64,000 nt of DNA. Source: Coriobacteriia bacterium. Its GTDB lineage: Bacteria; Actinomycetota; Coriobacteriia; Anaerosomatales; PALSA-660. Shown here one piece after another: positions 1 through 64,000 of this stretch. The position numbers and the translations under genes were made by a program. The notes beneath the pieces are model-generated. The model did not search any database and was not told the origin of the DNA. It saw nothing but the letters and a program-made list of their open reading frames with translations. The stretch spans positions 1,060 through 65,059 of the forward strand of contig JANYAK010000002.1 of the NCBI GenBank assembly GCA_025361335.1. Reading direction: 5' to 3'. The stretch's first letter is position 1. Each line of letters starts with the position of its first letter.

Positions 1-172
1 TCTCGAGGTGCAGGAGCTGGGCGATGGTCAGGTTGGCGATCACGTCGTCGATCTCGTGACCCAGAAAGACGATGCGCTCGTTGAGCAGACGGGAGAATAT
101 GTCGAAGCTGCGCTCGCCGCGAGACGTCTGCTCGACGACGATGGGGACCAGGTCGTGGGGCCCGTGGTTCAT
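1..172 (-). CDS. clpP: ATP-dependent Clp protease proteolytic subunit ClpP, N-terminal part (runs off the window edge)
   Basis: Hand translation of the minus strand from ATG at 172 gives [57 protein letters not shown], a typical ClpP N-terminus. It lies immediately downstream of tig. It is absent from the ORF track because it is truncated. Confidence 0.85.
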
Positions 173-177
173 GGGGG

Positions 178-1584
178 TCACTCCTCGTTCTCGGCGGCCG
201 GCTTGGCGGCCTTTGTGGCGGAGGCACCATCGGCCGCCTTCTTGACCGCCTTCTTAGGCGGCTTCTTCCCAGATCCGGCTTCGGCGCCCTCTTCGACGAT
301 CTCGACGTTGTCCATCAGCCAGCGGACGGCGAGACGATGCGTGAGCCCCTCCACGATCAGGGACATGGCGCCGTTGGCCTTCAGGCGGGCGCGCAGGGCC
401 TCGGGGCCGGTCTCTTGGGACGCGGCGATGAGGCCGATCTCGGCCTCGATCTCCTCGTCGGTGACCGTGAGGCCGGCGGCGCGCGCCAGGCCTTCCAGCG
501 CCAGCTCCTCGCGAACCCGGACCTCGGCTTCACGCTGGACGTCGGCCCGCAGCTCGTCGGAGGTCACGCCGGTCTCGGTGAGGTACTGCTCGATGGTCAG
601 CTCGCGCGCCTGCAGCCCCTCGACGAAGTCCCGGAGCATGTCGTTGGCCTGGCTGTCGATCATGGCCTGCGGCACGTCGCCGACGAGCCGCGACGCGAGG
701 GTCTCGCGTGCGCCACGCTCGACCAGGCGGACATGCGCGGCGGCCTTGTTCTCGTCAAGCTTGGCGCGGATGTCGTCCCGCAGCTCCTGGGCGGTCTCGA
801 AGCCGCCCACGTTGCCGGCGAACTCATCGTCGACCTCGGGAAGATGCTTCGCCTTGATCTCGTGCACGGTGATGTCGAACCCGGCCATCTTGCCCACGAA
901 CTCGGGGTTCGACGACGTATCCGGCACATGGAACTCGGCGCGAACGGTCTGGCCGGGCTTGGCGCCCAGCATCGCGGCATCGAACTCGACGGGCATCTGG
1001 CCGCGGCCCAGTTCGTACAGGTACTTGTCGACCTCGTTACCGTCGTACGCCTCTCCGTCGACCGTGCCGACGAAACTGATGATGGCGAAGTCGTCGGCCG
1101 CAACGCCGCGGTCCTCGACGACCTCGAGGGTGGCGAACCGGTCGCGCAGGTAGTCGAGCTGCGCGTCCACCTCCCGGTCGCTGGACAGTGCCGGCGGGAC
1201 CGTGATGGTGAGGCCGTCGGTGGACTTCAGCGTCAGCTCGGGCCGCAGCTCGACCTCAGCGGTGAACGTGTATGAGGCGGCCGGCTCCAACCCATCGAGC
1301 GTGCCGACGTCGGGCTGTCCGATGGGGCGCAGGCCCTCCGCGTCGATCGCGAGGGGATAGCTGTCCTCGACCAGGTCCTCAAGCGCGTCGGCCAGCACGG
1401 CTTCACGGCCGACGTACGAATCGATGATGGGGCGCGGGGCCTTGCCGGCGCGGAACCCGGGGATGCGGACGCGCAACGCGGTCTTCGCGTACGACCGGCC
1501 GATGCTCGCGTCCACTTCAGCAGGCGTGAGCGTGACCGTGAGCTTCACGTTCGTGCCCTCTAGCTTCTCAACACTCGTCTTCAA
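178..1584 (-). CDS. tig: Trigger factor (ribosome-associated chaperone / PPIase)
   Basis: 468-aa ORF. The N-terminus [19 protein letters not shown]...[13 protein letters not shown] is the trigger-factor ribosome-binding signature region. TTG start is preceded by GAGGAGG. Conserved tig-clpP order. Confidence 0.95.
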
Positions 1585-1648
1585 CGATCCTCCTCGAGGG
1601 GATGTGCGGCGACGGGCTGCGCTCTTGGCGCCCGGTCGTGGTGCCGAA

Positions 1649-1732
1649 TGGTGCGGGCGAGAGGGGTCGAACCTCCACGAGTCTCCTCACCGGGACCTAA
1701 ACCCGGCGCGTCTGCCATTCCGCCACGCCCGC
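1649..1732 (-). tRNA. tRNA-Leu (anticodon UAG), long variable arm, CCA encoded
   Basis: The reverse complement folds as a cloverleaf: acceptor GCGGGCG/CGCCCGC, anticodon stem CCGGG/CCCGG with loop TTTAGGT, T-loop GGTTCGA, 3' ACCA. Confidence 0.9.
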
Positions 1733-1806
1733 ACGGATGACGAACAAACACTATACAGCAACGAAAGGTCGGGGCTTGGAGCCGCCGACCTTCCGAGGGT
1801 GTCGCG

Positions 1807-1882
1807 TGGTGGGCCGTATAGGGATCGAACCTATGACCTTGGGATTAAGAGTCCCCTGCTCTACCAGCTGAGCTAACGGCCC
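1807..1882 (-). tRNA. tRNA-Lys (anticodon CUU)
   Basis: Reverse complement is GGGCCGTTAGCTCAGCTGGTAGAGCAGGGGACTCTTAATCCC...GGTTCGATCCC...ACGGCCCACCA. Anticodon loop is CTCTTAA. Confidence 0.9.
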
Positions 1883-1923
1883 GCAGTGCTACGCCATTCT
1901 AGAAGATGCCGTTCAAAGTGCAA

Positions 1924-2001
1924 TGGGGTGGGTGACGGGGCTCGAACCCGCGACCTTCGGAGCCACAGTCCGACGCTCTAACCAACTGAGCTACACCCAC
2001 C
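1924..2001 (-). tRNA. tRNA-His (anticodon GUG) with encoded G-1
   Basis: Reverse complement is G-GTGGGTGTAGCTCAGTTGGTTAGAGCGTCGGACTGTGGCTCCGA...TTCGAGC...CACCCAC-C-CCA. The extra 5' G and C73 discriminator are typical of tRNA-His. Confidence 0.9.
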
Positions 2002-2013
2002 ATGTGGCGATCG

Positions 2014-2090
2014 TGGCACGCCCGGAGGGATTCGAACCCCCGACCTAGAGATTAGAAGTCTCCCGCTCTATCCAACTGAGCTACGGGCGC
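2014..2090 (-). tRNA. tRNA-Arg (anticodon UCU)
   Basis: Reverse complement is GCGCCCGTAGCTCAGTTGGATAGAGCGGGAGACTTCTAATCTCT...GGTTCGAATCC...GCCA. Anticodon loop is CTTCTAA. Confidence 0.9.
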
Positions 2091-2159
2091 AGATCCGGTG
2101 CCGCTCCCGGGCAGGCGCGACGGTGCATCACACTACCTGCGGCATCACGAGGTTGTCAA

Positions 2160-2235
2160 TGGAGCGGACGACGGGTCTCGAACCCGCAACATTCAGCTTG
2201 GAAGGCTGACACTCTACCAATTGAGTTACGTCCGC
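2160..2235 (-). tRNA. tRNA-Gly (anticodon UCC)
   Basis: Reverse complement is GCGGACGTAACTCAATTGGTAGAGTGTCAGCCTTCCAAGCTGA...GGTTCGAGACC...CGTCCGCTCCA. Anticodon loop is CTTCCAA. Confidence 0.9.
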
Positions 2236-2241
2236 GGTTGT

Positions 2242-2318
2242 TGGTCGGGCCGGCCGGATTCGAACCGGCGGCCCCCTGCTCCCAAAGCAGGTGCGCTACC
2301 AAGCTGCGCCACGGCCCG
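2242..2318 (-). tRNA. tRNA-Pro (anticodon UGG)
   Basis: Reverse complement is CGGGCCGTGGCGCAGCTTGGTAGCGCACCTGCTTTGGGAGCAG...GGTTCGAATCC...CGGCCCGACCA. Anticodon loop is TTTGGGA. Confidence 0.9.
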
Positions 2319-2397
2319 ACACCGGCAGAACCGGCCCGCTCCTACCGGAACGGCGTGCACCAGTATAGGGAGGGGGGCACCATGGGGCAACGGTCGC

Positions 2398-3009
2398 CTA
2401 GAGGCCCCCCAGCGCCTCGGCCAGCGCCCGCAGAGCGTGACCGCGGTGACTGATCGCGTTCTTCTCGTCGGCGGACAGCTCGGCCATCGTGCGGCCGCCT
2501 GTCGCGTCCGGCAGGAACAGCGGATCGTAGCCGAAGCCCCCCGAGCCGCGCGGTGCGGTCCCGATCGCCCCCTCGCACGTCCCGCGGGCGGTCGTCTCCG
2601 CGCCGAGACCGTCCACGTAGGCGACGGCGCACTCGAATCGGGCGCGGCGCTCCTGGGCGGGAGTGCCCGCGAGCGCGGTCAGCAGCTTCGCGTTGTTGTC
2701 CGCGTCCGCCGCGCCCTCCCCCGCGTAGCGGGCCGAACGGACACCCGGCTCCCCGCCGAGCGCGTCGACCATGAGCCCGCTGTCGTCGGCCAGCGTCGGG
2801 AGCCCGAACAGCCGGTGATAGGCGCCCGCCTTGAGCAGCGCGTTGTCCACGAAGGTCTCGCCCGTCTCTTCGACCTCGGGCGGCTCGATCCCCACATCCT
2901 CGGCGGTCACGAACTCCCATCCCGGGAAGGACAGCGCACAGCGGATCTCGTCGAGCTTGCCCCGGTTCTTCGTCGCGACTATGACCCGGTGGCCGGGATC
3001 ATCGCCCAT
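2398..3009 (-). CDS. rdgB: Non-canonical purine NTP pyrophosphatase (RdgB/HAM1 family)
   Basis: 203 aa. Contains VIVATKNRGKLDEI...ETGETFVDNALLKA...ADDSGL.VDALGG.PG..SARY...GFGYDP.F, which are RdgB/ITPase motifs. Overlaps the rph stop by 11 nt (operon). Confidence 0.9.
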   Translation of the reverse strand: MGDDPGHRVIVATKNRGKLDEIRCALSFPGWEFVTAEDVGIEPPEVEETGETFVDNALLKAGAYHRLFGLPTLADDSGLMVDALGGEPGVRSARYAGEGAADADNNAKLLTALAGTPAQERRARFECAVAYVDGLGAETTARGTCEGAIGTAPRGSGGFGYDPLFLPDATGGRTMAELSADEKNAISHRGHALRALAEALGGL

Positions 3010-3742
3010 ACGTGGTCAGCCCTCCGGCGACGACCTCTCGCTGGACGGCGATGAGACGCTCGGTGCCTTGGGAGGCGAGATCAAGCAGGTCGTCGAGTCG
3101 CTTTCGCGCGAACGGCGTCCGTTCCCCCGTGCCCTGCACCTCGATGAACCCGCCTTCGCCGTCCATGACCACGTTCATGTCGACCTCGGCGCGGCTGTCC
3201 TCGGAGTAGTCGAGGTCGAGCAGGACCTCCCCGTCCACGAGTCCCACGGAGATGGCGCCGATGTGCCCCCTCAGCGGTGAGGCCGCGATCTTGCCGGCCT
3301 CCTGCCATGTGAGCAGGGCGTCGTTGAGGGCCACCCATGCGCCGGTGATGGCCGCCGTCCTCGTTCCCCCGTCGGCCTGCAGAACGTCGCAGTCGACGTT
3401 GACGGTGACCTCTCCGCCCATCGCGGCCATGTCCGTCACCGACCGCAGCGAGCGGCCGATGAGGCGCTGGATCTCGTGCGTGCGCCCGCCGATGCCGCTG
3501 GCACCGATCTCGCGGCGGCGCCGCTCGTGCGTCGAGGCGGGCAGCATGGAGTATTCGGCCGTCACCCAGCCGAGGCCCGAGCCGCGCCGCCAGCCGGCGA
3601 CGCTGTCCGAGATGCTCGCGGCGCACAGCACGATGGTGTCGCCCAGTTCGAACAGGCACGACCCCTGCGCGTGCTTCAGATACCCTCGCGTGAGCCTGAC
3701 GTCCCTGAGTGAGTCGGACGCCCGTCCGTTGGTGCGTGCCAT
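2999..3742 (-). CDS. rph: Ribonuclease PH
   Basis: 247 aa. Contains RDVRLTRGYLKHAQGSCLFELGDT.VLC...GWVTAEYSMLP.ST..R..RE...GRT.EIQRLIGRSLR and CDVLQADGGTRTA, matching RNase PH. Confidence 0.95.
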   Translation of the reverse strand: MARTNGRASDSLRDVRLTRGYLKHAQGSCLFELGDTIVLCAASISDSVAGWRRGSGLGWVTAEYSMLPASTHERRRREIGASGIGGRTHEIQRLIGRSLRSVTDMAAMGGEVTVNVDCDVLQADGGTRTAAITGAWVALNDALLTWQEAGKIAASPLRGHIGAISVGLVDGEVLLDLDYSEDSRAEVDMNVVMDGEGGFIEVQGTGERTPFARKRLDDLLDLASQGTERLIAVQREVVAGGLTTYGR

Positions 3743-3786
3743 TTCCCCCGCCTTCCGCGAGTGCGCCGGCCTTTACGTGCCGCCGG

Positions 3787-4533
3787 TCAGATGTCGATGG
3801 CGAGCAGTTCGTCCGCGAGCATGACCTCCCCATCGAAGACCGCCCGCGCGTCGTCCAGTATGGCGTCCCTCGGCGTGGTCGGCCACAGATGCGTGAGCAC
3901 GAGCTTCGACGCACCGGACTCGGCGGCCAAGCGCCCGGCCTCACCCGCGGTCATGTGGGGCGCGCGCCCGGCGTAGGCGGCGGGAAGCGTGGCTTCCGCG
4001 AGCAGGACGTGGGCCCCCTCGGCGGCGCGCAGGACGGCATCGCCGTAGCTGGTGTCCGACGTGTAGCACAGCCGCCGTCCGCCCGCCTCCGCGATGAGGG
4101 CCCAGGTCGGGCCGACGTGATCGACGGCGCACGGGGAGATCGTGAGCGGCCCGACCCGGACCGGAGACCCCGCCGCCAGCGCCGAGAAGTCGAACGCAGC
4201 GGCCAGTTCTTGGCGCCCGGCCTCCGACAGCAGACAGGCCGCTCGTTCCATGAGGCCTTCGGGGCCGTACACGCGCACCGCCGGGGCCGGCCCCTCCGGC
4301 GCGAACCGCAGCATCGCCTGCAGGGCATAGAGGTCCGCGAAGTGGTCGGGGTGCTCGTGAGTGACGAACACCGCATCCAGCGTGAGAGGGTCGGCGACGC
4401 GAGCCAGGTTGGCCAGCGTCCCGTTCCCGATGTCGAACATCACGCGGGCGCCGTCCGCCTCGAGCAGGTGGCCCGCGCAGGCACGACCCGCGTCGGCGTA
4501 CGACGCGCACGAGCCGAGCACCGTCAGCCTCAC
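3787..4533 (-). CDS. MBL-fold metallo-hydrolase
   Basis: HEHPDH (HxHxDH) zinc motif. The in-frame GTG at 4533 (VRLTVLGSCAS...) is preceded by GGAGGAAGG. The rest of the 510-aa track ORF overlaps murI and is discounted. Confidence 0.8.
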   Translation of the reverse strand: MRLTVLGSCASYADAGRACAGHLLEADGARVMFDIGNGTLANLARVADPLTLDAVFVTHEHPDHFADLYALQAMLRFAPEGPAPAVRVYGPEGLMERAACLLSEAGRQELAAAFDFSALAAGSPVRVGPLTISPCAVDHVGPTWALIAEAGGRRLCYTSDTSYGDAVLRAAEGAHVLLAEATLPAAYAGRAPHMTAGEAGRLAAESGASKLVLTHLWPTTPRDAILDDARAVFDGEVMLADELLAIDI

Positions 4534-4574
4534 GACCGCTCCTTCCTCCCCGCCGCATTGCGACGACAGCGCGC

Positions 4575-5435
4575 CTACCCGAGATCGGCGAGATCCACGT
4601 GCTCGACGCGGCCGAGGGATCGCCCCAGCACCCGCGCCCCCAGCTGCCCGAACTCGTCCGCATCCCCGGTGGTCACGAAACGGTGGACCGGGCTGGTCGT
4701 GCGTGGGGCCAGCTCCCCGCGAGCCTCGAGAGTGTCGGCGACCTCGCCGGCCGTCTCCTCCGCCGACGAGATGAGCCGCACCCCTTGCCCGACCACCTGC
4801 TGGACCGCAGGCGCGAGCAGGGGGAAGTGGGTGCAGCCCAGCACAAGGGTATCCACGCCGGTCCGCTTGAGAGGGTCGAGATACCCCCGCGCCATCTCGT
4901 AGAACGACGGTCGGATGAACACGTCGGACGCTTCCGCGAGCGTGTCCTCGAACGTCCCTGGGCCCATACGCAGGCCCGACTCCACGACGTCCACGAACTT
5001 CGGCGTCGCCACTGAGAACACGGTCACGCCGGCGTCGATAGCGCGGACCGCTTCGCTGTACGCGCCCGAGTCCACGGTGCCCGCGGTGGCGATCACGCCC
5101 ACCCGACGGTTGCGCGTCGCCTTCACGGCCGCTCTCGCGCCCGGGTCGATGACGCCTATCACCGGCACGTCGAACTCGCGCTGAGCGGCTTCGAGGCCCG
5201 CCGCCGTGCCTGTGTTGCATGCGATGACCAGCAGCTTCACCCGTCGCTTCTCGAGCCATCGACCGATCTGCAGGACGAATCCGCGCACGTCGTCCTGTGG
5301 CCGGGGGCCGTAGGGGCATCGCAGGGTGTCGCCGAAGTAGATGACGGATTCGCCGGGAAGGACGCGCATGATCTCGCCGGCCACCGTCAGCCCTCCGAGG
5401 CCCGAGTCGAATATCCCGAGAGGTAGCTGATCCAT
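4575..5435 (-). CDS. murI: Glutamate racemase
   Basis: From MDQLPLGIFDSGLGGLTV... with the two catalytic-Cys contexts IACNTG and LGCTHFPLL. 286 aa. The longer 471-aa track ORF is an upstream run-on. Confidence 0.93.
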   Translation of the reverse strand: MDQLPLGIFDSGLGGLTVAGEIMRVLPGESVIYFGDTLRCPYGPRPQDDVRGFVLQIGRWLEKRRVKLLVIACNTGTAAGLEAAQREFDVPVIGVIDPGARAAVKATRNRRVGVIATAGTVDSGAYSEAVRAIDAGVTVFSVATPKFVDVVESGLRMGPGTFEDTLAEASDVFIRPSFYEMARGYLDPLKRTGVDTLVLGCTHFPLLAPAVQQVVGQGVRLISSAEETAGEVADTLEARGELAPRTTSPVHRFVTTGDADEFGQLGARVLGRSLGRVEHVDLADLG

Positions 5436-5491
5436 GCGGACCAGTATAGCCCGGCCGCTCGACACCGAGCGGGGGCCGCGTGCACAGCGGA

Positions 5492-6547
5492 CTAGACTCC
5501 GACCAACCGGCGCAGCTCGCCCGATATCGCGCCGATGGGCAGGACCTCGCCGACGCCGCCCAGCTCGGCGGCGGCCTTCGGCATCCCGTAGACGGTCGAG
5601 GTCTCCTCGTCCTGCCCGATGGTCGCGGCCCCGGCGTCTCGCATCTCCTTGAGGCCCTTGGCTCCGTCGTTGCCCATCCCGGTGAGGATCACGCCCACAG
5701 CGCCCGCGCCCAGGCTGCGCGCGACGGACGAGAACAGCGTGTCGGCCGACGGGAGGTACAGCTGTCCCGCGGAGGGTTCGGCGAAGCGCAGGACGTGTCC
5801 GTCGAACACCAAGTTGCGCCCCGTGGGAGCGAGATAGGCGGTCCCTCGTTGCGGTGAGGAACCGTCGGCCGCCGCGCGCACATCGATGGCGCATCCGCCC
5901 CCCAGCCAGTCCACCAGCCCCGGGATGAACCCCTCGGAGATGTGCTGCGCGATGAGGATGGGGAGCGGGAACTCCTTGGGTAGGCCGCACAGCACGGTCA
6001 TCAGGGCGGACGGTCCGCCCGTCGACGAGCCGATCGCGATGAGGGAGTAGCCCTTCCGACCGGCGGAGGGAGGAGCCGTCCCCGGCGCGACCGGTCCGGC
6101 CGGGCCGCGCTTGCGGCCAGCGATGTGCGTGATCACCTTCACCCGGGAGAGCATCTTGACCTTGCGGATGATGTCGCGGCCGGTGCGCTCCATGTCCTGC
6201 CAGTCAGCCGGCTCCGGCTTCTTCATCACCTCGAGCGCGCCGAGAGCCATCGCGTCGAAGGCGAGCCCCGTCCCGGCACCGTGGACCGATGATGAGACCA
6301 CCAGGATGGGCACGGGCGTGTAGGCCATGATGTGTTCGATGGCCTGCAGGCCGTCCATCCTGGGCATGTGGATGTCCATGGTGACGAGGTCCGGCTTGAG
6401 CCGGACGACCATGTCCGCGCCCTCTTGGCCGTCCTTGGCCTGACCCACGACCTCGATCCCGGGATCGCTCGCGAGTATGTGGGAGAGCATCTCCCGTGCG
6501 ACCAGGGAGTCGTCGACTATGACGACGCGCATGCGCCGCTCGACCAT
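5492..6547 (-). CDS. cheB: Chemotaxis response regulator protein-glutamate methylesterase CheB
   Basis: N-terminal receiver (VVIVDDS...DLVTMDIHMPRMDG) plus C-terminal methylesterase (IAIGSSTGGP, GMGNDGA). The alternative ATG at 6532 cannot be excluded. Confidence 0.92.
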   Translation of the reverse strand: MVERRMRVVIVDDSLVAREMLSHILASDPGIEVVGQAKDGQEGADMVVRLKPDLVTMDIHMPRMDGLQAIEHIMAYTPVPILVVSSSVHGAGTGLAFDAMALGALEVMKKPEPADWQDMERTGRDIIRKVKMLSRVKVITHIAGRKRGPAGPVAPGTAPPSAGRKGYSLIAIGSSTGGPSALMTVLCGLPKEFPLPILIAQHISEGFIPGLVDWLGGGCAIDVRAAADGSSPQRGTAYLAPTGRNLVFDGHVLRFAEPSAGQLYLPSADTLFSSVARSLGAGAVGVILTGMGNDGAKGLKEMRDAGAATIGQDEETSTVYGMPKAAAELGGVGEVLPIGAISGELRRLVGV

Positions 6548-6565
6548 GGGCCTCCCCCCGTCGTT

Positions 6566-8803
6566 CTACCTGATCAGGCGCTCGACCGTCTCGAGCAGGG
6601 TGTCCTGGTTGAACACGGACTTCGTGATGTAGCCGTCAGCGCCGGCGTCGATGCCTTCGGCCTTCTCCTCGTCGCGCTCGAGCGACGTCACGATCACGAC
6701 GGGGATCACTTTCAGCTGCGCGTCGGACTTGATGGCCCGCGTCAGCTCGAACCCCGTCATGTTGGGCATCTGGACGTCGGTGACGACGGCGTCGATCTTG
6801 AGCCCCCCCTGCCGCAGCCGGGCCAGTCCCTGCGCGCCGTCCATGGCGACCTCGACCTCGTAGCCGGCGGCCTCGAAGATCGAGCGCTCCAGCTCGCGGG
6901 TGGTGAAGGAGTCCTCGCAGATCAGCACGCGGCGCGGCCCCTCGTGCTTCTCGACCTTCATCTCACGGACGCGCATCCCGGACCGCGTCCGGGCGTTGGT
7001 CATCAGGTCGGGCACGTTGAGGATGACGACGATCTCGCCGGCCCCCAGGACCGTCACTCCCGCGACGTTCTCGATGCGCTTGAGGTGCGTGCCGAGCGTC
7101 TTGATCACGATCTGCTGTTCGCCGATGAACGAATCGACCACGAACCCCATCCGGTGGCCCGAGAAGCCCAGGATCGCGATCGGGACCTTCCCAGTCCCCT
7201 GCTGATGGGGAACCCCCAGGATGTCGCCCAAGCGCACCAGAGGCACCGTGCGGCGCTGCCGCCGGATGACCTCGTGACCCTCCACCTTGAGGATCTCGTC
7301 CGGCGTCACGCGCAGGGTCTCCTCGATGCTCGCGGTCGGTATGGCGAACACGGCGTCGCCGACGCGCAGCAGGAGTGCCCGGATGATGGCCAGCGTGAGG
7401 GGGATGGTCAGGCGGAACCTCGTCCCAGCCCCGAGCTCCGACTCCACATCGAGCGAGCCCTTGAGCTTCTCGACGACGAACTGACGCACGACGTCCATCC
7501 CCACGCCGCGGCCTGAGATCTCCGTGATGATGGGGGCCGTCGAGAAGCCTGACTCGAAGATGAGGTAGCGCGCCTCGCGATCCGAGATCGCGAGCGCCTC
7601 GTTCTCCGTGAGGTAGCCCTTCCGCACCGCCGCCGCTCGGACTCTGTCCGGGTCGATGCCCGCACCGTCGTCCGCCACCTCGATGACGATGTGGTCGCCT
7701 TCCTGCCGGGCGGCCATCCGGATGGTGCCGATGCGCGGCTTGCCCGCAGCCTCGCGTTCCTCAGGAGACTCGATGCCATGGTCGACGGCGTTGCGCATGA
7801 TGTGGATGAGCGGGTCGTTGATCTCCTCGAGCACCTTCTTGTCCAGCTCGGTGTCCGCGCCCTCGATGACCAGGTCGATCTCCTTGCGGAAGCTCTTCGC
7901 GAGATCGCGGATCGAACGCGGGAACGTGTTGAAGATCGTGGAGACCGGGAGCATGCGCAGCTGCATCCCCTGCTCCTGGAGGTCGGCGACCACGGTGGAG
8001 TCGCGCGAGGTGTCCTCGGCGTGGTCCTTGGCAAGCGTGGTGATCCCCCGCCGGAACTCGGCCAGCATGCCGTCGAGGGCGGCGACGTCGTCCATCAGCG
8101 CCGCCGTGACCGCGTCGTCACCGATCCCCAGCGTGCCGACGGCACCTTTGACGCGCCCCCACATCTTCCACGCCTCGGACAGCTCGCCCCGCAGCGCGCG
8201 GATCTCCACGACGCGCTGCTCCGCCTTGATCTGGTCGATGACGACCTCGCTGATCAGGTTGAGCAGTGAGTCGAGCTGCGCGGTCCGGACGCGGATCGTC
8301 GTCTGCTCCTTGACCTGCAGCGTGTCTTCGCGACGGGCGCGCGCGGCGCCGTCCTCCTCGGTGGGCGCGGCCTGCGCGACCGCCGTCGGAGCCTCAGCCG
8401 CGACCGGGGCCCCACTTCCGTCCGCCACCGCCCCGAGGCGGCCGAGCAACCCCGTGAGATCCGTGGTCTCGGGGATCGGCTCCCCGGCTATCTCGCACAG
8501 GTACACGATCATGTCGAGCGCTTCGAAGAACGAGTCCGACATCTCGGGCACGTACACCATCTGCCCGTCGCGCACCTTGACCATGATGTCCTCGAGGCGA
8601 TGCGCCACGTCGGATATCTCGATGAGACCCACCATGCGGGCCGAGCCTTTGAGCGTGTGCGCGTCACGGAGCATCTGATCGATGAGACCGCGATTGCCCG
8701 GATCGCCCTCCAGCGTGATGACGCCCTCATTCAGACGCTGGAGATACTCCCCAGCCTCCTCCTTGAACTTCCCTATGAACGCGCTCCGGTCGAACTCGAC
8801 CAT
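6566..8803 (-). CDS. cheA: Chemotaxis histidine kinase CheA with fused C-terminal receiver domain (CheA-REC)
   Basis: HPt (DAHTLKGSARMVG), HATPase (NAVDHGIE, DDGAGID, GRGVGMDVV), CheW-like domain, then a REC domain (VLICEDS...DAVVTDVQMPNMTG...K). Confidence 0.93.
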   Translation of the reverse strand: MVEFDRSAFIGKFKEEAGEYLQRLNEGVITLEGDPGNRGLIDQMLRDAHTLKGSARMVGLIEISDVAHRLEDIMVKVRDGQMVYVPEMSDSFFEALDMIVYLCEIAGEPIPETTDLTGLLGRLGAVADGSGAPVAAEAPTAVAQAAPTEEDGAARARREDTLQVKEQTTIRVRTAQLDSLLNLISEVVIDQIKAEQRVVEIRALRGELSEAWKMWGRVKGAVGTLGIGDDAVTAALMDDVAALDGMLAEFRRGITTLAKDHAEDTSRDSTVVADLQEQGMQLRMLPVSTIFNTFPRSIRDLAKSFRKEIDLVIEGADTELDKKVLEEINDPLIHIMRNAVDHGIESPEEREAAGKPRIGTIRMAARQEGDHIVIEVADDGAGIDPDRVRAAAVRKGYLTENEALAISDREARYLIFESGFSTAPIITEISGRGVGMDVVRQFVVEKLKGSLDVESELGAGTRFRLTIPLTLAIIRALLLRVGDAVFAIPTASIEETLRVTPDEILKVEGHEVIRRQRRTVPLVRLGDILGVPHQQGTGKVPIAILGFSGHRMGFVVDSFIGEQQIVIKTLGTHLKRIENVAGVTVLGAGEIVVILNVPDLMTNARTRSGMRVREMKVEKHEGPRRVLICEDSFTTRELERSIFEAAGYEVEVAMDGAQGLARLRQGGLKIDAVVTDVQMPNMTGFELTRAIKSDAQLKVIPVVIVTSLERDEEKAEGIDAGADGYITKSVFNQDTLLETVERLIR

Positions 8804-8845
8804 GCCGTGTGTTCCTGTCTTCCCAGTGCCCGGGCCGGAAGGGGG

Positions 8846-10072
8846 CTAGTCGATGATCTTGAACGCCTGACCCACCTGGCTGGAGTCGCGTGCGATCGTG
8901 GCGAGCCCCTCCGCCGAGGAAGCGACCTGCTTGCTCCCGGCGGCCGTCTGCTGGGCCACCTGGGCGACCTCCTTCATCGCCTTGACCACCTGCTCGGTGG
9001 CCGTGCGCTGCTGCTGCGTGGCGACCGAGATCTCCTTCGCGGCGACGGTGGTCTGCTCGATCATGTCGAGGATCTGCTCCAGCGAGTCTCCGGTGACGTT
9101 ACCCAGCGTCACCCCCTCGCCGACCTGCTTGAGTTCCTGCTCGGTGGAGATGACCAGGTCGTTGGCCGCCCCCTGGATCTCGGTCATGATCGTCGAGATC
9201 TCGCCCGTCGACTCCACGACCGATTCTGCCAGCTTGCGGATCTCGCTGGCGACGACCGAGAAGCCCTTGCCCGCCTCGCCGGCGCGCGCGGCCTCGATGG
9301 CGGCGTTGAGCGCCAGGATCTTCGTCTGGTCGGCGATATTGTTGATCATCGAGAGGACCTGGCCGATCTGCTGGCTTCTCTCGCCCAGCGCCAAGATCTT
9401 GTTGGCGGACGACTGGGCCCGCACCCTGATCTGCTCCATGGCCTCCAGTGTGTTGGCCACAGCGTGCTGGCCCGACTCGGCGCTGCCCAGCGTGGCCTCG
9501 GCCATCCGCACCACGTGGTCGGCGTTGTCGGCGATCTGACGGTACGTGGCCGCCAGCTCTTCCATGGTCGCCGTCGTCTCGCTGATGGAAGCCGCCTGCT
9601 CGGCCGCTCCCGACGCCTGCTGCTCGGTGGCGGCGAGGATCTCAGTGCTCGACTGCGCGAGCCGCTTGCTCGACTCCTGCGTCTGCCTGATCAGGTACAC
9701 GATGAGGTCGAGCATCTGGTTGTAGCTTGCCGCCAGCGTGCCGAACTCGTCCGTGGACTTCACGATGGCCTTGTGGCCGATCTCGCCCTGGGTGGCCAAC
9801 TGCACGCTCGCCACCACCGAGTCCAGCGGCGCGAGCATGCGCGAGCCCAGGAAGAGGAACAGCGCGAACCACCCGACGAACAGCAGGACGAACAGCGCCG
9901 AGACGAACGCTATCTCCATCTGCCAGCCCTCGTGGCCGGTGATGCTCTTGCCCATCAGGGCGAAGAACACCGCCACCTGGATCAGGTTGAGCGCGCCGAA
10001 CATCACCACGTTGGCGGCCAGGAACTTGTACAGGAAACGGTGCCGCATCTTCTGGATGAGTCGTGCAAGCAT
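8846..10072 (-). CDS. Methyl-accepting chemotaxis protein: two TM helices with a ~13-residue outer loop, HAMP, MA domain
   Basis: 408 aa. Highly conserved MCP hairpin tip [42 protein letters not shown]-like segment [23 protein letters not shown] before the ATG. Confidence 0.92.
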
Positions 10073-10095
10073 GATCTTCCTCCTATGTGGTACGG

Positions 10096-10644
10096 CTAAC
10101 CGCTCACTACCGGCGTCAGTACGCGGGCGAGATTGACGAGCGCCACAAGCTGGCCGCCCGTGTAGAACGTGCCGCTGATGAAGTCGGCTTGAGCCCGGTC
10201 CGTGGTGGCGAGCGGCGGTTCCATCTCGTCCGCCGACACGTCGACGATGTCGCCGATCGAGTCCACCATCAGGGCCGTGCAGACCGTCTGATCCTTCACG
10301 ACTATGACCGGCTGATGCTCGCCTCCGCCAGCCCGCTGGCTCTTCCCAAGATCGGCCATGAGCCGCAGGTCCACCACGGAGACGATCTCGCCGCGGATGT
10401 TGATGACTCCCAGCACGAAGTCGGGCGCTCGCGGGATGGGCGTGACCGTGTACTCGTTCTCGATCTCGCGGACGTCCTCGATGCGCACGCCGTAGGTCTC
10501 GTCGCCCAGCGCGAACAGCAGCACGCCGGTGCGCTGCTCGTCGACGCCGTCCACCTGCTCGACCGCCAGAGAATCGGCGCGCTTCCGCAGGGTCTCCAAC
10601 CGGAGTTCCTCACCGGGCGACATGGTCCCACCGGGTCCGGCCAT
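10096..10644 (-). CDS. cheW: Chemotaxis coupling protein CheW
   Basis: 182 aa. The CheW-like fold signature ([20 protein letters not shown]...[25 protein letters not shown]) is present. Confidence 0.9.
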
Positions 10645-10647
10645 CGT

Positions 10648-11268
10648 CTACGACCTCCCCGCTGTGGACAGCGAAGGCGGGATCAGGGCGTCGACGTCGA
10701 AGACGAACACCATCCCGCTCTCGAGGCTGCACACGCTCAGGAGTCGGTCGCTGAGGGCGTGCACGCTCGAAGGCGCCTGCATGCTCCCCGCTGGAACCTC
10801 GAGGACGTCTTCGACCTCGTCCACGACGAGCGCGACGATGCCCTGCGCCGTGCGCGTGAACACCATCGGCGTCTGCAACCCCTGCACGAGCGGCTCCAGC
10901 CCGACCAGCGCCCGCAGGTCGACCACGGGCACCACGCGCCCCCGGACGTTGATCACGCCCAGGATCGCCGCCGACGTGTCGGGCAGTCCGGATATCTCAA
11001 CGATCTGCTGGATCTCCTGCACCACATCGATGGGGAACGCGTAGCGCTGCCCCTCGATGGAGAAGACGACGATGCGCTCCGGGCTCCCGGGGTCGACCGA
11101 CTCCACGGGCTCCTCGATGAAGTCGTCGAGCACGATCGGGGACGCCCCGATCGCGTCCGCCGATGGGGCCTCGGCCGGGGCCGTCGAACCTGTGGAGTCG
11201 GCCGCGCGCTTGGGAGCCCGCTTCTTCGCCGGCACCGGGCTCGGCTTCGCGTCCTTGCGCGCACTCAT
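10648..11268 (-). CDS. CheW-like protein with Ala/Pro/Lys-rich N-terminal extension
   Basis: Starts MSARKDAKPSP... at an ATG forming an ATGA overlap with the upstream gene. The core VVFSIEGQRYAFPIDVVQEI...ILGVINVRGRVVPVVDLR is CheW-like. The longer track ORF start is discounted. Confidence 0.85.
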   Translation of the reverse strand: MSARKDAKPSPVPAKKRAPKRAADSTGSTAPAEAPSADAIGASPIVLDDFIEEPVESVDPGSPERIVVFSIEGQRYAFPIDVVQEIQQIVEISGLPDTSAAILGVINVRGRVVPVVDLRALVGLEPLVQGLQTPMVFTRTAQGIVALVVDEVEDVLEVPAGSMQAPSSVHALSDRLLSVCSLESGMVFVFDVDALIPPSLSTAGRS

Positions 11269-13034
11269 CGGGGAAGCCTCAGGACGCGGTCGAGCTCGTC
11301 GGCGCTCACGAGCCCCGCGGCGACCTTCGCGATGCCCGACGTCACGAGCGGCCTCATGCCCGCGGCCAGAGCGGCCTTGGTGAGGGCTTCCGCGTCCGCC
11401 CCGCGAGCGACCGCCATCCGCACGGGATCGGAGAACGGCAGGACCTCGAAGATCCCCGTGACCCCCGCGAAGCCGGACTGGCCGCAGTTCGGGCACCCGG
11501 ATCCGGACTTGCTGACAAGGCCGGCCGGCGCCCCTGGCAGGAGCGCGACAGCCGGTGACGGCTTCTCCACACCGCAGTTGGGGCAGTTGACCCGCACGAG
11601 CCGCTGCCCGATGGCCAGGGTCAGCGCCGACGAGAGCCCGTAGGGCTCGGCGCCCAGGTCGAGCAGCACCCGGACGGCGGGCACGATCCCCGCGGCCACG
11701 ACGGTCGCGATGACCAGTCGTCCCGCGGCGGCGGCCTCGACGGCGAGGGAGACTTCCTCCCCCGTAGCCAGGCCGTCGATGGCGATCACGTCGGTGTCCT
11801 GCCGGCTGCCGGCCGCCAGGTAGGCGGCGGGTCCCACGGGAGAGCCGGGACTCACCAGCACCTGAGCCACGGCCGGGATCTCGTGCTCGATGGAGCGTTC
11901 GACGGAGAACACGGTCTTGCCCACGGCCGCCGCATGGGCAAGGAGCGCGTAGTACGTCGCGCTGCGGCCCTCGGCCGCCGGAGACGCGATCAGCAGGATG
12001 CCCCTGCCGCGCTCCACCATCACGTGCAAGGCGCGTGTCTCGGCGTCCCCCAGCCCGAGCGCTTCGACGCCGCGTGGCTCGGCGCGGTGCGGCGCCAAGG
12101 AGACCACCAGACGCTGTCCCGAGATCGTGGGAACGACCGACACGACCAGCACCAGGTCCTGGCCGGCCAGATGGGCGCGCACGCGCCCGGTGGCCGGCAG
12201 GTTCGAGCCGGCCGCCCCGATCCGGACGAAGTTCTTGAAGCCGTCGACAAGCGACGACTGCAGAGACAGTGGAGCGCTGGCGACCTTCTCCAGACGCCCG
12301 CCGACCCGGTAGACGAGGAAGAAGTCGTCCTTGTACGGGAGGAGCTGGACCCGGGTGGCGCCCCGCGAGGCCGCGTCGATGAGGATATCCGTGACCAGGA
12401 GCGAGACCTTCACGGAATCGGCCACGGCGAGCACGTCGAGGTCGACCGCGGAGGCGCCCGCCGGGGTGGCCGCGGCGATCTGCTCGATGGTGCCCGCCGC
12501 CTCGTGGGCGACCGGCGCCAGCGGGATCCCGGTCTCGGGCGGGACCACGACCGCGACCGGTGCCGAGGGCACCTGCACCGGTGCGGGCCCCGACTCCGGC
12601 TCGCCGTAGTACTGCGTGATCGCCGCCAGGAGCGGCTCGGGGTCGGTGAGCACCGGGTCGAACTCCACGTGGAGCTCGGCAGCGACGTCGTCCAGGTCGA
12701 GCACGTTCATCGGATCCCCGACGGCGATCGTGACCGCGCCGTCGATCTCGAACAGGGGCAGCAGCCGACGCGATCGCGCGACCTGGGCCGGCATGAGCGC
12801 CAGCGCCTCTTCGTCCGGCGTGTACGAGGACAGATCGACGCGAGGGACTCCGAGCTCGGCCTCGAGCGCGTTGCCGACGTCCGCCGAGCTGACGAGACCC
12901 CGCTCGGTCAGAACGCGGCCGACCGACACGCCTCCGACGGCTGCTCCGCGCACGCTGGAGAGCTGCTCGGCCGTCAGGAGACCGGCGTCGACCAGCGTGT
13001 CGAGCACCCTGTCGGTGAGACTCGTCTCAGCCAC
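11265..13034 (-). CDS. GspE/PilB-family protein with MshEN/T2SSE_N-type N-terminal domain and degenerate (probably inactive) ATPase core
   Basis: 589 aa. N-terminus LVDAGLLTAEQL...GRVLTERGLVSSADVGNALEAELGVP..DL is T2SSE_N-like. At the Walker A position it has GILLIASPAAEGRS instead of G.TGSGK[ST]. The Walker B region is DTDVIAIDGLAT (no Glu) and the His-box is AGRLVIATVVAA (no His). The tetra-Cys CPNC...CPNC is retained. Confidence 0.8.
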   Translation of the reverse strand: MAETSLTDRVLDTLVDAGLLTAEQLSSVRGAAVGGVSVGRVLTERGLVSSADVGNALEAELGVPRVDLSSYTPDEEALALMPAQVARSRRLLPLFEIDGAVTIAVGDPMNVLDLDDVAAELHVEFDPVLTDPEPLLAAITQYYGEPESGPAPVQVPSAPVAVVVPPETGIPLAPVAHEAAGTIEQIAAATPAGASAVDLDVLAVADSVKVSLLVTDILIDAASRGATRVQLLPYKDDFFLVYRVGGRLEKVASAPLSLQSSLVDGFKNFVRIGAAGSNLPATGRVRAHLAGQDLVLVVSVVPTISGQRLVVSLAPHRAEPRGVEALGLGDAETRALHVMVERGRGILLIASPAAEGRSATYYALLAHAAAVGKTVFSVERSIEHEIPAVAQVLVSPGSPVGPAAYLAAGSRQDTDVIAIDGLATGEEVSLAVEAAAAGRLVIATVVAAGIVPAVRVLLDLGAEPYGLSSALTLAIGQRLVRVNCPNCGVEKPSPAVALLPGAPAGLVSKSGSGCPNCGQSGFAGVTGIFEVLPFSDPVRMAVARGADAEALTKAALAAGMRPLVTSGIAKVAAGLVSADELDRVLRLPR

Positions 13035-13046
13035 CGCGACCGTCCG

Positions 13047-13427
13047 CTATCCCTGGGCCTTGGACAGTTCCTCGGCGACGGCTTCCAGCAGTCTCTCGGG
13101 CTCGACGGGCTTGGTCAGGTACTGGTTCGCACCCGTCCTGATGCCCGTCGCCATCGCCTGTTCCTCGGTCTTGGCTGTCAGCATGATGATGGGGATGTCC
13201 TTGTAGTTCTGGTCGAACTTCAGCAGACGGCACACCCGATAGCCGTCCAGCTTCGGCAGCATGACATCGAGCAGGATGAGGTCGGGCTTCTCGGCGCGGG
13301 CGGTCTCGAGCGCGGCCGCCCCGTCGGATGCCGTGAGCACCTCGTAGCCACCCGCCAGGAGGATGGCCTTGATCATCTCGAGGATGGTCGGACTGTCATC
13401 GACAGCCAGTATCCTAGCGTTCGCCAT
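13047..13427 (-). CDS. cheY: CheY-like single-domain response regulator
   Basis: 126 aa. Contains ILAVDDSPT...DLILLDVMLPKLDG...IIMLTAK, the receiver-domain acidic pocket, phospho-Asp and Lys. Confidence 0.9.
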   Translation of the reverse strand: MANARILAVDDSPTILEMIKAILLAGGYEVLTASDGAAALETARAEKPDLILLDVMLPKLDGYRVCRLLKFDQNYKDIPIIMLTAKTEEQAMATGIRTGANQYLTKPVEPERLLEAVAEELSKAQG

Positions 13428-13457
13428 GAGACTCCCTCCGGTGGTGCGACGGCATGG

Positions 13458-14924
13458 TTATGAGGCCCCCATCGCCTTCCGACACTCTAGCAGAGAACGT
13501 TCGCAGGTTCTGAGTATGACGTCGGCCTGCCACCCGCCCAAGAAGCGCGTCCAGGCGCCCTCTGGATCCACGTACAGCGCCCTCAGCGCGTTCTCATATC
13601 CGCGGCATGCATCCTCGTAGCGGGACTGGGACTTGTGGATGTTGGCGAGGTTGAGGTGCGCGAGCACGAACTGCGGGTCGATGTAGATGGTCTTCTTGAA
13701 CTCGGTCACCGCGCTGGCGACGTCCCCCTGGCTCTGCTGGATGACGCCCAGCAGGTACCGGGCGCCCGCGAGCAACGGGTCCTGCGCCAAGGCCGCCTGG
13801 CATTCGCTTCGGGCGCGGTCGTACTCGCCCGCGTCCGCGTGGGCGTGCGCGGCGACCAGGAGGTCCGGGAGTCGCGCGGCGTCGGCCGGAGCGGGGCTTG
13901 GTGCCGCTGCCGGGCTCGGGACCGGCGGCGTAGGGCCGCTCGCACGGCGTTCGGGCATCGCTGGGCGGTCGACCACCGCCGCCGTCCTGCGTTCGGGCGT
14001 CGGGCCCGCCGCGCGCTCCCTGGCACGACGCTCGGTCCCGGTCTCGGCCCTGCCGACCGCCACGATGCGTCGGGCGCGTCGCTTGCGGTACAGGAAGACT
14101 CCGCCGACCTCGACCGATTCGAACTGGTCGGTGATGGTCGTGAGCGTCTCCGAGTGCCCCACGAACAGGTAGCCCCCGTCGTTCAGGCTGTCGTGGAAGT
14201 TCTGGACCACACGGCGCGTCGACTCGAGCCGGAAGTAGATGGTGACGTTGCGGCAGAAGATGACATCCCAGTTGCCCAGCAGGGCGGTGGGATAGGGTTC
14301 CTTGATCAGGTTCTGGTAGGTGAAGTCGCATATGTTGCGCACGTGCGGCGCCAGCCGGTAGCCGTCGTCCGTCCGCTCGAAGTGCCGGGCGATCGTCTCG
14401 TCAGGGACGTTGGCCAGGTGACGCTGCTGATAGATCCCCGCCTTCGCCGTCGCCAGCGCCTTGGTCGAAACGTCGGTTCCCATCACCTCGCCGCGCCACC
14501 CCGCGCCCTCGAGGCCCGAGTCGAGAAAGGTCATGGCGATGGAGTACGGCTCCTCGCCCGTGGAGCAGCCCGCGGACCACATGCGCAGGGCACGGCTGTC
14601 CCCGGTCCGCTCGCTGGCGATCTCGGGCAGGATCCGCGCCCTCAGGGCCTCGAACTGACCCGGGAAACGGAAGAACGAGGTCTCGTTGATCGTGATGAGA
14701 CTCATGAGTTCGCGGAACTCCGCCTCGTCACGAGACAGGACGTCGAGGTACTGGCTCCAGCCAGGGCAGTCGAGCCGGGTCGCTCGCGTGAGAAGCGAGA
14801 TGCGCAGGGAGTCGAGCTTCGAGTCCTCCAGGTAGATCCCGGAGTGCTGCTGGATGTAGTCGCGGAACTCCCTGAACTCCGCAAGCGGGAGGTCCTTGGG
14901 GAGGCGGTCGCCGGGGGAGCTCAC
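13458..14924 (-). CDS. cheR: Chemotaxis protein methyltransferase CheR with C-terminal TPR region
   Basis: CheR SAM-binding core (TSFFR, RMWSAGCSTGEEPYSIA, DVIFCRNV.IYF) is followed by a Pro/Ala linker and TPR-like repeats (A.Y.LG.I....GD...A...F.K.I..DP.F..AH.NLA). Confidence 0.9.
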   Translation of the reverse strand: MSSPGDRLPKDLPLAEFREFRDYIQQHSGIYLEDSKLDSLRISLLTRATRLDCPGWSQYLDVLSRDEAEFRELMSLITINETSFFRFPGQFEALRARILPEIASERTGDSRALRMWSAGCSTGEEPYSIAMTFLDSGLEGAGWRGEVMGTDVSTKALATAKAGIYQQRHLANVPDETIARHFERTDDGYRLAPHVRNICDFTYQNLIKEPYPTALLGNWDVIFCRNVTIYFRLESTRRVVQNFHDSLNDGGYLFVGHSETLTTITDQFESVEVGGVFLYRKRRARRIVAVGRAETGTERRARERAAGPTPERRTAAVVDRPAMPERRASGPTPPVPSPAAAPSPAPADAARLPDLLVAAHAHADAGEYDRARSECQAALAQDPLLAGARYLLGVIQQSQGDVASAVTEFKKTIYIDPQFVLAHLNLANIHKSQSRYEDACRGYENALRALYVDPEGAWTRFLGGWQADVILRTCERSLLECRKAMGAS

Positions 14925-14931
14925 GTCGCCC

Positions 14932-15684
14932 TCAGACGCCGGCGGCGGCAGCTCCGCCGGAGCTCTCGACCCGGTCGATCAGCCCGACCGAGAACATGCC
15001 GTACAGGATCTTCGCGGTCTCGAAGTCGTTGTAGCCGGTCAGGTCGATCAGCTCGCGCACCGTGCGCCTCCCGTGCAGGTAGCACAGGAGCATCCACTCC
15101 TTCGGCTTCAGGTGGATCTCCATCGACTTGTCGCCGGGGGCCACGGCCATGGTGAACGCCGTGTCCATGCTCGGGATCTTCTCCCGGATCTTGTTCCAGA
15201 TCTCGAGGCGCCGAGCCGACTCCATGATGATGTTCTCCACGGAGACCGAGACGCCGATGTCCTCGTCGTCGCACGTCTCGTCAGCCTCGAAGCGCAGGTT
15301 GCCCTCCTCCCATCGGAAGAGGTCGAACAGCGTGTCGTTAACCTGGTCCTGGATGAAGTTCTCCAGGATCTTCGAGTCGAGGTAGCCTTCGTCGACCAGG
15401 ATCTGGCCGAGCCGGCGGCCGGCCTTCTCCTTCTTCTGGATCTTCTGGAGGCCGAGCGCCTGGCGCAGCTGCTTCTCGGACACGGCGCCCGACTTGACGA
15501 GGCGGCGGCCCAGGGACTCGCGGTTCCAGTTGCTCGAGGCGAAGAAGACGCGGCCGTTGTCGAAGCAGACCTTGCCGTTGGCGTCCGCGCGCTCGAGGTA
15601 CAGGATCCCGGACTTCCTGCCCGACGCGACAAGACGGAACATGTCCGTCAGGGAGAAGTCCTTGAGGTTGCCTTCGAGCGCCAC
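14932..15684 (-). CDS. DUF4388 (PATAN-type) domain protein carrying two MshEN-like 24-residue motifs
   Basis: 250 aa. N-terminus GNLKDFSLTDMFRLVASGRKSGILYLE...GKVCFDNGRVFFA is the DUF4388 signature. Residues 57-80 (SLGRRLVKSGAVSEKQLRQALGLQ) and 91-114 (RLGQILVDEGYLDSKILENFIQDQ) fit RLGxxLLxxGLLxxxxLxxxLxxQ. Confidence 0.75.
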   Translation of the reverse strand: MALEGNLKDFSLTDMFRLVASGRKSGILYLERADANGKVCFDNGRVFFASSNWNRESLGRRLVKSGAVSEKQLRQALGLQKIQKKEKAGRRLGQILVDEGYLDSKILENFIQDQVNDTLFDLFRWEEGNLRFEADETCDDEDIGVSVSVENIIMESARRLEIWNKIREKIPSMDTAFTMAVAPGDKSMEIHLKPKEWMLLCYLHGRRTVRELIDLTGYNDFETAKILYGMFSVGLIDRVESSGGAAAAGV

Positions 15685-15780
15685 GCGCTGCCTTTCGACA
15701 TGCGGCTGCCGAGCACTCCGATACTAGCACGCTCGCTCGTGCTCGGGCCACGAGAGCGGGATGGCCCCCTCAAGCGGCGG

Positions 15781-16635
15781 TCAGAGTGCGCCGCGAGCGG
15801 CGGACAGGGCGACGCGGAGGGCCGCGTACTCGTCCGGCGTCGAGATCCCGCCGTCGTCCGCGATGAGCAGCCCGCCGGCGTGCGCGAGAATGAAGGCCCT
15901 CGTCCCGGCCAGGACCGCGCGAGGGGGACCGTGTTCGAGGTCGGCCGTGACGAGCCCGCCGAGGATCGCCAGGCCCTCGCGGCGCGCCCGCGCGTGCAGG
16001 CGCTCGAACACCTCGGCGGGCACGCCACCCGCGTGAAGGCCCGCGAAGCCCGCCGCCGCCAGCCCGCGCAGGAACACGGACGTCTCCCCGTCCGAGTGCA
16101 GGATCGCGGGCTTGCCGGCCGCCGCGCACGCGCGAGCTCCATCGCGCAGCCTCGGCATCACCTCGTCGGCCACGAAGTCGGGCGCCACCAACGGGCCCGA
16201 GGCCCCCGCGAGGTCATCGGCAATCACCACGGCGTCGGCCCGCAATCCCACGCCGAGCGCGATCGAGGCGAGCATGGCGTCGCGTGCGGCGTCGAGCGGG
16301 GCGGCCAGCGACTCGGGATCGCGAGCCGTGGCGCGCAGACCCTCGGCGATGCCGACCGAGTCGAGCGCGGGGCCGAGAACGCCCGGCGCCACCCACAGTG
16401 AGGCGATGCCCTCGATGCGCAGCAGCCCGACGAGACGACCCGCCCACGGCTCCCACGACGGCACGAACGCGAAGTCGAGGCCGACGCTCGCGAAGGAGGC
16501 GGCGAACGAGTCGGCCGGGGAGTCGCCGCGCGCGTCACGCAGGAGGCCGGGAGCGACGAAGCTGACGCCACACACCGGCGGATGCTCGAACTCGCCGCCC
16601 AGGGCGGCCAGCGTGCGCTCGATGCCGTCGTTCAC
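15781..16635 (-). CDS. Uroporphyrinogen-decarboxylase (URO-D)-like family protein, function unknown
   Basis: GTG at 16635 is preceded by GAAGGAGCGAGG. There is weak family resemblance only (ERTLAALGGE...P, DDLAG.SGPLV.P.F....V.P....G.......GKP.ILHSDG). No diagnostic motif was recognised. Confidence 0.4.
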   Translation of the reverse strand: MNDGIERTLAALGGEFEHPPVCGVSFVAPGLLRDARGDSPADSFAASFASVGLDFAFVPSWEPWAGRLVGLLRIEGIASLWVAPGVLGPALDSVGIAEGLRATARDPESLAAPLDAARDAMLASIALGVGLRADAVVIADDLAGASGPLVAPDFVADEVMPRLRDGARACAAAGKPAILHSDGETSVFLRGLAAAGFAGLHAGGVPAEVFERLHARARREGLAILGGLVTADLEHGPPRAVLAGTRAFILAHAGGLLIADDGGISTPDEYAALRVALSAARGAL

Positions 16636-16688
16636 CCTCGCTCCTTCTGTTAGCCTCCGATGCCTGAGGGTACCCTCGTGGCAGCGGC

Positions 16689-19319
16689 GTGACCACCGAG
16701 CAGCGCGGAGGCGATGTGCCACAGCAGGCGACCGAGACGGCATTCTGGGCGGACGCCGCCGACGCGATGCTCGCGCGGCTGAAGACGTCGCCGGAGGGGC
16801 TCACTTCGGCCGAGGCCGCCGCGCGGCTGACCCGCGTCGGCCCGAACCGGATCGGCCAGCACAAGCGGCCGACCGACCTCCTGCTGCTGCTGCGGCAGTT
16901 CCGCAGCCCCATCATCGTCATCCTGCTGGCGGCGGCAGCCCTGTACGCGTTCCTCGGCGATCCGGTCGACGCCGGCATCATCCTTGCGATAGTGCTCATC
17001 TCCGGGCTGCTGTCGTTCTGGCAGGAACGCGGCGCGGTCGACGCGGTCGACAAGCTCCTCGCCATCGTCGCGGTCATGGCCGTCGTCGTCCGCGACGGCG
17101 CCGAGAACCCGCTGCCGGTCGAGCGGATCGTGCCGGGCGATGTCGTCTCGCTCGCCGCCGGCGGCATGGTCCCGGCCGACTGCCTCGTGCTCTCCTCGCG
17201 CGAGCTGTTCGTGGACGAGGCCACCCTCACCGGCGAGACGTTCCCCGTGGAGAAGATCGAGGGCGTGCTGGACGCGGCGACGCCGCTCGCCTCGCGGACG
17301 AACTCGTTGTTCATGGGCACGCACGTCGTGTCCGGCACCGCGCGGGCGGTCGTGGTGCGGACGGGGGGCGCGACCGAATTCGGCAAGGTGTCCGAGCGGC
17401 TCGGAGACGCGCCCGAGGAGACCGAGTTCGAGCACGGCGTGCGGCGGTTCGGCTACCTGCTCATGGAAGTCACGATGGTGCTGGTGTTCGGCATCTTCGC
17501 GATCAACGTGTATCTGCACCGCCCGGTCATCGACTCGTTCCTGTTCTCGCTGGCTCTGGCGGTCGGGCTCACGCCGCAACTGCTGCCGGCGATCATCTCC
17601 ATCAACCTGGCGCACGGCGCGCGGCGCATGGCCGAACAGAAGGTCATCGTGAAGCGGCTGGCCTCCATCGAGGACTTCGGGTCGATGAGCGTGCTGTGCT
17701 CGGACAAGACGGGCACGCTGACCGAGGGCACCGTGAAGCTGCAGGCCGCGTACGACGTCTACGGCCACGAGTCGGACGACGTCGCGCTGTACGCCTACCT
17801 GAACTCGTATTTCGAGACCGGGTTCGCCAACCCCATCGATGTGGCCATCCGCTCCGCGCGCGTGATCGACGTCTCGGGCGTGCGGAAGTTGGATGAGGAA
17901 CCGTACGACTTCGTCCGCAAGCGCCTGACCGTGCTGGTGGAACGCGAGGGCAAGCCGTTCATGGTGACGAAGGGCGCGCTCGCCAACGTGCTCGACGTGT
18001 GCACGACGGCCCGCGACGCCCGCGGCAAGCCGGTGCGCCTGGAGACGGTGCGGCCAGACATCGACCACCTGCTCGAGACGCTGTCCCAGCAGGGATTGCG
18101 CACGCTGGGCGTGGCCGTGCGCGACGATGTCACGCAGCGGCGGATCGACAAGCGCCACGAGAGCGACATGACGTTCGTGGGCCTGCTCGCCTTCCTCGAC
18201 CCCGCCAAGCCCAGCGCGGCGGCTGCGGTGGCCGCCCTGCGCGCGACCGGCGTGGAGCTCAAGATCATCACCGGCGACAACGCCCTGGTCGCTCGCACTC
18301 TGGGGGCGCATATGGGTCTCGACGACCCGCGCATCCTGACCGGCGCCGAGCTGGAGAACATGCGCGAAAGCGCGCTGGCGAGGCGCGTGCGCGACGTGAA
18401 CATCTTCGCGGAGGTCGAGCCCAACCAGAAGGAGCGGATCATCCGGGCCCTGCGCAAGGCAGGTGCCGTGGTCGGCTACCTGGGCGACGGCATCAACGAT
18501 GCCAGCGCCCTGCACGCCGCCGACGTGGGCATCTCGGTGAACACGGCGGTGGACGTCGCCAAGGAAGCCGCCGACATCGTGTTGCTGGAACCCGGTCTGG
18601 ACGTACTGGCCCGCGGCATCGAGGACGGCCGCACGACGTTCGCCAACACGCTCAAGTACGTGTTCATGGCCACCAGCGCGAACTTCGGCAACATGTTCTC
18701 CATGGCAGGCGCGTCGCTGTTCCTGCCGTTCCTGCCGCTGCTGCCCACGCAGATCCTGCTGATGAACCTGGTCACGGACTTCCCGGAGATGACCATCGCG
18801 TCGGACCGCGTCGACTCGGAGCAGACGGCCGTCCCGCGGCGTTGGGACATCCGGTTCATACGCAACTTCATGGTCGTGTTCGGCCTGCTGTCCAGCGTGT
18901 TCGACTACCTGACGTTCGGCGCCCTGCTGTTCGTGATGCGGATCGACCAGACCACCGCGCACGGTCAGGCGCTGTTCCGCACGGGATGGTTCGTCGAGTC
19001 GGTGCTGTCGGCGTCGATGGTCGTGCTCATCATCCGGACGCGCCGGCCATTCCTGCGCAGCCGCCCGGGGAAGTGGCTGACCGTGGCAACGATGGGAGTA
19101 TGGGCGTTCACGCTCGGGCTGCCGTACTCGCCGCTGGCGCCCGTGTTCCGGTTCACACCTCTACCGCTGTCGTTCCTGGGCGTGCTCGCGCTCATCCTGG
19201 TCGCATACATGAGCTGCGCGGAGCTCGCGAAGGCGCTGTTCTATCGCGTGCATCCCGACACCCCGCCGCGCCGCCGCAGGCCCCGCCGGGCGGTCGCGCC
19301 CGCGCTCGAACGGCGGTAG
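16689..19319 (+). CDS. mgtA: Magnesium-translocating P-type ATPase
   Basis: 876 aa. P-type motifs SDKTGTLTEG, ITGDN, GDGINDA(S)AL and TGE. Overall MgtA-like topology and N-terminus (GLTSAEAAARL...GPN). Confidence 0.88.
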   Translation: MTTEQRGGDVPQQATETAFWADAADAMLARLKTSPEGLTSAEAAARLTRVGPNRIGQHKRPTDLLLLLRQFRSPIIVILLAAAALYAFLGDPVDAGIILAIVLISGLLSFWQERGAVDAVDKLLAIVAVMAVVVRDGAENPLPVERIVPGDVVSLAAGGMVPADCLVLSSRELFVDEATLTGETFPVEKIEGVLDAATPLASRTNSLFMGTHVVSGTARAVVVRTGGATEFGKVSERLGDAPEETEFEHGVRRFGYLLMEVTMVLVFGIFAINVYLHRPVIDSFLFSLALAVGLTPQLLPAIISINLAHGARRMAEQKVIVKRLASIEDFGSMSVLCSDKTGTLTEGTVKLQAAYDVYGHESDDVALYAYLNSYFETGFANPIDVAIRSARVIDVSGVRKLDEEPYDFVRKRLTVLVEREGKPFMVTKGALANVLDVCTTARDARGKPVRLETVRPDIDHLLETLSQQGLRTLGVAVRDDVTQRRIDKRHESDMTFVGLLAFLDPAKPSAAAAVAALRATGVELKIITGDNALVARTLGAHMGLDDPRILTGAELENMRESALARRVRDVNIFAEVEPNQKERIIRALRKAGAVVGYLGDGINDASALHAADVGISVNTAVDVAKEAADIVLLEPGLDVLARGIEDGRTTFANTLKYVFMATSANFGNMFSMAGASLFLPFLPLLPTQILLMNLVTDFPEMTIASDRVDSEQTAVPRRWDIRFIRNFMVVFGLLSSVFDYLTFGALLFVMRIDQTTAHGQALFRTGWFVESVLSASMVVLIIRTRRPFLRSRPGKWLTVATMGVWAFTLGLPYSPLAPVFRFTPLPLSFLGVLALILVAYMSCAELAKALFYRVHPDTPPRRRRPRRAVAPALERR

Positions 19320-19354
19320 GTGGGGCCCGCAGGTGTGAGGGCCCCGACCGCTAC

Positions 19355-20092
19355 CTACGGCTCCTCAGCCCACCCCGGCACCTCGCGCCACCCCTCGCGC
19401 AGCTCGCGCCGCAGCGCGTCCGTATCGGGAACCCGCTCGCGAAGCAGCGCCCAGAACGCGGGCGAATGGTCGTGCCTCAGCGTGTGGACCAGCTCGTGCA
19501 CCATCACACAGCGCGCCAGTTCGGGGCGCAGGAACAGCAGCGACCGGTTGAGGCTGATGCCGCCGCTGCGCGAGCAGCTTCCCCACCGAGTGCGCTGGGC
19601 GCGCACCGTGGCGTGGGTGAAAGGGATCCCCTCCCGCGCCGAGACCTCCTCGAGCAGCGGCACCAGAAGCGTCCTCGCCTCCCGCGCGAGCCACCGCCGC
19701 AGGGCGGCGCGGCAGGCCTCGTCGTCGCCCGCCGGAGCGGTCACGACGATCCGCCCCGCCACTGTCGCGGCCCTCGCGCCCGCGTTCGCCAAGGTTCGCC
19801 GATACGTCACGTCGAACGACACGCCCGCCGCCGGCAGGTCGACCCGGGATGGGAGCGGCGCGCCGTCAGCCACGGCGAGATGCTCGCGATGCTCGGCGGT
19901 CCTGCGCATGGCGCGCTCTATCCACGCCGCGTGCCCGCGCAGCAGCCCCGGGATCCGCTTCCGGTCCGACTCGCGCGGGATGACCACGACGAGCCCCTCG
20001 CGTGGACTCACGAGCAGGCGGATGCGCCGGGCGCGGGCACTCAGTCGGACCGTGTGCGCCGGCAGGTCGTCGTCCTTGTGCGAGGGTGTCAC
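19355..20092 (-). CDS. YgjP/DUF45-family metal-dependent hydrolase (SprT-like, HExxH)
   Basis: C-terminal CVMVHELVHTLRHDHSPAFWALL contains HELVH. The start is set at GTG 20092 (VTPSHKDDD...) and is uncertain. The 308-aa track ORF start is likely too far upstream. Confidence 0.65.
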   Translation of the reverse strand: MTPSHKDDDLPAHTVRLSARARRIRLLVSPREGLVVVIPRESDRKRIPGLLRGHAAWIERAMRRTAEHREHLAVADGAPLPSRVDLPAAGVSFDVTYRRTLANAGARAATVAGRIVVTAPAGDDEACRAALRRWLAREARTLLVPLLEEVSAREGIPFTHATVRAQRTRWGSCSRSGGISLNRSLLFLRPELARCVMVHELVHTLRHDHSPAFWALLRERVPDTDALRRELREGWREVPGWAEEP

Positions 20093-20182
20093 TGGTCCGC
20101 TCCGGTACTTTCGGGTATGAGTGACACGGTAGCGCGAACCGGCGCCAGGCGCCGCTCGCATCGAACGGGGAGGCGATGACCG

Positions 20183-20377
20183 GTGAGACCCGTGGTGGAC
20201 CGCGATCTGTGCATCGGGTGCGGCTTGTGCCAGGACACTTGTCCCGAAGCCTTCGTCATCGAGGACGACAACCTGGCGCACGTCATCACCGAGAACCCCG
20301 AGCCCGAGCAGTACGACTGCATCCGCGAGGCCGAGGAAGTCTGCCCGGTCACCGCCATCACGATCGTCGAAGAGTAG
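20183..20377 (+). CDS. fdx: Small ferredoxin (single [3Fe-4S]/[4Fe-4S] type)
   Basis: 64 aa. Contains CIGCGLCQDTCP ... CP, a ferredoxin cluster-binding pattern. Acidic protein. Confidence 0.85.
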   Translation: MRPVVDRDLCIGCGLCQDTCPEAFVIEDDNLAHVITENPEPEQYDCIREAEEVCPVTAITIVEE

Positions 20378-20389
20378 CCCTCCCCCGCG

Positions 20390-22546
20390 CTACCGCCGGA
20401 TGAGGTAGCAGCGGTGGATCCGCGGGTGGCGGGCGAAGTCGGGCGGGATGGTCGCAGCGCTCACGTCCTCGATGCGCAGATCGCCCAGCGCCGCGACATC
20501 CAGCCGGAACTTGCGCAGGTTCGTCGAGAACACCAGCACGCCGTCCGGCTCCAGCAGCATCGCCGCGTCGCGGATCATCCCCGCGTGGTCGCGCTGGATG
20601 TCCAGCGTGCCCTCCATCGCGTTCGAGGACGAGAACGACGGCGGGTCGAGGAACACGACCCCGAAGCGGGGTCCTGACGGGTCCGCCGCAGCTTGCGCCA
20701 GCCACTTCGTGGCGTCGGCGCGGACCAGCCGGTGCGCCGGTTCACCGAGGCCGTTGAGCTCCAGGTTGCGGCCCGCCCACTCCAGGTAGGTCTTGGACAG
20801 GTCGACCGATGTGGTGGCCACGGCGCCGGCCAGTGCGGCAGCCACGGTGACCGCGCCCGTGTAGCAGAACAGGTTGCACAGCGAGCGACCCTCGGCCAGC
20901 TCCCCCACCATCCGCCGCGTCGTGCGGTGGTCCGGGAACAGCCCGGTGTCCAGATAGTCGTCCAGGTTGACCAGCAGGCGCGCGTCGCCCTCCCGCACCG
21001 TCAGGAAGCGGGAAGTGTGTGCGATACGCTCGTACTGGGCGGCCTCGCCACGCTGGCGGCGACGCACCTTGAGCCGCACCTCCGCGGGAGACATACCGAG
21101 CACCTCGGGAACAGCAGCAACGGCCTCCTGCAGACGCACCGACGCCTTGACCGGGTCGACATCGCGGGGAGCCTCGTACTCCGCCACCACCGCGCGCCTC
21201 ACTCCGTCCTCGCAGTCGTACACGTCGACCGAGACCGCGTAGTCGGGCAGGTCGGCGTCGTACACCCGCCACACCGTCACGCCCTCGCGCCGCGCCCACT
21301 TCGACAGGTGCCGCCAGTCCTTGCGAAGGCGATTCGCGAACGCCGCGGCGCCCGCCGTCTCGTCCACGACGCCGGGGACCGGCACGTCCGCCACGTCCAG
21401 CCGCACCGGGATCGTCCCGTTGAACAGCCGGTAGGTCTCCTCGGGAACGACTCCCACCGCCGCGGCCAGCGAGTCGTCATCCGTCAGCACCGCGCTGCGC
21501 CATCCCGGGAAGGCCTCCCGCAGACGCGCGCCCAGCATGCCGTACAGCGCCCCGACCTCGGACCTCTCGCCCACACGCTCGCCGTACGGGGGGTTCGCCG
21601 CGACCAGTCCGCATGCCGCGCCCTCGGGCGCCGAGGCGCGCTCGATGGGCAGACGCTCCACGCTCACCCGTCCCTTCAGGCCCGCGCGCGCGATGTTGGA
21701 GGTCGCCAGCTCCACGGCCGACGCCTGGCTGTCCGAGCCCGCGATCGGGGGCAGGGCGGCGAGGCCGGCTTCCGCCCGGTCGTCCGCCTCCACGATCAGG
21801 TCGTCCCACGCGTCGGAGTCGTGGCCGAGCCATCCGGTGAACCCGAAGCGTGGCCGAAGCAGCCCGGGCGCGACGTCGCCCGCGATCCATGCTCCCTCGA
21901 TGAGCAGGGTACCCGAGCCGCACATGGGGTCAACCAGCGCCCCCCCGGCGGCGGCGATGTCGCGCCAGCCGGCCAGCAGCAGCATGGCGGCCGCGAGCGA
22001 CTCCTTCAGCGGCGCGACCGCCTGGACCCCGGCCTCGCGGTAGCCGCGGCGATGCAGCGCGTCTCCCGCCAAGTCGATCGAGACCGTGGCGCGAAGAGAG
22101 CGGATCCGCACGTTGATGCGCACGTCGGGGCTCGCCGGGTCCACGGAGGGCCGGCGCCCGAACGTGTCGCGAAGCCGGTCCACGACCGCGTCCTTGACCT
22201 TCTGCGCACCGAACATCGTGTTACGGAACGCCGGGTTCGGGTCCGACGCGAAGTCGACCGCCAGGGTCCCATCCACCGGCACGTGATCCTCCCACGGAAG
22301 GGCGCGGACGCCCTCGTACAGCGCGTCCACCGAACCTGCGTCGACTATGGCCAGCGACAACAGGATCCTGCTGGCGGTGCGCGACCACAGGCAGGCCCGG
22401 TACGCCGCCGTCAGGTCGCCGCGGAACGACACGCCGGCGCGCGCCTCCCGCACGTCGCTCGCCCCCAGCGCACGCAGCTCCTCTGCCAGCACGGCCTCGA
22501 CCCCGCGGGCGCACGTGGCGAACAGGATGTGGCGCTTCTCGCTCAT
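20390..22546 (-). CDS. rlmL: Bifunctional 23S rRNA methyltransferase RlmKL-like (THUMP + two SAM-MTase domains)
   Basis: Starts MSEKRHILFATCARGVEAVLAEELRALGA (an ATGA overlap with the upstream gene). Contains DPMCGSGTLLIE, NPPYGER and a C-terminal class I MTase (NLFCYTG...FLDPP). The track ORF N-terminal extension is discounted. Confidence 0.85.
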   Translation of the reverse strand: MSEKRHILFATCARGVEAVLAEELRALGASDVREARAGVSFRGDLTAAYRACLWSRTASRILLSLAIVDAGSVDALYEGVRALPWEDHVPVDGTLAVDFASDPNPAFRNTMFGAQKVKDAVVDRLRDTFGRRPSVDPASPDVRINVRIRSLRATVSIDLAGDALHRRGYREAGVQAVAPLKESLAAAMLLLAGWRDIAAAGGALVDPMCGSGTLLIEGAWIAGDVAPGLLRPRFGFTGWLGHDSDAWDDLIVEADDRAEAGLAALPPIAGSDSQASAVELATSNIARAGLKGRVSVERLPIERASAPEGAACGLVAANPPYGERVGERSEVGALYGMLGARLREAFPGWRSAVLTDDDSLAAAVGVVPEETYRLFNGTIPVRLDVADVPVPGVVDETAGAAAFANRLRKDWRHLSKWARREGVTVWRVYDADLPDYAVSVDVYDCEDGVRRAVVAEYEAPRDVDPVKASVRLQEAVAAVPEVLGMSPAEVRLKVRRRQRGEAAQYERIAHTSRFLTVREGDARLLVNLDDYLDTGLFPDHRTTRRMVGELAEGRSLCNLFCYTGAVTVAAALAGAVATTSVDLSKTYLEWAGRNLELNGLGEPAHRLVRADATKWLAQAAADPSGPRFGVVFLDPPSFSSSNAMEGTLDIQRDHAGMIRDAAMLLEPDGVLVFSTNLRKFRLDVAALGDLRIEDVSAATIPPDFARHPRIHRCYLIRR

Positions 22547-23730
22547 GAGCTCGTCTCCGTTCCGGGAACCGTGTGCGCGTCGGCGACAGACCTCGCGCCG
22601 ACAGCTCCCGAGTCGAGCGGCTGCAGGCCGGATTCGAAGTACCCGCGCAGCGACGACGGCACGCGCTCGAGGTCCGCCGCCGCAACGAGAGCCGAGACGT
22701 CCCGCGCGTTGCAGGTGTCCCAGAACAGCACCGTGCGACCGGCCAGCCGGCCCTCGCGTCCCCACCCCAGCAGCGCCGCCAGCGTCTTGCCCGTGTACGT
22801 ACCCTCGGCGCGGATCCCGGCGCTCTCGGCCAGACGCACGGCTTCCATGCCCTCCGGCGTGAACCGCGCGTACTCATCGCCCAGATACCCGCACGCCACG
22901 AGCACGTCGTCCTCGCCCCACTCGTGCTGTGGGAACGTGGGGTCGGCGGCGCGCAGCAGCTCCTGCGTCTCGCGGATCAGAGCCAGCAAGCCGTCGGCCG
23001 TGTCCATCTCGTAGGACACGACCGGCACGCCGACCACCTTCGTCGCCAGCCCGGCGGCGCGCATCCCCAGCGCGAGGCCGACGGCGGTGCCCATGGAGCC
23101 CAGCGCGACGAACACGTAGTCCGGCTGGGGAAGCTCGCGGTGCTCCACCTGGGTGGCCAGCTCGAGCCCGGCGCTCACGAATCCGAGCGTCGAGCGCGGG
23201 TTCGTCCCGCCGAAGGGGATCACGTACGGCTCGCGGCCGGTGCTGTCGCGCAGCCTGCGCCTCAGCGCCGCGGTGCCGCGCAGCAGGTGCGCCTGGTCGG
23301 GGTAGTGGTGCAGGTCGGCGCCCGCGGACATCGCCGCCAGCACGTTGGTGCGCACGTAGCCCGCGTTCGGCTGGGGCAGCAGCATCGAGTGCACGCGCAG
23401 CCCGAGCGCCGCTCCGTGGATCGCCGTGGCCAGCGCGTGGTTCGACCCGGCGGCTCCGAACGTGATCACGTCCGACGCACCCGAGGCGAGCGCCTCGCCC
23501 AGAAGGAACTCCAGCTTGCGGACCTTGTTGCCGCCGTACACCTCGCCCGACAGGCCGTCGTCCTTGACCCACACGGCCGCCGCTGCGGCGGCTCGCGTCA
23601 GCTCGGGCGCCTCCGCGACCCGCGTCGGCAGCGTCGCCAACCGCACCCACGGCAGGTCGAGCGTGCCCGGATATCGGGCGAACAGCTCTCGGGCGAAGCG
23701 ACGGTCGTCCGTTCCGGGCCCAGCCGTCAC
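22543..23730 (-). CDS. PLP-dependent ACC deaminase / D-cysteine desulfhydrase family protein
   Basis: 395 aa. DDLSGEVYGGNKVRKLEFLL and GAAGSNHA match this fold-type II PLP family. Substrate is not assignable. Confidence 0.8.
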   Translation of the reverse strand: MTAGPGTDDRRFARELFARYPGTLDLPWVRLATLPTRVAEAPELTRAAAAAAVWVKDDGLSGEVYGGNKVRKLEFLLGEALASGASDVITFGAAGSNHALATAIHGAALGLRVHSMLLPQPNAGYVRTNVLAAMSAGADLHHYPDQAHLLRGTAALRRRLRDSTGREPYVIPFGGTNPRSTLGFVSAGLELATQVEHRELPQPDYVFVALGSMGTAVGLALGMRAAGLATKVVGVPVVSYEMDTADGLLALIRETQELLRAADPTFPQHEWGEDDVLVACGYLGDEYARFTPEGMEAVRLAESAGIRAEGTYTGKTLAALLGWGREGRLAGRTVLFWDTCNARDVSALVAAADLERVPSSLRGYFESGLQPLDSGAVGARSVADAHTVPGTETSS

Positions 23731-24209
23731 GGACGCTCGATCGTGACCGACTCCATGACGTCACCGCGCTCGATCGCATGCACCACGTCGAGCCCCTCGG
23801 TGACCTGGCCGAAGACGGTGTAGTTGTGGTCGAGGAACGTGTGGCGCCCCAGGCAGATGTAGAACTGGCTGCCGGCGGAGTCGGGCGAGGCCGCCCGCGC
23901 CATCGCGACAGTACCGTCGACGTGCGGCCGCTCGTTGAACTCCGCCCCAAGGTAGTAGCCCGGGCCGCCGGTACCGGCCGCTCCGCCCCCGTCACGCGAG
24001 AAGGGGTCCCCGCCCTGGATCACGAAACCGGGCTCGACGCGGTGGAACGTCGTGCCGTCATAGAAGCCCTTCTCCGCCAACTCGACGAATGCCGCGGCAT
24101 GCGTGGGCGCGTCCTTGCAAAAGAAGGTGAACTTGATGACGCCCTTGGGCGTCGTGATGACGGCGACTTCGTCGCCCGTGCATGTATAGGTCGGTTCGTG
24201 CAGAGCCAT
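23727..24209 (-). CDS. Peptidyl-prolyl cis-trans isomerase (cyclophilin type)
   Basis: Contains FHRV.PGFVIQGGDP and GSQFYICL. Start is chosen at the ATG preceded by AGGAGGATCC. The track start at 24257 is possible but lacks an RBS. Confidence 0.88.
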   Translation of the reverse strand: MALHEPTYTCTGDEVAVITTPKGVIKFTFFCKDAPTHAAAFVELAEKGFYDGTTFHRVEPGFVIQGGDPFSRDGGGAAGTGGPGYYLGAEFNERPHVDGTVAMARAASPDSAGSQFYICLGRHTFLDHNYTVFGQVTEGLDVVHAIERGDVMESVTIERP

Positions 24210-24253
24210 GGATCCTCCTGGATGCGTAGGGGAGAAGGGGTCGTGCGGAGCCG

Positions 24254-25066
24254 TCACTTGCCGTCCGCGAAGCCGGCGACGACGTACGTGCCCGAGCGCT
24301 GGTCGGTCCTCAGCGTGACGAGCCCCGACTTCTCAGCGTCCTCGAGCAGGGCCGAGAAGGTGCGGTACCCGTACGACGACTCCGCGAAGGCCGGGTTCTT
24401 GCGCTTCATCGTGTCCTTGACCAGCGACGAGTACATCACGTCCTTGTTCTCGCGCTGAAGACCCTGGATCGTCTCGACCAGCAGCTGCATGGCGGGACGC
24501 TTCTCCTTGGGAACGGACTGTGCCGACACCGAGGGCGGCGCCAAGGCTCCCGTGCCCAGGTCCTCGTAGTAGATGAACTCGTCGCAGCTGGCGGCCAGAA
24601 GGTCGGATGTGGAGTCCTTCATGCCCAGGCCGATGACGTTCTTGCCGTTCTCCTTGAGTTTGGCGACCAGCGGCGTGAAGTCGGAGTCGCCCGAGACGAT
24701 GACGAACGTGTCCACGTGATCCTTGCTGTAGCACATGTCCATGGCATCGACGACCAGCTGGATGTCGGCGTGGTTCTTGCCGGTCTTGCCGCGCTCGGGG
24801 ATCTCCATCATCTGGATGCCCGAGTCATGCATGATGACGCGGTACTTCTCGAAGCGGCCCCAGTCGGCGTAGGCACGCCGCACGATGACCTTGCCCTTCT
24901 CGATGAGCCTCTCGAGGATGGCGGTCACGTCCAACATGCCGTTGTTGGCCGACGCGGGTGCGCGGCGCCGGCGGCCCGCGGCGGCGGGCAGCCCGTCGCG
25001 CTCGTAGCCCAAGGCCAGGTTCTCGAAATCGATGAATACGGCGAGCGAGTGCGCCTCGTCAGCCAT
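24254..25066 (-). CDS. NYN-domain (PIN-like) protein with C-terminal OST-HTH/LOTUS domain
   Basis: 270 aa. Has LAVFIDFENL...AD..L..D.......D.FVIVSGDSDF.PLV.KL.E.GK.V NYN motifs. The C-terminal ~70 aa resemble LOTUS (YGY.TFSALL...SGLV.L). Confidence 0.8.
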   Translation of the reverse strand: MADEAHSLAVFIDFENLALGYERDGLPAAAGRRRRAPASANNGMLDVTAILERLIEKGKVIVRRAYADWGRFEKYRVIMHDSGIQMMEIPERGKTGKNHADIQLVVDAMDMCYSKDHVDTFVIVSGDSDFTPLVAKLKENGKNVIGLGMKDSTSDLLAASCDEFIYYEDLGTGALAPPSVSAQSVPKEKRPAMQLLVETIQGLQRENKDVMYSSLVKDTMKRKNPAFAESSYGYRTFSALLEDAEKSGLVTLRTDQRSGTYVVAGFADGK

Positions 25067-25193
25067 GTGTGTCCCCTCACAGGTCGGTACGCGGCGCAGT
25101 CGATGGCGCGCCGCCTCTCACTGGCGATGGTACTACTACTGCCCATCCTCTTGCGCGCAGAAACCCTCTGGGGTATCGTGCGGTTGGCACAAC

Positions 25194-25209
25194 ATTCGCA
25201 TATTCGCAT
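25194..25209. repeat. Perfect tandem 8-bp direct repeat ATTCGCAT-ATTCGCAT in the divergent NYN/arsR intergenic region
   Basis: Read directly at 25194-25201 and 25202-25209, about 40 nt upstream of the ArsR start. Candidate operator or promoter element. Confidence 0.5.
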
Positions 25210-25250
25210 GTTCATAGAACCCAAGCCGGTCAACGGCCCTGCCGGGAGCG

Positions 25251-25589
25251 ATGATGACGGACTCGAGTGACTTCTACTGCCTGCATTCCGAGATGTGCAA
25301 GACGCTTGCGAACGAGAAGCGCCAGCGCATACTCGACGCCCTGCGTGATGGCGAGCTGACGGTCTCGGACATCCAGGCGCGCACCGGGATCGCGCAGGCC
25401 ACCCTCTCCCAGCATCTGGGCATCATGCGCTCGAAGGGCATGCTCATCTCGCGCCGCGACGGCGCTCACGTCCACTACTTCCTGTCCAACGCGAAGATCC
25501 TGCAGGCGTTCGACCTCATCAGCGAGGTTCTCGCCGAGCAGATGGATGTACGCAAGGAAGCCATCGACAGCGCGCTCGGCGAGAGGTGA
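25251..25589 (+). CDS. ArsR/SmtB-family transcriptional regulator
   Basis: 112 aa. LANEKRQRILDAL..GELTVSDIQ...GIAQATLSQHL..M...G....RRDG..V.Y is a winged-HTH of the ArsR type. Confidence 0.9.
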   Translation: MMTDSSDFYCLHSEMCKTLANEKRQRILDALRDGELTVSDIQARTGIAQATLSQHLGIMRSKGMLISRRDGAHVHYFLSNAKILQAFDLISEVLAEQMDVRKEAIDSALGER

Positions 25590-25662
25590 CGGCAGCAATC
25601 GCGGCATGAGCCGCCGCGGCACGAACGAAGAGGCGACCACGACACGAAGGAGCGGAAAGACG

Positions 25663-26172
25663 ATGTCAGACGCAGCGATGGAAGCGGTATTGGCGGCACC
25701 GCGCAAGAAGAAGCTGACCATGGTCGTGATGAGCGGAGACATGGACAAGCTGTTCGGCGCTTTCATCATCGCCACCGGCGCCGCGGCGATGGGCATGGAA
25801 GTGATCATGTTCTTCACGTTCTGGGGCCTTCGCGCCATCAAGAAGGATGTCCGGACCGGCCAGACCTTCTTCGGCAAGATGCTCGGCCTCATGTACGGCG
25901 GGGACATCTCGAAGTCCGATCCGTCCAAGTTCAGCTTCGGCGGCATGGGCCGGTGGATGTTCGGGAAGATGATGGGTGCGAACAACGTCGCCAAGCTCAC
26001 CGAGCTACGCGACCTTGCCGTGATGCTGGGCGTGGGCCTGTATCCGTGCCAGATGTCCATGGACGTCATGGAGATCCCCGCAGAGTCGTTCATCGACGGC
26101 GTCAAGCCGGCCGTCGGCGTCGGCTTCATGCTCGGCGAGGCCGAGGAGTCCGGGATCCAGTTCTTCATCTAG
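25663..26172 (+). CDS. DsrE2/DsrE3-like sulfur-relay protein (DsrE/DsrF/DrsH-like, DrsE_2 family)
   Basis: ATG at 25663 follows GAAGGAGCGG. KLTMVVMSGDMDKLFGAFIIATGAAAMGMEVIMFFTFWGL...LYPCQMSMDVM...FI matches this family, including the conserved Cys. The upstream part of the 208-aa track ORF overlaps arsR and is discounted. Confidence 0.85.
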   Translation: MSDAAMEAVLAAPRKKKLTMVVMSGDMDKLFGAFIIATGAAAMGMEVIMFFTFWGLRAIKKDVRTGQTFFGKMLGLMYGGDISKSDPSKFSFGGMGRWMFGKMMGANNVAKLTELRDLAVMLGVGLYPCQMSMDVMEIPAESFIDGVKPAVGVGFMLGEAEESGIQFFI

Positions 26173-26228
26173 ACAGCCGGGCGCGCCGCGCCCGCGCCAC
26201 GACGAGCCACCGACCGAAAGGAACGCAC

Positions 26229-26471
26229 ATGTCCGACGAAATCAAGCCCGATCTGGAGCTCGACCTGAAGGGTCTGCTCTGCCCCCTGCCCATGGTCAAG
26301 GTGTCCCAGAGGATCAAGGACGTCCCGGTGGGCGGAGTCATCCGTGCCGTCGCGACCGACCCCGGCGCCATGGCCGACATCCCCGCATGGGCCAAGTCGA
26401 CAGGCAACGAAGTCGTGTCGGCCGGGAAGGTCGGCGGCGAGTTCGTGTTCCTCGTCAAGCGCGTCAAGTAG
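26229..26471 (+). CDS. tusA: TusA/SirA-family sulfurtransferase
   Basis: 80 aa. LDLKGLLCPLPMVK carries the diagnostic CPxP active-site motif. Embedded in the longer track ORF 25953..26471. Confidence 0.9.
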   Translation: MSDEIKPDLELDLKGLLCPLPMVKVSQRIKDVPVGGVIRAVATDPGAMADIPAWAKSTGNEVVSAGKVGGEFVFLVKRVK

Positions 26472-26493
26472 CCGGAAGGACGAACCGAAGTAC

Positions 26494-27219
26494 ATGGAAA
26501 CCTACCTGCAGATCACCTCGGTGTGGGGTGTGTACCTCTCCATCGCGGTGTTCGTCGCGGGGATGGCCTGGCGCATCTGGGAATGGAGCACGACGCCCCG
26601 TTCCCCGATACCGCTGGGCATGTTCCCCAAGCCCAGAACGGGCACCGGGCGGTTCTTCAAGATGTTGAAGGACACGTTCATCGCTCCGCAGTCGTTCCGG
26701 ATCGAGCCGTGGATGTGGCTCGCCGCCATGGCGTTCCATATCGCCGCGCTCGGTGCGTTCGTCGGCCACCTGCGGCTGATCCACGAGTTCCCGTTCCTGC
26801 CCTCGCTGCTGGGCGAAGCCGGCATGAACACGTTCGCCGCCTGGTCCGGGTCGATCGCCGGCGTGCTGATGCTGGGCGCGATCCTGTTCTGGATCGCGCG
26901 GCGCACCACGGGCCCGTACAAGACGATCTCGGTGCCCGAGGACTACCTGCTGCTCGCGCTGCTGTTCGGCGTCGTCATCATGGGCGACCACATGCGCTTC
27001 GTGTACGGCTCGATCGTGCACGCCGCGACGTATCGCGAGTGGTTCCTGAGCCTGCTGGCGTTCAAGCCGGCGTTCCCCGTCGAGCTCACATCGAGCAACG
27101 TCGCGTTCTCGCTGGGGACGCACATGCTGTTCGTCGACCTGTTCCTGATCTACTTCCCGTTCAGCAAGCTCGTGCACACCGTGGGCGCGCTGGCATCCAA
27201 CTACGTGAGGAGTGAGTAG
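26494..27219 (+). CDS. NarI/DsrM/HdrE-like membrane di-haem cytochrome b (quinol-interacting subunit)
   Basis: From METYLQITSVWGVYLSIAVF... About 5 TM helices with conserved His pairs (AFHIAALGAFVGHLRLIH; GDHM...IVH; GTHM...KLVH). Adjoins the DsrK-like gene with a 2-nt gap. Confidence 0.8.
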   Translation: METYLQITSVWGVYLSIAVFVAGMAWRIWEWSTTPRSPIPLGMFPKPRTGTGRFFKMLKDTFIAPQSFRIEPWMWLAAMAFHIAALGAFVGHLRLIHEFPFLPSLLGEAGMNTFAAWSGSIAGVLMLGAILFWIARRTTGPYKTISVPEDYLLLALLFGVVIMGDHMRFVYGSIVHAATYREWFLSLLAFKPAFPVELTSSNVAFSLGTHMLFVDLFLIYFPFSKLVHTVGALASNYVRSE

Positions 27220-27221
27220 CC

Positions 27222-28520
27222 ATGGCTGACGCCACAACGACCGAAGCCACCGAGCTCGCCACCCTCGCGGGTGTCATCGACAAGAAGATGACGCGCCAGC
27301 TCAAACAGTATTTGGACCTCTGCGCTCGCTGCGCGATCTGCAAGGACGCGTGCCACCAGTACGTGGCGACGCAGGACGTGAAATACCTGCCCGCCTACCG
27401 CGCGGAACTGATCCGGCGCATCTACAAGAAGTACTTCGACAAGACCGGCCGTTTCGTGCCGGCGCTGTACGAAGGCCGCGATCCCGACGAGAACCTGCTC
27501 GACGAGCTCTACGAGACGACGTACGCGTGCACCGGCTGCCGACGCTGCATGTACTTCTGCCCCTTCTCCATCGACACGCAGTTCATCCTGTCGGTGGCCA
27601 AAGCGATGCTGATCGCGGCGGGCAGGGGCAACGAGATGCTCGGCCAGCTCGCCGACGCCGCCATCTTCAAGGGCGACAACATGGAGATGTTCCACGACGT
27701 GATCGTGGACGGCTTCAAGGACGTCGAGAAGGAGGTCCAGGAGATCACCGGCGACCCCACGGCCGAGATCCCCGTCGACAAGCAGGGCGCCGACATCCTG
27801 TACGTCGCGCTCGCCGGGGCGCACTCCATCCGGCCCGCCGCGGTCATCTTCCACGAAGCCAAGGAGTCCTGGACGCTGTCACTGTTCGAGGCCGCCAACT
27901 ACGGCTTCTTCTTCGGCGACCCCGTCAAGGCCCGCAAGATCGCCGACCGCTTCATGGACGAGGCCGTGCGCCTCGGCGTGAAGGAGGTCGTGATCACCGA
28001 GTGCGGTCACGCGTATCGCGTCGCGGAGATCTTCCACGAGGCCTGGGCGGGCAAGAAGCACCCCTTCAAGGTGACCCACGTGCTCGAGAAGATCGACGCC
28101 TACATCAAGGACGGCCGCATCAAGGTCTCCAAGGCAATCGAGTTGCCGATCACCTATCACGACCCCTGCCAGATCGGTCGCAACGGCGGCATCTTCGAGC
28201 AGCCGCGCGACATCGTGAAGGCCATCAGCAAGGACTTCCGGGACATGACGCCCAACCGCCAGGAGCAGTGGTGCTGCGGCGGCGGCGGCGGGATCGTGGC
28301 CATCGACGAGATGAACGAGTTCCGCCTCAAATCCGGTATGAAGAAGGTCGAGCAGATCCGCGCGACGGGCGCCAAGATCGTGGCCAGCCCCTGCGAGAAC
28401 TGCAGGCTCCAGATGGAGGGGCTCGACGAAGTGCACCAGCTCGGCGTCCGCATCGCGGCGATCATGGACTTGGTCGTCGAGTCCATGCCGCTGAAGGGGC
28501 GCGACGCCGCGAAGGTCTGA
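27222..28520 (+). CDS. DsrK/HdrD-like Fe-S (CCG-domain) heterodisulfide-reductase-type catalytic subunit
   Basis: 432 aa. Two ferredoxin-type motifs (CARCAICKDAC, CTGCRRCMYFCP) plus two CCG-type Cys-rich regions (ITECGHAY...DPCQIGRNGG; WCCGGGGG...SPCENC). Confidence 0.85.
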   Translation: MADATTTEATELATLAGVIDKKMTRQLKQYLDLCARCAICKDACHQYVATQDVKYLPAYRAELIRRIYKKYFDKTGRFVPALYEGRDPDENLLDELYETTYACTGCRRCMYFCPFSIDTQFILSVAKAMLIAAGRGNEMLGQLADAAIFKGDNMEMFHDVIVDGFKDVEKEVQEITGDPTAEIPVDKQGADILYVALAGAHSIRPAAVIFHEAKESWTLSLFEAANYGFFFGDPVKARKIADRFMDEAVRLGVKEVVITECGHAYRVAEIFHEAWAGKKHPFKVTHVLEKIDAYIKDGRIKVSKAIELPITYHDPCQIGRNGGIFEQPRDIVKAISKDFRDMTPNRQEQWCCGGGGGIVAIDEMNEFRLKSGMKKVEQIRATGAKIVASPCENCRLQMEGLDEVHQLGVRIAAIMDLVVESMPLKGRDAAKV

Positions 28521-28546
28521 CGTCGGCATACTCCGCTCCCTCTCAA

Positions 28547-28581
28547 GGGGCCGACATCGGGATACGCCCGGTGTCGGCCCC
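28547..28581 (+). terminator. GC-rich hairpin downstream of the dsrK-like gene (intrinsic-terminator-like)
   Basis: GGGGCCGACA...TGTCGGCCCC, perfect 10-bp arms, with further pairing possible in the 15-nt loop. It is followed by TT and sits 27 nt after the stop. Confidence 0.55.
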
Positions 28582-28600
28582 TTCGCGTATGCTGTCGGTC

Positions 28601-30316
28601 ATGGCTCACACACCCGACATGCGACCCTCCCGGCGACCTGCGGCACGCCGAAGCGCGACGGCAGGCAGGCGGCCATCGCGCGCGGTGAGGCTGGCGATCA
28701 CGCTCGGGTTCTTGGTCGCCCTCTTCGCGGCGGCCGCGTGGGGTCTGTCCCGCTTCGCCTCCGGCGCCGCGCCCGCTCCCGCGGCGGTCGTGAAAACGAC
28801 CGCCACCGCCTCCCCGATCAAGCCCGCGAAGCCCGCCATCGACGCCGCTCTCGAGGCGGCACGCAGCTCCATCGTGTTCGGCTCGTTCCTTGGGGACGGG
28901 AACCGCCGCACGTACGGCCAGGGGCCGGCGCCCAAGAGCCTCAACCTCATCTGGAAGGTCAAGCTGGGTTCCGGGAAGACACGGCGCAAGTTGGACGACA
29001 AGCCGGTGTCGTGGGCGGGCAACGGCTGGACGGGCCAGTGCACCGTGGTGAACGAGGCCGGCCGCGACTACCTTTTGGTAGGGGCGTACGACCACAACCT
29101 GAGGCGCATCGACGCGCTGACGGGGAACGTCATCTGGACGTCCCTGTTCGACGATGTCATCAAGGGCACGAACACGGTCTTCGCCAACCCGCATCCCACG
29201 GGCGACGAGGATCGCATCATCGTGGCCGCCGGGTCCCGCCGCGGATCGGACTACAAGGTCGGCGACCCCCGGATCGCACCGTTCCGGGCGGTCTCGTTCG
29301 CCACCGGCCGGGAGCTGTGGCGCTTCCCGATACCCAAGACACCGCAGTACAGCCAGGATGTCGACTCCTCGTCGCTGCTGGTCGACGACACGCTCTATGT
29401 TCCTGTCGAGTCCGGCTACGTCTACGGGCTCGACCCCAGCCGAACCCAGCCGTGGCTCGACTGGGTCTCGCCGGTCCAGCGGTACCGATCCCCCGAGCTG
29501 TGGACCGCGGCCGACGTCGCGACGCACAAGGACATCGGTGGCGCGAACATCGCCATCGAGGCTTCCGTCTCTCGCATCGGGTCGACCCTCTACCAGCCCT
29601 CGGGCGCGGGGCACATCTACGGGCTGCGCCTCCCTGACCTCAGGGTCGTGTGGGACTACCGCACCGGGTCCGACATCGACGGGACCGCGGCCGTGACCCG
29701 CGACAACAAGCTCGTCTGCACCATCGAGAAGCAGTACATCGCCGGGCACGGCGGCGCCATGATGCTCGATCCGAGCAGACCGCCCGAGCAGGCGACCATG
29801 TGGTACTTCCCGACCCCGGACCACGGCATCGGCGAGTGGGCCGGCGGCAGCGTCGGGTCCGCGGCCATCAACGACGAGACGAACAAGGATGGTTCCCGGC
29901 CGGCGCTGGCCGCGTTCACGTCGGTGGACGGCAACCTCTACGTCGTCTCGCAGGACACGATGGCGCCCAAGAAGGTGCCCCGCTTCGACGGCACGGGTGC
30001 CTACCCCACGCCGGTGGAGGTGTTCCACGGCTCCATCGGCGGATCGATCTCGACCCCCGCATTCGTGGGCGACACGATCGTCGCGGCCGGTTACGGCAAT
30101 GCGGTCGAGCTGTTCCGGGTCGTGTACACCCCGGCCGCCCAGGGCGGATCCGGCGTCGAACTTCCCGCGCGCGACGGCAGCCGGTGGAAGGTGGCCGTCA
30201 AGCGCGTGGCGAAGTTCAAGGCGGGAGCGGGGTTCGAGGCCACTCCCCTCGTCTGGAAAGGCCGCGTCTACATCGGGTGCCGGGACGGCTGGCTGTACTG
30301 CCTCGGCGACAAGTAG
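28601..30316 (+). CDS. Membrane-anchored PQQ-like/BamB-like beta-propeller repeat protein
   Basis: Arg-rich N-tail, one TM (AVRLAITLGFLVALFAAAAWGL), then repeated ...G.V.W......(Y.G)...D..LY motifs ending GRVYIGCRDGWLYCLG. The start may be 28589 or 28601. The 988-aa track ORF upstream part is in a different frame from dsrK and is discounted. Confidence 0.75.
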   Translation: MAHTPDMRPSRRPAARRSATAGRRPSRAVRLAITLGFLVALFAAAAWGLSRFASGAAPAPAAVVKTTATASPIKPAKPAIDAALEAARSSIVFGSFLGDGNRRTYGQGPAPKSLNLIWKVKLGSGKTRRKLDDKPVSWAGNGWTGQCTVVNEAGRDYLLVGAYDHNLRRIDALTGNVIWTSLFDDVIKGTNTVFANPHPTGDEDRIIVAAGSRRGSDYKVGDPRIAPFRAVSFATGRELWRFPIPKTPQYSQDVDSSSLLVDDTLYVPVESGYVYGLDPSRTQPWLDWVSPVQRYRSPELWTAADVATHKDIGGANIAIEASVSRIGSTLYQPSGAGHIYGLRLPDLRVVWDYRTGSDIDGTAAVTRDNKLVCTIEKQYIAGHGGAMMLDPSRPPEQATMWYFPTPDHGIGEWAGGSVGSAAINDETNKDGSRPALAAFTSVDGNLYVVSQDTMAPKKVPRFDGTGAYPTPVEVFHGSIGGSISTPAFVGDTIVAAGYGNAVELFRVVYTPAAQGGSGVELPARDGSRWKVAVKRVAKFKAGAGFEATPLVWKGRVYIGCRDGWLYCLGDK

Positions 30317-30523
30317 GCCTCCACTTTCGTCGCGTCAGTACGCTTCCGGCCGCTTCCCGCACGGCGAATTGCCGGTTTCGCCCAGTTCTGTCTGGGGGGA
30401 CAATGGATAGTGGCGGTTGCGTGGTGTGATGGTGCCCGCCGGACGTGGTAGCCTCTCGGTGTTGTTCGCGCCGTGCGGAGGCCGAAGATGCGTGCATGTG
30501 CATCTTGCGACGACGGGAGCGCG

Positions 30524-31993
30524 ATGCGGATCGGACGCTTCATCGGCGGGGCTGTCGCAGCCTTGGCATTGTCGGTCGCTGTCACGTTGGGTGGCTGCGC
30601 CGCACCGAAGGCGACCCCGACGGCTCAGCATCCGTCCATCCCCGCGGGCAAGACCTGCGCGGACTGCCACGCCAAGGATCACACGCACCTTCCTCCCTAC
30701 GTGGGCGCGTGCGAGACGTGTCACGTGCTCACGTCCTGGCGCATCGTCGTCTACAAGCACAAGAACCCGGACCTCGACATGGGCATCCACGGAGTCATGG
30801 GATGCCGCCGATGCCACACCGAGGGATCCCCGGTGCTCCCGACCACGTGCCCCGCGTGTCACACCGCTCCGCACGCTGGGTGGCAGGACTGCGCGAAGTG
30901 CCACCAACCGCTCACGTTCCTTGTGAGACGGCCGCCTCCGCCAGGACACCTGTCGCTCCTGGGTGGGCACTCGAACCTGACGTGCCTCGAATGCCATGCG
31001 ACGCCCCAACCGCCCGCCACGCCCCGGACCTGCGCCTCGTGCCACGGCACCCATCACGGCGGGCTCGCCGGGTGCGAGCGCTGCCACGATCCGGCGCGAG
31101 GGTGGACGCCGCTCGCCTTCGACCACAACGTGTTCTTCCGGCTCACCGGCATCCATAAGACCCTCGCGTGCGGCCGATGCCATCCGGACGGGAGATTCGC
31201 CAACACGCCGATCCGCTGCGTGAGTTGCCACGGGGTCAGGCATGGCGGCCTGACCAACTGCGCGCGCTGCCACACCACGGCGCGATTCAAGCCGTCCACG
31301 TTCCGTCACTCGCGCGTCTTCCCGCTGTCGCCGGGACCCCATGCGCGCCTTAGGTGCTCGCGATGCCATCCCCGCAACCTGTACGCGCACGTCACAGGCC
31401 GCAACTGCGTCGGATGCCACGGCCGCGTCCACGGCATGAGCACGTGCACGGCGTGCCACACAAGGACGGGCGCGGTCGCCTCGAACTGGAACCACTCGAT
31501 CTTCTTCGCGCTGACCGGGGCCCACAGGTCGCTCGCCTGCAGCGCATGCCACGGCAGTCCGTTGCGCCCGGCCGCCGGCACGCGTTGCGTCTCGTGCCAC
31601 GGCACGAAGCATGGCGGCGTGACGAACTGCGACTTCTGCCATACCACGACGTCGTTCGTGCCCATCCACGCGATCACCCATCCGAACGGCATCCCGCTCG
31701 CGGGGCATCACGGTTCGCTCTCAGGGTGCGCGGAGTGCCACCACACGCCCCTGAACTTCGTCTCGGCGCCTCGCGCCTGCGTGGAATGCCATGCGGGCGA
31801 CGTGCCGCATGTCGGCCCTTCGGACTGCGTCAGATGCCACTACCCGGTGGCGTCGTTCGCGACTCTGCACTTCACCCATCCCTCGGTCACGCCGCACACC
31901 TCCACCCGGTTCCCGTGCGACTTCTGCCACGACTTCCACAACTTCACAGTTCCTCGCAGCGTGATCTGCGTTATGTGCCACCCGGCCTTCTAA
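30524..31993 (+). CDS. Lipoprotein multihaem cytochrome c with 22 CXXCH motifs
   Basis: Signal peptide MRIGRFIGGAVAALALSVAVTLGG|C (lipobox). I counted 22 CXXCH motifs in ~465 mature residues, arranged largely as repeated three-motif modules (e.g. CGRCH-CVSCH-CARCH; CSRCH-CVGCH-CTACH; CSACH-CVSCH-CDFCH). GGGAG RBS before the ATG at 30524. Confidence 0.9.
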   Translation: MRIGRFIGGAVAALALSVAVTLGGCAAPKATPTAQHPSIPAGKTCADCHAKDHTHLPPYVGACETCHVLTSWRIVVYKHKNPDLDMGIHGVMGCRRCHTEGSPVLPTTCPACHTAPHAGWQDCAKCHQPLTFLVRRPPPPGHLSLLGGHSNLTCLECHATPQPPATPRTCASCHGTHHGGLAGCERCHDPARGWTPLAFDHNVFFRLTGIHKTLACGRCHPDGRFANTPIRCVSCHGVRHGGLTNCARCHTTARFKPSTFRHSRVFPLSPGPHARLRCSRCHPRNLYAHVTGRNCVGCHGRVHGMSTCTACHTRTGAVASNWNHSIFFALTGAHRSLACSACHGSPLRPAAGTRCVSCHGTKHGGVTNCDFCHTTTSFVPIHAITHPNGIPLAGHHGSLSGCAECHHTPLNFVSAPRACVECHAGDVPHVGPSDCVRCHYPVASFATLHFTHPSVTPHTSTRFPCDFCHDFHNFTVPRSVICVMCHPAF

Positions 31994-32128
31994 GCGTGCG
32001 CCGGACCGCCGGACGACGAGCGGCTCCGCCCACTCGGCGCGGCGCTTGCATACGGAAGGCTGCGCCGATACTGATGGTAGTGTGAATGTGTGCTCGACCT
32101 GCAATCGTTCCCATTGGAGACGCGACCT

Positions 32129-33622
32129 ATGAGCAGGATCCTCTTCGTCACTCCGCCCTACACGTGCTGGGGCGTCCAGACCATCGGCAACTGGCCGCCG
32201 CTGCAGCTGGCCTATCTCGCCGGCGCCGCACTCAAGGCCGGGCACGAGGCCAAGATCTTCGACGCGATGAACAAGAAACTCGGCTTCGACGAGATCCGGG
32301 CGCAGATCGAGGACTACCGGCCCGACTTCGTCATGAGCCTCGACTACCTGCCGGTGACCGGAGCGATCAGCACCGCGACCGTCCCCGCCGCGCTGGAGGC
32401 CCTCGCCGTCGCCAAGCAGGTCGACCCCACCGTCATCACGATGATCGGTGGCCCGCATCCCACGTTCATGTACGACGAGATCCTGCGCGACCCGGCGAAC
32501 CACGCTGACTACGTCCTGCGCGGAGAAGCCGAGGAGACGCTGGTGGACCTGATGGCCACCCTGCCGAGCGGGTCGCCGGACGCCGTCCCCGGCATCGCCT
32601 TCCTGCGCGACGGCGACGTGATCGCGACTCCCCTGCGACAGCACATCGCCGATCTCGACACGCTCGAGGTCGCATGGCACCTCCTCGACTGGGAGGACTA
32701 TCACTACAACGTCGAGCCCTGGGGCCGCATGGCGTCGGTGCTGACCTCGCGCGGCTGCATGATGGGGTGCGCCTTCTGCAGCCAACGCCTGTTCTGGCGC
32801 GGAGACTGGCGCGCGCGCGACCCCAAGGGTGTCGTCGACGAGATGCGTCTCCTGATCGAGAAGTACGAGGTCGAGTTCATCACGCTCATCGACGCGTACC
32901 CCACGAGGGACCGTGAGCGCTGGATCCAGCTGCTGGATCTGCTCATCGAGGCCGACTTGGGCGCTCACCTTCTCATCGAGACGCGGGTCGAGGACATCAT
33001 CCGCGACGCGGATATCCTCCCCAAGTACCGCCAGGCCGGCATCATCCACGTCTACCTCGGCGCGGAGACCAGCACCGACGAGATGCTCAACAGCTTGAAC
33101 AAGGGGACCACGATCGACCAGAACAAGCAGGCCATCGACCTGCTGAAGGCCAACGACATCATGATCGAGGCGTCGTTCATGATCGGCTTCCCCAACGAGA
33201 CGTGGGAGACGGTCAAGGCGACCGCGAACGAGGCGATCCGGCTGAACCCCGACATCGCGGTGTTCCCCGTGATCACCCCGATGCCGTTCACGCCCCTGTA
33301 CGAGGAGATGAAGGACCGCATCCGCGTCTTCGACTACTCGAAGTACAACCTGGTCACGCCGATCATCGAGCCGTACGCGATGTCGCTGGACGACATCACC
33401 ATCGCGCTCGGGCGCTGCTATATGACCTTCTACGCGAACAAGATGACCGAGATCCTGGCGCTCCCGGAAGGCTTCAAGCGCCGCTACATGCTGAGCGCGA
33501 TGAAACAGATGATGAAGGACTACGGCGAGCACTTCGACTTCCTCGGCATCGGCATGGCCAAGATGTCCGCGATGCCCAAGAAGATGGGCGAAGCGATGAA
33601 GGGTCGTACGCCGTCCGAGTAG
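32129..33622 (+). CDS. B12-binding-domain radical SAM protein (class B rSAM), substrate unknown
   Basis: N-terminal cobalamin-binding-like Rossmann segment (ILFVTPPY...LAYLAGAALKAGHE.KIFD), then the radical SAM cluster motif SRGCMMGCAFCSQ (CxxxCxxC). The start at MSRIL is preceded by GGAGA. Confidence 0.85.
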   Translation: MSRILFVTPPYTCWGVQTIGNWPPLQLAYLAGAALKAGHEAKIFDAMNKKLGFDEIRAQIEDYRPDFVMSLDYLPVTGAISTATVPAALEALAVAKQVDPTVITMIGGPHPTFMYDEILRDPANHADYVLRGEAEETLVDLMATLPSGSPDAVPGIAFLRDGDVIATPLRQHIADLDTLEVAWHLLDWEDYHYNVEPWGRMASVLTSRGCMMGCAFCSQRLFWRGDWRARDPKGVVDEMRLLIEKYEVEFITLIDAYPTRDRERWIQLLDLLIEADLGAHLLIETRVEDIIRDADILPKYRQAGIIHVYLGAETSTDEMLNSLNKGTTIDQNKQAIDLLKANDIMIEASFMIGFPNETWETVKATANEAIRLNPDIAVFPVITPMPFTPLYEEMKDRIRVFDYSKYNLVTPIIEPYAMSLDDITIALGRCYMTFYANKMTEILALPEGFKRRYMLSAMKQMMKDYGEHFDFLGIGMAKMSAMPKKMGEAMKGRTPSE

Positions 33623-33679
33623 ACGGACCGGCGCACGCCCCCCGACCCATCCGGCCCTCGCCGACGACAACGGGACCCG

Positions 33680-34519
33680 CTACCCCTCGGCGCCGCCGAT
33701 GTAGCCGGCGTGGATGGTGTTGAACACGGTCGGGATGCCCACGAGGCAGAAGAGCGCGATCGGCATGGCGATGATCGCGAACCACGCGAGCCTCTCGCCC
33801 TTCCAGTGCCGCATGAAGCGCAGATGCAGATAGATCGCATAGATGAGCCACACGATGAGACTCCACGTCTCGATCGGGTCCCAACTCCAGTAGCGACCCC
33901 ACGACTCGTTCGCCCAGATCGCGCCTGTGGCGATCATGATCCCCCACAGCAGGAAGCCGGCGAGCACGAGACGAGCGATGAGGCCCTCGACGACCTCTTG
34001 CTCCGGCATCCGCTCCAGGCGCTTGGCCCACTTCCCGCTCGTCGATCGCTGCCTTATAACGAACACGACCGCGAAACCGAACGACGCCGCGAAGGCCGCG
34101 AAGGCCACGTTCGCGAAGGCCACATGGATGAACAGCCAGTAGCTCGCGAGAGACGCCGTTATCGGGAAGTCGGCCTTGGATGCGAGCATCGAGCCGCCAA
34201 GAAGGAGCACCGCCACCGGCATGATCCCTATGCCCGTGGCGTGGAGACGGGGGTTGCGCCATGCGGCGATCACGAAGAAGGCCACTGTGCACAGCGTGAG
34301 CGCGTTGGCGACCTCGTAGTAGCCGATGTAGGGGCCATGGCCCAGACGGGCCCATCGCACGCCCAGCGCGACGATCTGGGGCACCAGACCCAGCGCCGAG
34401 ACGAGCACCGCCCGACGTGTGAGCACCTCCCTGTTCAGGGCGACACCGAACACGAACATCCCCGTCGCGACCACATAGAACGTGAGCGCCACCCACATGA
34501 ACACGATCTCCAGAGTCAC
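33680..34519 (-). CDS. ccsA: Cytochrome c biogenesis System II haem-handling protein CcsA/ResC
   Basis: 279 aa polytopic protein with the WWD-type motif WANESWGRYWSWDPIETWS and flanking conserved His residues. Confidence 0.92.
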   Translation of the reverse strand: MTLEIVFMWVALTFYVVATGMFVFGVALNREVLTRRAVLVSALGLVPQIVALGVRWARLGHGPYIGYYEVANALTLCTVAFFVIAAWRNPRLHATGIGIMPVAVLLLGGSMLASKADFPITASLASYWLFIHVAFANVAFAAFAASFGFAVVFVIRQRSTSGKWAKRLERMPEQEVVEGLIARLVLAGFLLWGIMIATGAIWANESWGRYWSWDPIETWSLIVWLIYAIYLHLRFMRHWKGERLAWFAIIAMPIALFCLVGIPTVFNTIHAGYIGGAEG

Positions 34520-35952
34520 GATACGCTCCCCTTCCCATCACTGCCGAGCGCGCGACGCAGTTCGCGTTCGACCTCGCCGCGACTGGTCGGCACGTTTCTC
34601 CACAGGCGCAGGGCGACGTCGAGCCTCACGCCCTCGGACCCCTCTGTGGCGGTCACAAGGACGAGTTGCTGGCGCGCCAGCGTCGTCACGCTCAGGCCGA
34701 CGAGCGCCACGACCATCACAGCGTAGATGACCGGTATCGTCGGATCGTCCACGAGCGACAGCCACGAGAACCATCCGATGTCCACCAGCCGGACGGCGCC
34801 GCCCTCGGGCAGGTCGACCGACTCGCCCTTCCGCACGATCCCGTCGAACAGCAGACCGCCGTCCGCCGAAGTCACATGCAGCCGGGCAGACGGCCGCTTC
34901 GGTATCCACTCACCAAAGCCCTGTCCCGCCCGATCGAGTGGCACGGTGACCGACATCTTCATCAGTATCCTGCCGGCCGAATCCCGACGCGACAGGAGGC
35001 CGATGGGGCTCGTTCCCTCCGTGGCCGTCTGGGAGAAGTCCACCAGCCGGATGACGCGCCCGCTCTCCGCCCCGGCCTTGTCTTGGAAGCTGAGTGTCGC
35101 CGACAGCCCGCACGCGGGGGCGTTGATCGCCAGCGATCCAGTGTGGAGCATGTGGTTGGGGTAGATGCGCTGGGTGACCACGGCCTCACCCGCACCGTCC
35201 AGGACCGAGATCGTCGGTACCGCTCCGCGGTCGATCCCCCCGGTCTTGTAGTCGGGATCGAAGGAGTCGAGGCGGATGCTGCGCGTCGCCACCCCTCCAT
35301 AGTGCCACGGCCCCGAGTTGGACAAGGCGTACGACGCCGATACGTCGGCAAGCGTCTGCCCGACCGCCACTGGCATCATCCCCTCCGAACGCACCAGCTG
35401 CCCGACGAGCACCGCGGCGATCAAAGCGACCAGTGCCCAGTGGAAGACCGCACTGCCCCACGCGGACCAGGCCGGGGACACGGCCGTCAGCATGTCCCCC
35501 CGGCGTCTCATCCTGATGCCGAGGCGCTCCAGCGCTCCCGATGCGATCTCGAGCGCGCGCTGACCCGAAAGGGCTGGATCGCATACGATCCCGAGGTCGG
35601 GTGCCTGGATCGGCGACAGCGGATCGGCAGCGGCGGCCGCGGTCAGCGCGCGCGCCCTGAACCGTGCGACCTTCGCGCGCCTCCACGCGCACGCGCTCGT
35701 GCACATCGCCAGCAGGAGCGCGGCGGCCCAGAATACGGGCGCCGTGAATGCCTGATGGAGGCCGAGCCACCTCACGACGGGCGAGAAGGAAGGGTTGGTC
35801 GCGTCCCATGCAATGACGGAGGAACTCGAGTCCGCACCCTGGGTGACGACCGTCGCCACCATCGACCAGACTCCTATGAACAGCAGGAGTCCGACGGCGG
35901 TACGCATCGACGCGAGGAACCCGACGACGACGCGCCATGCCCTGCCGATCAT
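34516..35952 (-). CDS. resB: Cytochrome c biogenesis protein ResB/CcsB
   Basis: From MIGRAWRVVVGFLASMRTAVGLLLFIG (typical ResB N-terminus), with a large extracytoplasmic loop and a C-terminal TM. ATGA overlaps occur at both gene junctions. The track ORF N-terminal extension is discounted. Confidence 0.88.
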   Translation of the reverse strand: MIGRAWRVVVGFLASMRTAVGLLLFIGVWSMVATVVTQGADSSSSVIAWDATNPSFSPVVRWLGLHQAFTAPVFWAAALLLAMCTSACAWRRAKVARFRARALTAAAAADPLSPIQAPDLGIVCDPALSGQRALEIASGALERLGIRMRRRGDMLTAVSPAWSAWGSAVFHWALVALIAAVLVGQLVRSEGMMPVAVGQTLADVSASYALSNSGPWHYGGVATRSIRLDSFDPDYKTGGIDRGAVPTISVLDGAGEAVVTQRIYPNHMLHTGSLAINAPACGLSATLSFQDKAGAESGRVIRLVDFSQTATEGTSPIGLLSRRDSAGRILMKMSVTVPLDRAGQGFGEWIPKRPSARLHVTSADGGLLFDGIVRKGESVDLPEGGAVRLVDIGWFSWLSLVDDPTIPVIYAVMVVALVGLSVTTLARQQLVLVTATEGSEGVRLDVALRLWRNVPTSRGEVERELRRALGSDGKGSVS

Positions 35953-36587
35953 TTGACCTCGCCTATGGCTTTGACACTCACCGAGTCGACGACCCACACA
36001 CCCTTCGGGTTCTGCACGACCGTGTAGATCGTCTCGTACGTGGCGGAATACGGACCCGCCACGGTCTTGCCGACGTCTTTGATGGAGACGTAACGGTACG
36101 TCCATTTCTCCTTCGCTGGAACGAGTGTGCTCGTGGAACCGGTGCTCGGGTTGCCCAATACGAGGGAGTCGAGCGTCTGATCGATGACCCTCGACTTCTG
36201 GAGATTGAGCTGGACATACGAGTCGACGCGCACTTCCTGTCCGGAGGACATCGTGGGCGTCGCGACCGTCGATTGGGCGATCCGATAGGCGTACGAGGTC
36301 CAGTCGAGGTACGAACGGATCGCCTTGTCCGGCGTGGACAGTACCCACGGCTTCGGCGAGTTCTCCAGCGCCTGGCGGGAGATGATCACCGTCGACGCCG
36401 GTCCGGCCATGCCCTTGCCCGCCGTGGTGCTCGCGTTGCCGACACCGGCACCGAGGCCCTTAGGCGCGCTCGAACATCCGGGCAAGAGCAAGAGCGCCAA
36501 GAGCAGCGGCGCCACTGCGCCGAGGGCCCCTGCGTGTCCAGCGGACGAGTGATTCCTTCTGAGAGAACCGTACAGTGCCCTCACCAT
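35949..36587 (-). CDS. Hypothetical lipoprotein co-transcribed with resB-ccsA
   Basis: Signal peptide and lipobox ...APLLLALLLLPG|CSS. No recognisable catalytic motif and no further Cys. The start at 36587 is uncertain (weak RBS spacing). Confidence 0.6.
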   Translation of the reverse strand: MVRALYGSLRRNHSSAGHAGALGAVAPLLLALLLLPGCSSAPKGLGAGVGNASTTAGKGMAGPASTVIISRQALENSPKPWVLSTPDKAIRSYLDWTSYAYRIAQSTVATPTMSSGQEVRVDSYVQLNLQKSRVIDQTLDSLVLGNPSTGSTSTLVPAKEKWTYRYVSIKDVGKTVAGPYSATYETIYTVVQNPKGVWVVDSVSVKAIGEVK

Positions 36588-36689
36588 CCTTGCGATCCGT
36601 CGGCCCGCGCCCGAGGGCCGGTCCGAGAAGGAATGACCTTCGCACCTCGACCACACCGTGCACCGTGCTCGAGAGCATTATGAACGAAC

Positions 36690-36715
36690 GGGGGCGGGCA
36701 TTGCTGCCCGCCCCC
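36690..36715 (-). terminator. Strong GC hairpin downstream of the giant cytochrome gene
   Basis: GGGGGCGGGCA-TTGC-TGCCCGCCCCC, perfect 11-bp arms, ~45 nt after the stop at 36761. On the minus strand it is followed by GTTCGTTCATAA. Confidence 0.6.
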
Positions 36716-36760
36716 TTCGACATCCAGACTCCAGCGATCAGAGCCTTGAACCAACGAGCG

Positions 36761-39700
36761 TCACTTCCAGAACGGGACCTCGGACCACGTGCCGCCGCCG
36801 ACCGCTGTGCGACCAGCAACGGGGTTGTCCGCGACACCCTCAGAGGTGCCACCGGTGTCGGAGTGCGTGAGACCGGCGGACGTGCAAGCGGTGCAGTTGT
36901 TCTGGATCGCCTCACTAGAATACAGGGCGTTGGGGCTCGTGTCGGGAAGCCACTCGGAACCTGTGGCCGTGTCGTCCCAGAGTCCCCACTTCGTCCCGTT
37001 GACACTGTCGTTCGCCTGGAAGGCCGTAGCCGGACCGATCACGAGCTCCTTGAGCGCCGTGCCGGTGGCAGCGATCTTCTCGAGATGGGATGAATACGTC
37101 TTGGCGCTGTTGTTCACGACCACACCCGCGACGGGGTCGACCTCGTTGGCGCCGTTGGTGGTGCCGTTCGGGATGACCGTGCCGACCTGGGCGTAGGTAC
37201 CCGAACCGCCACCCTGCCAGCCCCAGTTACCGCCTGGAACTGCCATGTTCGGGCTGGTGCTGAGCCGGTCGGAACCACTCGACAACCAGTAGTTCGGCAG
37301 GTACCACTGCACCTTGTACGGCGCCGGGTCGGACTCGTACACCAGCAGGCGGGGACGCTTCCAGCCGTGCGGGATGGCGATGTGGCACGAGACGCAGTTG
37401 GCCTGGCCCGTCACCATGTCCGCGTGGTGCTCCATGTGCGCCTCGTTCGAGAAGCCCATGTAGTTCATGTTGTTGCTGCGGAACCCGCGACCATTGCCTT
37501 CGATGCCGAGGCCCTGGAACGAGTTCGTGAGCTTGTGGCACTTCTGGCAGATGAAGCGGCCGGTCTTGACGCCCGCCGAGTAACCGTTGCTGGGATTGGC
37601 CGTCGCCTTGTAGAAGCCACCAGGAAGGACCGTGGCGACGGATGCCGGCACACCGGCGACCGTCTCGGTAGTGATGTTGTCCGGACCCATGTTCACGTAC
37701 GAACCGTACTTGCTGTAGTACGGGTTCGCTGTGCCGCGCGTGGTCTCTATGCTGCGCATGCCGGTCGGGTCGAAACTGGTGATCTCAGCCCGTGTCCAGT
37801 CGTCCGGGAAGTTCGGATCGAGGCCTACCGCGCCCACGTTGGCGCCCTGAGGGCCCATGCTCGAATCGAGGTTGGTGTGGCAGTCCTGGCATCTGACGAC
37901 ACTGCCCCATCCAACGTCCGTGCGGATCATGGACGGTGTGAGACCCTTGCCCGCCAGCGCGGCCGCAGGTGCGTCGGTCGGGTTGAGCGAATAGGAGCCG
38001 TCGACCGTGCCATTCAGTGCCAAGCCCTTGCTGTCGCTCCAGAACACGCCGGACGTCGGAAGCGGCCACTCCTGCGTGATCGTTTCCTCGGCGCTGCTCT
38101 TGACGACGACGCCTTCAGTACCGTTCCACAGGGTCTTGGCTCCGATGGTCGGGAAGCCCTGAGCGTTGTGGCCTGATGCCACCGGACCGGTCTTGGAGCC
38201 GAACGCGTGCGGCGCGTACGTCCTGCCGTTGTGGCAATCCGCGCACTCGGCGGTACCCGCCGCCAGCAGCGGCGTCATCTCGCCGCGGAGGTAGGACGTC
38301 GTGTGACAGAAGCACCCGAGTGCCGTATGCACGGTCGGGAGATCGGTACCGTGACACGTGGTGCAGGCGGAACTGTTCGCGCCTGTGGCGTTCCTGTGGA
38401 CGAACCCGTGGAAGGTCTCCAGGTCAGGATGGCATGTCCCGCATGCGATCTGGGTGGGCACGACTCCAGGCGTCGTATGGCATACCGCGCAACCGGGAGG
38501 ATCATCGCCCGTCAGGTGCAGGAGACTCTTGTCGCTGGAGTTGTGGCACGCCGTGACAAAGCAGGAACCCGAGATGGCATGTCCCACGTTGCCTGCGGCG
38601 TGAACCGTAGCGTAGCTGATATGGCAGGACTCGCACGTGGCGTTCGCGCCGTCGACGACGTTATCGGTGAGCGTGACGCTCACGAAACGGTTGGCGGTCG
38701 GCGCGTGGCACGCCGCGCAGGTCTTGTGGACGGTCGGTGTGACCAGAGAGGTGCCGTGGCACGCAGCCTGGGTGCACTTGAAGTCGCCAGTGCTGGTGCT
38801 CGGGATCACCGCGTGGTTACCGTGCGGGCCAAGGGCGCCATGGCACGTGATGCAGTTGCTGCGCGGCGTGACCCCGTTGGCGTGGCACACTCGGCAGCCT
38901 GACGTCGTGGCCGTCTTCGCGGGCGGGCCCTCGTGGATCGTCGCGAGGTCACCGTCGGCGTGGCAACCTGACTGGGTGCATGTCAGGGCAGGCAGCGCGT
39001 GAGCGACGGTCGTACCAGCATGCGGGTACGAGTCGATGGCACCGGTCGTGTAGAAGTGGCAGTCGATGCACGAATCTGATCCGGCCGAGATGGCTGCCAT
39101 GACCTGCGGATTGGTGCTCTCGTGGCACGTGATGCAGTTCAGGTACGGCCCGGGGCCGACCGGCCAGCGATAGTGCTCCTGCGTGAGCGACGAAAGGTGA
39201 CAGCCGCTCTGTGTGCAGAACCTGGTCGTGGAGACGTGCCAAGGCATGTCCGTGAGGGTGACGGTGAAAGAGACCGTGTGGTGCGGTGTCTCAGTATTGC
39301 CGGCCGCGTCCACGGACCAGAACTCGAGGATATGGACATCGAGGCCGTTCGTGGTGACCAGCCCGCCGGTCCCCGGGAGTCCGTCGAGTATCCAGTTGAT
39401 CCTCGCCACGCCCGAGCCGCCGAGGTTGTCCGTCGCGGTCAGATGGATGATGGCTGTGAGGAAGTACCTGGGTACGACGTCGGATGTCGTGGTCGGGGCG
39501 ACGGTGTCGCTGCCGATCGGGCCCGCGAGATAGAAGACAGGGCCTTCGAAGCGGTACGTTGCCGACAGTGAGGCTATGACTTGGTCCTTCTCGGCCGCAT
39601 TCGCCGTGAAGAAGTGGGTTCCGTTCCTCAAGTTGAGGAATCGGAACACCGGCGTCGAGGCGACCGGATCGAGCGAGACGTCGTAGTAGGAGATGCCCTC

Positions 39701-40066
39701 TGGGCGGAACGCGGGCAGATTCGCCAAGATGTAGGCTCTCTCCCCCTCGTTCGCCGTGTAGAAATGCTCTCCGGTCGCCAGATTGAAGAAGCGGTAGACC
39801 GGCATGTTGTTGCGGGGGTTGTCCGTATCGACGTACCAGCCGACCCCCTCGAAGCGGTAGGACGCGGAGAGGGTCGCTATGACCTGGTCCTTCTCCGCCG
39901 CATTCGCCGTGTAGAAGTGCGATCCGTTCGAGATGTTGAAGAACCGATACACAGGCAGGATGCCTGCCGCGTGCGCGACGCCTGGAAGGCCCAAGGCCAA
40001 CACCAGGACAGCAACGAACGCGCCGAGCCACAGGGCCCGGCTGGGCCGAACAGATTCTCTACTCAT
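36761..40066 (-). CDS. Large secreted multihaem cytochrome c with N-terminal DUF5648-type repeats and an Ig-like domain
   Basis: Start MSRESVRPSRALWLGAFVAVLVLALGLPGVAHA (signal peptide; GAGGGAG RBS). Three repeats of PV(Y/F)RF(F/L)N...G.HF(Y/F)TAN..E. Ig-like GSGVARINWILDG...FWSVDAAGNTE. 13 CXXCH, 4 CX4CH (CTQSGCH x2, CTQAACH, CFVTACH) and one CFCH. Confidence 0.9.
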   Translation of the reverse strand: MSRESVRPSRALWLGAFVAVLVLALGLPGVAHAAGILPVYRFFNISNGSHFYTANAAEKDQVIATLSASYRFEGVGWYVDTDNPRNNMPVYRFFNLATGEHFYTANEGERAYILANLPAFRPEGISYYDVSLDPVASTPVFRFLNLRNGTHFFTANAAEKDQVIASLSATYRFEGPVFYLAGPIGSDTVAPTTTSDVVPRYFLTAIIHLTATDNLGGSGVARINWILDGLPGTGGLVTTNGLDVHILEFWSVDAAGNTETPHHTVSFTVTLTDMPWHVSTTRFCTQSGCHLSSLTQEHYRWPVGPGPYLNCITCHESTNPQVMAAISAGSDSCIDCHFYTTGAIDSYPHAGTTVAHALPALTCTQSGCHADGDLATIHEGPPAKTATTSGCRVCHANGVTPRSNCITCHGALGPHGNHAVIPSTSTGDFKCTQAACHGTSLVTPTVHKTCAACHAPTANRFVSVTLTDNVVDGANATCESCHISYATVHAAGNVGHAISGSCFVTACHNSSDKSLLHLTGDDPPGCAVCHTTPGVVPTQIACGTCHPDLETFHGFVHRNATGANSSACTTCHGTDLPTVHTALGCFCHTTSYLRGEMTPLLAAGTAECADCHNGRTYAPHAFGSKTGPVASGHNAQGFPTIGAKTLWNGTEGVVVKSSAEETITQEWPLPTSGVFWSDSKGLALNGTVDGSYSLNPTDAPAAALAGKGLTPSMIRTDVGWGSVVRCQDCHTNLDSSMGPQGANVGAVGLDPNFPDDWTRAEITSFDPTGMRSIETTRGTANPYYSKYGSYVNMGPDNITTETVAGVPASVATVLPGGFYKATANPSNGYSAGVKTGRFICQKCHKLTNSFQGLGIEGNGRGFRSNNMNYMGFSNEAHMEHHADMVTGQANCVSCHIAIPHGWKRPRLLVYESDPAPYKVQWYLPNYWLSSGSDRLSTSPNMAVPGGNWGWQGGGSGTYAQVGTVIPNGTTNGANEVDPVAGVVVNNSAKTYSSHLEKIAATGTALKELVIGPATAFQANDSVNGTKWGLWDDTATGSEWLPDTSPNALYSSEAIQNNCTACTSAGLTHSDTGGTSEGVADNPVAGRTAVGGGTWSEVPFWK

Positions 40067-40148
40067 CTGGCACTCCCTCAACCGTCGCAACGTATACTTG
40101 AACAGACCCCTTTGGTAAACACCACGCCCTTCGGCGTGGACGTTCCGG

Positions 40149-40169
40149 TCGGTAGACGGCTCGGTAGAC
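40149..40169. promoter_or_regulatory. Direct repeat TCGGTAGAC-N3-TCGGTAGAC upstream of the giant cytochrome gene
   Basis: Perfect 9-bp copies at 40149-40157 and 40161-40169 (12-bp period), ~85-100 nt upstream of the start at 40066. The geometry resembles a tandem response-regulator half-site. No regulator was identified. Confidence 0.35.
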
Positions 40170-40380
40170 AGGTTGATTATCGGCTCGTGAGCGATATCTC
40201 AAGCAGGGGGTGCGGGCGGGTTTCGGACAGACGGCATTCGGCGTGACCGCCAGGGAGAGGTGGCGTCGGTCACGATTTCGGGGGGAATGCGGGTCGGGCG
40301 GCACGTGCGTCGCCACTGCGAAGAACTTGCCGGGGTGACAGTGGGGTGCGCCTACGCCCGCCGTCGCGGGGGCGAGACCG

Positions 40381-41046
40381 TCAGATCTCGGGCTGCTGTG
40401 CGGCCTTCCCTCGCCTGTGCGCCAGGTATTCCCATGTGGCCGGGATGAGCGACACGAGCACCACGGCGACCAGGACGAGGCTGAGGTTGTTCTCCACGAA
40501 GGGCACGCTGCCGAACATGTAGCCGCCGCCGAACGCGATCGCGACCCACAGGATGCCGCCCACGACGTTGTAGCCAAGGAAGTGGCCATAGTCCATCTCG
40601 CCGACGCCCGCGAGGAACGGGGCGAAGGTCCTCACGAAGGGGACGAAGCGCCCAAGCACGATGGTCTTGCCGCCGTACCGTTCGAAGAAGTGGTGGGTGC
40701 GGTCGAGGTACTCCTTCTTGAGGATCCGGCTGTCGGGATTGCGAAGCATGCGCGGACCAAGCTTTCGCCCGATCCAGTAGTTCGCAGTGTCACCCGCGAT
40801 GGCCGCCACGCACAGAAGCGCGAACAGCAGCCAAGGATCCATCCCCGAGCCCGCGCTGCTCGTGACCGCGCCGGCGGCGAACAGGAGGGACTCACCCGGC
40901 AGGAACGGGGTCACCACGAGACCCGTCTCGCAGAAGATCACGAGGAACAGAATCCCGTACATCCACAGGCCGTAGACCGAGATGACGCCCGTCAGCCACG
41001 CCTTCGGATCCCGGAGGAACGCTATGAACCCTTCGACGAGCTGCAT
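40381..41046 (-). CDS. DedA/VTT-family membrane protein
   Basis: 221 aa. Contains LFLVIFCETGLVVTPFLPGESLLFAAG...RFVP.VRTFAP..AG, the DedA signature. Confidence 0.88.
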   Translation of the reverse strand: MQLVEGFIAFLRDPKAWLTGVISVYGLWMYGILFLVIFCETGLVVTPFLPGESLLFAAGAVTSSAGSGMDPWLLFALLCVAAIAGDTANYWIGRKLGPRMLRNPDSRILKKEYLDRTHHFFERYGGKTIVLGRFVPFVRTFAPFLAGVGEMDYGHFLGYNVVGGILWVAIAFGGGYMFGSVPFVENNLSLVLVAVVLVSLIPATWEYLAHRRGKAAQQPEI

Positions 41047-41082
41047 CGGCGATCCGTCCTGTCGTGGTGACCCGAAGTGCCT

Positions 41083-41457
41083 CTAGGCGATCGGAGGGTA
41101 CTGCTCGTGGATGCGGTCGATCTGGGACCGCCACGCGGCGCGCCTGTCGGAGACGTCCCACCCCTGCCGGGCCGCGTGAGCGAAGTATCCTTCACCCGGC
41201 AGGCCCGTGTCCTTGCGGGTGACGAGCGAGGCGAGCACCGTGCCGTGCGCGGCATCCTCATCGAGGCAGATCTGGTCGAGGAACGCGACCATCGCGAATG
41301 AGTACGGGCGCAGCGCGACCGCGGTGACCTCCCGGCACAAGTCCGAGTAGGTCGTGGTGACGCGTCGCCGAGCGCACCGGATCAGGAAAGACGTCGCCTG
41401 TTCCCGGGCCAGGGCCCAGTCGGCGGCGGGGAATCCGTATACGGTGTCGCGCGGCAT
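41083..41457 (-). CDS. Hypothetical protein
   Basis: 124-aa ORF with plausible codon usage. No motif recognised. Confidence 0.45.
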   Translation of the reverse strand: MPRDTVYGFPAADWALAREQATSFLIRCARRRVTTTYSDLCREVTAVALRPYSFAMVAFLDQICLDEDAAHGTVLASLVTRKDTGLPGEGYFAHAARQGWDVSDRRAAWRSQIDRIHEQYPPIA

Positions 41458-41550
41458 TGGCCGAGTATGCCACAGCAGTCCGCGGCGCGCGTGTTCCCCA
41501 TCCGTCGCCCTCGCGGCGACGCCGGGATATCATCATCGACAGGAGGAGCG

Positions 41551-41916
41551 ATGACTGACGGGGAGCACGTCGACATACCTGAGACCGACGAGGCCCTGCT
41601 CGCGCAGTGCCGCGTGCGCGCCTTCCGTGCGACGGGTCCAGGCGGTCAAGGGGTGAACACCACGGACAGCGCGGTCCGCATCGTGCACCTGCCCACCGGC
41701 GTCACGGTGACCTGCCGGCGCGAGCGCAGCCAGCTTCTCAACAAGCGCACGTGCATAGAGCGATTGCGCGAGCGCCTGGAAAGCCTCAACGAAGTGCAGA
41801 CGCCCCGCGTGCCCACGAAGGAACCCAGGAGCGTGAAGCGCCGGATCGTTGATGCGAAGGTTCGGCGGGGTGCGATCAAGCGCTCCCGACGCCCGCCGTC
41901 TGCCGCCGACGAATGA
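41551..41916 (+). CDS. arfB: Alternative ribosome-rescue factor ArfB (peptidyl-tRNA hydrolase, GGQ domain + basic tail)
   Basis: ATG follows AGGAGGAGCG. Contains GPGGQGVNTTDSAVRIVHLPTG..V.C...RSQ..N and a Lys/Arg-rich C-terminal tail, with no stop-codon-recognition domain. Confidence 0.85.
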   Translation: MTDGEHVDIPETDEALLAQCRVRAFRATGPGGQGVNTTDSAVRIVHLPTGVTVTCRRERSQLLNKRTCIERLRERLESLNEVQTPRVPTKEPRSVKRRIVDAKVRRGAIKRSRRPPSAADE

Positions 41917-41950
41917 CCGTGGCGCGCCGCGGCGCGCCGAGAACGGATCA

Positions 41951-41977
41951 GGCCCGAGCGACGACGTCGCTCGGGCC
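41951..41977. terminator. Hairpin between convergent arfB and ssrA
   Basis: GGCCCGAGCGA-CGACG-TCGCTCGGGCC, perfect 11-bp arms. No clear U-tract. Confidence 0.45.
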
Positions 41978-41991
41978 TCATCGTGATCGTC

Positions 41992-42340
41992 TGGTGGAGG
42001 CGCGGAGAATCGAACTCCGGTCCACGACACACACTCGGGAAGCATCTCCAGGCTCAGTCGCCGGTTGTTTTCTCGGCTCGGACGACACCGGTGACCCGCG
42101 TGTCCGATGCCCAGGAGGATTGCATTCCCTTACGGCATACCTCCGTCAGCCGTTCAGTAGTCCCCTGCATGACGTCGTATCCGGTACCGGGGACGTGTAC
42201 CGGGCGGCGTCGCGGCCTATCTAGGCAGCGAGAGCGAGATCATTGTTGGCGCTTGCGCGTCTTTTCCCCTGTTTAGCGAGGCGAGGAGACCTCGGCCTGC
42301 TTCTTCCGTCATACGTATCGTGTCGAATCCAGTCGCCCCC
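41992..42340 (-). ncRNA. ssrA: tmRNA (SsrA)
   Basis: Minus-strand 5' end GGGGGCGACTGGATTCGACACG and 3' end CGGAGTTCGATTCTCCGCGCCTCCACCA form a tRNA-Ala-like acceptor with G3:U. An internal tag reading frame ends ...GCC AAC AAT GAT CTC GCT CTC GCT GCC TAG (ANNDLALAA*). Confidence 0.92.
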
Positions 42341-42439
42341 ACGTGGGGCGCACCCGACGATGTCAACGTGCGCTCCGCCCATGTCGCGGCGGACACACAG
42401 TATAAGGCGCGAGCGGGACCCGCGCCACGGACCAGCGGC

Positions 42440-42495
42440 TTGACACTCCCGGGTCCGGGTACTATACGTCGTGGTGTACTACGTTATGCGTAGTA
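42440..42495 (+). promoter_or_regulatory. Putative padR promoter (TTGACA-N17-TATACG) and inverted repeat TACTACG-N5-CGTAGTA (candidate PadR operator)
   Basis: TTGACA lies at 42440-42445. The perfect 7-bp inverted repeat lies at 42477-42483 and 42489-42495, 15 nt upstream of the GTG start. Confidence 0.4.
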
Positions 42496-42510
42496 TATAC
42501 AGGGGGTGCC

Positions 42511-42852
42511 GTGGACGTCTTCGCTTCGTGGCTCGCGCAGGCCCGCAAAGGGATCGTCGAGCTGTTCGTGCTCGAACTGCTCAGAAGCCGCGGCCGTATG
42601 CATGGATACGGGATCGTGCAGGCCCTCGACGAGCTGGGAGACCTCGTCGCTGGAGTAAGCACGGTCTACCCCGTCCTCAAGCGTCTTGAGTCCGACGGGC
42701 TGGTGACCGCCTCGTGGGAGACAGGTGCGCCCGGCAACCCGCGCAAGTACTATGAACTCACCTCGGATGGTGCGGCGTTCCTCGGACGAGCGCAGGCCGA
42801 GTGGCGGCGCATCGGACAGGCGATGGATGATCTGAAGGGGGACGTCGAATGA
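42511..42852 (+). CDS. PadR-family transcriptional regulator
   Basis: 113 aa. Contains ELFVLELL......HGYGI.QAL.........STVYP.L.RLE.DGLV...W.......RKYY.LT..G, the PadR winged helix. Confidence 0.9.
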   Translation: MDVFASWLAQARKGIVELFVLELLRSRGRMHGYGIVQALDELGDLVAGVSTVYPVLKRLESDGLVTASWETGAPGNPRKYYELTSDGAAFLGRAQAEWRRIGQAMDDLKGDVE

Positions 42853-43919
42853 CCCGCTCCGCATCCGACCTCATCGAGACCTATCTGAAGGACCTCCGCG
42901 GGGAGCTCGAGAGCGCCGGTGCCGTGCAGACCGACGACCTGATCGCGGAGGTGCGCTCCCTGCTTATCGACGCGGCCGGCGGTGACCCCACGCGCGCCGA
43001 CGGGGAGATCGCCCGATTCGGCGAGCCCGCTGCGCTCGCGCAGGGCATACTCGAGGAACGCGGGCTGGACCTGTCGAAAGGCATGTCGTCGGGCGTGTGG
43101 TGGAGGCTCGGCGTGGCGGCCCCGATAGACATCGCGATCGGGCTGGCGCTGCCCCTCGCGGCCGCCCTGCCGATCTATCTCTCCGCGCGCTTCGGCCAGC
43201 CACGGGCCGCGAGCATAGGCATAGCCATCGCGGCCGGGTTGGGAGTGCTGGCGTGGCCGTTCTACATATGGCGCCCGTGGCGGCGCGGCGGCCGCGCGCT
43301 GAGTCCGGGCATGACCCTCACCGGTCTCGCCGTGGTGCGAGCTCCCGGCTCGTGGCGACTCGCGCGCACGGGCGAGTTGGCGTCGATGGGGCTCGCTCCT
43401 CGACGCCGGATGGGGCTCGCCCTCGTCATCACGCTCATCGCGGCTCTCCTGCTCGCCGGCGGCTCGGCCGTCGGGCTCGACTTCAGCGGAGCATGGCTCG
43501 CGTCGGCCGCCATCTCCGCCGGCCTATCAGCCGCGCCCATCGGCGGCACGCCTCTCGAGGCGCAGTTCCAGTCCGTCGCGGACCAGGTCTACGGTGGGCT
43601 GGGCAACGCCAAGGAGATGGGTGGGCCGGCCGCCGCAATGCAATACGTGGCCATAGAAGCCGGACCGGCGCTGACGCCGCTGCGCGAGAGGATCGTCGAC
43701 AGGAAGATCGGGGCCGTGCTCGCCGGTACGCCGATCCAGGTCTCACCGGGGGTGTGGACGGTGGAAGTCGAAGAGTACCGGGAGGACGGCTCCAACCTTG
43801 AACCGGTCGGTTCGTCGACCTTCAGTTTCGGTCGGCGGCAGTGGCTTCTGGAGAAAGGCGTCGGCTCCGACTGGGTGATCGTCCGGATCGTGGTCGGATC
43901 TTCATCGACCAAGGGGTGA
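42849..43919 (+). CDS. PadR-associated membrane protein (DUF1700/HAAS-like N-terminus, multi-TM, C-terminal extracytoplasmic region)
   Basis: 4-nt overlap with padR. N-terminus IETYLKDLRGEL........DLIAEVRSLL resembles sensor partners of PadR regulators, followed by several hydrophobic helices. Confidence 0.6.
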   Translation: MTRSASDLIETYLKDLRGELESAGAVQTDDLIAEVRSLLIDAAGGDPTRADGEIARFGEPAALAQGILEERGLDLSKGMSSGVWWRLGVAAPIDIAIGLALPLAAALPIYLSARFGQPRAASIGIAIAAGLGVLAWPFYIWRPWRRGGRALSPGMTLTGLAVVRAPGSWRLARTGELASMGLAPRRRMGLALVITLIAALLLAGGSAVGLDFSGAWLASAAISAGLSAAPIGGTPLEAQFQSVADQVYGGLGNAKEMGGPAAAMQYVAIEAGPALTPLRERIVDRKIGAVLAGTPIQVSPGVWTVEVEEYREDGSNLEPVGSSTFSFGRRQWLLEKGVGSDWVIVRIVVGSSSTKG

Positions 43920-43947
43920 TGCGCTCGGCTCACGGCGGGCGCTGCAG

Positions 43948-44418
43948 CTAACGCCCCTTCTGCCGCTCCCGTAACGCCCGGTCGGCGTCACGCTTGGCGT
44001 CACGCTCGGCGATCGCGTCGCGCTTGTCGTAGAGCTTCTTGCCGCTGGCGAGCGCCAGCTCCACCTTCACCAGGTTGCTCTCGTTGAAGTAGAGCCGTAG
44101 GGGGACGAGTGCGTAGCCCTGCTCCTTCGTCTTGCCGATGAGATAGCGGATCTCCTTGCGGTGCAGCAGCAGCTTGCGCGACCGGTCGGTCTCGACGTTG
44201 CCGCGGTTGCCGTGGGAGTAGGGCGCGATATGCAGACCGTGCAGCCACACCTCCGCGCGCCGCACCGTCGCGAACGTCTCACGAAGGGACGCGCCGTTCT
44301 CACGCAAGGACTTCACTTCGGTGCCCGAGAGCGCGATACCGGTCTCGAAGCGCTCCTCCACGAAGTAGTCGTGAAAGGCCTTCTTGTTGTTCGCGATGTT
44401 CTTCTCTTCGCGAGCCAT
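43948..44418 (-). CDS. smpB: SsrA-binding protein SmpB
   Basis: From MAREEKNIANNKKAFHDYFVEERFETGIALSGTEVKSLR...LLLHRKEI. 156 aa. The track ORF upstream extension is discounted. Confidence 0.93.
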   Translation of the reverse strand: MAREEKNIANNKKAFHDYFVEERFETGIALSGTEVKSLRENGASLRETFATVRRAEVWLHGLHIAPYSHGNRGNVETDRSRKLLLHRKEIRYLIGKTKEQGYALVPLRLYFNESNLVKVELALASGKKLYDKRDAIAERDAKRDADRALRERQKGR

Positions 44419-44649
44419 GACCGCGATCCCATCCATTCGTGTCGTCCTCGCCGCCCCCGGCGGTGTCCCATTGTAGCCGAGCGCGCCGTGGAGTCCCGCG
44501 AGCGCCACGATCTGCGGTCGCCTTGCGGCGCGTGAGAGAACCCTCTCCGCAGTCTCACGCCTCGCTCATGTCCCCACCCGATGCTACCTCCAGGACGGCC
44601 CCGCGCCGGAAGGTCGTTCGGACCGCGAACCGATACCTTGGAGGCAAGA

Positions 44650-45012
44650 GTGAAACGACTTCCGATCTTGGCACTACTGGGCGCGCTGCTCTTCTCAGTC
44701 CCGCTGCTCGCACCTGGTGCCGCATCCGCCCACCCGGGCAACACCTGCAACCCGCCCGCCGGACATGGCAACAGCGGCTGTCACCGAGTCGCCGCGTCCG
44801 CGCCCTCGCCCTCGCCCCGTCCCGCGTCGCAGCCCAAGGCCCGAGTGAAGAAGGCCCCGTCCAGGCGGGTCGCACGCCGCGCGGCCCCGGCACCCGCGCC
44901 GGCGCCGGCGCCCGTCGTCGCGCCGGTCGTCGAGACCCCGATCACGGACGCCGACCTGGGAGCCGCCTTCTTCGGGACCCAGCCCGGCTACGGCGGGCGC
45001 GGCGACCGCTAG
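44650..45012 (+). CDS. Small secreted Pro/Ala-rich hypothetical protein
   Basis: GTG follows GGAGGCAAGA. Signal peptide VKRLPILALLGALLFSVPLLAPGAASA|HPGNTCNPPAGHGNSGCH..., then a low-complexity PAPAPAP region. Confidence 0.55.
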   Translation: MKRLPILALLGALLFSVPLLAPGAASAHPGNTCNPPAGHGNSGCHRVAASAPSPSPRPASQPKARVKKAPSRRVARRAAPAPAPAPAPVVAPVVETPITDADLGAAFFGTQPGYGGRGDR

Positions 45013-45037
45013 ACGCCGCCGACCCCGCTTCCCCACG

Positions 45038-45067
45038 TGAGAGGGGCGCCCCATCGGGCGCCCCTCT
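45038..45067. terminator. Bidirectional terminator-like hairpin between convergent genes
   Basis: GAGAGGGGCGCC-CCATCG-GGCGCCCCTCTC, perfect 12-bp arms. Confidence 0.55.
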
Positions 45068-45095
45068 CACGCTTCGGCAGGTCCCGCGCAGCCGG

Positions 45096-46172
45096 CTAGG
45101 CGGGGGTGAAATCGGTGCCCGGCTTCAAATCGAGCACGAAGCGCGCCAGGATCTTGACCGCGTCCTCGATGTCGGACAGCGCGAGCACTTCCGTGGGCGT
45201 GTGCATGTAGCGCAGTGGTATCGACACGAGCGCCGCGGCCTTGCCGCCACGGGACAGCTGGATCGCGTTCGCGTCGGTGCCGGTGCCTCGGGGCTCGGCG
45301 CCCACCTGATAGCCGACCTTCGCCTTGTCCGCCGCGGCGCACAGGAGGTCGAACACGACCTGGTTGATGTTGGCGCCGCGCGCGATGATCGGACCCTTCC
45401 CGCAGCACGCCTCACCGTGATTGCGCTTGTCGACGTCCGGATAGTCCGTGGCGTGGCCGACTTCGAGCGCGATGCCCACAACGGGATCGACTCCATAGGC
45501 GCTGGTGTGCCCGCCGCGCAGGCCGAGCTCCTCCTGGACCGTCGCGGCGGCGATCAGGTCGCCCTTCGCACCGCCGGCCTTCTTCACTTCCTCGAGCACC
45601 TTGGCGCAGATGTAGGCGCCCATCTTGTCGTCGAACGCGCGGGCCACGGCCATGCCGTCGCCGAACGTCTCGAAGCCGACGCCGTACGTGATCGGGTCGC
45701 CGATCCGCACCAAGGCCTTGACCCGCTCGGCAGGCAGGCCGAGGTCGATGAAGAGCTTCTCTATCTTGGTGACGGTCTTGCGCTGGTCCTCGTCGATGAG
45801 GTGGATCGGGAGACGGCCCATCACACCGCGCAGGACACCTTGCTTGGTGTGCACGTCCACGCGCATCCCGGGCAGGATCGCGGCGTCCACGCCGCCGATG
45901 GGCTTGAAGGCCACATATCCCTCCGGCGTGACGTAGTTGATCATCATGCCGACTTCGTCGATGTGCCCGGCCAGCATAACCGACGGGCCGGCGCCCTTCC
46001 CCTTGCCGGTGCCCTTGAGCACGGCGTGCACAGAGCCCATGACGTTCGTCTCGACGGAGTCGGCGAGCGGCGTCAGGTAGTCGCGGAAGACCCTCGCTGC
46101 GGGCTGCTCGAAGCCTGATGGCGACGGCGCTTCGGTGAGGTCCTTGAGTAGCTTGAGATCGGACGGACGCAT
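45096..46172 (-). CDS. M42-family glutamyl aminopeptidase / FrvX-like peptidase
   Basis: From MRPSDLKLLKDLTEAPSPSGFE (typical M42 N-terminus), with AHIDE.G and DD..G metal-ligand contexts. GGGAGG RBS. Confidence 0.88.
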   Translation of the reverse strand: MRPSDLKLLKDLTEAPSPSGFEQPAARVFRDYLTPLADSVETNVMGSVHAVLKGTGKGKGAGPSVMLAGHIDEVGMMINYVTPEGYVAFKPIGGVDAAILPGMRVDVHTKQGVLRGVMGRLPIHLIDEDQRKTVTKIEKLFIDLGLPAERVKALVRIGDPITYGVGFETFGDGMAVARAFDDKMGAYICAKVLEEVKKAGGAKGDLIAAATVQEELGLRGGHTSAYGVDPVVGIALEVGHATDYPDVDKRNHGEACCGKGPIIARGANINQVVFDLLCAAADKAKVGYQVGAEPRGTGTDANAIQLSRGGKAAALVSIPLRYMHTPTEVLALSDIEDAVKILARFVLDLKPGTDFTPA

Positions 46173-46301
46173 GAGAGTGCCTCCCGGTCGGATCGAGATG
46201 GTTCGAGATGGTTCGACCATCCGAGTCTATCGGTACCCGAACGTCGAGAACAGGGCACGCCGTGCGGCGGATGGAAGCCTGGACCCCCCGGGTGCGATCA
46301 G

Positions 46302-46970
46302 CTACGTGCGCGGCTTCAAGACCGCGAAGGTCCCGTCGGCGGCGCCCACCAGAGCCGAATCGGCTCGCCGCCGTGCGAACAGGCCGCAGCCGACGACGCC
46401 GGGCAGGGCCTCGAGGATCGATTCGAGCGCCTCGGGGTCCGACAGGTCGAGCCCGTCCACGTCGAGGACCACATTGCCGTTGTCGGTCACGAACAGGGCC
46501 CGCTCGGCCACCACGCCGCCGAGCGCGTCGATCTCGCGTTGGACATAGGCCCGTGCCATCGGGAGCACTTCGACGGGCAGCGGCACGCCGCCCAGCGCGG
46601 TGACCACCTTCGTCTCGTCCACGATGCACACGAAACGGTCCGCGGCGGACGCGACGACCTTCTCGCGGGCCATCGCTCCCCCGGCTCCCTTGATCAGCCG
46701 AAGAAGCGGATCGACCTGGTCGGCGCCGTCGACATACATCTCGACACGGCCGCCGATCTCCTCGAGCCCGACGACGCGCATGCCGGCAGCCAGGAGCCGA
46801 TGCGTCGTGTCCACCGAGCTCGACACCGCGCCGGCCGCGCGGGTGGCCGGCAGGCCCTCGATGAAGTATGCCGCCGTGCTCCCGGTCCCGACCCCCACCA
46901 CCGAGCCGGGCCGGACGAGCGCCAGCGCGGCCTCGGCGGCCGCCCTCTTTCCCGCTTCGCCCGTCCTCAT
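46302..46970 (-). CDS. rpiA: Ribose-5-phosphate isomerase A
   Basis: Contains VVGVGTGST, YVDGADQVD and IKGAGGAMAREK motifs. ATGA overlap with the rnr stop. The track ORF upstream extension is discounted. Confidence 0.9.
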   Translation of the reverse strand: MRTGEAGKRAAAEAALALVRPGSVVGVGTGSTAAYFIEGLPATRAAGAVSSSVDTTHRLLAAGMRVVGLEEIGGRVEMYVDGADQVDPLLRLIKGAGGAMAREKVVASAADRFVCIVDETKVVTALGGVPLPVEVLPMARAYVQREIDALGGVVAERALFVTDNGNVVLDVDGLDLSDPEALESILEALPGVVGCGLFARRRADSALVGAADGTFAVLKPRT

Positions 46971-49048
46971 CGCACCCACTCCATCTCGATGCGCCGGTCC
47001 GCCAGCGCGACATCCACGATCCGGACCGTGACCGCCTGACCCAGCCGCCATGTCACGCCCTTGTTCTCGCCGTGGAGCAGGAATCGCTCGGCATCGAACG
47101 TGTAGTGGTCGTCGCGCATGGCCATCACGTGCACGAGCCCCTCGGCCGTGTTTTCCAATTGGACGAACGCGCCGTATGACGAGACCGAAGTGATGATGCC
47201 GGCGAACTCCTCACCGATATGCTCCGCCATGAGCTCGCACAGCTTGATCTTGACCGAGTCGTTCTCGGCTGCCTCCGCCTCGCGCTCCATCATCGAGCTC
47301 TGCTCCGCCAGCCACTCCAGCTCAGAGACCATGTCGGACGTCGGCGGCTCGTGCAGCGTCCCGGTCAGTTGGGCGCGCAGCAGCCGATGGACGATGAGGT
47401 CGGGATAGCGCCGGATCGGCGACGTGAAATGGCAGTAGGCGTCGGAGGCCAGGCCGAAGTGGCTATCGAGATAGTCGACGTAGCGCGCCCGCTTGAGCGC
47501 GCGCAGCAGCAGCGAGTTGATGAGCAGGCGCTCGGGCCGCTCGTGCGCGTACGCGATGAGCTTCTGGAACGTGTGCGGCGTGGCGGCGCCCACGTCCTTG
47601 ATCGGGTAGTCGAACTCCTGCAGGACCACGCCTATCTGCGCCAGCGCATCCGGGTCGGGATCCTCGTGGATGCGGTAGACCATCGGCGCTTCGTGGTCCC
47701 GCATGTGCCGGGCGACCACCTCGTTGGCGGCGATCATCGCCTCCTCGATCATGCTGGTCGCCACCGTCTTCTCGCGCAAGGTGACCTCGAGGGGATGGCC
47801 CTTCGGGTCGAGCCACACCTTCGCCTCGACCGATTCGAAGTCGAGGCCGCCGCGCGCGACCCGTCTCCGCCCGATGGCCGCGGCCACTCCCCGGAAGTCC
47901 GTGAGCAGACGCTCGGCCTCCTCGGACGGCCAGCCTTCGCCCGTATCGAGCCAGCGCTGGACGCCCTCGTAGTCGCACCGGTGGTCGGAGCGGATGACGC
48001 TCGGGTAGAGCCGGTAGCGCCCGACCAGCCCGGTGCGGTCCAGATCGAACTCCGCCGTCATGGTGAAGCGGTCGACGCCCGGATTGAGCGAGCACACTCC
48101 GTTGCTCAGCCGCTCGGGCAGCATCGGGAGAACGCGATCCACGAGGTAGACCGACGTGGCGCGCTGGACCGCTTCCTGATCGATGACGCTCCCCCACGGC
48201 ACGTAATGGCTCACGTCCGCGATATGCACCCACATCCGGAACCCGCCGTCCACGCGCTCGAGCGAGATGGCGTCGTCGAAGTCGCGGGCATCGACCGGGT
48301 CGATTGTGATGGTGAGCAGGTCGCGCAGGTCCTCGCGGCCCGGCTCGACGGGACCCACCGCCTCCGGGATCACGCCGGCCGCGATCTCGACCTCCTTGGG
48401 GAATGCGGCACGCAGGCCGTGCTCGCGGATCACGACCTCGACGTCGACCCCGGGGTCCGTCGCGTTGCCCAGAACCTCCTCCACGCTGCCCTGCGCCGAG
48501 TGGCCCACCGCGGGGAAAGACGTGATCCGCACGACCACGATGTCACCGGTGCTCGCGCCCCCGAAGCCGTCGTGCCCCACGACCACGTCACCCTTGATCC
48601 GCCGATCGGTGGGAGAAACGAGCCCCATGCGTCCCTGCTTCTCGAACCGGCCGACGATCGTCTGGTTGTGTCGCTCTACGATGGAGGCGACCTCGCCGGC
48701 GCGCCCCTTGCCCTGCTGGCGCTGGTGGAGCCGCACGGTCACGGTGTCACCGTGCATCGCTCCGCGCATGTCCCCCGAGGCGATGTAGATGTCGCCCGTC
48801 GGGGACGAGACGAAGCCGTAGCCCCGCACGTTCACCGAGATGCGACCCTCGACTGTATTGCGCTCGCGCAGCGCCGCGTAGGTCTCGGGCCGGACCTCCG
48901 CCGCGTGGCCGCTCTTGACCAAGTGGCGCAGGGTCTCGCGGACCAGCGTCGGCTTGAAGCCGTCCCCCGGTCCCGCCATGATCTGCGCGAACGTCATCGG
49001 CCCATCGGATGCCTTGAGCGCCTTGAGAACTGTCTTGCGTACCCGCAT
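46967..49048 (-). CDS. rnr: Ribonuclease R
   Basis: 693 aa. N-terminal winged-helix/CSD, RNB domain (TIDPVDARDFDDAISL...YLVDRVLPMLPE...FTSPIRRYPDLIVHR) and a C-terminal S1 domain. Confidence 0.93.
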   Translation of the reverse strand: MRVRKTVLKALKASDGPMTFAQIMAGPGDGFKPTLVRETLRHLVKSGHAAEVRPETYAALRERNTVEGRISVNVRGYGFVSSPTGDIYIASGDMRGAMHGDTVTVRLHQRQQGKGRAGEVASIVERHNQTIVGRFEKQGRMGLVSPTDRRIKGDVVVGHDGFGGASTGDIVVVRITSFPAVGHSAQGSVEEVLGNATDPGVDVEVVIREHGLRAAFPKEVEIAAGVIPEAVGPVEPGREDLRDLLTITIDPVDARDFDDAISLERVDGGFRMWVHIADVSHYVPWGSVIDQEAVQRATSVYLVDRVLPMLPERLSNGVCSLNPGVDRFTMTAEFDLDRTGLVGRYRLYPSVIRSDHRCDYEGVQRWLDTGEGWPSEEAERLLTDFRGVAAAIGRRRVARGGLDFESVEAKVWLDPKGHPLEVTLREKTVATSMIEEAMIAANEVVARHMRDHEAPMVYRIHEDPDPDALAQIGVVLQEFDYPIKDVGAATPHTFQKLIAYAHERPERLLINSLLLRALKRARYVDYLDSHFGLASDAYCHFTSPIRRYPDLIVHRLLRAQLTGTLHEPPTSDMVSELEWLAEQSSMMEREAEAAENDSVKIKLCELMAEHIGEEFAGIITSVSSYGAFVQLENTAEGLVHVMAMRDDHYTFDAERFLLHGENKGVTWRLGQAVTVRIVDVALADRRIEMEWVR

Positions 49049-49204
49049 CGGTCCCCCCGATCGCCCCCGCCGCCGTTCGGCGGAGCGTCCAACCCTTCAT
49101 CAACCAGCGTACCCCGCGGAGGCTGGCATCGGTGGACTCGGTGCTAGAATCGCGGTAGGATTCGTCGTTCACCGCCCTACCCGGGGTCCTTGGAGGCACA
49201 GCAA

Positions 49205-49633
49205 ATGGACGGACGCACAGAGCTGGCAAGTTGCCTCGTGCACAACGGCACCGTCACGAGTCCCCGCGACATGGTCCGCGCTCTCGAGACCATCGAGTCG
49301 CTCACCTACACGCAGACGGTCGACGGTCAGGTAATGGCCGAGGGCAGTGGAACACTGGTCAAGATCATGGCCGAGCCGTCGGCCGCGACCATCCTGGTGA
49401 ACCAGTGCCTCTTCCTCAACGTCCTGAGCTTCCGCTACCTGACGTTCATGACGGCGGACGACGGCACGTGCAGCTTCGAGCTGGCCGGAGAGGGAATGAC
49501 GCTCACCCTCGTGCCCGTCGATGAGCCGGAGGGCTCCGAAGACAGGCTGCCCGCCCTGCTGCTGGACTCCGAGGACTTCGACGCTGAGAGCTACGTGCTG
49601 CTCGACGATGACGACGAGGACGAGGGCCGCTAG
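49205..49633 (+). CDS. Hypothetical acidic protein
   Basis: ATG at 49205 is preceded by GGAGG (8-nt spacer) and a TGcTAGAAT extended -10-like element at 49142-49150. Highly acidic C-terminal tail (DDDDEDEG). No motif recognised. Confidence 0.5.
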   Translation: MDGRTELASCLVHNGTVTSPRDMVRALETIESLTYTQTVDGQVMAEGSGTLVKIMAEPSAATILVNQCLFLNVLSFRYLTFMTADDGTCSFELAGEGMTLTLVPVDEPEGSEDRLPALLLDSEDFDAESYVLLDDDDEDEGR

Positions 49634-49654
49634 CCGCTCGGGCCGCTAGCCGCT
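49624..49654 (+). repeat. Perfect 15-bp direct repeat GGGCCGCTAGCCGCT x2 (1-nt spacer) spanning the stop codon of the preceding ORF
   Basis: Read directly: copies at 49624-49638 and 49640-49654. The TAG stop lies at 49631-49633 inside copy 1. Confidence 0.8.
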
Positions 49655-49684
49655 AGAGGGCTGGTGGCCCCGCTCTCCGCGCTT

Positions 49685-50890
49685 CTAGAACTTCCCGCGC
49701 AGTATCGCGACGGCCCGGCTCAACTGGGTGTCGGTCGCGGGCTTGGACTGCAGCTTCGGGTCCATCTTCACCACGACGTCGGGCGTGACGCCCTTGCCGT
49801 TGATGACGCGGCTCTTCGGGGTGAGGTAGTGCGCCGTCGTCAGCTTGACCGCCCCGCCGTTGGACAGGTCGCGGATCGTCTGCACGCTTCCCTTGCCGTA
49901 TGACTTCTCGCCCACGATGACCGCGCGCCCGTAGTCCTGCAGGGCGCCGGCGACGATCTCGCTGGCCGAAGCGGAGTTGTTGTCGACGAGGACCACGAGC
50001 GGCTTGTCGGTGGCGGTGCCGCCCACGGCCATCTGGCGCTCCTCGGGCTTGCCGCGCTGGTCGATGCGCACGATCACGCCGCTGTCGATGTAGAGCGAGG
50101 ACACCTGCACGGCCGCGCTCAGCAGTCCGCCGGGGTTCTCACGAAGATCGAGGATGAATCCTTTCGCGCCCTTGCCCTGGAGCTCGACCATCGCCTTGCC
50201 GATATCCTCAGCCGACTTGTCGTTGAACTGCATGAGCCGGATGTGTCCGACGTCCGTGCCGACCATGTCGGACATGATGTTGGGGATGGAGATGCGGGCG
50301 CGGGTGATGGTGAAGGTGAGCGGCTTGGCCGAGCCCTCGCGCGCGACACGGATGGTGACCTTGGTGTCGATCGGCCCTCGGATGCGGCCCACCACGTCGT
50401 CGAGGTCCCATTTCTTCTTCGAGACGCCGTCCACGGCCACGATCTGATCGCCCGCCTTGAGACCGGCCTTCTCGGCCGGCGAGCCCTTGAACACGGTGAT
50501 GATCGTGGGGGTGGTCTCGCGCAGGCCCACGGTCATACCCACACCGAAGAACTCGCCTTTGCTGTCCATGCGCAACTCGGTGTTGGCCTTGGGGTCGAAG
50601 TACATCGCGTACGTGTCCCCGAGCGAGTTGAGCAGCCCGTCGATGGCGTTCGTCGTCATGGAGTCCTCGGACGACGGTTTGAGGGCGTCGCGCACGATGA
50701 TGTCCTCGACCTCTTTGACCAGCGCCGGCAGCTTGCCGGACGGCACTGGAGTCACGCCCGCCTTGGCCGCACTCGCCGCGAGGGCGGGCGGGGTGCGGAG
50801 CCGCTCGTACATGGCCCCGCCGGCGAACGACCCGACGCCGATGAGGACTGCGATCGAAACGGCGATCGTCGCCTTGAGGAAGCGCTGCAT
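49685..50890 (-). CDS. ctpA: S41-family carboxy-terminal processing peptidase with PDZ domain
   Basis: 401 aa. N-terminal TM, PDZ (GSPAEKAGLKAGDQIVAVDG), catalytic region (NPGG, NNSASASEI.AGALQD, SYGKGSVQ). Confidence 0.9.
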   Translation of the reverse strand: MQRFLKATIAVSIAVLIGVGSFAGGAMYERLRTPPALAASAAKAGVTPVPSGKLPALVKEVEDIIVRDALKPSSEDSMTTNAIDGLLNSLGDTYAMYFDPKANTELRMDSKGEFFGVGMTVGLRETTPTIITVFKGSPAEKAGLKAGDQIVAVDGVSKKKWDLDDVVGRIRGPIDTKVTIRVAREGSAKPLTFTITRARISIPNIMSDMVGTDVGHIRLMQFNDKSAEDIGKAMVELQGKGAKGFILDLRENPGGLLSAAVQVSSLYIDSGVIVRIDQRGKPEERQMAVGGTATDKPLVVLVDNNSASASEIVAGALQDYGRAVIVGEKSYGKGSVQTIRDLSNGGAVKLTTAHYLTPKSRVINGKGVTPDVVVKMDPKLQSKPATDTQLSRAVAILRGKF

Positions 50891-50939
50891 GCATACCGCC
50901 TTGGTGAGTATGCGGTCCCGCTGCGGGGACCGCCGCCTG

Positions 50940-51845
50940 CTAGACCTTCAGGTAACGGCGGACAGCCGCACCGGATCCGGCGAGCCCGATCACCACGGCG
51001 GACAGGAGCAGGAGCCCGGTCAGCTGAGCGAGGGTGGTCCCGGAGATCGAGACGGGCAGGAAGCGCAGGTTGCGCTGGAGCCACGGCACGAGGAACGCCT
51101 GCGCCGCCAGGAGGGTGCCGCTCGCGAGAAGCGCTCCTACCACCGACTGGAAGACGCCTTCGAACAGGAACGGCGTGCGGATGAACCCGTTGCTCGCGCC
51201 GACGAGCCGCATGATGCCGATCTCCTTGCGGCGCGAGTAGATGGCCAGCCTGATGGTGTTGCCGATGAGCACGAGGCTCACGACGAGCAGAAGGATGACG
51301 AACACGAGGACGAACAGTCGGACGATGCCGGTCGCGGCGAAGAGGTTCTCCACGATGGTCTGGCCCCAGTGGACGTCCTCCTCGGCGTTCTTGATCACCT
51401 TGGCCAGCGCGGGGTCGGCCTTGATGGTCTTGACCACAGCGGCGACCTGGCGCGGATCTTTGAGCTTGACCTCGAACGAGGCGGGAAGCGGGTTGCCGCG
51501 GAGCTGCTCGACCAGCTGGGGCGAGTTCTTCGTGCGCTCCTTGAACCGCTCGAGAGCCTGCGTCTTGCTGACGTAGCTGACGCTGTCGACGCGCGGGTCC
51601 TTCTGCATGTCGCCTTGCAAGGCCTGCACGTCCGCGGGCGCGGCGCCGTCCTTCATGAATATCGAGATGGAGACCTTCTGCTCGAAGGAGGTGGCGATGC
51701 GGTTCACGATCGCGCCAGTCAGGAAGAACGTGCCGACGAGGAGCAGCGAGATGTAGATGATCGTCACCGCGACGAGACTCATCACCCAGTTGCGGCGGAA
51801 CGAGGACCATGCCTCGCCGATGAAGTAGCCGGGGCTAATCGCCAT
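50940..51845 (-). CDS. ftsX: Cell-division ABC transporter permease FtsX
   Basis: 301 aa. FtsX topology and C-terminal motif (EI.IM.LVGA...FIR.PF..EG). Overlaps ftsE by 11 nt. Confidence 0.9.
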
Positions 51846-52524
51846 ATCCGTACACCCCCCGGCTCTGGTCGCGGATGACCTTGCCGTTCTCGAGAGCGAT
51901 GACGCGCTTTCGCATGGAGTCGACCATCTCTCGGTCGTGGGTGGCGATGACCACGGTGGTTCCCGTCTTGTTGATGCGGTTGAGCAGACTCATGATGCCC
52001 AGCGATGTCGCCGGGTCCAGGTTTCCGGTCGGCTCGTCGGCCAGCAGCAGCGGCGGGCGGTTGACGAAGGCGCGGGCGATGGAGACGCGCTGCTGCTCGC
52101 CGCCGGAGAGCTCGTCGGGGTAGCTTTCGGCCTTGTCGTCCAGGCCGACGAGCTTGAGCACCTCGGGGACCTGAGTCCGGATGACGTGCTTCGACTTCCC
52201 GATGACCTCCAGGGCGAACGCGACGTTCTCGTAGCTCGTCTTGTTCGGCAGGAGCTTGAAGTCTTGGAACACGCAACCGATGTTGCGGCGCAGGAACGGG
52301 ATCTTCCAGTTGCGCATGTGGACGACGTCTTGCCCGGCGACGATGATCTCGCCGGTGGTGGGCAGGATCTCGCGCAGGAGAAGCTTGATAAGGGTGGACT
52401 TCCCGGAACCGGAATGTCCGACAAGGAACGTGAACTCACCTTGGGCGATGTCGACGTCTATGTCGCTCAGCGCCGGCGGCTTGTCCGCGATGTAGACCTT
52501 ACTCACGTTCTTCATTGAGATCAC
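51835..52524 (-). CDS. ftsE: Cell-division ATP-binding protein FtsE
   Basis: Walker [10 protein letters not shown], signature LSGGEQQR, Walker B LLLADEPT. Confidence 0.93.
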
Positions 52525-52642
52525 AGTGGGCTACTCCGTCCGTATGCAACGACTCCCGACCGCATATGGTAGCAGAAGCATGGCCGCCCCCCGGAGCCCG
52601 GGGGCATCTCCATGCGGAATCCACAGCCGAGCGGTTCGCCGT

Positions 52643-53599
52643 TCACGAGCTTGACAGGCTGCTTCGAGCGATGACACGGCGTGCCGCCGCCGCGATATCC
52701 CCGGCGCTCAACCCGAAGTGCTCCATGAGCTCGTCGGCCTCGCCCGAGGTGCCGAACACGTCTCGGACGCCGACACGCTCAAGCGGGACGGGCGCATGTT
52801 CTCCGACCAGTTCAGCAACTGCCGAGCCGAGTCCGCCGATGATGGAGTGTTCCTCGCAGGTGACGACCGCGCCGGTCTTGGTGACCGAGGCCAGGATCGT
52901 GTCCTCGTCGAGCGGCTTGATGGTGGCCGCGTCGACCACATCGGCGGCGATCCCCTCGGCGGCGAGCAGGTTCGCGGCGTCCAGGGCGCGCGTGACCATG
53001 GCGCCGCACGCGACGAGGCTGACCGCGGTGCCCGCGCGCAGCACGTACGCGCGACCGACCTCGAACTCGAATGCGTCGTCGTAGACGGCGGGCAGAGCGG
53101 GCCGGCCCAGGCGGATGTAGAACGGCCCGGGGGTCGAGGCAGCAGCGCGGATCGCACCCGCCGCGGCACGGTAGTCCGCCGGCACCAGGACGCGCATGTT
53201 GGGCAGGACCCGCATGAGCGCGATGTCCTCGACCATCTGATGGCTGCCGCCATCAGGGCCCACCGTGATCCCCGCATGGGTGGCGGCGATCTTGACGTCG
53301 AGGTTGCCGTAGCACACCGAGTTGCGCACCTGGTCGTAGGCGCGGCCCGTGGCGAACACCGCGAAACTGGACGCGAACGCGGTGCGCCCCCCGGCGGCGA
53401 GGCCGGCGGCGGTGCCGATGAGGTTCTGCTCCGCGATGCCGACGTCGAAGAAGCGGTCGGGGTGCGCGGCGGCGAACTTGACCGTTGTGGTCGCCTTGGC
53501 CAGGTCGGCGTCGAGCACGACGATGTCGTCGCGGCCCTCGGCCGCAAGCTCGAGCAGGGTGGCTCCCAGGGCTTCGCGGGTGGCCCTCTTGTCGCTCAC
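52643..53599 (-). CDS. Transketolase, C-terminal (pyrimidine-binding) subunit
   Basis: GTG start (VSDKRATREALG...) forms a GTGA overlap with the N-terminal subunit gene. Contains DADL..ST, F.DVGIAEQN..G.AAGLA and FA.F. The track start is discounted. Confidence 0.88.
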   Translation of the reverse strand: MSDKRATREALGATLLELAAEGRDDIVVLDADLAKATTTVKFAAAHPDRFFDVGIAEQNLIGTAAGLAAGGRTAFASSFAVFATGRAYDQVRNSVCYGNLDVKIAATHAGITVGPDGGSHQMVEDIALMRVLPNMRVLVPADYRAAAGAIRAAASTPGPFYIRLGRPALPAVYDDAFEFEVGRAYVLRAGTAVSLVACGAMVTRALDAANLLAAEGIAADVVDAATIKPLDEDTILASVTKTGAVVTCEEHSIIGGLGSAVAELVGEHAPVPLERVGVRDVFGTSGEADELMEHFGLSAGDIAAAARRVIARSSLSSS

Positions 53600-54432
53600 A
53601 GGGCGCTCCCTTCGGCCATCTCGGACAACGCCGTCGCGCACTGTTCGGCGTTGGGCGCCTTGCCGTGCCAGTCGCAGAGGCCCTCCATGAACGAGACGCC
53701 CCTGCCCTTCATGGTGCGCGCGACGATGACGACGGGGCCGCCTCGGTGAAGGCGCGCGGCTCCGAACGCGGCGAGCAGTTCGTGGAGGCTGTGACCGTCG
53801 CAGGTCAGCACCTCCCAGCCGAATGCGGCGAACTTGGCGCCGACGTCGCCGACGTCCATGACCTCACATGTGGGGCCGTCGATCTGGAGCCCGTTGAGGT
53901 CCACGATGGCGACCACGTTGCCGAGGCGGTAGTGGGCGGCGAGCATGGCCGCCTCCCACACCTCGCCCTCCTGGAGCTCGCCGTCGCCCAGGAGGCAGTA
54001 GACCGTGGAGGCGGCGTTGTCGTCGAGCCGGAGAGCGAGCGCCAGACCATTGGCCAGAGCGAGTCCCTGCCCGAGCGAACCGGTGGAGACCTCGACGCCC
54101 GGCAGCTTGCGCGCATCGGGGTGACCCTGCAGGCGAGAGCCCAGCTTGCGCAGGGTGGAGAGCTCCTCGCGCGGGAAGTAGCCGGACTCGGCCAGCGCCG
54201 CGTACAGCACGGGGGCGGCGTGACCCTTCGACAGCACGAAGCGGTCGCGCTCGGGAAGGTCGGGACGCGCGGGGTCGTGCTCCATCGCGGCGCCGAAGAG
54301 CGTGGCCACGATCTCGACTGCGGACAGGGACCCACCGGGGTGTCCTGAGCCCGCGGCTCCGACCATCTCGATGATGTCGCGTCTCATCTGCCGGCACGTG
54401 CGCGCGATCGTGGGGATGTCAGCCGTCGTCAT
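53596..54432 (-). CDS. Transketolase, N-terminal (TPP-binding) subunit
   Basis: Contains GSGHPGGSLS, D.FVLSKGHA.P.LYA, GSLGQGL and GDGE..EG..WEA, the TPP-binding motifs of split transketolases. Confidence 0.9.
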   Translation of the reverse strand: MTTADIPTIARTCRQMRRDIIEMVGAAGSGHPGGSLSAVEIVATLFGAAMEHDPARPDLPERDRFVLSKGHAAPVLYAALAESGYFPREELSTLRKLGSRLQGHPDARKLPGVEVSTGSLGQGLALANGLALALRLDDNAASTVYCLLGDGELQEGEVWEAAMLAAHYRLGNVVAIVDLNGLQIDGPTCEVMDVGDVGAKFAAFGWEVLTCDGHSLHELLAAFGAARLHRGGPVVIVARTMKGRGVSFMEGLCDWHGKAPNAEQCATALSEMAEGSAL

Positions 54433-54502
54433 CGTCTGGGCGTGTCCTTCCCGGGACCGGTGTCGGGCGCGATACCCGAGGCCACGGACAGGGTACCAGA
54501 CG

Positions 54503-57040
<2,538 letters not shown>

Positions 57041-57100
57041 GGATAGTAGTCGGCCCCTCGCGCGCCGGCGGTGAGAGCGAGCGGATGCGCGGTCGCGCGG

Positions 57101-58042
57101 TCATCGCCGCGCGCCGGCCTCCTTGAAGCCCTCACCGAGCACCTCGTGCACGTCGGAGATGACCAGGAACGCCTCGGGGTCCAGCGCGTGCACGATGGCC
57201 TTGAGCGCGTCGAGCTCGTTGCGGGACACGACGCAGAAGATGACATCGCGGTCCTCCCCACTGTAGACGCCGCGGCTCTTGAGCGCCGTGGCGCCCCTCC
57301 CCAGCTCGTCGACGATGGCTTGGCCGATGGCGGCCGCCTGGAGCGAGAAGATGTAGGCCGCCTTCTCGGTAACCAGCCCCTCCTGCACCAGGTCGATGGT
57401 CTGCCCGCCCACGAACACGGCCACCGCGCCGTACAGCGCGAGCGTCGGGCCGAACACCAGCCCCGCGGCGACCAGGACTATGACGTCCAGCGCCAGCATC
57501 AGCTGTCCGATGCCGATCGAGATCCTTCTAGTGAGCAGCTGCGCGATGATGTCGGTGCCCCCGGTGTTGCCGCCGACCCGGAACACCATGCCGACGCCCA
57601 GGCCCATGAGCGCGCCTCCCCACAGCGCCGCGAGCAAAGGGTCGTTCGCCGCCAGGTGCGGCACGAGGGGCCTGAACCACGGCAGGGCCAGCACGTCGAC
57701 CGCCACCGACAGGCCGAGCGCACCGAAGATGGTCTTGCCGCCGTAGCGCCAGCCGCGCGCGCGGATCCCGATGACGAGCAGGACGACGTTCATCATCGCC
57801 ATCTGGATGCCGACGGGCACGATCACCGGCGAGTGGAGGTTCTTCAGCACGTAGAAGATGACGGTAGCCAGACCCGATACGCCGCCGCCTGCGATCCTGT
57901 TCGGGATGAGGAAGGCGTCGAGCCCCCAGGCGGCGATGAGGATGCCCAGCGTCATCCAGAAGGTGTCGCGCACCGGCCTGCTGCGCAAGATGCGCTGGGG
58001 CGACATGGGGCGGGCGAGCCTGTTGACCGTGGCGCGCACCAT
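57101..58042 (-). CDS. YitT-family membrane protein (DUF2179 C-terminal domain)
   Basis: Polytopic N-terminal part (FLIPN.IA.GGVSG, GGNTGGTDI) and a C-terminal DUF2179-like domain. The start codon abuts the stop of the PHP gene. Confidence 0.8.
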   Translation of the reverse strand: MVRATVNRLARPMSPQRILRSRPVRDTFWMTLGILIAAWGLDAFLIPNRIAGGGVSGLATVIFYVLKNLHSPVIVPVGIQMAMMNVVLLVIGIRARGWRYGGKTIFGALGLSVAVDVLALPWFRPLVPHLAANDPLLAALWGGALMGLGVGMVFRVGGNTGGTDIIAQLLTRRISIGIGQLMLALDVIVLVAAGLVFGPTLALYGAVAVFVGGQTIDLVQEGLVTEKAAYIFSLQAAAIGQAIVDELGRGATALKSRGVYSGEDRDVIFCVVSRNELDALKAIVHALDPEAFLVISDVHEVLGEGFKEAGARR

Positions 58043-58801
58043 CTAGCCCTCCGCCCCGCCCACGTCGAGCCGCGGCCGCGGGCGGCGCGCCAGCAGATGC
58101 TCCAGCACGCTGGCCGCGCTGCGGTTCACGATGCGGTCCTCGGTGATGCCGATCTGCTCGACGACCTCCAGCGCGCGATCGAGGCCGCCGATCAGGTCGT
58201 GATAGTGCGCGTCCGAGTTCACCGCGATGGCGCAGCCTACGTCGAACGCGGCTTGGGCGAACTCGATCTCGCGGGCGCGCGAGCGGGAGCGCACGCTGCT
58301 GGGATCGAAGCTGTGGTCGTTGATCTCGAGGATCACGCCGGCCCGGACCGCAGCATCCACGACGCGGTCGAGGTGGAGCGGGAACTCCTCCTCGTTGCCG
58401 GGGTGCGTGATCATGTCGACCAGCGGGTTGGCCAGCACCCGCAGCATCGCCTCGGTGTTGCGGTCGCGGTCGCGCTTGTCGAAGCCGCACATCGGGTGGA
58501 AGCCCACCGCCACGAAGTCGAGCACCTCGAGGACGACGTCGGGCAGGTCGATGCCGTTGTCCGTGTCGGCGACGTCGGCCTCGCAGCCTTTGAGGACCCG
58601 GACGCCACACACGAACTGCGGCACCGCCTTGCTGTTCCAGAAGTACCACGGGTGCGCGCCCTGGGGGACGTTGGGGCCGTGGTCGGTGATGGCGATGAGC
58701 TCGAGGCCCTTGTCGGCGGCCGCTCGGGCGTTCTCGGTGACCGTGGAGTAGGCGTGGCCCGACGCGACGGTGTGGCTGTGGAGGTCGGCCAGCAGGCGCA
58801 T
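58043..58801 (-). CDS. PHP-domain metal-dependent phosphatase (YcdX-like)
   Basis: MRLLADLHSHTVASGHAYST...ITDHGP...H....SDAH carries PHP His/Asp motifs. Confidence 0.85.
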   Translation of the reverse strand: MRLLADLHSHTVASGHAYSTVTENARAAADKGLELIAITDHGPNVPQGAHPWYFWNSKAVPQFVCGVRVLKGCEADVADTDNGIDLPDVVLEVLDFVAVGFHPMCGFDKRDRDRNTEAMLRVLANPLVDMITHPGNEEEFPLHLDRVVDAAVRAGVILEINDHSFDPSSVRSRSRAREIEFAQAAFDVGCAIAVNSDAHYHDLIGGLDRALEVVEQIGITEDRIVNRSAASVLEHLLARRPRPRLDVGGAEG

Positions 58802-58804
58802 GGC

Positions 58805-59989
58805 CTACGACCCGGCTTGGGCGGTGGCCTGGGAGGCGGCTGCCACAGCGGCCGCCGCGGCAGTCCCGGCGCCGACCGCCTCGGCGGTGGCCTCGCCCAC
58901 CCGCCAACGGTGGAAGCCGACCACGAACTCGTCGATGCCGCCGCCCAGCACGCTGCTGACGTCGCCGGTCTCGACGCCGGTACGGACGTCCTTGACCAGC
59001 TGGTAGGGATACAGCACGTAGTTGCGGATCTGGCTGCCGAAGCTGATGTCGCGGCGCTCGCCGCGCATCTCGGCCAGATCGGCGTCGCGCGCTGCCTTCT
59101 TCAGCTCGTACAGACGCGAGCGAAGGATCTTCATCGCCGTGTCCTTGTTCTTGAGCTGGCTCTTCTCGTTCTGGCAGGTGACGACCAGGCCGGTGGGGAT
59201 GTGCGTGATGCGCACGGCGGAGTCGGTGGTGTTGACCGTCTGACCGCCGGGGCCCGACGAGCGGTAGACGTCCACGCGGATGTCCTCGTCGCGGATCTCG
59301 ACCTCGATGTCGTCGGGCAGCAGCGGCAAGACCTCGACGCCGGCGAAGGTGGTCTGGCGGCGCTTCTTCTCGTCGGTGGGGCTGATGCGGACCAGGCGGT
59401 GCACGCCGTCCTCGGACTGCAGCATCCCGTAGGCGTTGCGGCCGTGCACGGTGAACACGGCGCGGTCGATGCCCAGCTCGACACCGGGGGTGGCGTCGTT
59501 GAGGTCGACCCTCCATTTGCGGGATTCGGCGTACTTGGTGTACATGCGCAGGAGCATCTCGGCCCAGTCCTGGGCCTCGAGGCCGCCCTGGCCCGGCGTG
59601 ATGGTGACGATGGCGTCGCCGGCGTCGAACTCGCCGGTGAACCAGGAGCCGACCTCCAGGTCCACGACACGCTTCCCGAGGTCGGCCATCAGGCGGTCGC
59701 GCTCGGCGGCCATCTCCTCGTCGTCGTCGGCCAGCGCGAGCTCGTTGCCGGCCTCAGCCTCCTCGACGTCGGAGACGATCGACTCCTGCTGGGCGATCTC
59801 GTCGCGAAGGCCCGCGGCCTTGGACATGACGATCTGGGCCGCCGAGGGGTCGTCCCAGAACCCGGGCGCGGTGGCCTGCCCTTCCAGAGCCGTGGCCTCA
59901 GCGCGCTTGGCATCCAAGTGCAGGTACTCCCCGATGCGCTCCACTCGCGAGCGCATCGCGGCTATGTCCTGACTGCGGTCCTCGACCAT
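58805..59989 (-). CDS. prfB: Peptide chain release factor 2: single uninterrupted ORF, SPT instead of SPF, Ala-rich C-terminal extension
   Basis: 394 aa. GGQ motif (SSGPGGQTVNTTDSAVRITHIPTG). RF2-type domain 2 with RISPTDEKKRRQTTF. No in-frame TGA or frameshift site near the N-terminus. Confidence 0.9.
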   Translation of the reverse strand: MVEDRSQDIAAMRSRVERIGEYLHLDAKRAEATALEGQATAPGFWDDPSAAQIVMSKAAGLRDEIAQQESIVSDVEEAEAGNELALADDDEEMAAERDRLMADLGKRVVDLEVGSWFTGEFDAGDAIVTITPGQGGLEAQDWAEMLLRMYTKYAESRKWRVDLNDATPGVELGIDRAVFTVHGRNAYGMLQSEDGVHRLVRISPTDEKKRRQTTFAGVEVLPLLPDDIEVEIRDEDIRVDVYRSSGPGGQTVNTTDSAVRITHIPTGLVVTCQNEKSQLKNKDTAMKILRSRLYELKKAARDADLAEMRGERRDISFGSQIRNYVLYPYQLVKDVRTGVETGDVSSVLGGGIDEFVVGFHRWRVGEATAEAVGAGTAAAAAVAAASQATAQAGS

Positions 59990-60112
59990 CGGTGGCTACC
60001 TCGGCTGACGTAAGGGCGGGCGCCTGCTGCCGCTGTGGCGAGGCTGCCCAAGGCAGACGTATTCTAACACGCGGCGACGGCACGACCGGGCGCGCGGCGA
60101 CTGGCCGCCAGG

Positions 60113-60562
60113 TCAGATCGACAGGTCGCGAAGGTCGAACGAGGGCGAGAAAGGGTCGACGTAGCGAACGCCCTCCACCACCCTCCCGTCGGCAAAGTCC
60201 TCGGTCAGCACGACGCCGATCCCGGCCAGCCGCGCGGTGGCCCATAGCTGGGCGTCGTAGTAGGACATGCCGTGCTCGATGGTGCCGCGGACGGCGTCGG
60301 CGACGACCTCGTCGGTCACGAACAGCACCGGCCACGTCTCGCGCAGCGCGGCCAGCTCGCGAACAACGACCGGGTGTGCTGCGCGCGGGTAGAGCCTGAG
60401 CATGGTGCTCGCGTACTCGGACAGCACCTGTGTGGACACCGTCCCCGACCGGTTCTCCGCGAGCGCCAACAGCACGGCGTCGGCCGCCACCGCCTTGGGA
60501 GAGCCGTCGACCCACGTGGAATAGACCAGCACGCCGGTGTCGATCAGGACGCCACTACTCAC
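60113..60562 (-). CDS. vapC: PIN-domain toxin (VapC-like)
   Basis: LIDTGVLVY...(acidic residues)...YYDAQLWATA...VLTED pattern of PIN nucleases. The GTG start overlaps the antitoxin stop by 8 nt. The track start at 60583 is possible. Confidence 0.75.
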   Translation of the reverse strand: MSSGVLIDTGVLVYSTWVDGSPKAVAADAVLLALAENRSGTVSTQVLSEYASTMLRLYPRAAHPVVVRELAALRETWPVLFVTDEVVADAVRGTIEHGMSYYDAQLWATARLAGIGVVLTEDFADGRVVEGVRYVDPFSPSFDLRDLSI

Positions 60563-60848
60563 TCTCGCGCGGCTCTCTAGCATGGAAACGCTCGCGCCAG
60601 CCGGTTGTCCTGTCCAGCGGGGCGATCTGGTCCAGCGGCGGCCGCTCCATCGTGAGGAACCGCTGCAGCGCCGCCATGCGCCGCGCCTTGTCCGCGTCTT
60701 GGTCGTACGCGGCGTCGATCGCCTGCCGGATGAGCTCGGACTTGCTCTTGCCGGTTACCTGCGACTCCCGCGCGAGCAGGTCCATCTGCCGGGGATCAAG
60801 CATGATCTGTGTGCGTGTCATGCGCGCCATGATGCGCTTCGCCTCCAA
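60555..60848 (-). CDS. Ribbon-helix-helix (CopG/VapB-like) antitoxin
   Basis: MTRTQIMLDPRQMDLLARESQVTGKSKSELIRQAID is an RHH motif, sited upstream of and overlapping the PIN gene. The exact start (60848, 60827 or 60818 region) is uncertain. Confidence 0.7.
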   Translation of the reverse strand: MEAKRIMARMTRTQIMLDPRQMDLLARESQVTGKSKSELIRQAIDAAYDQDADKARRMAALQRFLTMERPPLDQIAPLDRTTGWRERFHAREPRESE

Positions 60849-61038
60849 CCGATCCCGAACCCGCCCCCGACCGGACTCGCCCGATCGGCCGGGTGCATGA
60901 TGTATGGCTATACATCATGCAAGCGAGAACGTCAGCGGTGAAGCGCCATGAACAGCGCCCGTCGCAGCACACGACAAGGGACCCCGCACGACGCCGAGGC
61001 CCCTTGAGTCGTCCTGGTGCGATGTGCGGGCTGATGCG

Positions 61039-63861
<2,823 letters not shown>

Positions 63862-64000
63862 CGCTTTCGGGCGTATCAGACCCGCTTTCGTGCGCGCGGG
63901 AGGGGGTCAAATGAGCCAAGCGATTGTACCACGGTGCCTGGAGCGCGGACGGCGCCCCAAAGGGCGCCGTCACACGGTAGTGCTGGTGAGTGCGTATTCC

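Follow-up and report, generated by a model that had tools for sequence, protein, structure and literature searches.

The window analysed here, a 64-kb stretch of DNA from a Coriobacteriia bacterium, encodes a protein of the PilB/GspE fold, hereafter pseudo-PilB, that is a constant component of a chemosensory module of nine genes. As read from its motifs, this protein is a folded and conserved member of the PilB/GspE family that is predicted to be catalytically dead. We propose, with a probability of about 0.5, that it acts as a non-catalytic PilB mimic which joins a pilus-type machine to CheY and a PATAN protein, and by analogy with known systems this would be its likeliest role. The genes and motifs concerned are given in Table 1.

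Table 1. Genes of the chemosensory operon and motifs within pseudo-PilB and the PATAN protein, with positions in the window.
Feature	Position	Strand	Basis
PATAN/DUF4388 protein without receiver domain, first operon gene	14932..15684	-	Pfam DUF4388, E = 7.9e-33
MshE-type c-di-GMP-binding motif in PATAN helical insertion, residues 58-114 of 250 aa	15343..15513	-	
CheR methyltransferase with C-terminal TPR region	13458..14924	-	domain scan
CheY, single-domain, phospho-acceptor residues present	13047..13427	-	domain scan
Pseudo-PilB, 589-aa PilB/GspE-fold protein with degenerate ATPase motifs	11265..13034	-	Pfam, PDB alignments, AlphaFold
N-terminal four-helix region of pseudo-PilB, residues 1-60, homologous to MshEN c-di-GMP site	12855..13034	-	
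Walker A remnant SPAAEGRS (GPTGSGKS/T expected), residues 351-358, no Lys	11961..11984	-	
Asp-box remnant ERSIE (EDPVE expected), residues 379-383	11886..11900	-	
Walker B remnant DTDVIAIDGLAT (DPDIIMVGEIRD expected), residues 413-424, catalytic Glu replaced by Gly	11763..11798	-	
His-box remnant AGRLVIATVVAA, residues 437-448, both His gone	11691..11726	-	PDB and family alignments
Tetracysteine zinc site C484, C487, C514, C517 (CPNC...CPNC)	11484..11585	-	family alignment
CheW 1, Lys/Ala/Pro-rich N-terminal extension of ~60 aa	10648..11268	-	domain scan
CheW 2	10096..10644	-	domain scan
MCP, two transmembrane helices, ~10-aa loop, then HAMP and signalling domain	8846..10072	-	
Hybrid CheA: Hpt, dimerisation, HATPase, CheW-like and REC domains	6566..8803	-	domain scan
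CheB methylesterase, REC and CheB_methylest	5492..6547	-	domain scan

The pseudo-PilB ORF is real and begins with a GTG start codon. Pfam assigned residues 61-148 to MshEN (E = 3.3e-16) and residues 207-583 to T2SSE (PF00437, E = 1.2e-47), while HMMER searches against the PDB matched the solved structures of PilF and PilB (E = 3e-64). An AlphaFold model with a mean pLDDT of 87.8, in which residues 148-181 form a disordered linker, superposes with the cores of PilB, PilF and GspE, and Foldseek returned target-normalised TM-scores of 0.80-0.84 against the PilF and PilB cores. All parts of the T2SSE ATPase fold, that is the N1/MshEN, N2 and C-terminal domains, are present. The protein reached only 251.5 bits on the PilB equivalog model TIGR02538 (cut-off 675.65 bits) and only 239.3 bits on the GspE model TIGR02533 (cut-off 630.25 bits), and members of its family are labelled PilB, GspE or TadA in public annotations.

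The initial annotation had claimed that every nucleotide-hydrolysis motif of this protein is altered, and the alignments bear this out. Where EDPxE, GEhRD and HxxxxxxxHT are expected, pseudo-PilB has ERSIE, IDGLAT and GRLVIATVVAA; its His box reads AGRLVIATVVAAG where PilF and PilB have TGHLVIATLHTND, so that both His residues are gone. An intact Walker A motif (GxxxxGK[ST]) is likewise lacking, the Lys being found in none of 120 clade members, and the family consensus is APVAxG[R/A/S]S, with R, A or S at the Lys position. The motif register was taken from HMMER alignments to the solved PilF/PilB structures, with high posterior support, and a MAFFT alignment with 150 library representatives returned the identical register, which rules out that the motifs were mis-registered by eye. 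The four Cys of the PilB-type zinc site are invariant across the family, and the retention of this tetracysteine, together with an MshEN-type N-terminal domain and the overall length of PilB, was correctly described at the outset, as Pfam and the PDB and family alignments agree. Moreover, the residues that replace those of the nucleotide pocket are strongly conserved in the family, and could therefore hold another ligand there rather than maintain a merely structural pocket.

At least 120 homologues, 53-72% identical to pseudo-PilB, share both the motif substitutions and the four Cys without exception, and the gene is therefore not a decaying one. Degeneration of the motifs is thus supported, at the level of sequence, as a conserved trait of the family and not as random decay. 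More than 100 loci have an uninterrupted reading frame, and the median identity across loci (56%) is close to that of CheR (54%) and above that of the two CheWs (48%). With its catalytic residues gone, and its fold and sequence apparently under selection, pseudo-PilB qualifies as a predicted pseudo-enzyme. A recent duplication of the host's own PilB found no support, the nearest canonical PilB (P0142) coming from a Bacillota MAG. One frameshifted protein (P0146) is a family member, and was counted as such and not as canonical in the final tree.

The operon runs PATAN - CheR(TPR) - CheY - pseudo-PilB - CheW - CheW - MCP - CheA(REC) - CheB. A search for orthologues recovered the same gene order at over 100 loci, 51 species-level genomes among them. 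The nine genes are complete and in order in 49/52 loci, the three exceptions being technical; CheY adjoins pseudo-PilB upstream in 107/108 loci, and the next gene downstream is a CheW in every locus with room for it. Metagenome loci with PilB-like genes that lack the surrounding module (L089, L098, L134, L136, L137 and L138), which had been picked up by peptide patterns or tblastn confirmation, were left out. CheY is the most conserved protein of the operon, with ~90% median identity across loci. The position between cheY and cheW was as first annotated. The overlap first taken as translational coupling to the downstream CheW is present in this genome, where the ATG of CheW 1 (11268-11266) overlaps the TGA of pseudo-PilB (11267-11265) as ATGA, but it is not universal in orthologues: it spans 4 nt in L001, whereas 10-37 nt separate the two genes in L002, L055 and L057. 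The MCP of the operon is without a periplasmic sensor domain. DifA, similarly, has no real periplasmic domain.

It had also been suggested that pseudo-PilB may be a receptor for a nucleotide second messenger, and this was not borne out by its N-terminus. The MshEN motif comprises two tandem 24-residue RLGxx(L/V/I)(L/V/I)xxG(L/V/I)(L/V/I)xxxxLxxxLxxQ stretches (PMC5013675), of which a relaxed version was fitted by 0/120 members of the pseudo-PilB family. Among the key residues, G11 is replaced by L in 118/120, Q32 by A in 100/120 and Q61 by E in 116/120, and the position of R38 is variable. Pseudo-PilB itself scores 21.4 bits on the curated c-di-GMP motif model NF053729, below the cut-off of 38. 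The PATAN protein, in contrast, scores 44.1 bits on the same model. Its second half-motif, RLGQILVDEGYL....L...IQ.Q, is retained in 44/48 orthologues, and the protein as a whole has ~79% median identity across loci.

No pilC, pilM-Q, pilT or gspF-type domains were found in the ~55 ORFs scanned in the window, and no gsp genes, in keeping with the first reading that pilus and secretion platform genes do not occur there. Genes for a pilus platform (pilC, pilM-Q, pilT, pilins) are absent from the window and from the 10 kb on either side of the operon in every locus examined; a second PilB-like gene is found neither in the window nor within 10 kb in 58 related loci. In all loci examined pseudo-PilB lies inside a che operon, never next to pilC, pilM or pilT. 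A GGDEF gene, and with it a Wsp-like REC-GGDEF output, is present neither in the operon nor in its flanks. An apparent fused racemase-MBL ORF at 3787-5319 was discarded as an artefact of ORF extension, the racemase being in another frame. The hosts, which respire iron or sulfur, are rods that do not swim; cultured relatives in the Anaerosomatales, also non-swimming, bear many pili-like appendages (PMC9686372). Multihaem cytochrome genes are present in the window.

Distant relatives with ~30% identity, from DNA with a GC content of 0.33-0.41, occur in the same operon as the Coriobacteriia proteins. In a neighbour-joining (NJ) tree with 44 canonical PilB-like representatives and 7 further degenerate ones, the che-linked proteins were monophyletic in 200/200 bootstraps, and the degeneration is therefore graded within an old lineage. 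The Asp box and the His box are gone in all members of this clade. The basal clades retain GK[ST] and the Walker B Glu, and one basal relative (L057) keeps the c-di-GMP motif (41.3 bits on NF053729), whereas the Coriobacteriia clade has additionally lost the Walker A Lys, the Walker B Glu and the N-terminal c-di-GMP site. By their sequences, then, the catalytic motifs were lost stepwise. A homologue search with the distant P0136 returned almost only canonical PilBs with ~30% identity, and its lineage is therefore rare in databases. In L055 a gene for a small Ras-like GTPase adjoins the PATAN gene, and L057 has an unassigned 170-aa gene at the equivalent position; linkage of PATAN genes to MglA-like GTPases is frequent (PMC4316618).

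Pseudo-PilB shares with PilB, PilF and GspE the order of N-terminal helical bundle, N1/MshEN, linker, N2 and C-terminal ATPase domain, the fold and the tetracysteine zinc site, at 27-33% sequence identity. It differs from them in lacking the Walker A Lys, the Asp box, the Walker B Glu and both His of the His box, and from PilB and GspE in scoring less than 40% of the equivalog cut-offs, in forming a separate clade and in its che-operon context. The combination of CheR with TPR, two CheWs, hybrid CheA-REC and CheB resembles Wsp-type/ACF systems and the Pil-Chp system of Pseudomonas, which control surface behaviour and not flagella. However, the operon lacks the REC-GGDEF output of Wsp and the multi-Hpt ChpA and PilG/PilH pair of Chp, and has the PATAN protein and pseudo-PilB as extra components. 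The cyanobacterial Tax/Pix systems are similar in that a PATAN gene comes first and that CheY, CheW, MCP and hybrid CheA are present; moreover, their PatA-type (PATAN-REC) regulators bind PilB1 and PilC, which gives the same pairing of PATAN and PilB. Unlike its Tax/Pix counterparts, the PATAN protein of this module carries no receiver domain; the PilB-type partner belongs to the operon itself and is predicted to be catalytically dead, CheR, CheB and a further CheW complete the set, and the hosts are Coriobacteria-type Actinomycetota instead of cyanobacteria. In Myxococcus xanthus, PilB signals independently of ATP hydrolysis, with the nucleotide-free form active upstream of the Dif chemosensory pathway (PMC5544727). 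There, one active PilB does both jobs, whereas here a dedicated, apparently dead paralogue has moved into the che operon. The same adaptor concept is seen in archaea, where CheF and ArlCDE connect CheY to the motor ATPase of the archaellum (PMC7534055), as dedicated adaptors that join CheY~P to a type IV filament machine; these proteins are unrelated to pseudo-PilB, whose adaptor role would derive from the motor ATPase itself.

The reading of pseudo-PilB as a pseudo-enzyme with a signalling or scaffolding role, linked to a chemosensory system and not a motor, was the core of the initial annotation and holds at the level of sequence, given the conserved degenerate motifs, the more than 100 che loci and the low equivalog scores (251 against 676 and 239 against 630 bits). 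That annotation made no mention of the PATAN gene that opens the operon, and this gene is the strongest clue to mechanism. [quoted passage not shown] We favour the role of a PilB mimic because of this published binding and because nucleotide-free PilB can signal. Pseudo-PilB would keep the parts that make protein contacts (the N1/MshEN-type, N2 and C-terminal domains and the zinc site) without ATP turnover, and would therefore be a nucleotide-independent mimic of PilB that serves as a docking hub. It may bind the PATAN protein of its operon, much as PATAN domains bind the N-terminus of PilB1 in Synechocystis, and would be governed by the CheA-CheY phosphorelay, coupling the chemosensory pathway to a type IV pilus-like platform. 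Input of c-di-GMP through the helical insertion of the PATAN protein would probably be coupled to the platform as well. Pseudo-PilB could sequester and release the PATAN regulator, or occupy the docking site of the motor, and the likeliest direction would be output, from CheY~P through the hub to the machine.

In the opposite direction, pseudo-PilB might sit on a pilus platform (PilM/PilC-type) as an input device that conveys the machine's state to the array of sensor-less MCP and CheW. With two transmembrane helices, a ~10-aa loop and no ligand-binding domain, the MCP would need cytoplasmic or membrane-proximal input, and such a reading would also suit the tight ATGA coupling to CheW 1 and the action of nucleotide-free PilB upstream of Dif (PMC5544727). 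We nevertheless regard it as rather unlikely, given that the gene directly follows cheY, that the PATAN partner is a known output domain and that the ATGA overlap is not conserved in orthologues. A hub that has nothing to do with pili is also conceivable, in which pseudo-PilB belongs to a Wsp-type 'alternative cellular function' system and controls, for example, matrix production, attachment to surfaces or structures for extracellular electron transfer. The Wsp-like architecture, the want of linked pilus genes in all loci examined, the iron- or sulfur-respiring, non-swimming hosts and the multihaem cytochrome genes are consistent with this, yet every study of PATAN, of PilB-like proteins and of the GTPase seen in basal lineages ties them to type IV pilus polarity, and the operon holds neither REC-GGDEF nor another obvious alternative output; we consider it distinctly unlikely.

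That a remodelled pocket or the N-terminal bundle binds a nucleotide or second messenger (ATP that is not hydrolysed, c-di-GMP or another), making pseudo-PilB a ligand-gated switch, appears improbable. The conserved pocket substitutions, the GK[ST] and Walker B Glu of the basal relatives, and the one relative that passes the c-di-GMP motif model would fit such a switch; against these stand the R, A or S at the Walker A Lys position in the Coriobacteriia clade, the failure of all 120 proteins on the relaxed motif and of pseudo-PilB on NF053729, and the presence of an intact c-di-GMP motif in the PATAN neighbour instead. An ordinary motor-ATPase paralogue, with its pilus or secretion genes outside the window, or a decaying pseudogene, is already contradicted by the present data, and we give such explanations almost no weight. 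They would account for the length and domain order of PilB and for the labels in public annotations, but not for the conserved loss of four catalytic motifs, an intact frame at more than 100 loci with conservation like that of CheR, an invariably chemosensory and never pilus-related context among the loci examined, or a clade separate from canonical PilB with scores below the equivalog cut-offs.

In the literature searched, including a 2024 review of PilB cofactors, we found no description of a pseudo-ATPase resembling PilB or GspE within che operons, which is not proof of absence. More tentatively than the role proposed above, and in our view somewhat doubtfully, pseudo-PilB may represent a kind of chemosensory accessory protein that has so far gone unrecognised. 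It would be a hexameric hub, derived from a motor and independent of nucleotides, that takes in CheY~P as well as a PATAN protein sensing c-di-GMP, and would itself be the output device of the pathway. If so, the graded relatives would record a stepwise conversion of a motor ATPase into a signalling scaffold, from basal lineages competent for ATP and c-di-GMP to the fully dead proteins of the Coriobacteriia, and the conversion may date to organisms that no longer drove a pilus with the protein. The family offers a natural series for this transition, since a Walker A motif, a Walker B Glu and a c-di-GMP site are found in basal members and none of these in the Coriobacteriia. How chemotaxis-like pathways signal to the type IV pilus motor is poorly understood outside a few model species, and a motor look-alike encoded beside CheY and PATAN suggests a chain of contacts from CheY~P through a PilB-type N-terminal domain to PATAN or the platform. 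Moreover, hundreds of publicly deposited proteins from Coriobacteriia MAGs that are labelled 'PilB', 'GspE' or 'TadA' are probably not motors, and pilus or secretion capacity inferred from such labels would be wrong.

The 589-codon ORF of the degenerate PilB/GspE-fold protein (hereafter pseudo-PilB) begins with GTG and ends in an ATGA, where its stop codon and the start codon of the following gene overlap. Pfam placed an MshEN domain at residues 61-148 (E = 3.3e-16) and a T2SSE domain at residues 207-583 (E = 1.2e-47). Alignment to solved PilF and PilB structures with HMMER (E down to 2.8e-64) set all catalytic motifs in register with high posterior support, and MAFFT, run separately with 150 library representatives, gave the identical register. 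The altered motifs reported by the initial annotation are thus not mis-registered. The AlphaFold model, for which 45 sequences were used, has a mean pLDDT of 87.8 and is confident except for a disordered linker at residues 148-181; its target-normalised TM-scores against the cores of PilF, PilB and GspE are 0.80-0.84. The initial annotation was right in all details of its description of this protein, including the MshEN-type N-terminal domain, the tetracysteine site (both CxxC pairs are retained), the ATGA coupling to a CheW gene, the place between cheY and cheW, and the absence of pilus or secretion platform genes from the 64-kb window.

Catalytic motifs of pseudo-PilB, of canonical ATPases and of the best 120 of 434 homologues
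Motif	Pseudo-PilB	Canonical	120 homologues
Walker A	SPAAEGRS	GPTGSGK[ST]	APVAxG[R/A/S]S; Lys in none
Asp box	ERSIE	EDPVE	VE[R/Q]S[I/V][E/D]
Walker B	DTDVIAIDGLAT	DPDIIMVGEIRD	DTDV.A[I/V]D[G/S][L/M]; Glu in none
His box	AGRLVIATVVAAG	TGHLVIATLHTND	G[K/R]LVIATF.A.D

A homologue search of 5.8 billion proteins gave 434 matches at E <= 1e-10, and the best 120 of these, mainly from Coriobacteriia and Actinomycetota MAGs and 53-72% identical to pseudo-PilB, were analysed. All 120 share the motif substitutions and the four Cys, and whole stretches flanking the former active site are >90% conserved; we therefore rejected the idea of a decaying gene. Pseudo-PilB is a folded and conserved PilB homologue with dead motifs and, judged by sequence, appears to be a pseudo-enzyme. 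Over all loci its median identity is 56%, close to the 54% of CheR and above the 48% of the two CheWs, the low end of the operon. The most constrained genes are those of CheY (90%) and the PATAN (DUF4388) protein (79%). CheY far exceeds the rest of the module in conservation, which suggests several binding partners.

The che operon is tightly packed, with intergenic gaps of -4 to 42 nt. Its sole MCP lacks a sensor or ligand-binding domain, and a loop of only ~10 residues connects its two transmembrane helices, so the stimulus must be sensed in the membrane, in the cytoplasm or via a partner protein. The initial annotation had proposed looking for orthologues embedded in che operons, and in a scan that took one genome per GTDB species they turned up at 51 loci, all (51/51) with one gene order. 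These come from MAGs labelled Coriobacteriia, Anaerosomatales or 'Actinobacteria', with Coriobacteriaceae bacterium EMTCatB1 and a 2.67-Mb chromosome among them. When the 51 loci were pooled with 80 metagenome loci, retaining duplicates between the collections, CheY lay directly upstream of pseudo-PilB in 107/108 loci with room, the single miss being a partial BLAST match. The first downstream gene was CheW in every locus with room, 96/101 satisfying a strict distance rule, and the full nine-gene order occurred in 49/52. Of the three exceptions, two carry an additional CheY-like match farther upstream, and in the third CheW-CheW is fused. A second PilB-like gene within 10 kb was found in 0/58 loci. 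In this chemosensory module with its PATAN protein, pseudo-PilB is an obligate component. The PATAN gene is preceded upstream by a URO-D-like gene and a divergent P-type cation ATPase, a synteny also seen in Coriobacteriia loci L001, L005, L040, L073, L105 and L120; distant L113 likewise has a P-type ATPase upstream. This synteny may be coincidental.

Coordinates of features in the window and at related loci
Location	Feature	Position	Strand	Group
Window	PATAN/DUF4388 protein	14932-15684	-	che operon
Window	PATAN helical insertion, predicted c-di-GMP motif	15343-15513	-	
Window	CheR with TPR tail	13458-14924	-	che operon
Window	CheY, single-domain	13047-13427	-	che operon
Window	Pseudo-PilB	11265-13034	-	che operon
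Window	ATGA overlap	11265-11268		
Window	CheW (first)	10648-11268	-	che operon
Window	CheW (second)	10096-10644	-	che operon
Window	MCP	8846-10072	-	che operon
Window	Hybrid CheA-REC	6566-8803	-	che operon
Window	CheB	5492-6547	-	che operon
Window	URO-D-like gene, P-type ATPase	15781-19319		
Window	Multihaem cytochromes (Cytochrome_C7/c3), maturation genes (ResB, CcsA-type)	30452-31993, 33680-36348, 36761-40198		respiratory
L055	Extra gene between PATAN gene and cheR	7529-8044		
L057	Extra gene between PATAN gene and cheR	7526-8038		
L139	Fused CheW-CheW	11699-12640		third clade
L140	Fused CheW-CheW	7634-8575		third clade
L113	Fused CheW-CheW	7520-8461		third clade
L113	Split pseudo-PilB frame	5871-7516		third clade

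An exhaustive HMMER search over 1.84 billion cluster representatives showed a sharp step: ~15 representatives of the pseudo-PilB family are followed by a few intermediates and, after these, by canonical PilB/GspE in their thousands (~30% identity), with GPTGSGKT, EDPxE, GEIRD and HTND motifs intact. The N-domain motifs LPLFEIEG and DLxxLAVAD are specific to the family and common to the intermediates, which lie in the same operon. At basal locus L055 (P0136, GC 0.33) the order is PATAN - small Ras-like GTPase - CheR - CheY - pseudo-PilB - CheW - CheW, the contig ending in the start of an MCP-like gene. Locus L057 (P0138, GC 0.36) has this order with a 170-aa gene at the GTPase place, then MCP - CheA-REC - CheB. 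The extra gene of ~170 aa is absent from the Coriobacteriia version of the module. Adjoining the PATAN gene, it recalls polarity systems, in which MglA/MglB GTPases are often linked to PATAN genes (PMC4316618). The L055 product has weak Arf, Roc and Ras Pfam matches and 30 bits to TIGR00231, below cut-off; for the L057 protein Pfam gave no match, and it is taken as a GTPase from position only. A third clade, made up of ~20 clusters, has a GC of about 0.4-0.58 and includes a member annotated 'Actinobacteria bacterium'. In it CheW-CheW is fused and a PocR-domain gene lies downstream; at L139, L140 and L113 the fusion is of 313 aa with two CheW domains and the PocR sensory-domain protein follows cheB. 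The pseudo-PilB frame of L113 is split (388 aa + 148 aa), and the library representatives P0146 and P0148 have apparent frameshifts, reflecting either assembly error or real inactivation.

A neighbour-joining tree of 66 taxa over 558 columns, in which 44 canonical and 7 further degenerate PilB-like representatives served for comparison, gathered the che-linked proteins into a single clade in 200/200 bootstraps. These further degenerate sequences stay outside it, evidence against simple long-branch attraction. No member of the che-linked clade has the Asp box or either His-box histidine. The third clade retains G[A/S]PxxSGK[T/S] and the Walker B 'DE', and P0135 and P0138 retain the Walker A Lys. 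The losses are graded within the che-linked clade, its Coriobacteriia members having lost every one of these motifs.

The initial annotation had also raised the possibility of a second-messenger receptor, and for c-di-GMP this did not hold. In alignment, the first 60 residues of pseudo-PilB correspond position by position to the MshE c-di-GMP site, with key residues changed: among 120 family members G11 is Leu in 118, Q32 Ala in 100 and Q61 Glu in 116, and the R38 position is variable. The relaxed MshEN motif, taken like the strict one from PMC5013675, was matched by 0/120, and pseudo-PilB scored 21.4 bits against the curated NCBIfam model NF053729 (cut-off 38). Residual ligand binding by pseudo-PilB is very unlikely in our view. 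The PATAN protein passes the same model (44.1 bits) through an MshE-type motif in its helical insertion, the second half of which, RLGQILVDEGYL....L...IQ.Q, occurs in 44/48 orthologues, distant ones included. Since in basal L057 pseudo-PilB (41.3 bits) passes NF053729 as well as the PATAN protein (41.6 bits), the putative c-di-GMP site looks ancestral in pseudo-PilB, lost in the Coriobacteriia clade and kept in the PATAN partner. We found no report linking PATAN insertions to c-di-GMP binding in the literature searched.

PATAN serves Tfp-type chemosensory systems as output domain; in Synechocystis the domain by itself binds PilB1 at its N-terminal part and PilC at its N-terminal domain, and single proteins combining PATAN and GspE_N domains occur (bioRxiv 10.1101/2021.06.11.447907). 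Signalling from PilB to the Dif chemosensory pathway of Myxococcus needs no hydrolysis, and the form of PilB active in it is nucleotide-free (PMC5544727). From this published work on the families, we infer that pseudo-PilB may be a permanently 'nucleotide-free' PilB mimic and docking hub. It would bind the PATAN protein, which is receiver-less and a probable c-di-GMP sensor, and CheY~P produced by the hybrid CheA would control it. Its output might be to sequester and release the PATAN protein, or to compete with the motor for its docking site on a platform of pilus type. The Myxococcus pathway also lends itself to a reading in which pseudo-PilB feeds machine state to the sensor-less MCP, which we consider rather unlikely. 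An output independent of pili is doubtful too, and somewhat less probable.

The window has a GC of about 0.68 and its nearest relatives are uncultured Coriobacteriia related to Anaerosomatales/OPB41. The two cultured Anaerosomatales are described as non-motile rods with many pili-like appendages, flagella being unmentioned, and in one of them the appendages appear on ferrihydrite only (PMC9686372). Besides housekeeping genes (trigger factor, RNase PH, SecA, RF2, FtsEX, SmpB, RNase R) the window encodes multihaem cytochromes, one of which is 1145 aa long and also has DUF5648, together with genes for cytochrome c maturation, which fit the metal- and sulfur-respiring lifestyle reported for Anaerosomatales.

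Pseudo-PilB descends from PilB/GspE and would work like these. Public annotations file family members as PilB, GspE or TadA. Pseudo-PilB should not be so filed, because it lacks the defining catalytic motifs, pilus-gene linkage within the 64-kb window is absent, and its scores fall below the curated equivalog cut-offs (251 vs 676 bits for PilB, 239 vs 630 bits for GspE). The module resembles cyanobacterial Tax systems in its leading PATAN gene and hybrid CheA, and Wsp-type systems in its CheR-TPR, two CheWs and CheB; it differs from both in its receiver-less PATAN protein, its lack of a GGDEF output and its pseudo-PilB. A PilB-like pseudo-ATPase as a component of a chemosensory operon is undescribed in the literature searched, including a 2024 PilB-cofactor review and papers on PATAN, MshEN and MglA. 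PilB-family proteins and Tfp/PATAN chemosensory systems are already known kinds, and the pseudo-PilB module is a variation on them. It should interest both the chemosensory and the pilus fields.

Follow-up and report, generated by a model that had tools for sequence, protein, structure and literature searches.

A repressor-linked gene cassette joins predicted sulfur carriers of the TusA and DsrE2 types to a DsrMK-like membrane module in strict anaerobes

Profile searches of the window, the whole 64,000-nt stretch of Coriobacteriia DNA analysed here, identified five genes on the plus strand at 25251-28520, which encode an ArsR regulator, a DsrE2B-like protein, TusA, a NarI/DsrM-like membrane protein and a DsrK-type CCG protein (Table 1). 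All five had been named as consecutive genes in a preliminary description of this DNA and were found in their places, as were the 2 nt between the dsrM-like stop and the dsrK-like start. For the DsrE2-like protein, the open reading frame extends over 25546-26172, with 25663 as the probable start. Judged from these sequences, the cassette joins two small predicted sulfur carriers, TusA and a DsrE2-type protein, to a putative membrane haem/iron-sulfur enzyme and a repressor. We found no published description of a TusA/DsrE2-linked DsrMK-like unit in the literature.

Table 1. Predicted genes and sequence elements of the cassette (positions counted from the first letter of the window)
Feature	Position	Strand	Evidence and remarks
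Operator-like imperfect palindrome ATTCGCATATTCGCAT	25194..25209		ATTC-N8-GAAT type, one mismatch; 42 nt before arsR start
ArsR/SmtB-family repressor, 112 aa	25251..25589	+	HTH_5 1.3e-11; candidate two-cysteine sensor Cys10, Cys16
DsrE2B-like sulfur-carrier protein, 169 aa	25663..26172	+	DrsE_2 PF13686 4e-41; single invariant Cys129
TusA-family sulfur carrier, 80 aa	26229..26471	+	PF01206 9.4e-19; Cys18 in CPLP
NarI/DsrM-like membrane cytochrome b, 241 aa	26494..27219	+	PF02665 3e-15; five predicted helices; four haem-ligand histidines
DsrK-type CCG iron-sulfur protein, 432 aa	27222..28520	+	CCG 1.9e-15; 4Fe-4S dicluster motifs
G+C-rich hairpin, 17-bp	28545..28583	+	just past dsrK-like stop; probable transcription-unit end

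For comparison, we collected 74 related loci from Coriobacteriia and Dehalococcoidia, that is, from two phyla. The four core genes kept their order and orientation in 72 of them, and in the remaining two the cassette is cut off by a contig end; the ArsR gene is additionally present in 68. Intergenic gaps are short throughout, with dsrM and dsrK overlapping or at most 3 nt apart in nearly all loci, a spacing that points to translational coupling. Within the cassette clade, the four genes were never found apart from each other wherever the contig was long enough, while the flanks are unrelated and no conserved gene was seen beside the cassette. Given the 72 intact series among the 74 loci, the grouping lies far beyond chance, and the cassette of five genes is a genuine unit that stands on its own. 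One variant, more remote at 47% identity, retains the series DrsE_2-TusA-NarI-CCG with a MarR instead of an ArsR regulator; going by source names, its hosts are Desulfobacterales/Desulfatiglandales of the Desulfobacterota type.

Downstream, the region 28515-28610 folds at -54.4 kcal/mol (z = -6.7 versus 200 shuffles). Its hairpin did not appear in the list of a consensus terminator scan, since it lacks a T-run, but from its position and predicted stability it probably ends the operon. Together with the absence of the 22-haem gene from the borders of all 74 related loci, this strong hairpin weakens an earlier alternative in which the module feeds electrons to the neighbouring cytochrome island.

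The cytochrome b component scored 79.8 against the NCBIfam DsrM model (cut-off 300), 37.7 against NarI and 30.8 against TmcC (cut-off 240), and its two histidine pairs, His82/His92 (spacing 10) and His210/His228 (spacing 18), are 100% conserved in 72 DsrM-like sequences. Its partner carries the [4Fe-4S] motif CX2CX2CX3C twice, a cysteine (Cys261) in TECGH, and one full CCG motif composed of Cys316, Cys351, Cys352, Cys391 and Cys394. All 14 of these cysteines (eight cubane, Cys261, five CCG) are 97-100% conserved across the cassette relatives, and the motifs align with those of sequences above the DsrK cut-off. DsrK was indeed the top-scoring named family for the CCG protein (292.3, cut-off 400), ahead of TmcB (238, cut-off 735) and HmcF (234, cut-off 750), with LdhH at 67, GlpC at 53 and 36, and LutB at 18 bits. 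In a phylogenetic tree, the cassette CCG proteins form a clade of their own (support 90; 99 with a fused relative) beside two others, each with a support of 98: one comprising the sequences above the DsrK cut-off, the other leaning towards HmcF/TmcB. The tree does not resolve the branching order of the three clades.

Several identities could be discarded on these grounds. A GlpC/LutA-type enzyme, which the preliminary description had raised as a possible outcome, is ruled out by the GlpC score of 53 versus 292 bits for DsrK and by the tree, where the protein groups with DsrK, HmcF and TmcB, far from GlpC/LutA. It is no bona fide DsrK either, given the scores under the DsrK and DsrM cut-offs and the separate clade. 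HdrD has two complete CCG motifs, whereas the first CCG-like half of the cassette protein retains only Cys261; the group with the HdrD-annotated sequence shows CxxC at that place and sits in a distant part of the tree. TmcBC/HmcEF is rejected by the low TmcB, HmcF and TmcC scores and by the lack of a conserved gene for a periplasmic multihaem subunit, and EtfD/Emo by the separate genes and by ECGHA in the cassette protein where EtfD has TCPHC.

An AF2 model of the CCG protein (pLDDT 86) gave EtfD, LutA and HdrB as best folds, the closest solved one being mycobacterial EtfD (PDB 9ojn, TM 0.63). EtfD passes electrons from a flavoprotein to menaquinone and does no S-S chemistry (PMC13083937), so a DsrK-like fold is no proof of a sulfur substrate. 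The combination of TECGH with a single CCG motif, on the other hand, is the signature linked to DsrC-trisulfide reduction in DsrK, HmcF and TmcB (PMC10861901).

Among known systems, DsrMK, the core of the menaquinol:DsrC-trisulfide oxidoreductase DsrMKJOP (PMC10861901), likewise pairs a NarI-type di-haem cytochrome b with a cytoplasmic protein in which two cubane clusters accompany a single complete CCG motif and the [T/G]ECGH cysteine, the two subunits being encoded by adjacent, translationally coupled genes. The cassette pair differs from it in scoring under both cut-offs in a separate clade, in the absence of DsrC, DsrAB and DsrJOP from all 51 cassette genomes, and in always lying beside TusA and a DsrE2B-like protein under a thiol-type repressor of its own. 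The TmcABCD and HmcABCDEF complexes of sulfate reducers also couple a cytochrome b (TmcC/HmcE) to a single-CCG, T/GECGH protein (TmcB/HmcF), and their physiological cytoplasmic substrate is equally uncertain; the cassette scores far under their cut-offs and has no conserved periplasmic multihaem subunit gene. EtfD/Emo is similar in that Fe-S clusters connect its NarI-like membrane part with a CCG domain. It is, however, a single fused polypeptide, shielded from solvent and fed by a flavoprotein, and its two CCG sites carry a linear 3Fe-4S cluster and a His-capped noncubane one, C-x-H-C (PMC13083937), in contrast with the two genes, one CCG motif and exposed-type TECGH cysteine of the cassette.

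Turning to the carriers, the DsrE2-like protein matched PF13686 with 141 bits (cut-off 25) and did not reach the cut-off of the NCBIfam DsrE2 model (73.5 bits, cut-off 210). Its Cys129, in the motif LYPCQMSMD, is conserved in 70 of 70 sequences. DsrE2 proteins of subgroup A have two conserved cysteines and those of subgroup B one (PMC4175335), so the single conserved cysteine rules out subgroup A. Structurally, the protein matches PDB 3pnx and 2qs7, the latter being the DsrE2B structure named in PMC4175335, and not the DsrE3A structure. The first half of the earlier label "DsrE2/E3" can thus be kept, as DsrE2B-like, and the second half dropped. TusA scored 67.5 bits against PF01206 (cut-off 28.6) and 41 against the E. 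coli TusA equivalog, under its cut-off of 78. It is the best-conserved protein of the cassette, with a mean identity of 85% within Coriobacteriia and 68% to Dehalococcoidia; Cys18 (73/73) as well as Pro19 and Pro21 are invariant in the 46-73 sequences compared. A second, stand-alone TusA is encoded elsewhere in the genome, as is a cysteine-desulfurase-type gene, and because of the latter the cassette is not the sole sulfur-mobilising route.

TusA-dsrE2 gene pairs have a classical link to sulfur oxidation, and the DsrE2B of Metallosphaera reacted with none of the sulfur compounds tested in vitro (PMC4175335). In the rhd-tusA-dsrE2 and dsrE3-dsrE2-tusA clusters of Allochromatium and Metallosphaera (PMC4175335), as in the cassette, a TusA with a CPxP cysteine adjoins a DrsE_2-family protein, and the carriers are tied to a CCG-type redox system, Hdr-like or Dsr. 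Unlike these clusters, the cassette comes without a rhodanese gene, a soluble sHdr complex, a lipoate-binding protein or DsrEFH; its redox partner is a membrane DsrMK-type pair, and its strictly anaerobic hosts are not known to oxidise sulfur.

The regulator scored 75 bits against an NCBIfam ArsR/SmtB subfamily (cut-off 55) and 49.9 against the BigR equivalog, under the cut-off of 155; its relatives in the PDB include BigR, SqrR, HlyU and YgaV. Cys16 is present in 66 of 66 cassette repressors, and a second cysteine occupies position 10 in 52 or position 87 in 13, never both, which leaves 65 of the 66 with exactly two sensor-candidate cysteines. Cysteines at the SqrR/BigR-aligned positions 29 and 95 (helices alpha-2 and alpha-5) were seen in none of these 66 sequences. 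SqrR senses persulfides through a dithiol (bioRxiv 10.1101/2020.03.22.001966) and binds an ATTC-N8-GAAT site (PMC9774250). Allowing at most one mismatch, we found this motif in 44 of 66 arsR upstream regions from two phyla, against 4.5 in shuffles (a roughly tenfold enrichment), and in none of 60 equal-length pieces taken inside dsrK-like genes; the consensus of the putative operator reads ACATTCGCATATTCG(A/C)AT(G/A)T. The cassette thus resembles the SqrR/BigR/YgaV systems in its ArsR family, its two cysteines per protomer and a candidate operator of the same type over the promoter of a sulfur-handling operon. It differs from SqrR and BigR in the cysteine positions (16 plus 10 or 87), and from the operons of all three in that what is governed here is a reductase-like module of the membrane instead of SQR, persulfide dioxygenase or rhodanese.

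We then considered what the rest of the genome offers as partners. Neither the source genome, which is 92% complete, nor any of 50 other cassette genomes has the DsrC family (PF04358). In the source genome, neither the sulfite-reductase domain NIR_SIR nor a second CCG/Hdr protein nor a molybdopterin enzyme was found, and there is a single DrsE_2 and a single CCG protein. The earlier statement that the cluster occurs without DsrAB, DsrC or DsrEFH therefore holds across this genome. With no DsrC, DsrAB or Hdr-like partner and a CCG protein outside the GlpC/LutA type, the suggestion made there, that TusA or the DsrE-like protein is itself the redox substrate, still stands, and TusA and DsrE2 appear as the sole conserved candidate partners of the DsrMK-like pair. 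By sequence, the redox part is a relative of the enzyme that ends sulfate respiration; the remainder of the pathway is missing from its hosts.

As to quinones, MenA is present in the source genome, and MenB, MqnA/D and mqn homologues were not found there. Across the order, menaquinone-pathway markers do not track the cassette (56 of 71 genomes with it, 59 of 75 without), and both markers are missing from 15 of the 71, among them genomes that are 96-100% complete. Quinones were undetected in either cultured relative (PMC9686372). Of the order's 146 genomes, 71 carry the cassette itself; it is absent from the three other genomes of the source's own genus. One carrier is a probable Parvivirga hydrogeniphila genome, and since the isolate of that species reduces neither sulfur nor thiosulfate (PMC9686372), a main respiratory role is argued against; the genomes point instead to an accessory one.

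The unit probably handles reactive protein-bound sulfur. In the reading we prefer, to which we give about an even chance, the cassette would be a self-contained, repressor-controlled operon for an inducible membrane oxidoreductase that acts reductively on sulfane sulfur bound to TusA and DsrE2. ArsR would bind the SqrR-type operator over the promoter and be released, probably, when sulfane sulfur modifies its two cysteines. The DsrM-like five-helix di-haem cytochrome b would take electrons from menaquinol, in hosts that make it, and carry them across or within the membrane to the DsrK-like subunit in the cytoplasm; here they may pass through two cubane clusters to the single noncubane CCG cluster and a nearby catalytic TECGH cysteine, as in DsrK. 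The architecture of this pair is evident from its motifs, and its chemistry is what we infer. Strict synteny and the absence of DsrC suggest sulfane sulfur on Cys18 of TusA as the substrate, which the DsrE2B-like protein (Cys129) would load or help to carry. Most likely, carrier persulfide or polysulfide plus two electrons would yield carrier thiol and sulfide.

The same parts might also run the other way, which we consider unlikely: the DsrK-like subunit would oxidise sulfide and a carrier thiol to TusA/DsrE2 persulfide, or carrier-bound sulfur further, with electrons leaving through the cytochrome b to quinone or multihaem cytochromes. Such an enzyme would be the anaerobic equivalent of sulfide:quinone oxidoreductase, with a protein as the acceptor. 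DsrMK is reversed in sulfur oxidisers, where tusA-dsrE2 arrangements are typical (PMC10504309, PMC4175335), and the known repressors that sense persulfides act mostly on genes for sulfide oxidation (bioRxiv 10.1101/2020.03.22.001966; PMC9774250). Against this, no enzyme that would act after the persulfide (DsrAB, a second CCG/sHdr protein, a molybdoenzyme) was found in the source genome, the adjacent cytochrome genes are not conserved, and the hosts are strict anaerobes of reduced sediments. Somewhat more doubtful is that the pair acts on neither carrier and exchanges electrons with a different partner, which might be a di- or polysulfide of low molecular weight or, by analogy with EtfD and its ETF, a redox protein; TusA and DsrE2 would then only supply, buffer or sense sulfur. 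The match to EtfD, which acts on no sulfur substrate (PMC13083937), would fit, as would the related CCG proteins that serve lactate, glycerol-3-phosphate and fumarate enzymes and the fused relative (P0124) without TusA/DsrE2 neighbours. However, the four genes never part in the cassette clade where the contig allows, the cassette has no further conserved neighbour, and the cassette protein has a DsrK-type TECGH and a single CCG motif, whereas in EtfD there is a second such site (C-x-H-C) and the cavity is shielded (PMC13083937, PMC10861901).

A biosynthetic role, in which the cassette would free or pass on sulfur for tRNA thiolation, cofactors or Fe-S clusters in the manner of Escherichia coli TusA, seems improbable. 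TusA-family proteins are known in such roles, and the stand-alone second TusA could be seen in this light, but the cassette is missing from half of the order's genomes and the rest of the source's genus, a dedicated repressor appears to control it, a cysteine-desulfurase-type gene lies elsewhere, no molybdoenzyme needing Moco sulfur was found, and sulfur transfer alone needs no membrane cytochrome b. Finally, an ordinary DsrMK whose DsrC and DsrAB partners are encoded in the 8% missing from the assembly is close to refuted: the assembly is indeed only 92% complete and DsrK the best-scoring named family, yet the DsrC family is found in 0 of 51 cassette genomes, several of them complete, the DsrK and DsrM cut-offs are not reached, and the clade is separate from sequences that pass the DsrK cut-off. 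If the preferred, reductive reading is true, the cassette would provide strict anaerobes with inducible removal or turnover of reactive sulfane sulfur, and not with their main means of respiratory growth.

The five consecutive plus-strand genes recognized in the preliminary description, which we refer to as the cassette, were recovered at the same coordinates by the ORF listing and by Pfam and NCBIfam scans, and the gap of only 2 nt between the NarI/DsrM-like and CCG genes was confirmed. A consensus promoter/terminator scan of the window, which consists of high-G+C DNA, gave nothing useful.

Features of the cassette and its borders in the window
Feature	Coordinates	Strand	Basis or remarks
Candidate operator ATTCGCATATTCGCAT	25194-25209		Before arsR; ATTC-N8-GAAT type
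ArsR/SmtB regulator	25251-25589	+	ORF listing, Pfam/NCBIfam
DrsE_2-family protein	25663 (probable start)-26172	+	Cys129 in LYPCQMSMD
TusA	26229-26471	+	Cys18 in CPLP
NarI/DsrM-like membrane protein	26494-27219	+	ORF listing, Pfam/NCBIfam
CCG iron-sulfur protein	27222-28520	+	ORF listing, Pfam/NCBIfam
G+C-rich hairpin, 17-bp	28545-28583		3′ of last cassette gene; -54 kcal/mol, z -6.7

The cassette is a true unit rather than a chance neighborhood. Scanning species genomes for relatives of the CCG protein yielded 74 loci, and in 72 of these the genes for the DsrE2-like, TusA, DsrM-like, and DsrK-like proteins occur in identical order and orientation, the remaining two loci ending at a contig end. 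An ArsR gene is also present in 68 of the 74. Intergenic gaps are short, with dsrM and dsrK overlapping or at most 3 nt apart at almost all loci, and the genes flanking the cassette in the window (an NYN gene and that of a 22-heme cytochrome) are never found beside it in the other loci of this set. Identity of the CCG protein is 71-88% for the Coriobacteriia loci and 57-63% for those of Dehalococcoidia. Directly 3′ of the cassette, the window has a gene for a membrane-anchored PQQ/BamB-like beta-propeller (28601-30316). Such a gene follows the cassette in about one-seventh of loci, or about 8 of the 74 related loci, and also occurs in the P0014 contigs. Given the strong hairpin in between, we regard it as a recurrent neighbor and not as a fixed part.

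A wider search of 1.84 billion cluster representatives added one more lineage (47% identity), in which the order is MarR, DrsE_2, TusA, NarI, and CCG, followed by a gene for an outer-membrane protein; the source names of its close relatives include Desulfobacterales, Desulfatiglandales, and an Olavius symbiont. Thus, the four-gene core is kept while the regulator swaps. In addition, a metagenome contig (L088:6001-8475) encodes a fused DsrM-DsrK-like protein of 661 aa and 38% identity, with no TusA or DsrE2 gene nearby; the next gene encodes a small protein with a faint match to MtrC/MtrF-type multiheme proteins. This fused protein is the same module, wired differently.

Within the order Anaerosomatales, the cassette was found in 71 of 146 genomes, including 53 of the 98 of high quality. 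It is missing from the other three genomes of the genus to which the window belongs, and copies 88-89% identical are present in another genus and another family, making the cassette accessory and patchy. The cassette, along with the intergenic stretch preceding it, has a G+C content of 63-65%, compared to 71-72% in the upstream flank (24001-28000 versus 20001-24000). Together, the lower G+C and the patchy spread are compatible with either transfer-mediated gain or repeated loss. Among listed sequencing runs, the window was found in DNA runs of sediment metagenomes, three of which may come from the source sample, and in no RNA run.

Three carriers are of particular interest. Genomes G058 and G066 are probably those of the two cultured isolates, Anaerosoma tenue and Parvivirga hydrogeniphila, respectively, and G067 is strain EMTCatB1, which corresponds to locus L018 and has the same genus code as G066. 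Parvivirga does not reduce sulfur or thiosulfate, and the sulfur respiration of Anaerosoma was credited by the authors to a molybdoenzyme (PMC9686372). If the identity of G066 holds, the Parvivirga phenotype would mean that the cassette is insufficient for growth by sulfur respiration. In all three genomes, the only molybdopterin oxidoreductase gene contains an in-frame TGA and probably encodes a selenocysteine enzyme of the formate dehydrogenase type.

As to the sulfur carriers, TusA is the best-conserved protein of the cassette. The DsrE2-like protein has one cysteine, which is invariant, and its matches among solved structures are 3pnx and 2qs7, the latter named DsrE2B in PMC4175335; we therefore classify it as a soluble DsrE2B-type protein. 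The genome of the window, G000, encodes one more TusA-family protein of 90 aa with a CPMP motif, whose gene stands alone (G000:C57:25064-25270, locus L003:1444-1716); no sulfur-related neighbors were found around it on this contig; a ZIP-type metal transporter gene adjoins it on the opposite strand.

The cytochrome b is predicted to form five helices, and its four histidines are invariant. His82 and His92 are 10 residues apart and His210 and His228 are 18 apart, the same spacings as in NarI. The CCG protein carries two CX2CX2CX3C motifs, a first CCG-like half of which only TECGH (Cys261) is left, and a single complete CCG motif; conservation of these elements is 97-100%. A single CCG motif combined with a [T/G]ECGH cysteine is common to DsrK, HmcF, and TmcB and is probably essential in disulfide/trisulfide reduction (PMC10861901). 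In our alignment, the cassette proteins share the TECGH pattern with sequences scoring above the DsrK cut-off, whereas the group with an HdrD-annotated sequence has CxxC at this site. The protein scores 292 bits against DsrK (cut-off 400), 238 against TmcB, and 234 against HmcF but only 53 against GlpC; it is not of the GlpC/LutA kind, a kinship that the preliminary description had envisaged as a possible objection. The cassette proteins group separately both in a FastTree phylogeny of 97 representatives and in a quick mixture-model tree of 46 sequences, neighboring a clade that contains every sequence above the DsrK cut-off and a clade leaning toward HmcF/TmcB; the trees do not settle the branching order among the three.

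The region upstream of arsR contains the candidate operator listed above. ATTC-N8-GAAT is reported as the site of the persulfide sensor SqrR and has also been seen at the ygaV promoter (PMC9774250). The best match to it has at most one mismatch in 44 of 66 arsR upstream regions, as opposed to 4.5 in shuffles, and none of 60 control pieces from inside dsrK-like genes reaches this level. The consensus, ACATTCGCATATTCG(A/C)AT(G/A)T, is a near-perfect 20-bp palindrome found in both phyla, and in Dehalococcoidia it lies directly 3′ of recognizable -35 and -10 boxes. While the closest solved relatives of the cassette ArsR include BigR, SqrR, HlyU, and YgaV, its cysteines occupy positions other than those of the SqrR/BigR-type relatives. 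Cys16 is invariant across 66 loci. The second cysteine occupies position 10 in the Coriobacteriia type (52 proteins) and position 87 in Dehalococcoidia (13 proteins); no protein has both, and one has neither. In SqrR, a dithiol forms a tetrasulfide bridge (bioRxiv 10.1101/2020.03.22.001966). By analogy, the either-or placement of the second cysteine suggests that a dithiol matters in the cassette ArsR as well. The MarR of the third lineage has three cysteines.

Which partner, then, might the DsrMK-like pair serve? Whereas the preliminary description had allowed for a DsrC, DsrAB, or Hdr partner elsewhere in the genome, our search of G000 (1.81 Mb, 61 contigs, 92% complete) turned up neither a DsrC family member nor a NIR_SIR domain, and no molybdopterin oxidoreductase; it found a single DrsE_2 protein and a single CCG protein, hence no sHdr. 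Besides the stand-alone TusA, one rhodanese-domain protein was found. Among named organisms, the proteins of G000 are closest to those of Coriobacteriia/Anaerosomatales MAGs. DsrC was likewise absent in all 50 other cassette-bearing genomes searched, which leaves an ordinary DsrMK with a hidden DsrC close to excluded. Based on synteny and conserved cysteines, the cassette fits an inducible DsrMK-type membrane oxidoreductase whose cytoplasmic subunit would act not on DsrC but on TusA-carried sulfane sulfur, the DsrE2B-like protein serving as co-carrier. Elsewhere, G000 has a cysteine-desulfurase-type gene (275 bits), which speaks against the cassette as the sole sulfur-mobilizing route.

We favor the reductive direction, in which persulfide would be converted to sulfide, since no enzyme was found to take the sulfur further and the hosts are strict anaerobes; the same two observations weigh against the opposite, oxidative direction, which is nonetheless a serious rival. 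Alternatively, the DsrMK-like pair may serve a non-sulfur partner. EtfD provides a precedent for a CCG-protein fold working in this manner (PMC13083937), and the AlphaFold model of the cassette CCG protein (pLDDT 86) has Mycobacterium smegmatis EtfD as its best match (TM 0.63), followed by LutA and HdrB.

For the TusA-linked oxidoreductase, menaquinol is a plausible electron donor by analogy with DsrM and NarI, and another donor, membrane or extracytoplasmic, is conceivable. G000 has MenA above its cut-off, but a search of this 92% complete genome revealed neither MenB nor an MqnA/D-family gene, nor any homologues of its relatives' futalosine genes. Absence of MenA from many cassette genomes, closed ones included, had suggested quinone independence, an argument we dropped: MenA occurs in 24 of the order's 146 genomes and an MqnA/D-family gene in 93, the two being nearly complementary with only 2 genomes having both. 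At least one of the two occurs in 56 of the 71 cassette carriers versus 59 of the 75 genomes without the cassette; 15 cassette genomes, some of them 96-100% complete, have neither. Dehalococcoidia carriers searched gave only sub-threshold MenA-like matches, and quinones were not detectable in either isolate (PMC9686372). At three loci (L014:1141-4248, L010:65-3217, and L015:733-3903), the cassette is immediately preceded by three futalosine-pathway-like genes, two of the radical SAM type and one of the MqnA/D family; in L014, they stand where the ArsR gene would be. Being confined to these three, this adjacency was ruled out as a general link to menaquinone.

In the literature, we found no description of a TusA/DsrE2/DsrMK-like cassette; the Anaerosomatales paper does not mention its genes, and PMC10504309 goes no further than noting basal DsrM sequences of Chloroflexi in organisms without DsrAB. 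New here are the operator, the repressor's alternative cysteine arrangement, the test for the TECGH signature, the probable isolate phenotype evidence, and the corrected quinone argument. With somewhat more doubt than conviction, we propose that thousands of uncultured Coriobacteriia, Dehalococcoidia, and Desulfobacterota possess a DsrC-independent, membrane-bound TusA-persulfide reductase (or the reverse), with TusA as redox substrate and induction through a SqrR-type sensor in a new, two-cysteine form, as a strict-anaerobe counterpart of the oxygen-dependent SQR/persulfide-dioxygenase systems. With four proteins, one repressor, and a defined operator, the system is small; two cultured relatives are probable carriers, and the DsrC-dependent homologue already has an assay, making the proposal directly testable.

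To our knowledge, DsrMK-type modules have been understood only with DsrC as substrate, and TusA and DsrE carriers are understood chiefly from sulfur oxidizers and from tRNA and cofactor synthesis. A conserved operon joining such a module to these carriers without Dsr or sHdr would, if the reading is true, mean that TusA can partner a membrane redox enzyme directly, a role new for this protein. Annotations of "DsrK" or "DsrM" in Coriobacteriia and Dehalococcoidia genomes should not be taken as evidence of sulfite respiration. The sulfane-sulfur-detoxifying enzymes known to us need oxygen; if our reading is true, the cassette hints at how oxygen-free subsurface bacteria handle reactive sulfane sulfur.

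Follow-up and report, generated by a model that had tools for sequence, protein, structure and literature searches.

The closest described relatives of the locus analysed here are the cultured OPB41/Anaerosomatales members of the Coriobacteriia, which encode 17–18 multihaem cytochromes with a predicted membrane or surface association (Khomyakova et al. 2022, PMC9686372). Genes for cytochrome c biogenesis share clusters with some of these. One of these isolates, Parvivirga hydrogeniphila, is an obligate Fe(III) reducer (PMC9686372). The cultured relatives have a Gram-positive wall and a GC content of ~67%, and quinones are undetectable in them; another member, Anaerosoma, respires sulfur and thiosulfate. 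In a different phylum, Thermincola potens and Carboxydothermus ferrireducens combine a monoderm envelope with multihaem cytochromes at the membrane, wall and surface (OcwA, PDB 6I5B; CwcA, PdcA and ImdcA; OmhA and the Smh proteins).

An initial annotation of the present DNA had placed the locus against an Actinomycetota background poor in multihaem cytochromes, a picture that the OPB41/Anaerosomatales isolates put out of date. Its description of a Gram-positive, high-GC context was borne out, as the window (the whole 64-kb stretch of DNA analysed, to which all coordinates refer) comes from a Coriobacteriia MAG of ~67% GC. All seven genes that it had located there are present.

Two multihaem cytochromes and their flanking genes

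In a six-frame scan of the window, CXXCH motifs were found in only two ORFs of at least 60 aa, at 30524–31993 on the plus strand and 36761–40066 on the minus strand. Together these hold 35 canonical CXXCH motifs (22 and 13, as first counted), or 39 when four CX4CH motifs in the second ORF are included, and a CXCH that had been passed over brings the candidate sites to 40. This density of haem motifs is far beyond chance, and the motif Cys and His residues are invariant or nearly so among 25–38 homologues of the two cytochromes.

The plus-strand gene encodes a 22-haem lipoprotein (MHC22) with exactly 22 CXXCH motifs, arranged as seven triheme units of c7 type in tandem and one extra haem. The motif spacing of 31/16/14 residues is repeated seven times, and 52 His and 45 Cys residues are available for the 22 haems. 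MHC22 has the hallmarks of a c7 polymer, namely tandem triheme modules, regular spacing and enough His for bis-His ligation. Pfam Cytochrome_C7 matches it in six stretches, alongside Cytochrom_c3_2, and the family profile matches Geobacter GSU1996 (PDB 3OV0, E=6.6e-8) as well as NhcA and HmcA. All motifs are invariant in 38 homologues, and the lipobox LGGC is also kept among homologues (G24 and C25 at 90% or more). Upstream lies a membrane-anchored beta-propeller with PQQ-like repeats (28601–30316, plus strand, with the public gene call starting at 28685; Pfam PQQ_2, 39 bits), whose anchor is N-terminal and whose PDB matches are only PQQ-like-repeat propellers and cell-surface proteins.

The minus-strand gene encodes a giant cytochrome of 1101 aa, which consists of a Sec signal peptide, three DUF5648 repeats (119 bits), an Ig-like/OmpL47-type domain, a haem core built from four copies of a CX4CH–CXXCH–CXXCH unit, and a C-terminal domain of ~460 aa with three more CXXCH motifs. 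The contracted CXCH, at C585-F-C587-H588, gives the protein 18 candidate haem sites. All of its motifs, CX4CH and CXCH included, are invariant in 25 homologues, and the C-terminal domain is likewise conserved, with its three CXXCH, the stretch CHIAIPHGWKRPRLLV and a terminal CxxC..H invariant. In the orthologues from two related loci (L040 and L042), CW_binding_2 takes the position of DUF5648. DUF5648 itself is found on many secreted enzymes, and a preprint assigns it a putative wall-binding function in endolysins; since it occurs in diderms too, we regard wall binding as its putative role. Judging from their sequences, both cytochromes are predicted to be extracytoplasmic in a monoderm host, one lipid-anchored and the other carrying a putative wall-binding module.

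Structure prediction, which the initial annotation had proposed as a check on a continuous haem chain, succeeded in part. The AF2 model of MHC22 reached a mean pLDDT of 74, and a Foldseek search with it gave no significant match, so that fold similarity to 3OV0 was not seen. The giant, however, was modelled confidently only at residues 40–270, with a mean pLDDT of 45 for the haem core and C-terminal domain. Because these regions gave no usable model, the continuous haem chain is putative.

Beyond a GC-rich hairpin predicted by folding between the giant's stop codon and the next gene (36690–36715, minus strand), three further minus-strand genes follow. The first encodes a lineage-specific lipoprotein of ~200 aa of unassigned family (35949–36587; lipobox LLPGC), with no match in Pfam or NCBIfam. 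The others encode a ResB/CcsB System II subunit (34516–35952, with the public gene call starting at 35862; Pfam ResB, 106 bits, cut-off 24.6) and a CcsA/CcsB haem-handling subunit (33680–34519; Pfam Cytochrom_C_asm, 122 bits). The CcsA carries the WWD motif WGRYWSWD at residue 207 and scores 175.6 bits with TIGR03144, just under the equivalog cut-off of 187.6. Both marks of System II, a ResB-family protein and a CcsA with WWD motif, are present, which confirms the System II pair previously noted beside the giant. Convergent with the CcsA gene is a BchE-like B12-binding radical SAM gene (32090–33622, plus strand; Pfam B12-binding and Radical_SAM; CX3CX2C at residue 223). More than 120 protein clusters resemble it at 73–87% identity, and JGI auto-annotation labels homologues BchE. 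Assignment as a true BchE was rejected, as the TIGR02026 score of 413.6 bits is below the cut-off of 481.35 and the host lineage is non-phototrophic Coriobacteriia.

Modular organization among related loci

A synteny survey of ~20 related loci shows that the locus is three separately inherited modules rather than one new system. The six- to seven-gene block that had been taken as a single system is not upheld, its parts being separate or recombined in relatives. Because the modules are not co-inherited, their adjacency is no proof of cooperation.

The first module is a plus-strand operon of the order arsR-dsrE2-tusA-dsrM-like-dsrK-like. It starts with an ArsR/SmtB-family regulator (25251–25589; Pfam HTH_5; NCBIfam HTH_metalloreg, 75 bits) that has weaker BigR-like and TsoR-like matches and heads the operon in L006 and L041 too. 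This is followed by a DsrE2-like sulfur carrier (25663–26172; Pfam DrsE_2, 142 bits; NCBIfam DsrE2, 73.5 bits against a cut-off of 210), a sulfur carrier of the TusA family that has a CPxP motif (26229–26471; Pfam TusA, 70 bits), a DsrM/NarI-type membrane cytochrome b (26494–27219; Pfam Nitrate_red_gam; NCBIfam DsrM, 80 bits, below 300) and a cytoplasmic Fe-S protein of the DsrK/HdrD/TmcB/HmcF type that contains a CCG domain (27222–28520; Pfam CCG and Fer4). The cytochrome b also has weak NCBIfam matches to TmcC and HmcE, and its H82, H92, H210 and H228 would fit two b haems. The CCG protein scores 292 bits with DsrK, 238 with TmcB and 234 with HmcF, all under the respective cut-offs (400, 735 and 750).

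Directly 3′ of the dsrK-like stop, folding predicts a GC-rich hairpin with a stem of ~15 bp (28547–28581, plus strand). It has no T tract and was not flagged by a consensus terminator scan; it is likely a transcription-unit boundary that splits the dsrK-like gene from the propeller gene. In L041 the five genes stand alone, without propeller or cytochrome. In L006 the DsrK-like protein is 92% identical to that of the window, and the cytochromes there only 67–69%. We infer that these genes form a self-contained redox module of sulfur carriers, which is not obligatory for the electron-transfer chain discussed below. The initial annotation had cast the DsrMK-like pair as a quinol-linked entry point, which is unproven because the pair belongs to a separable sulfur-carrier operon and the relatives are without detectable quinones.

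The second module comprises the propeller and the 22-haem lipoprotein. The MHC22 gene occupies a constant chromosomal slot, and at least eight loci have it without dsrMK-like genes. An 8–9-haem cytochrome adjoins it in eight loci. The OcwA-like partner usual at this slot in relatives is absent from the window; the partners checked match Thermincola OcwA (6I5B; E=2.9e-10 for the one in L009), and DUF5648 is present in one of them. The MtrC/MtrF domain II/IV (PF22113) was found only in this OcwA-like partner of the relatives, with no match among the window proteins. The propeller was seen only between the dsrK-like gene and the cytochromes, in the three lineages (window, L006 and L009/L010) that have dsrK-like, propeller, (OcwA-like) and 22-haem genes in the same order on one strand.

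The third module contains the giant, the ~200-aa lipoprotein, ResB, CcsA and the convergent BchE-like radical SAM gene. The order giant–lipoprotein–ResB–CcsA is found in five loci, despite a giant identity of only 30–57%. Always directly upstream of ResB in the loci compared, the lipoprotein is 44–56% identical to the gene in that position in L038, L039 (both ResB–CcsA copies), L040 and L042, and the lipoprotein–ResB–CcsA unit is duplicated in L039. The window and these same four loci all have the radical SAM gene convergent with CcsA; it goes with the giant cassette and not, as a grouping by strand had suggested, with the propeller and 22-haem genes. In L044 and L045 it is found in a quite different operon and is not convergent with CcsA. 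In a close relative, the third module and the 22-haem gene are on separate contigs (L038 versus L006, from one metagenome), and in L013, a second lineage, a homologue of the giant is located close to the 22-haem gene.

A possible electron-transfer chain and its alternatives

The locus probably moves electrons across the cell envelope. We read it as a mosaic in an OPB41-like genome, the modules of which, taken together, most likely form the extracytoplasmic segment of a multihaem electron-transfer chain in a Gram-positive cell, a reading that we hold with guarded confidence. In such a chain, CcsBA would attach haem outside the membrane, and the 22-haem lipoprotein would serve as a bis-His haem wire of ~20 nm starting at the membrane surface. 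The wall-bound giant cytochrome would form the distal station. The division of roles in the initial annotation, with the 22-haem protein confined to the membrane surface and the giant spanning the wall, is putative, and a 22-haem c7-type wire might by itself reach across much of the wall. Electrons would be exchanged between the cell and extracellular acceptors, for example Fe(III), or donors, as in Parvivirga, and the dsrE2-tusA-dsrMK-like operon may feed or drain the chain. The extracellular conduit of the initial annotation survives to the extent that the predicted extracytoplasmic location, the anchoring, the System II pair beside the giant, the lack of matches to enzyme-type multihaem families and an Fe(III)-reducing relative speak for it, but not as a single system. 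The chain is also favoured by the OcwA-like neighbours of the 22-haem gene in relatives, by the giant homologue close to that gene in L013 and by the conserved giant–lipoprotein–ResB–CcsA order. Against this reading, the window lacks the OcwA-like partner usual in relatives, and Anaerosoma has a similar cytochrome set yet does not reduce Fe(III) (PMC9686372).

It is possible, though unlikely, that the locus instead encodes a Tmc/Hmc/Nhc-like transmembrane redox complex for sulfur-compound respiration, or for hydrogen- or formate-linked sulfur reduction, and not for mineral reduction. The 22-haem c3/c7-family lipoprotein would then be the extracytoplasmic electron-collecting subunit. The DsrM-like and DsrK-like proteins would carry electrons across the membrane without quinones, to or from a persulfide or disulfide on TusA/DsrE2, which would substitute for DsrC. 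Each of these subunits has matches among the known complexes (DsrK, TmcB and HmcF for the CCG protein; DsrM, TmcC and HmcE for the cytochrome b; HmcA and NhcA for the 22-haem profile), although all scores are under the equivalog cut-offs. The gene order kept on one strand in three lineages is consistent with a complex, but the strong hairpin, the solitary operon of L041 and the 22-haem genes without dsrMK-like neighbours argue against an integral, co-inherited c-type cytochrome subunit of the dsrMK-like operon. A role in sulfur metabolism would fit the shared operon of dsrE2 and tusA under an ArsR/BigR-like regulator, the undetectable quinones of cultured relatives and the respiration of Anaerosoma, yet neither dsrAB nor dsrC occurs in the window.

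We consider it quite unlikely that the giant cassette is mainly the cytochrome c maturation locus of the lineage, made up of the lipoprotein, ResB and CcsA and possibly aided by the BchE-like radical SAM enzyme. On this account the CX4CH and CXCH motifs of the giant would simply make it the most demanding client, and the adjacency of the 22-haem gene would be a functionless rearrangement. The invariance of these unusual motifs and the duplicated unit of L039 point in this direction, as does the precedent of Wolinella, where dedicated System II lyases serve unusual motifs (NrfI for CXXCK and CcsA1 for CX15CH). The separate contigs of the cassette and the 22-haem gene in a close relative also agree with it, but the giant homologue near the 22-haem gene in L013 and the different operon context of the radical SAM gene in L044 and L045 do not. 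A maturation locus would in any case be compatible with the multihaem chain that we favour, denying only that the giant and the 22-haem protein are specifically linked.

Finally, it is improbable that the giant is a cell-surface catalytic multihaem reductase or oxidase of a soluble or colloidal substrate, e.g. sulfur or nitrogen species, and not a conduit: its conserved C-terminal domain, which would form the active site, a weak match to an NrfH-like model (E=4e-5; 23.6 bits, cut-off 134) and the related OcwA family, which reportedly descends from NrfA/OTR enzymes, lean that way, but the catalytic families NrfA/ONR, OTR, MccA and HAO, like MtrC/OmcA, were matched by neither window cytochrome in Pfam, NCBIfam or PDB searches, a motif scan found CXXCK in neither, and the giant has no interpretable structure model.

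Comparison with known systems

As in Thermincola-type systems, the window has a monoderm host with exported, anchored cytochromes, their localisation being predicted, and in its relatives an OcwA-like protein is encoded beside the 22-haem gene. Anchoring in the window would differ, by lipobox and DUF5648/CW_binding_2; no window protein matched OcwA (6I5B), and the two window cytochromes had no sequence match to the Thermincola proteins. MHC22 shares with Geobacter GSU1996, its best PDB profile match, tandem triheme c7-type modules of the kind that make a linear haem wire, but has 22 haems in seven units against 12 in four, and is a monoderm lipoprotein whereas GSU1996 is soluble and periplasmic.

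Like the transmembrane Tmc, Hmc, Nhc and DsrMK(JOP) complexes of sulfate reducers, the locus encodes side by side a cytochrome b of NarI type, a CCG protein of HdrD type and an extracytoplasmic multihaem cytochrome of the c3 family, with scores under the family cut-offs. In the window, however, a propeller gene and a hairpin intervene, TusA/DsrE2 are found and not DsrC, and equivalents of DsrJOP or HmcBCD are absent; in its relatives the b/CCG pair and the cytochrome are each found without the other. The giant cassette is like Wolinella NrfI and CcsA1 in that a CcsBA pair adjoins a cytochrome with non-standard motifs (four CX4CH and one CXCH), which are invariant in the family. A contracted haem-binding motif is reported for an anammox tetrahaem cytochrome (Ferousi et al. 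2019). This motif, too, is reportedly CXCH.

The OPB41/Anaerosomatales isolates Anaerosoma tenue and Parvivirga hydrogeniphila (PMC9686372), set beside the window by published description, share its class, GC content and wall type. Their clusters were listed by BLAST similarity (to MtrA, OmcH, OcwA and others) with no dissection into modules, and the account does not include a 22-haem c7-type lipoprotein, a lipoprotein–ResB–CcsA unit, a convergent BchE-like gene, a swap of wall domains or a contracted motif. The richness of this Coriobacteriia lineage in multihaem cytochromes was already known.

Candidate haem-binding sites of two multihaem cytochromes

Gene order in the window, where GC content is uniform along the length at ~67%, was derived from frame-specific GC3 and translations; exact-sequence matches of window genes were found on MAG contigs of GCA_043724725.1, and near-identical proteins are labelled Coriobacteriia bacterium. 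The initial annotation had counted 22 CXXCH motifs in a lipoprotein (MHC22; 30524-31993, plus strand) and 13 CXXCH plus four CX4CH motifs in a 1101-aa secreted protein (the giant cytochrome; 36761-40066, minus strand), and these counts proved exact. A six-frame search of the 64 kb window showed no CXXCH in any other ORF of at least 60 aa. Alignments of 38 MHC22 homologues and 25 giant homologues show little or no variation at the motif cysteines and histidines; the multihaem observation is confirmed as real and not a product of chance.

In MHC22, the 22 CXXCH motifs follow a spacing of 31/16/14 residues that is repeated seven times, so the protein can be described as seven c7-type units of three haems each, with one haem left over. 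It contains 52 His and 45 Cys, with 44 of the cysteines in motifs and one in a lipobox that is conserved among homologues, and from its composition the haems all appear to be bis-His ligated. Pfam matches comprise Cytochrome_C7 (six stretches) and Cytochrom_c3_2, and a profile built from the family finds GSU1996 (3OV0, E=6.6e-8), NhcA (nine haems) and HmcA (16 haems). Single-sequence PDB searches returned no matches for MHC22 or the giant cytochrome. The AF2 model of MHC22 is acceptable (pLDDT 74), and a Foldseek search with this model against the PDB gave nothing significant, the top entry being MtrA (E=2.4). With MHC22 as the single query, species-representative genomes yielded only four loci, in distant diderms.

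Behind its Sec signal peptide, the giant cytochrome has three repeats of DUF5648, an Ig-like/OmpL47-type domain and then a haem core in which the unit [CX4CH, CXXCH, CXXCH] occurs four times before further sites. A conserved C-terminal domain of ~460 aa, which matches no known family, has three CXXCH motifs of its own and contains the invariant stretch CHIAIPHGWKRPRLLV (residues 894-909) and, downstream of it, a CxxC..H motif (residues 1058-1068; window 36863-36895, minus strand) that is invariant in all homologues reaching the C-terminus, the spacing from CxxC to His varying between 2 and 8 residues. The initial annotation had missed a contracted GCxCH motif at C585-F-C587-H588 (window 38303-38314, minus strand), which is invariant in 25/25 aligned homologues and has extra copies within repeat insertions of some of them. 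By its sequence, GCxCH may be a haem-binding site with a one-residue spacer; such a motif was reportedly described once before, in an anammox cytochrome, by Ferousi and colleagues in 2019. The AF2 model is confident over the DUF5648 repeats and the Ig-like/OmpL47-type domain and failed over the haem core and C-terminal domain (mean pLDDT 45). Searches by sequence or profile for a solved relative found none beyond weak c7-type matches. The Geobacter CxxxxCH/CxxCH domain TIGR01904 was considered and set aside (E ~1, not significant), the likeness being one of motif pattern only. At L039, one of the related loci gathered for synteny comparison, a second ResB-CcsA pair is followed by three tandem giant paralogues of 854, 882 and 915 aa (L039:1694-12748), none with a recorded DUF5648 match; these tandem copies indicate paralogous expansion of the family.

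A variable slot and three modules

Related loci were gathered by exact-protein look-up and one metagenome scan with a 12-sequence alignment, and annotated by tblastn, ORF clustering and Pfam. The window shares with its relatives a backbone of P-type ATPase, YgjP, RlmL-like, PALP, PPIase and NYN-domain genes, then a slot, then VTT/DedA, a small ORF, RF-1-like, SmpB, M42 and RNase R. Comparison of the slot interval in the window, L006, L009, L016, L017, L022, L041 and L043 placed MHC22 in this fixed slot, which runs from the NYN-domain gene to the VTT/DedA gene (window 25100-41100) and varies in content within an otherwise collinear backbone, holding either cytochrome/sulfur-carrier gene sets or a PAS-GGDEF-EAL gene. 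MHC22 stands alone in L016, as does an 898-aa MHC22-family ORF in L022/L023; an 8-9-haem cytochrome of 850-1120 aa lies directly upstream of MHC22 in L007, L017, L019, L020, L021, L027 and L043; L009/L010 carry a dsrK-like gene, a propeller, the 8-9-haem cytochrome and MHC22; L006 carries arsR-dsrE2-tusA-dsrM-dsrK-propeller-MHC22; and the window adds a radical SAM/Ccs/giant block to the L006 set. The 8-9-haem partner combines NrfA-type and MtrC-type domains and matches Thermincola OcwA (6I5B, E=2.9e-10), and DUF5648 is found on at least the L007 member; the window has no such OcwA-like partner.

In the window, the sulfur-carrier genes form a self-contained five-gene operon on the plus strand (25251-28520): a BigR-like arsR (25251-25589), dsrE2-like (25663-26172), tusA (26229-26471), a NarI/DsrM-like cytochrome b (26494-27219) and a DsrK/HdrD-like CCG Fe-S protein (27222-28520). 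The same operon occupies the slot alone in L041 (8114-11287), with neither propeller nor cytochrome. Its CCG protein keeps at least 90% identity across 12 cluster members; comparison of the window with L006 gives 92% for this protein and 67-69% for the extracytoplasmic proteins. No dsrAB or dsrC is present in the window. The membrane-anchored propeller that follows (28601/28685-30316, plus strand) finds its matches only among PQQ-like-repeat propellers and cell-surface proteins. Folding of intergenic regions revealed a hairpin directly after the dsrK-like stop codon (28547-28581, plus strand; stem ~15 bp) and another directly after that of the giant cytochrome (36690-36715, minus strand). Both are long, GC-rich and lack T tracts, and are probably terminators or attenuators of a type frequent in high-GC genomes; a consensus promoter/terminator scan, whose site count did not exceed that for shuffled sequence, missed both.

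Synteny thus gives three modules, where the initial annotation had proposed a single system spanning 28601-40066, and its combination of propeller, radical SAM enzyme and DUF5648 cytochrome is not conserved and represents an accidental neighbourhood.

Elsewhere in the window, a chemosensory cluster (5492-15723, minus strand) encodes CheB, a CheA-CheW-receiver fusion, CheW and CheR-TPR, joined to a PilB-like ATPase (T2SSE + MshEN), a receiver protein and a PatA_N/DUF4388 protein. In L041 the same cluster directly adjoins the dsrMK-like operon. On ferrihydrite, Parvivirga in culture forms appendages that resemble pili (PMC9686372).

The System II cassette and its radical SAM neighbour

The giant cytochrome gene is followed on the minus strand by genes for a ~200-aa lipoprotein (35949-36587), ResB (34516-35952) and CcsA (33680-34519), and a B12-binding radical SAM gene (32090-33622, plus strand) is convergent with ccsA. 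ResB and CcsA are bona fide System II proteins, with a WWD motif in CcsA. This order recurs in L038, L039, L040 and L042, the last chosen through its radical SAM protein, blind to neighbours; further small genes separate giant from lipoprotein in L040, and a small ORF follows ccsA in L038 and L039. Identity of the giant across cassette loci is only 30-57%, and in L040 and L042 CW_binding_2 takes the position that DUF5648 occupies in the window protein. L038 and L006 are different contigs from one metagenome; this close relative keeps its cassette away from the MHC22 slot.

The lipoproteins form a genuine family (44-56% identity), with further members at L038:13708-14352, L039:12968-13615 and 1155-1697, L040:13796-14431 and L042:11805-12389. 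It has no cysteine outside the lipobox, always lies directly upstream of ResB-CcsA (preceding both copies in L039), and matched nothing in Pfam or NCBIfam; it may be a lineage-specific third System II component.

The radical SAM protein has a CX3CX2C motif and a B12-binding domain, is BchE-like (413.6 bits against a cut-off of 481), and is 73-87% identical over >120 protein clusters; JGI auto-annotation names its homologues BchE, in a non-phototroph. Its gene occurs in two contexts, either convergent with ccsA or, as in L044:8001-9518 and L045:8001-9566, inside a PadR/NifX-like (Nitro_FeMo-Co)/ParA-CbiA Fe-S ATPase operon that lacks Ccs neighbours, and among the compared loci it never co-travels with MHC22. 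Given the latter context, a tight functional tie between this enzyme and cytochrome maturation was downgraded to a lineage-restricted convergent adjacency, as opposed to demonstrated coupling.

Electron-transfer readings and known systems

We consider it somewhat probable that MHC22 and its module, together with the giant/Ccs cassette, form the section of a Gram-positive multihaem electron chain that lies outside the cytoplasm. This reading draws on export and anchoring signals, haem-site architecture, a maturation system adjoining the giant cytochrome, the swap of putative wall-binding domains, and the failure of the giant to match the enzyme-type families NrfA/ONR, OTR, MccA, HAO and MtrC. 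MHC22 is also repeatedly paired with wall-anchored cytochromes, OcwA-like in eight loci and, in the window and L013, of the giant family. The 12-haem GSU1996 is ~12 nm long, and by extrapolation MHC22 would be a wire of ~20 nm; CcsBA would load haem, the giant cytochrome would serve as a distal wall-bound station, and Fe(III) or other extracellular partners would, by analogy with Parvivirga, be the substrates. The conduit reading of the initial annotation is partly supported, shorn of its one-system block and of its premise that monoderms with multihaem cytochromes in their walls are chiefly Firmicutes. That premise is outdated for this lineage, because the OPB41/Anaerosomatales isolates, with Gram-positive walls and G+C of 66.6% and 67.7%, have 17 and 18 multihaem cytochromes, and genes for cytochrome c biogenesis cluster with some of these; among the isolates, Fe(III) reduction is obligate for Parvivirga hydrogeniphila, and sulfur and thiosulfate are reduced by Anaerosoma tenue (PMC9686372).

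Electrons could instead pass from MHC22 through the DsrM-like cytochrome b and the DsrK-like protein to TusA/DsrE2-bound sulfur in a Tmc/Hmc-like transmembrane complex, a possibility made attractive because no quinones were detected in the isolates (PMC9686372); however, the parts are inherited independently, a hairpin follows the dsrK-like gene and the family scores are sub-threshold, and we regard it as unlikely. Less likely still is a cassette that in essence serves maturation and is not specifically tied to MHC22, the separate contigs of L038 and L006 standing beside the pairings in the window and L013. More doubtful again is a joint reading, in which a quinone-independent transmembrane wire of DsrM-like, DsrK-like, propeller and MHC22 proteins could couple TusA/DsrE2-bound cytoplasmic sulfur redox chemistry directly to wall-anchored cytochromes and extracellular acceptors or donors, and the cassette would provide specialised maturation for contracted CXCH and expanded CX4CH sites, perhaps with the BchE-like enzyme. 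That the giant cytochrome is a surface enzyme, for which the family searches gave no match, we judge the least probable of all.

OPB41/Anaerosomatales Coriobacteriia are common across the subsurface, and those in culture use Fe(III) or sulfur compounds for respiration; to our knowledge, none of their cytochromes has been characterised. For the electron chain that we favour, the locus and its relatives offer a testable parts list for transfer across the actinobacterial envelope: a candidate 22-haem lipid-anchored wire in a fixed slot, interchangeable wall-anchored partners (OcwA-like or of the giant family) and a three-gene maturation unit, with the invariant CX4CH and CXCH sites a natural set for studying haem-lyase specificity. 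In the literature searched there was no account of the giant family, the lipoprotein-ResB-CcsA unit, the DUF5648/CW_binding_2 swap or the invariant CX4CH and CXCH sites, nor of a radical SAM/CcsA/multihaem cassette, a BchE-like enzyme tied to cytochrome maturation or a dsrE2-tusA-dsrMK-cytochrome system. Multihaem cytochromes crossing a monoderm envelope are established for Thermincola and Carboxydothermus, and the idea has already been proposed for OPB41 Coriobacteriia genomes (PMC9686372). Compared with known c7 polymers, MHC22 is a new member that is longer and lipid-anchored.

Follow-up and report, generated by a model that had tools for sequence, protein, structure and literature searches.

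A 22-haem putative lipoprotein of repeated tri-haem modules, and its gene context, in a Coriobacteriia bacterium

A gene in a MAG of the Coriobacteriia encodes a polypeptide in which 22 CXXCH haem-binding motifs are arranged in repeated tri-haem modules behind a lipobox signal peptide, and which probably, though by no means certainly, serves, tethered to the membrane, to relay electrons between a Tmc/Hmc/DsrMK-like module in that membrane and cytochromes bound to the wall. Coriobacteriia are Gram-positive monoderms, and the passage of electrons through the thick Gram-positive wall has been outlined for a few Firmicutes only. The window referred to throughout is the whole stretch of DNA that was analysed, 64,000 nucleotides in length.

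The gene and its product

The gene and the parts of its product are as follows.

30524 to 31993, + strand: 22-haem putative lipoprotein gene, 489 aa; alternative start ATG 30488, giving 501 aa
30524 to 30598, + strand: signal peptide with lipobox LGG/C; Cys25 is the predicted lipidated N-terminus
30599 to 30724, + strand: N-terminal unit, seemingly truncated, residues 26-67, two motifs (B- and C-type), distal His36 and His55
30725 to 30904, + strand: tri-haem module 1, residues 68-127, distal His79, 89 and 117
30905 to 31087, + strand: tri-haem module 2, residues 128-188, distal His142, 149 and 178
31088 to 31273, + strand: tri-haem module 3, residues 189-250, distal His201, 211 and 240
31274 to 31459, + strand: tri-haem module 4, residues 251-312, distal His262, 273 and 303
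31460 to 31642, + strand: tri-haem module 5, residues 313-373, distal His324, 334 and 363
31643 to 31840, + strand: tri-haem module 6, residues 374-439, distal His386, 396 and 429
31841 to 31990, + strand: C-terminal unit, seemingly truncated, residues 440-489, two motifs (A- and B-type), distal His452 and His458

The translated product of 30524-31990 (+) has 489 residues, among them 45 Cys, 52 His and 5 Met; 44 of the 45 Cys lie inside CXXCH motifs, and the remaining one is the lipobox Cys25. The start codon is ambiguous, ATG 30488 being preceded by GGAGG-N6 and ATG 30524 by GGGAG-N4, and the 501-aa form is on record from NCBI and Logan (P0241); a record with 100% identity to the 22-haem protein also exists (P0001). 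At least 941 homologues were detected. Scanned for promoters and terminators, the stretch 25000-33800 showed no signal exceeding that of shuffles.

The motifs start at residues 45, 63, 94, 109, 123, 154, 170, 184, 216, 232, 246, 278, 295, 308, 339, 355, 369, 402, 419, 435, 465 and 482, and no CX3-4CH or CXXCK variant occurs in the 489-aa protein. The gaps between them (18; 31, 15, 14; 31, 16, 14; 32, 16, 14; 32, 17, 13; 31, 16, 14; 33, 17, 16; 30, 17) describe six complete A-B-C tri-haem modules of about 61 aa flanked on both sides by a two-motif unit. Each flanking unit resembles a module cut short, the N-terminal one retaining B and C and the C-terminal one A and B. The mature part, of about 464 aa, has about 21 residues per haem and no non-haem domain. 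A preliminary description of this DNA had claimed 22 motifs in an almost wholly haem-filled protein, at least six similar tri-haem modules and a two-motif cap at either end, all of which are borne out by the translation, by the gap pattern and by the alignment of the six modules to each other at 27-46% pairwise protein identity. It had also suggested internal duplication, which the aligned modules support as an ancient event, not a recent one. Recent duplication was rejected because only diverged repeats were found, with a 186-nt period and DNA copies 60-78% identical, and TRF found no tandem array in the DNA; judged from this divergence, the duplication of the modules is ancient.

Haem ligands and membrane anchor

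Exactly 22 non-motif His residues are conserved at 96% or above across 57 orthologues, whereas no Met is conserved, the highest frequency at any position being 23%. Since there is one such His for every motif and no conserved Met, all 22 haems, if every motif is loaded, can be bis-His, and the expectation of sufficient distal ligands for 22 haems is upheld. Within a module the upstream pair of distal His lies 6-10 residues apart, and the third is found 4 residues past the motif-B His (CxxCHxxxH).

The N-terminus, MRIGRFIGGAVAALALSVAVTLGG/C, matches the lipoprotein pattern, MRIGRF...VAVTLGG/C comprising a basic region, a hydrophobic stretch and a lipobox of the form [LVI][ASTVIG][GAS]C, and the lipobox signal peptide is present whichever start (30488 or 30524) is used. 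Gly24-Cys25 is retained in at least 90% of the 10 closest orthologues, while distant orthologues have either an L[AVT]GC lipobox or an uncleaved N-terminal TM helix in its place. The earlier proposal of a lipid anchor on the outer face of a monoderm membrane is in keeping with both the lipobox and the host class, and the ResB and CcsA genes close by fit an extracytoplasmic location as well. The protein is most likely a lipoprotein tethered to the cytoplasmic membrane on its outer side, a placement predicted from sequence.

Relationship to known multihaem cytochromes

Pfam PF14522 (Cytochrome_C7) matches the protein in seven stretches, with 87.2 bits where the cutoff is 24.8 (E=6.3e-25), and PF14537 (Cytochrom_c3_2) matches with 50.8 bits; the NCBIfam model of the Geobacter nanowire domain, TIGR04257, scores 14.6 bits, below its cutoff of 40, which places the protein outside that family. 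With hhalign, the module profile A2 aligned to PpcA at 87.8% probability (E=3e-6), setting motifs A, B and C on haems I, III and IV. Among solved structures the module profile matched NhcA, HmcA, STC, GSU1996 and c7, the best being NhcA and HmcA (19hc, 6e-9; 2e84, 1e-7), with E=7e-5 for 3ov0 (GSU1996 type) and E-values of 4e-3 to 6e-2 for c7 entries, and a single-sequence search of the PDB returned only a weak reaction-centre cytochrome match (E=0.22). AF2 models of the full chain and of a single module both had a pLDDT near 80, the full-length pTM of 0.38 makes the inter-module geometry uncertain, and Foldseek found zero matches in the PDB for either model; this pTM and the absence of a Foldseek match were counted against a relay. 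MccSep, a multihaem selenoenzyme, was set aside as unrelated (5 haems, catalytic).

PpcA-E of Geobacter and the c7 of Desulfuromonas likewise carry three CXXCH (haems I, III and IV) per unit of about 60-75 aa; in them, too, two distal His precede the first motif and the haems are bis-His. The canonical c7 layout, as in PpcA, is H-x2-H ahead of motif I and a third His just ahead of motif III. The modules depart from this layout: their upstream His are further apart than the 2 residues of c7, their I-III spacer is 8 residues shorter, their third distal ligand lies elsewhere, and the N-terminal part of c7 is left out of the module alignment.

GSU1996, GSU0592 (12 haems) and GSU2210 of Geobacter sulfurreducens are likewise single chains of concatenated c7-type tri-haem units, and share with the 22-haem protein a very dense packing of haems, the Pfam Cytochrome_C7 family and a presumed role in multi-step electron transfer or storage. 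The domains of GSU1996 have one His-Met haem each, whereas all haems of the 22-haem protein appear to be bis-His, with no conserved Met. Compared with the GSU1996 type, the modules are also shorter, the third distal His comes after motif B and not before it, the gene neighbours differ, and the protein would be lipid-anchored in a monoderm, whereas the Geobacter ones are soluble in a diderm periplasm. As given in excerpts of PMC10138318, GSU1996 is a c7 polymer of 12 haems, 12 nm long, and GSU2210 of Geobacter has 27 haems. The family to which the 22-haem protein belongs exceeds 2,200 cluster representatives, in some of which the CXXCH count reaches 94; in view of GSU2210 and of these relatives the protein is, by motif count, not exceptional in size, and the earlier claim of a longer polymer proves unremarkable. 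The analogy with c7 polymers stands as far as the Pfam family and the PpcA alignment go, but fails for TIGR04257 and for the ligand layout, and, judged by sequence, the design varies a type of haem wire that had been described before.

HmcA (16-haem) and NhcA (9-haem) of Desulfovibrio are likewise poly-domain class III cytochromes of c3/c7-like units. HmcA consists of four unequal c3-like domains, in contrast to the regular tri-haem repeats found here.

Genomic context

The 22-haem gene stands last in an operon whose order is arsR, dsrE2, tusA, dsrM-like, dsrK-like, anchored beta-propeller and 22-haem cytochrome. The neighbouring features of the window are as follows.

25251 to 25589, + strand: ArsR/SmtB (BigR-like) regulator, operon head
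25663 to 26172, + strand: DsrE2-like sulfur carrier
26229 to 26471, + strand: TusA-like sulfur carrier, with CPLP motif
26494 to 27219, + strand: NarI-family membrane cytochrome b (DsrM-like), best match DsrM, then NarI and TmcC
27222 to 28520, + strand: cytoplasmic CCG/Fe-S protein (DsrK-like), best matches DsrK (5e-87), TmcB and HmcF
28601 to 30316, + strand: membrane-anchored PQQ_2/BamB-like beta-propeller
33680 to 34519, - strand: CcsA, System II cytochrome c maturation
34516 to 35940, - strand: ResB/CcsB, System II cytochrome c maturation
36761 to 40066, - strand: 1101-aa secreted multihaem cytochrome, with 13 CXXCH, 4 CX4CH and DUF5648 repeats

The DsrM-like protein matches PF02665 (E=1.6e-15) as well as DsrM (2e-22), NarI (2e-9) and TmcC (2e-7), all under the equivalog cutoffs, and its His82/92 and His210/228 have a NarI-like spacing. 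The DsrK-like protein has CCG and Fer4 domains and scores 292 bits with DsrK (cutoff 400), 238 with TmcB and 234 with HmcF, E being about 1e-70 for the last two; by these scores it is a member of the DsrK/TmcB/HmcF superfamily and the equivalog of none. The operon therefore holds both parts of a Tmc/Hmc/DsrMK-type module, a NarI-family di-haem cytochrome b and a cytoplasmic CCG-domain Fe-S subunit, and resembles Hmc, Nhc and Tmc in encoding the multihaem cytochrome together with a NarI-family cytochrome b and a CCG/HdrD-like Fe-S protein. In contrast to Hmc and Tmc, the membrane proteins of the window fall below every equivalog cutoff and are nearest to DsrM/DsrK, HmcB/C/D genes are absent at the 22-haem locus, DsrE2, TusA and the beta-propeller are extra components, and the host is an actinobacterium and not a sulfate reducer.

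The 1101-aa cytochrome is a candidate surface partner of the 22-haem lipoprotein. It is encoded 4.8 kb away and, with ResB, CcsA and a radical SAM gene, makes up a block that is conserved on its own (L024); its place on the opposite strand and in that block was counted against a relay. The BchE-like radical SAM gene downstream was rejected as a partner, as it moves with the ResB/CcsA/large-cytochrome block and not with the 22-haem gene.

In the four closest loci the beta-propeller is in every case the immediate upstream neighbour of the 22-haem gene. The dsrMK-containing operon block recurs in a 67%-identical relative (L019), and the association is confined to this closest clade (window, L019); dsrMK-like genes are missing from the matching chromosomal slot in L022 and L017, where the cytochrome is kept. 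A multihaem cytochrome lies directly upstream in about half of the orthologous loci, and about half have no adjacent cytochrome; this, and the restriction of dsrMK to the closest clade, were likewise counted against a relay. In nine distinct orthologous loci (L004, L005, L006, L007, L009, L010, L013, L018 and L022) a protein of 800-1200 aa with 8-9 CXXCH is encoded immediately upstream on the same strand. All nine of these partners have MtrC/MtrF_II-IV and c552 matches, five have three CWB2 cell-wall-binding domains and one has DUF5648. The 1101-aa cytochrome of the window is of a different family from the CWB2-type partners, and phmmer matched it to the partner in L018 only.

One of these loci, L013, holds the orthologue of Coriobacteriaceae EMTCatB1, which is 41% identical to the 22-haem protein. 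Multihaem cytochromes of EMTCatB1 are highly expressed on a biocathode, the genes concerned including 1d0898 and 1c0642 (PMC7943316), and Fe(III) reduction is known from cultured Anaerosomatales (Coriobacteriia), which encode 17-18 such cytochromes (PMC9686372).

Proposed role and alternatives

The relay proposed here would pass electrons in multiple steps along the 22-haem chain across the space between membrane and wall. At the membrane end, the partner would be the co-transcribed DsrM-like di-haem cytochrome b with the DsrK/TmcB/HmcF-like Fe-S protein, as in Tmc/Hmc complexes, and this module would link the wire to menaquinol and/or to cytoplasmic thiol/persulfide carriers (DsrE2, TusA). 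At the distal end, wall-associated multihaem cytochromes may exchange electrons with extracellular acceptors or donors. An extended chain would be about 20 nm long, by analogy with the 12-haem, 12-nm GSU1996.

Excerpts of PMC7911101 and PMC6703420 describe Gram-positive electron-transfer cytochromes in Thermincola (ImdcA, PdcA, CwcA, OcwA) and Carboxydothermus (Smh), in which the multihaem cytochromes of a monoderm form a chain that starts at the membrane, crosses the wall and ends in a terminal surface reductase akin to the NrfA/MtrC folds. The likeness of the present system to these is one of arrangement, together with the C552 and MtrC_II-IV matches and the wall-binding domains of the orthologues' partners. 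It differs from Thermincola in that one 22-haem lipoprotein would stand in for several 6-10-haem proteins, and in that the partners of the orthologues are anchored through CWB2 or DUF5648.

The protein could instead serve a purely internal complex of the Hmc/Tmc type as its cytochrome c subunit; such a complex would have no extracellular partner and would take electrons from an extracytoplasmic hydrogenase or formate dehydrogenase through the DsrM/DsrK-like module to DsrE2, TusA and a DsrC-like protein, for thiosulfate or sulfur reduction. The operon, with its dsrE2, tusA, dsrM-like and dsrK-like genes and BigR-like regulator, all kept in L019, would suit such a role, as would the matches of the DsrK-like protein to TmcB and HmcF, the fact that NhcA and HmcA, and not GSU1996, head the solved structures matched by the module profile, and the thiosulfate or S0 respiration with H2 or formate of cultured relatives (PMC9686372). 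Nevertheless, this role is unlikely: the positional orthologues in L022 and L017 do without dsrMK, an MtrC/NrfA-like cytochrome anchored in the cell wall is the commonest neighbour, the window genes translated or scanned include no recognised hydrogenase, formate dehydrogenase, dsrAB or dsrC, and a docking subunit needs far fewer than 22 haems.

A capacitor role has been proposed for poly-haem cytochromes of the Geobacter periplasm. That the 22-haem protein is mainly such an electron store, buffering respiration during a transient absence of acceptor, and not a directed conduit, is rather improbable, although the dense haems with conserved ligands for bis-His throughout, the many orthologues encoded alone without partners and the 'electron storage' with which excerpts of PMC10138318 link GSU1996-type proteins all point that way. 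The membrane tether, and the wall-anchored cytochromes with which the gene is often paired, speak instead for a set place within a chain, and relay and storage are compatible with each other. A catalytic function, for example as a nitrite, sulfite, polysulfide or tetrathionate reductase, is very improbable: the superfamily does include multihaem enzymes, and in NCBIfam a UshA-like (seleno)protein gives a weak match (E=1e-3) that is almost certainly an artefact of the motifs, but every haem has a conserved His as sixth ligand with no CXXCK or Cys/Lys/Tyr ligand candidate, a non-haem domain is absent, and such a packing of haems has no space for a substrate pocket. Finally, a chance ORF in high-GC DNA, or a shadow of the antisense 458-aa ORF 30335-31711 (-), is refuted, even though long ORFs arise in several frames of such DNA and a naive GC3 filter chose antisense fragments in the cytochrome and propeller genes, by the GC of the + frame (0.60/0.59/0.86 by codon position), by the Pfam match (E=6e-25), by hundreds of full-length homologues with conserved Cys and His columns, and by the motifs themselves. 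Of the ORFs of 100 aa or longer that six-frame translation yields in the window, 323 in all, just two carry CXXCH, namely the 22-haem gene (22) and 36764-40198(-) (13), and when the residues of the protein were shuffled 20,000 times the mean count was 0.43 and the highest 4.

Significance

The new information lies in the gene context, namely the DsrMK/TusA/DsrE2 operon, the maturation genes and the wall-anchored partner cytochromes. For the actinobacteria that reduce Fe(III) or colonise biocathodes (Anaerosomatales, EMTCatB1) there have so far been just lists of multihaem cytochromes, and a lipid-anchored 22-haem chain repeatedly paired with wall-anchored cytochromes is a testable candidate for the link between membrane and wall. 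For protein design, the protein offers a compact natural haem wire, predicted to be bis-His throughout.

A bolder and more doubtful possibility, entertained here tentatively, is that poly-c7 lipoprotein and wall-anchored (CWB2/DUF5648) MtrC/NrfA-like cytochrome together form an undescribed two-protein trans-wall conduit of Coriobacteriia/Actinomycetota, hard-wired in this organism via the DsrMK-like module, DsrE2 and TusA to cytoplasmic sulfur-carrier chemistry. The operon link suggests that extracellular electron transfer and the redox chemistry of sulfur carriers are tied in an unexplored way; if such a conduit exists, extracellular electron exchange would be coupled directly to persulfide/thiol redox turnover, and not to the quinone pool alone.

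The cytochrome gene and its anchor

30524-31993, +, 22-haem cytochrome gene, 489 aa from ATG 30524

The translation contains the 22 CXXCH motifs claimed in the preliminary description, with 45 Cys (44 in the motifs, plus Cys25), 52 His and 5 Met. A chance origin of these motifs is excluded: 20,000 shuffles of the cytochrome's residues gave a mean of 0.43 motifs and a maximum of 4, and of the window's 323 six-frame ORFs with 100 aa or more just two have any CXXCH (22 in the cytochrome and 13 in the other). The + frame is the coding frame, with GC by codon position of 0.60/0.59/0.86, a Pfam E-value of 6e-25 and hundreds of full-length homologues; an annotation artefact is refuted. Long antisense ORFs over the gene were rejected as the usual high-GC shadows. 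Elsewhere, a 988-aa ORF (57050-60013, +) has GC of 0.94 at the first codon position and 0.70 at the third, and its translation is of low complexity and rich in Arg, Asp and His; it is probably a shadow cast by a real gene that lies in a different frame or on the opposite strand.

The N-terminus, MRIGRFIGGAVAALALSVAVTLGG followed by Cys, reads as a lipoprotein signal. An alternative start at ATG 30488, with GGAGG-N6 upstream, is plausible; its 501-aa product (P0241) is recorded in NCBI and Logan and is also encoded by NCBI assembly GCA_043724725.1. The lipobox is present whichever start is used, and Gly24-Cys25 is retained in the 10 closest orthologues. Remoter orthologues carry L[AVT]GC or else an uncleaved N-terminal TM helix, and membrane tethering is therefore the conserved trait.

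Modular anatomy and haem ligands

The motif spacing (18; 31,15,14; 31,16,14; 32,16,14; 32,17,13; 31,16,14; 33,17,16; 30,17) resolves six complete three-motif modules (A/B/C, ~61 aa) with a two-motif unit at either end, where at least six modules and two-motif caps had been proposed. All eight units can be aligned with one another, the full modules being 27-46% identical, and share the pattern F.H..FF.LTG.H..L.C..CH, ~11 aa, C..CHG..HGG, ~5 aa, C..CH. In alignment, the N-terminal unit resembles a module without motif A and the C-terminal unit one without motif C. In the DNA the repetition shows as a 186-nt period; the duplication is old, since the DNA copies are just 60-78% identical and TRF finds no tandem array in the gene.

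When 30 and 57 orthologues are aligned, exactly 22 non-motif His prove to be conserved at ≥96%, with three in each full module and two in each end unit: His36, 55, 79, 89, 117, 142, 149, 178, 201, 211, 240, 262, 273, 303, 324, 334, 363, 386, 396, 429, 452 and 458. In the same alignments no Met is conserved, nor are the remaining 8 His. One conserved distal His is thus available per haem, and the simplest reading is of 22 bis-His low-spin haems without an open coordination site. At ~21 residues per haem, the mature protein is denser than c7 (~24) or the Geobacter c7-type cytochrome GSU1996 (~26). Both the observation and the architectural interpretation of the preliminary description hold.

Relationship to other multihaem cytochromes

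Pfam matches are to Cytochrome_C7 (87.2 bits, seven stretches) and Cytochrom_c3_2. A profile of 54 modules aligns with Geobacter PpcA, placing A/B/C on haems I/III/IV (hhalign probability 87.8%, E=3e-6), and among solved structures it best matches the Desulfovibrio cytochromes NhcA (nine haems, 6e-9) and then HmcA (16 haems, 1e-7), with STC, GSU1996 (7e-5) and c7 proteins (4e-3 to 6e-2) lower. The kinship of the modules to c7-like units is thereby upheld, and the cytochrome is therefore classed, by sequence, as a class III (c3/c7 superfamily) polymer that is not close to any characterised member. Against the NCBIfam model of the tri-haem domain in Geobacter nanowires it stays below the cutoff (14.6 vs 40 bits) and, unlike that domain, it has no His-Met haem. 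Its third distal His sits after motif B (CxxCHxxxH), whereas in c7 it precedes the motif. AF2 gave pLDDT of ~80 for the whole cytochrome (pTM 0.38) and for one module, and Foldseek of these models against the PDB returned zero matches.

A word-indexed search found at least 941 homologues, and an exhaustive search 2,229 cluster representatives at E≤1e-3 (231 at E≤1e-30). Among 146 listed representatives, those already fetched being left out, the median is 28 CXXCH and the largest protein (P0254, 2321 aa) reaches 94, spaced in a strict 32/16/25 rhythm. P0254 comprises 31 tri-haem modules in one polypeptide with a Sec signal peptide, and dozens of relatives with the same repeat have 40-80 motifs. 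Named homologues, from Coriobacteriia, Acidobacteria, Nitrospirota and Sphingomonadales, are all annotated 'hypothetical protein' or 'cytochrome C'. Geobacter GSU2210 has 27 haems (PMC10138318), and 27-haem modular nanowire-like cytochromes of Desulfuromonadia have been discussed (PMC11492766). A 22-haem size is therefore not unusual: the modular tri-haem polymer first described stands, as a variant of an already known kind of 'haem wire', and it is no outlier in length. Two features mark out the actinobacterial subfamily, a short module of 61 aa and a lipoprotein anchor.

Gene neighbourhood

Genes upstream of the cytochrome
25251-25589, +, ArsR/BigR-like regulator
25663-26172, +, DsrE2-like sulfur carrier
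26229-26471, +, TusA-like sulfur carrier
26494-27219, +, NarI-family cytochrome b, best match DsrM (His82/92, His210/228)
27222-28520, +, CCG Fe-S protein, DsrK-like (DsrK 5e-87, TmcB 2e-70, HmcF 3e-69)
28601-30316, +, TM-anchored PQQ_2/BamB-like beta-propeller

The entire block is repeated at a related locus, L019, whose cytochrome is 67% identical, and the DsrK-like protein clusters at ≥90% identity with Coriobacteriia MAG proteins. Neither dsrAB nor dsrC turned up in those genes of the window that were examined, and no description was found of a DsrMK-type module combined with sulfur carriers and a multihaem cytochrome. The beta-propeller lies directly 5' of the cytochrome in the window, L001, L017 and L019 and may be a scaffold; a PQQ dehydrogenase identity was rejected (23 bits, cutoff 480).

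Downstream, a second block comprises a BchE-like radical SAM gene, the adjoining System II maturation genes CcsA and ResB, a small lipoprotein and a large secreted cytochrome, and is kept as a unit, at another place, in the relative L024.

Genes of the downstream block
32129-33622, +, B12-binding radical SAM (BchE model 414 bits, cutoff 481; host non-phototroph)
35949-36584, -, small lipoprotein (LLLLPG before Cys), between ResB and the large cytochrome
36761-40066, -, 1101-aa secreted multihaem protein (13 CXXCH, 4 CX4CH, DUF5648 repeats)

The retention of the radical SAM gene (17101-18654 in L024) with CcsA, ResB, the small lipoprotein and the large DUF5648 cytochrome raises the possibility of a cofactor or protein modification tied to cytochrome maturation. 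The small lipoprotein has no Pfam or NCBIfam match; in L024 its position is taken by a gene about as long (214 aa). In the 1101-aa protein the DUF5648 repeats are N-terminal, accompanied by an OmpL47-type domain, and the CX4CH motifs are CTQSGCH (twice), CTQAACH and CFVTACH. Secreted proteases and a Coriobacteriia multicopper oxidase carry DUF5648 too, so the domain may be a module for surface or wall binding.

In L022 and L017 the cytochrome occupies the same chromosomal slot, between NYN and VTT genes, with dsrMK absent. Comparison of this segment (24254-41529 in the window) with L019, L022 and L017 shows variation in dsrMK, the propeller, large cytochromes, a PAS-GGDEF-EAL gene and maturation genes; the poly-c7 cytochrome stays constant within this variable 'cytochrome island'. 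Away from it, the translations, as read by eye, suggest a chemotaxis cluster (5492-15723, -) of CheB, CheA, MCP, a PilB/GspE-like ATPase, CheY, CheR and a DUF4388-like protein.

Orthologous loci belong to Coriobacteriia or Actinomycetes MAGs and to Coriobacteriaceae EMTCatB1. The most frequent partner of the orthologues is an 800-1200-aa protein with 8-9 CXXCH, encoded directly upstream on the same strand at nine distinct loci (L004, L005, L006, L007, L009, L010, L013, L018 and L022). All nine match MtrC/MtrF domain II/IV and cytochrome c552 in Pfam; five, EMTCatB1 included, have three CWB2 cell-wall-binding domains and one has DUF5648. The 1101-aa protein is of another family than these CWB2-type cytochromes. 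At loci without such a neighbour, adjacent genes are unrelated.

Proposed role

As read from its sequence, the cytochrome is tethered to the membrane, and its c7-like modules form a chain of 22 haems, each potentially bis-His. In the window's clade it is co-encoded with a Tmc/Hmc/DsrMK-like membrane module, and across the wider clade wall-anchored multihaem cytochromes are frequently encoded with it. It is probably an electron relay that, if extended, would by analogy with GSU1996 (12 haems over 12 nm) reach ~20 nm, comparable with a Gram-positive wall. Electrons would pass along it, in one direction or the other, to link wall-bound cytochromes with the DsrM-like cytochrome b or with some other module connected to quinol. 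Anaerosomatales, which have 17-18 multihaem cytochromes, are able to reduce Fe(III), thiosulfate and S0 (PMC9686372), and in EMTCatB1 on a biocathode multihaem cytochromes as a group are highly expressed (PMC7943316), which lends indirect backing to a relay.

A purely internal, Hmc/Tmc-like role, feeding the reduction of cytoplasmic sulfur carriers such as those encoded upstream, is unlikely. A capacitor role is more doubtful still, and would be compatible with a relay. Since a complete set of His ligands, with no open coordination site, speaks for electron transfer and against catalysis, a catalytic enzyme is highly improbable. What gives this cytochrome its value is its actinobacterial lipoprotein form, together with a gene context that hints at a specific conduit across the wall and at a connection with DsrMK/TusA/DsrE2 chemistry.
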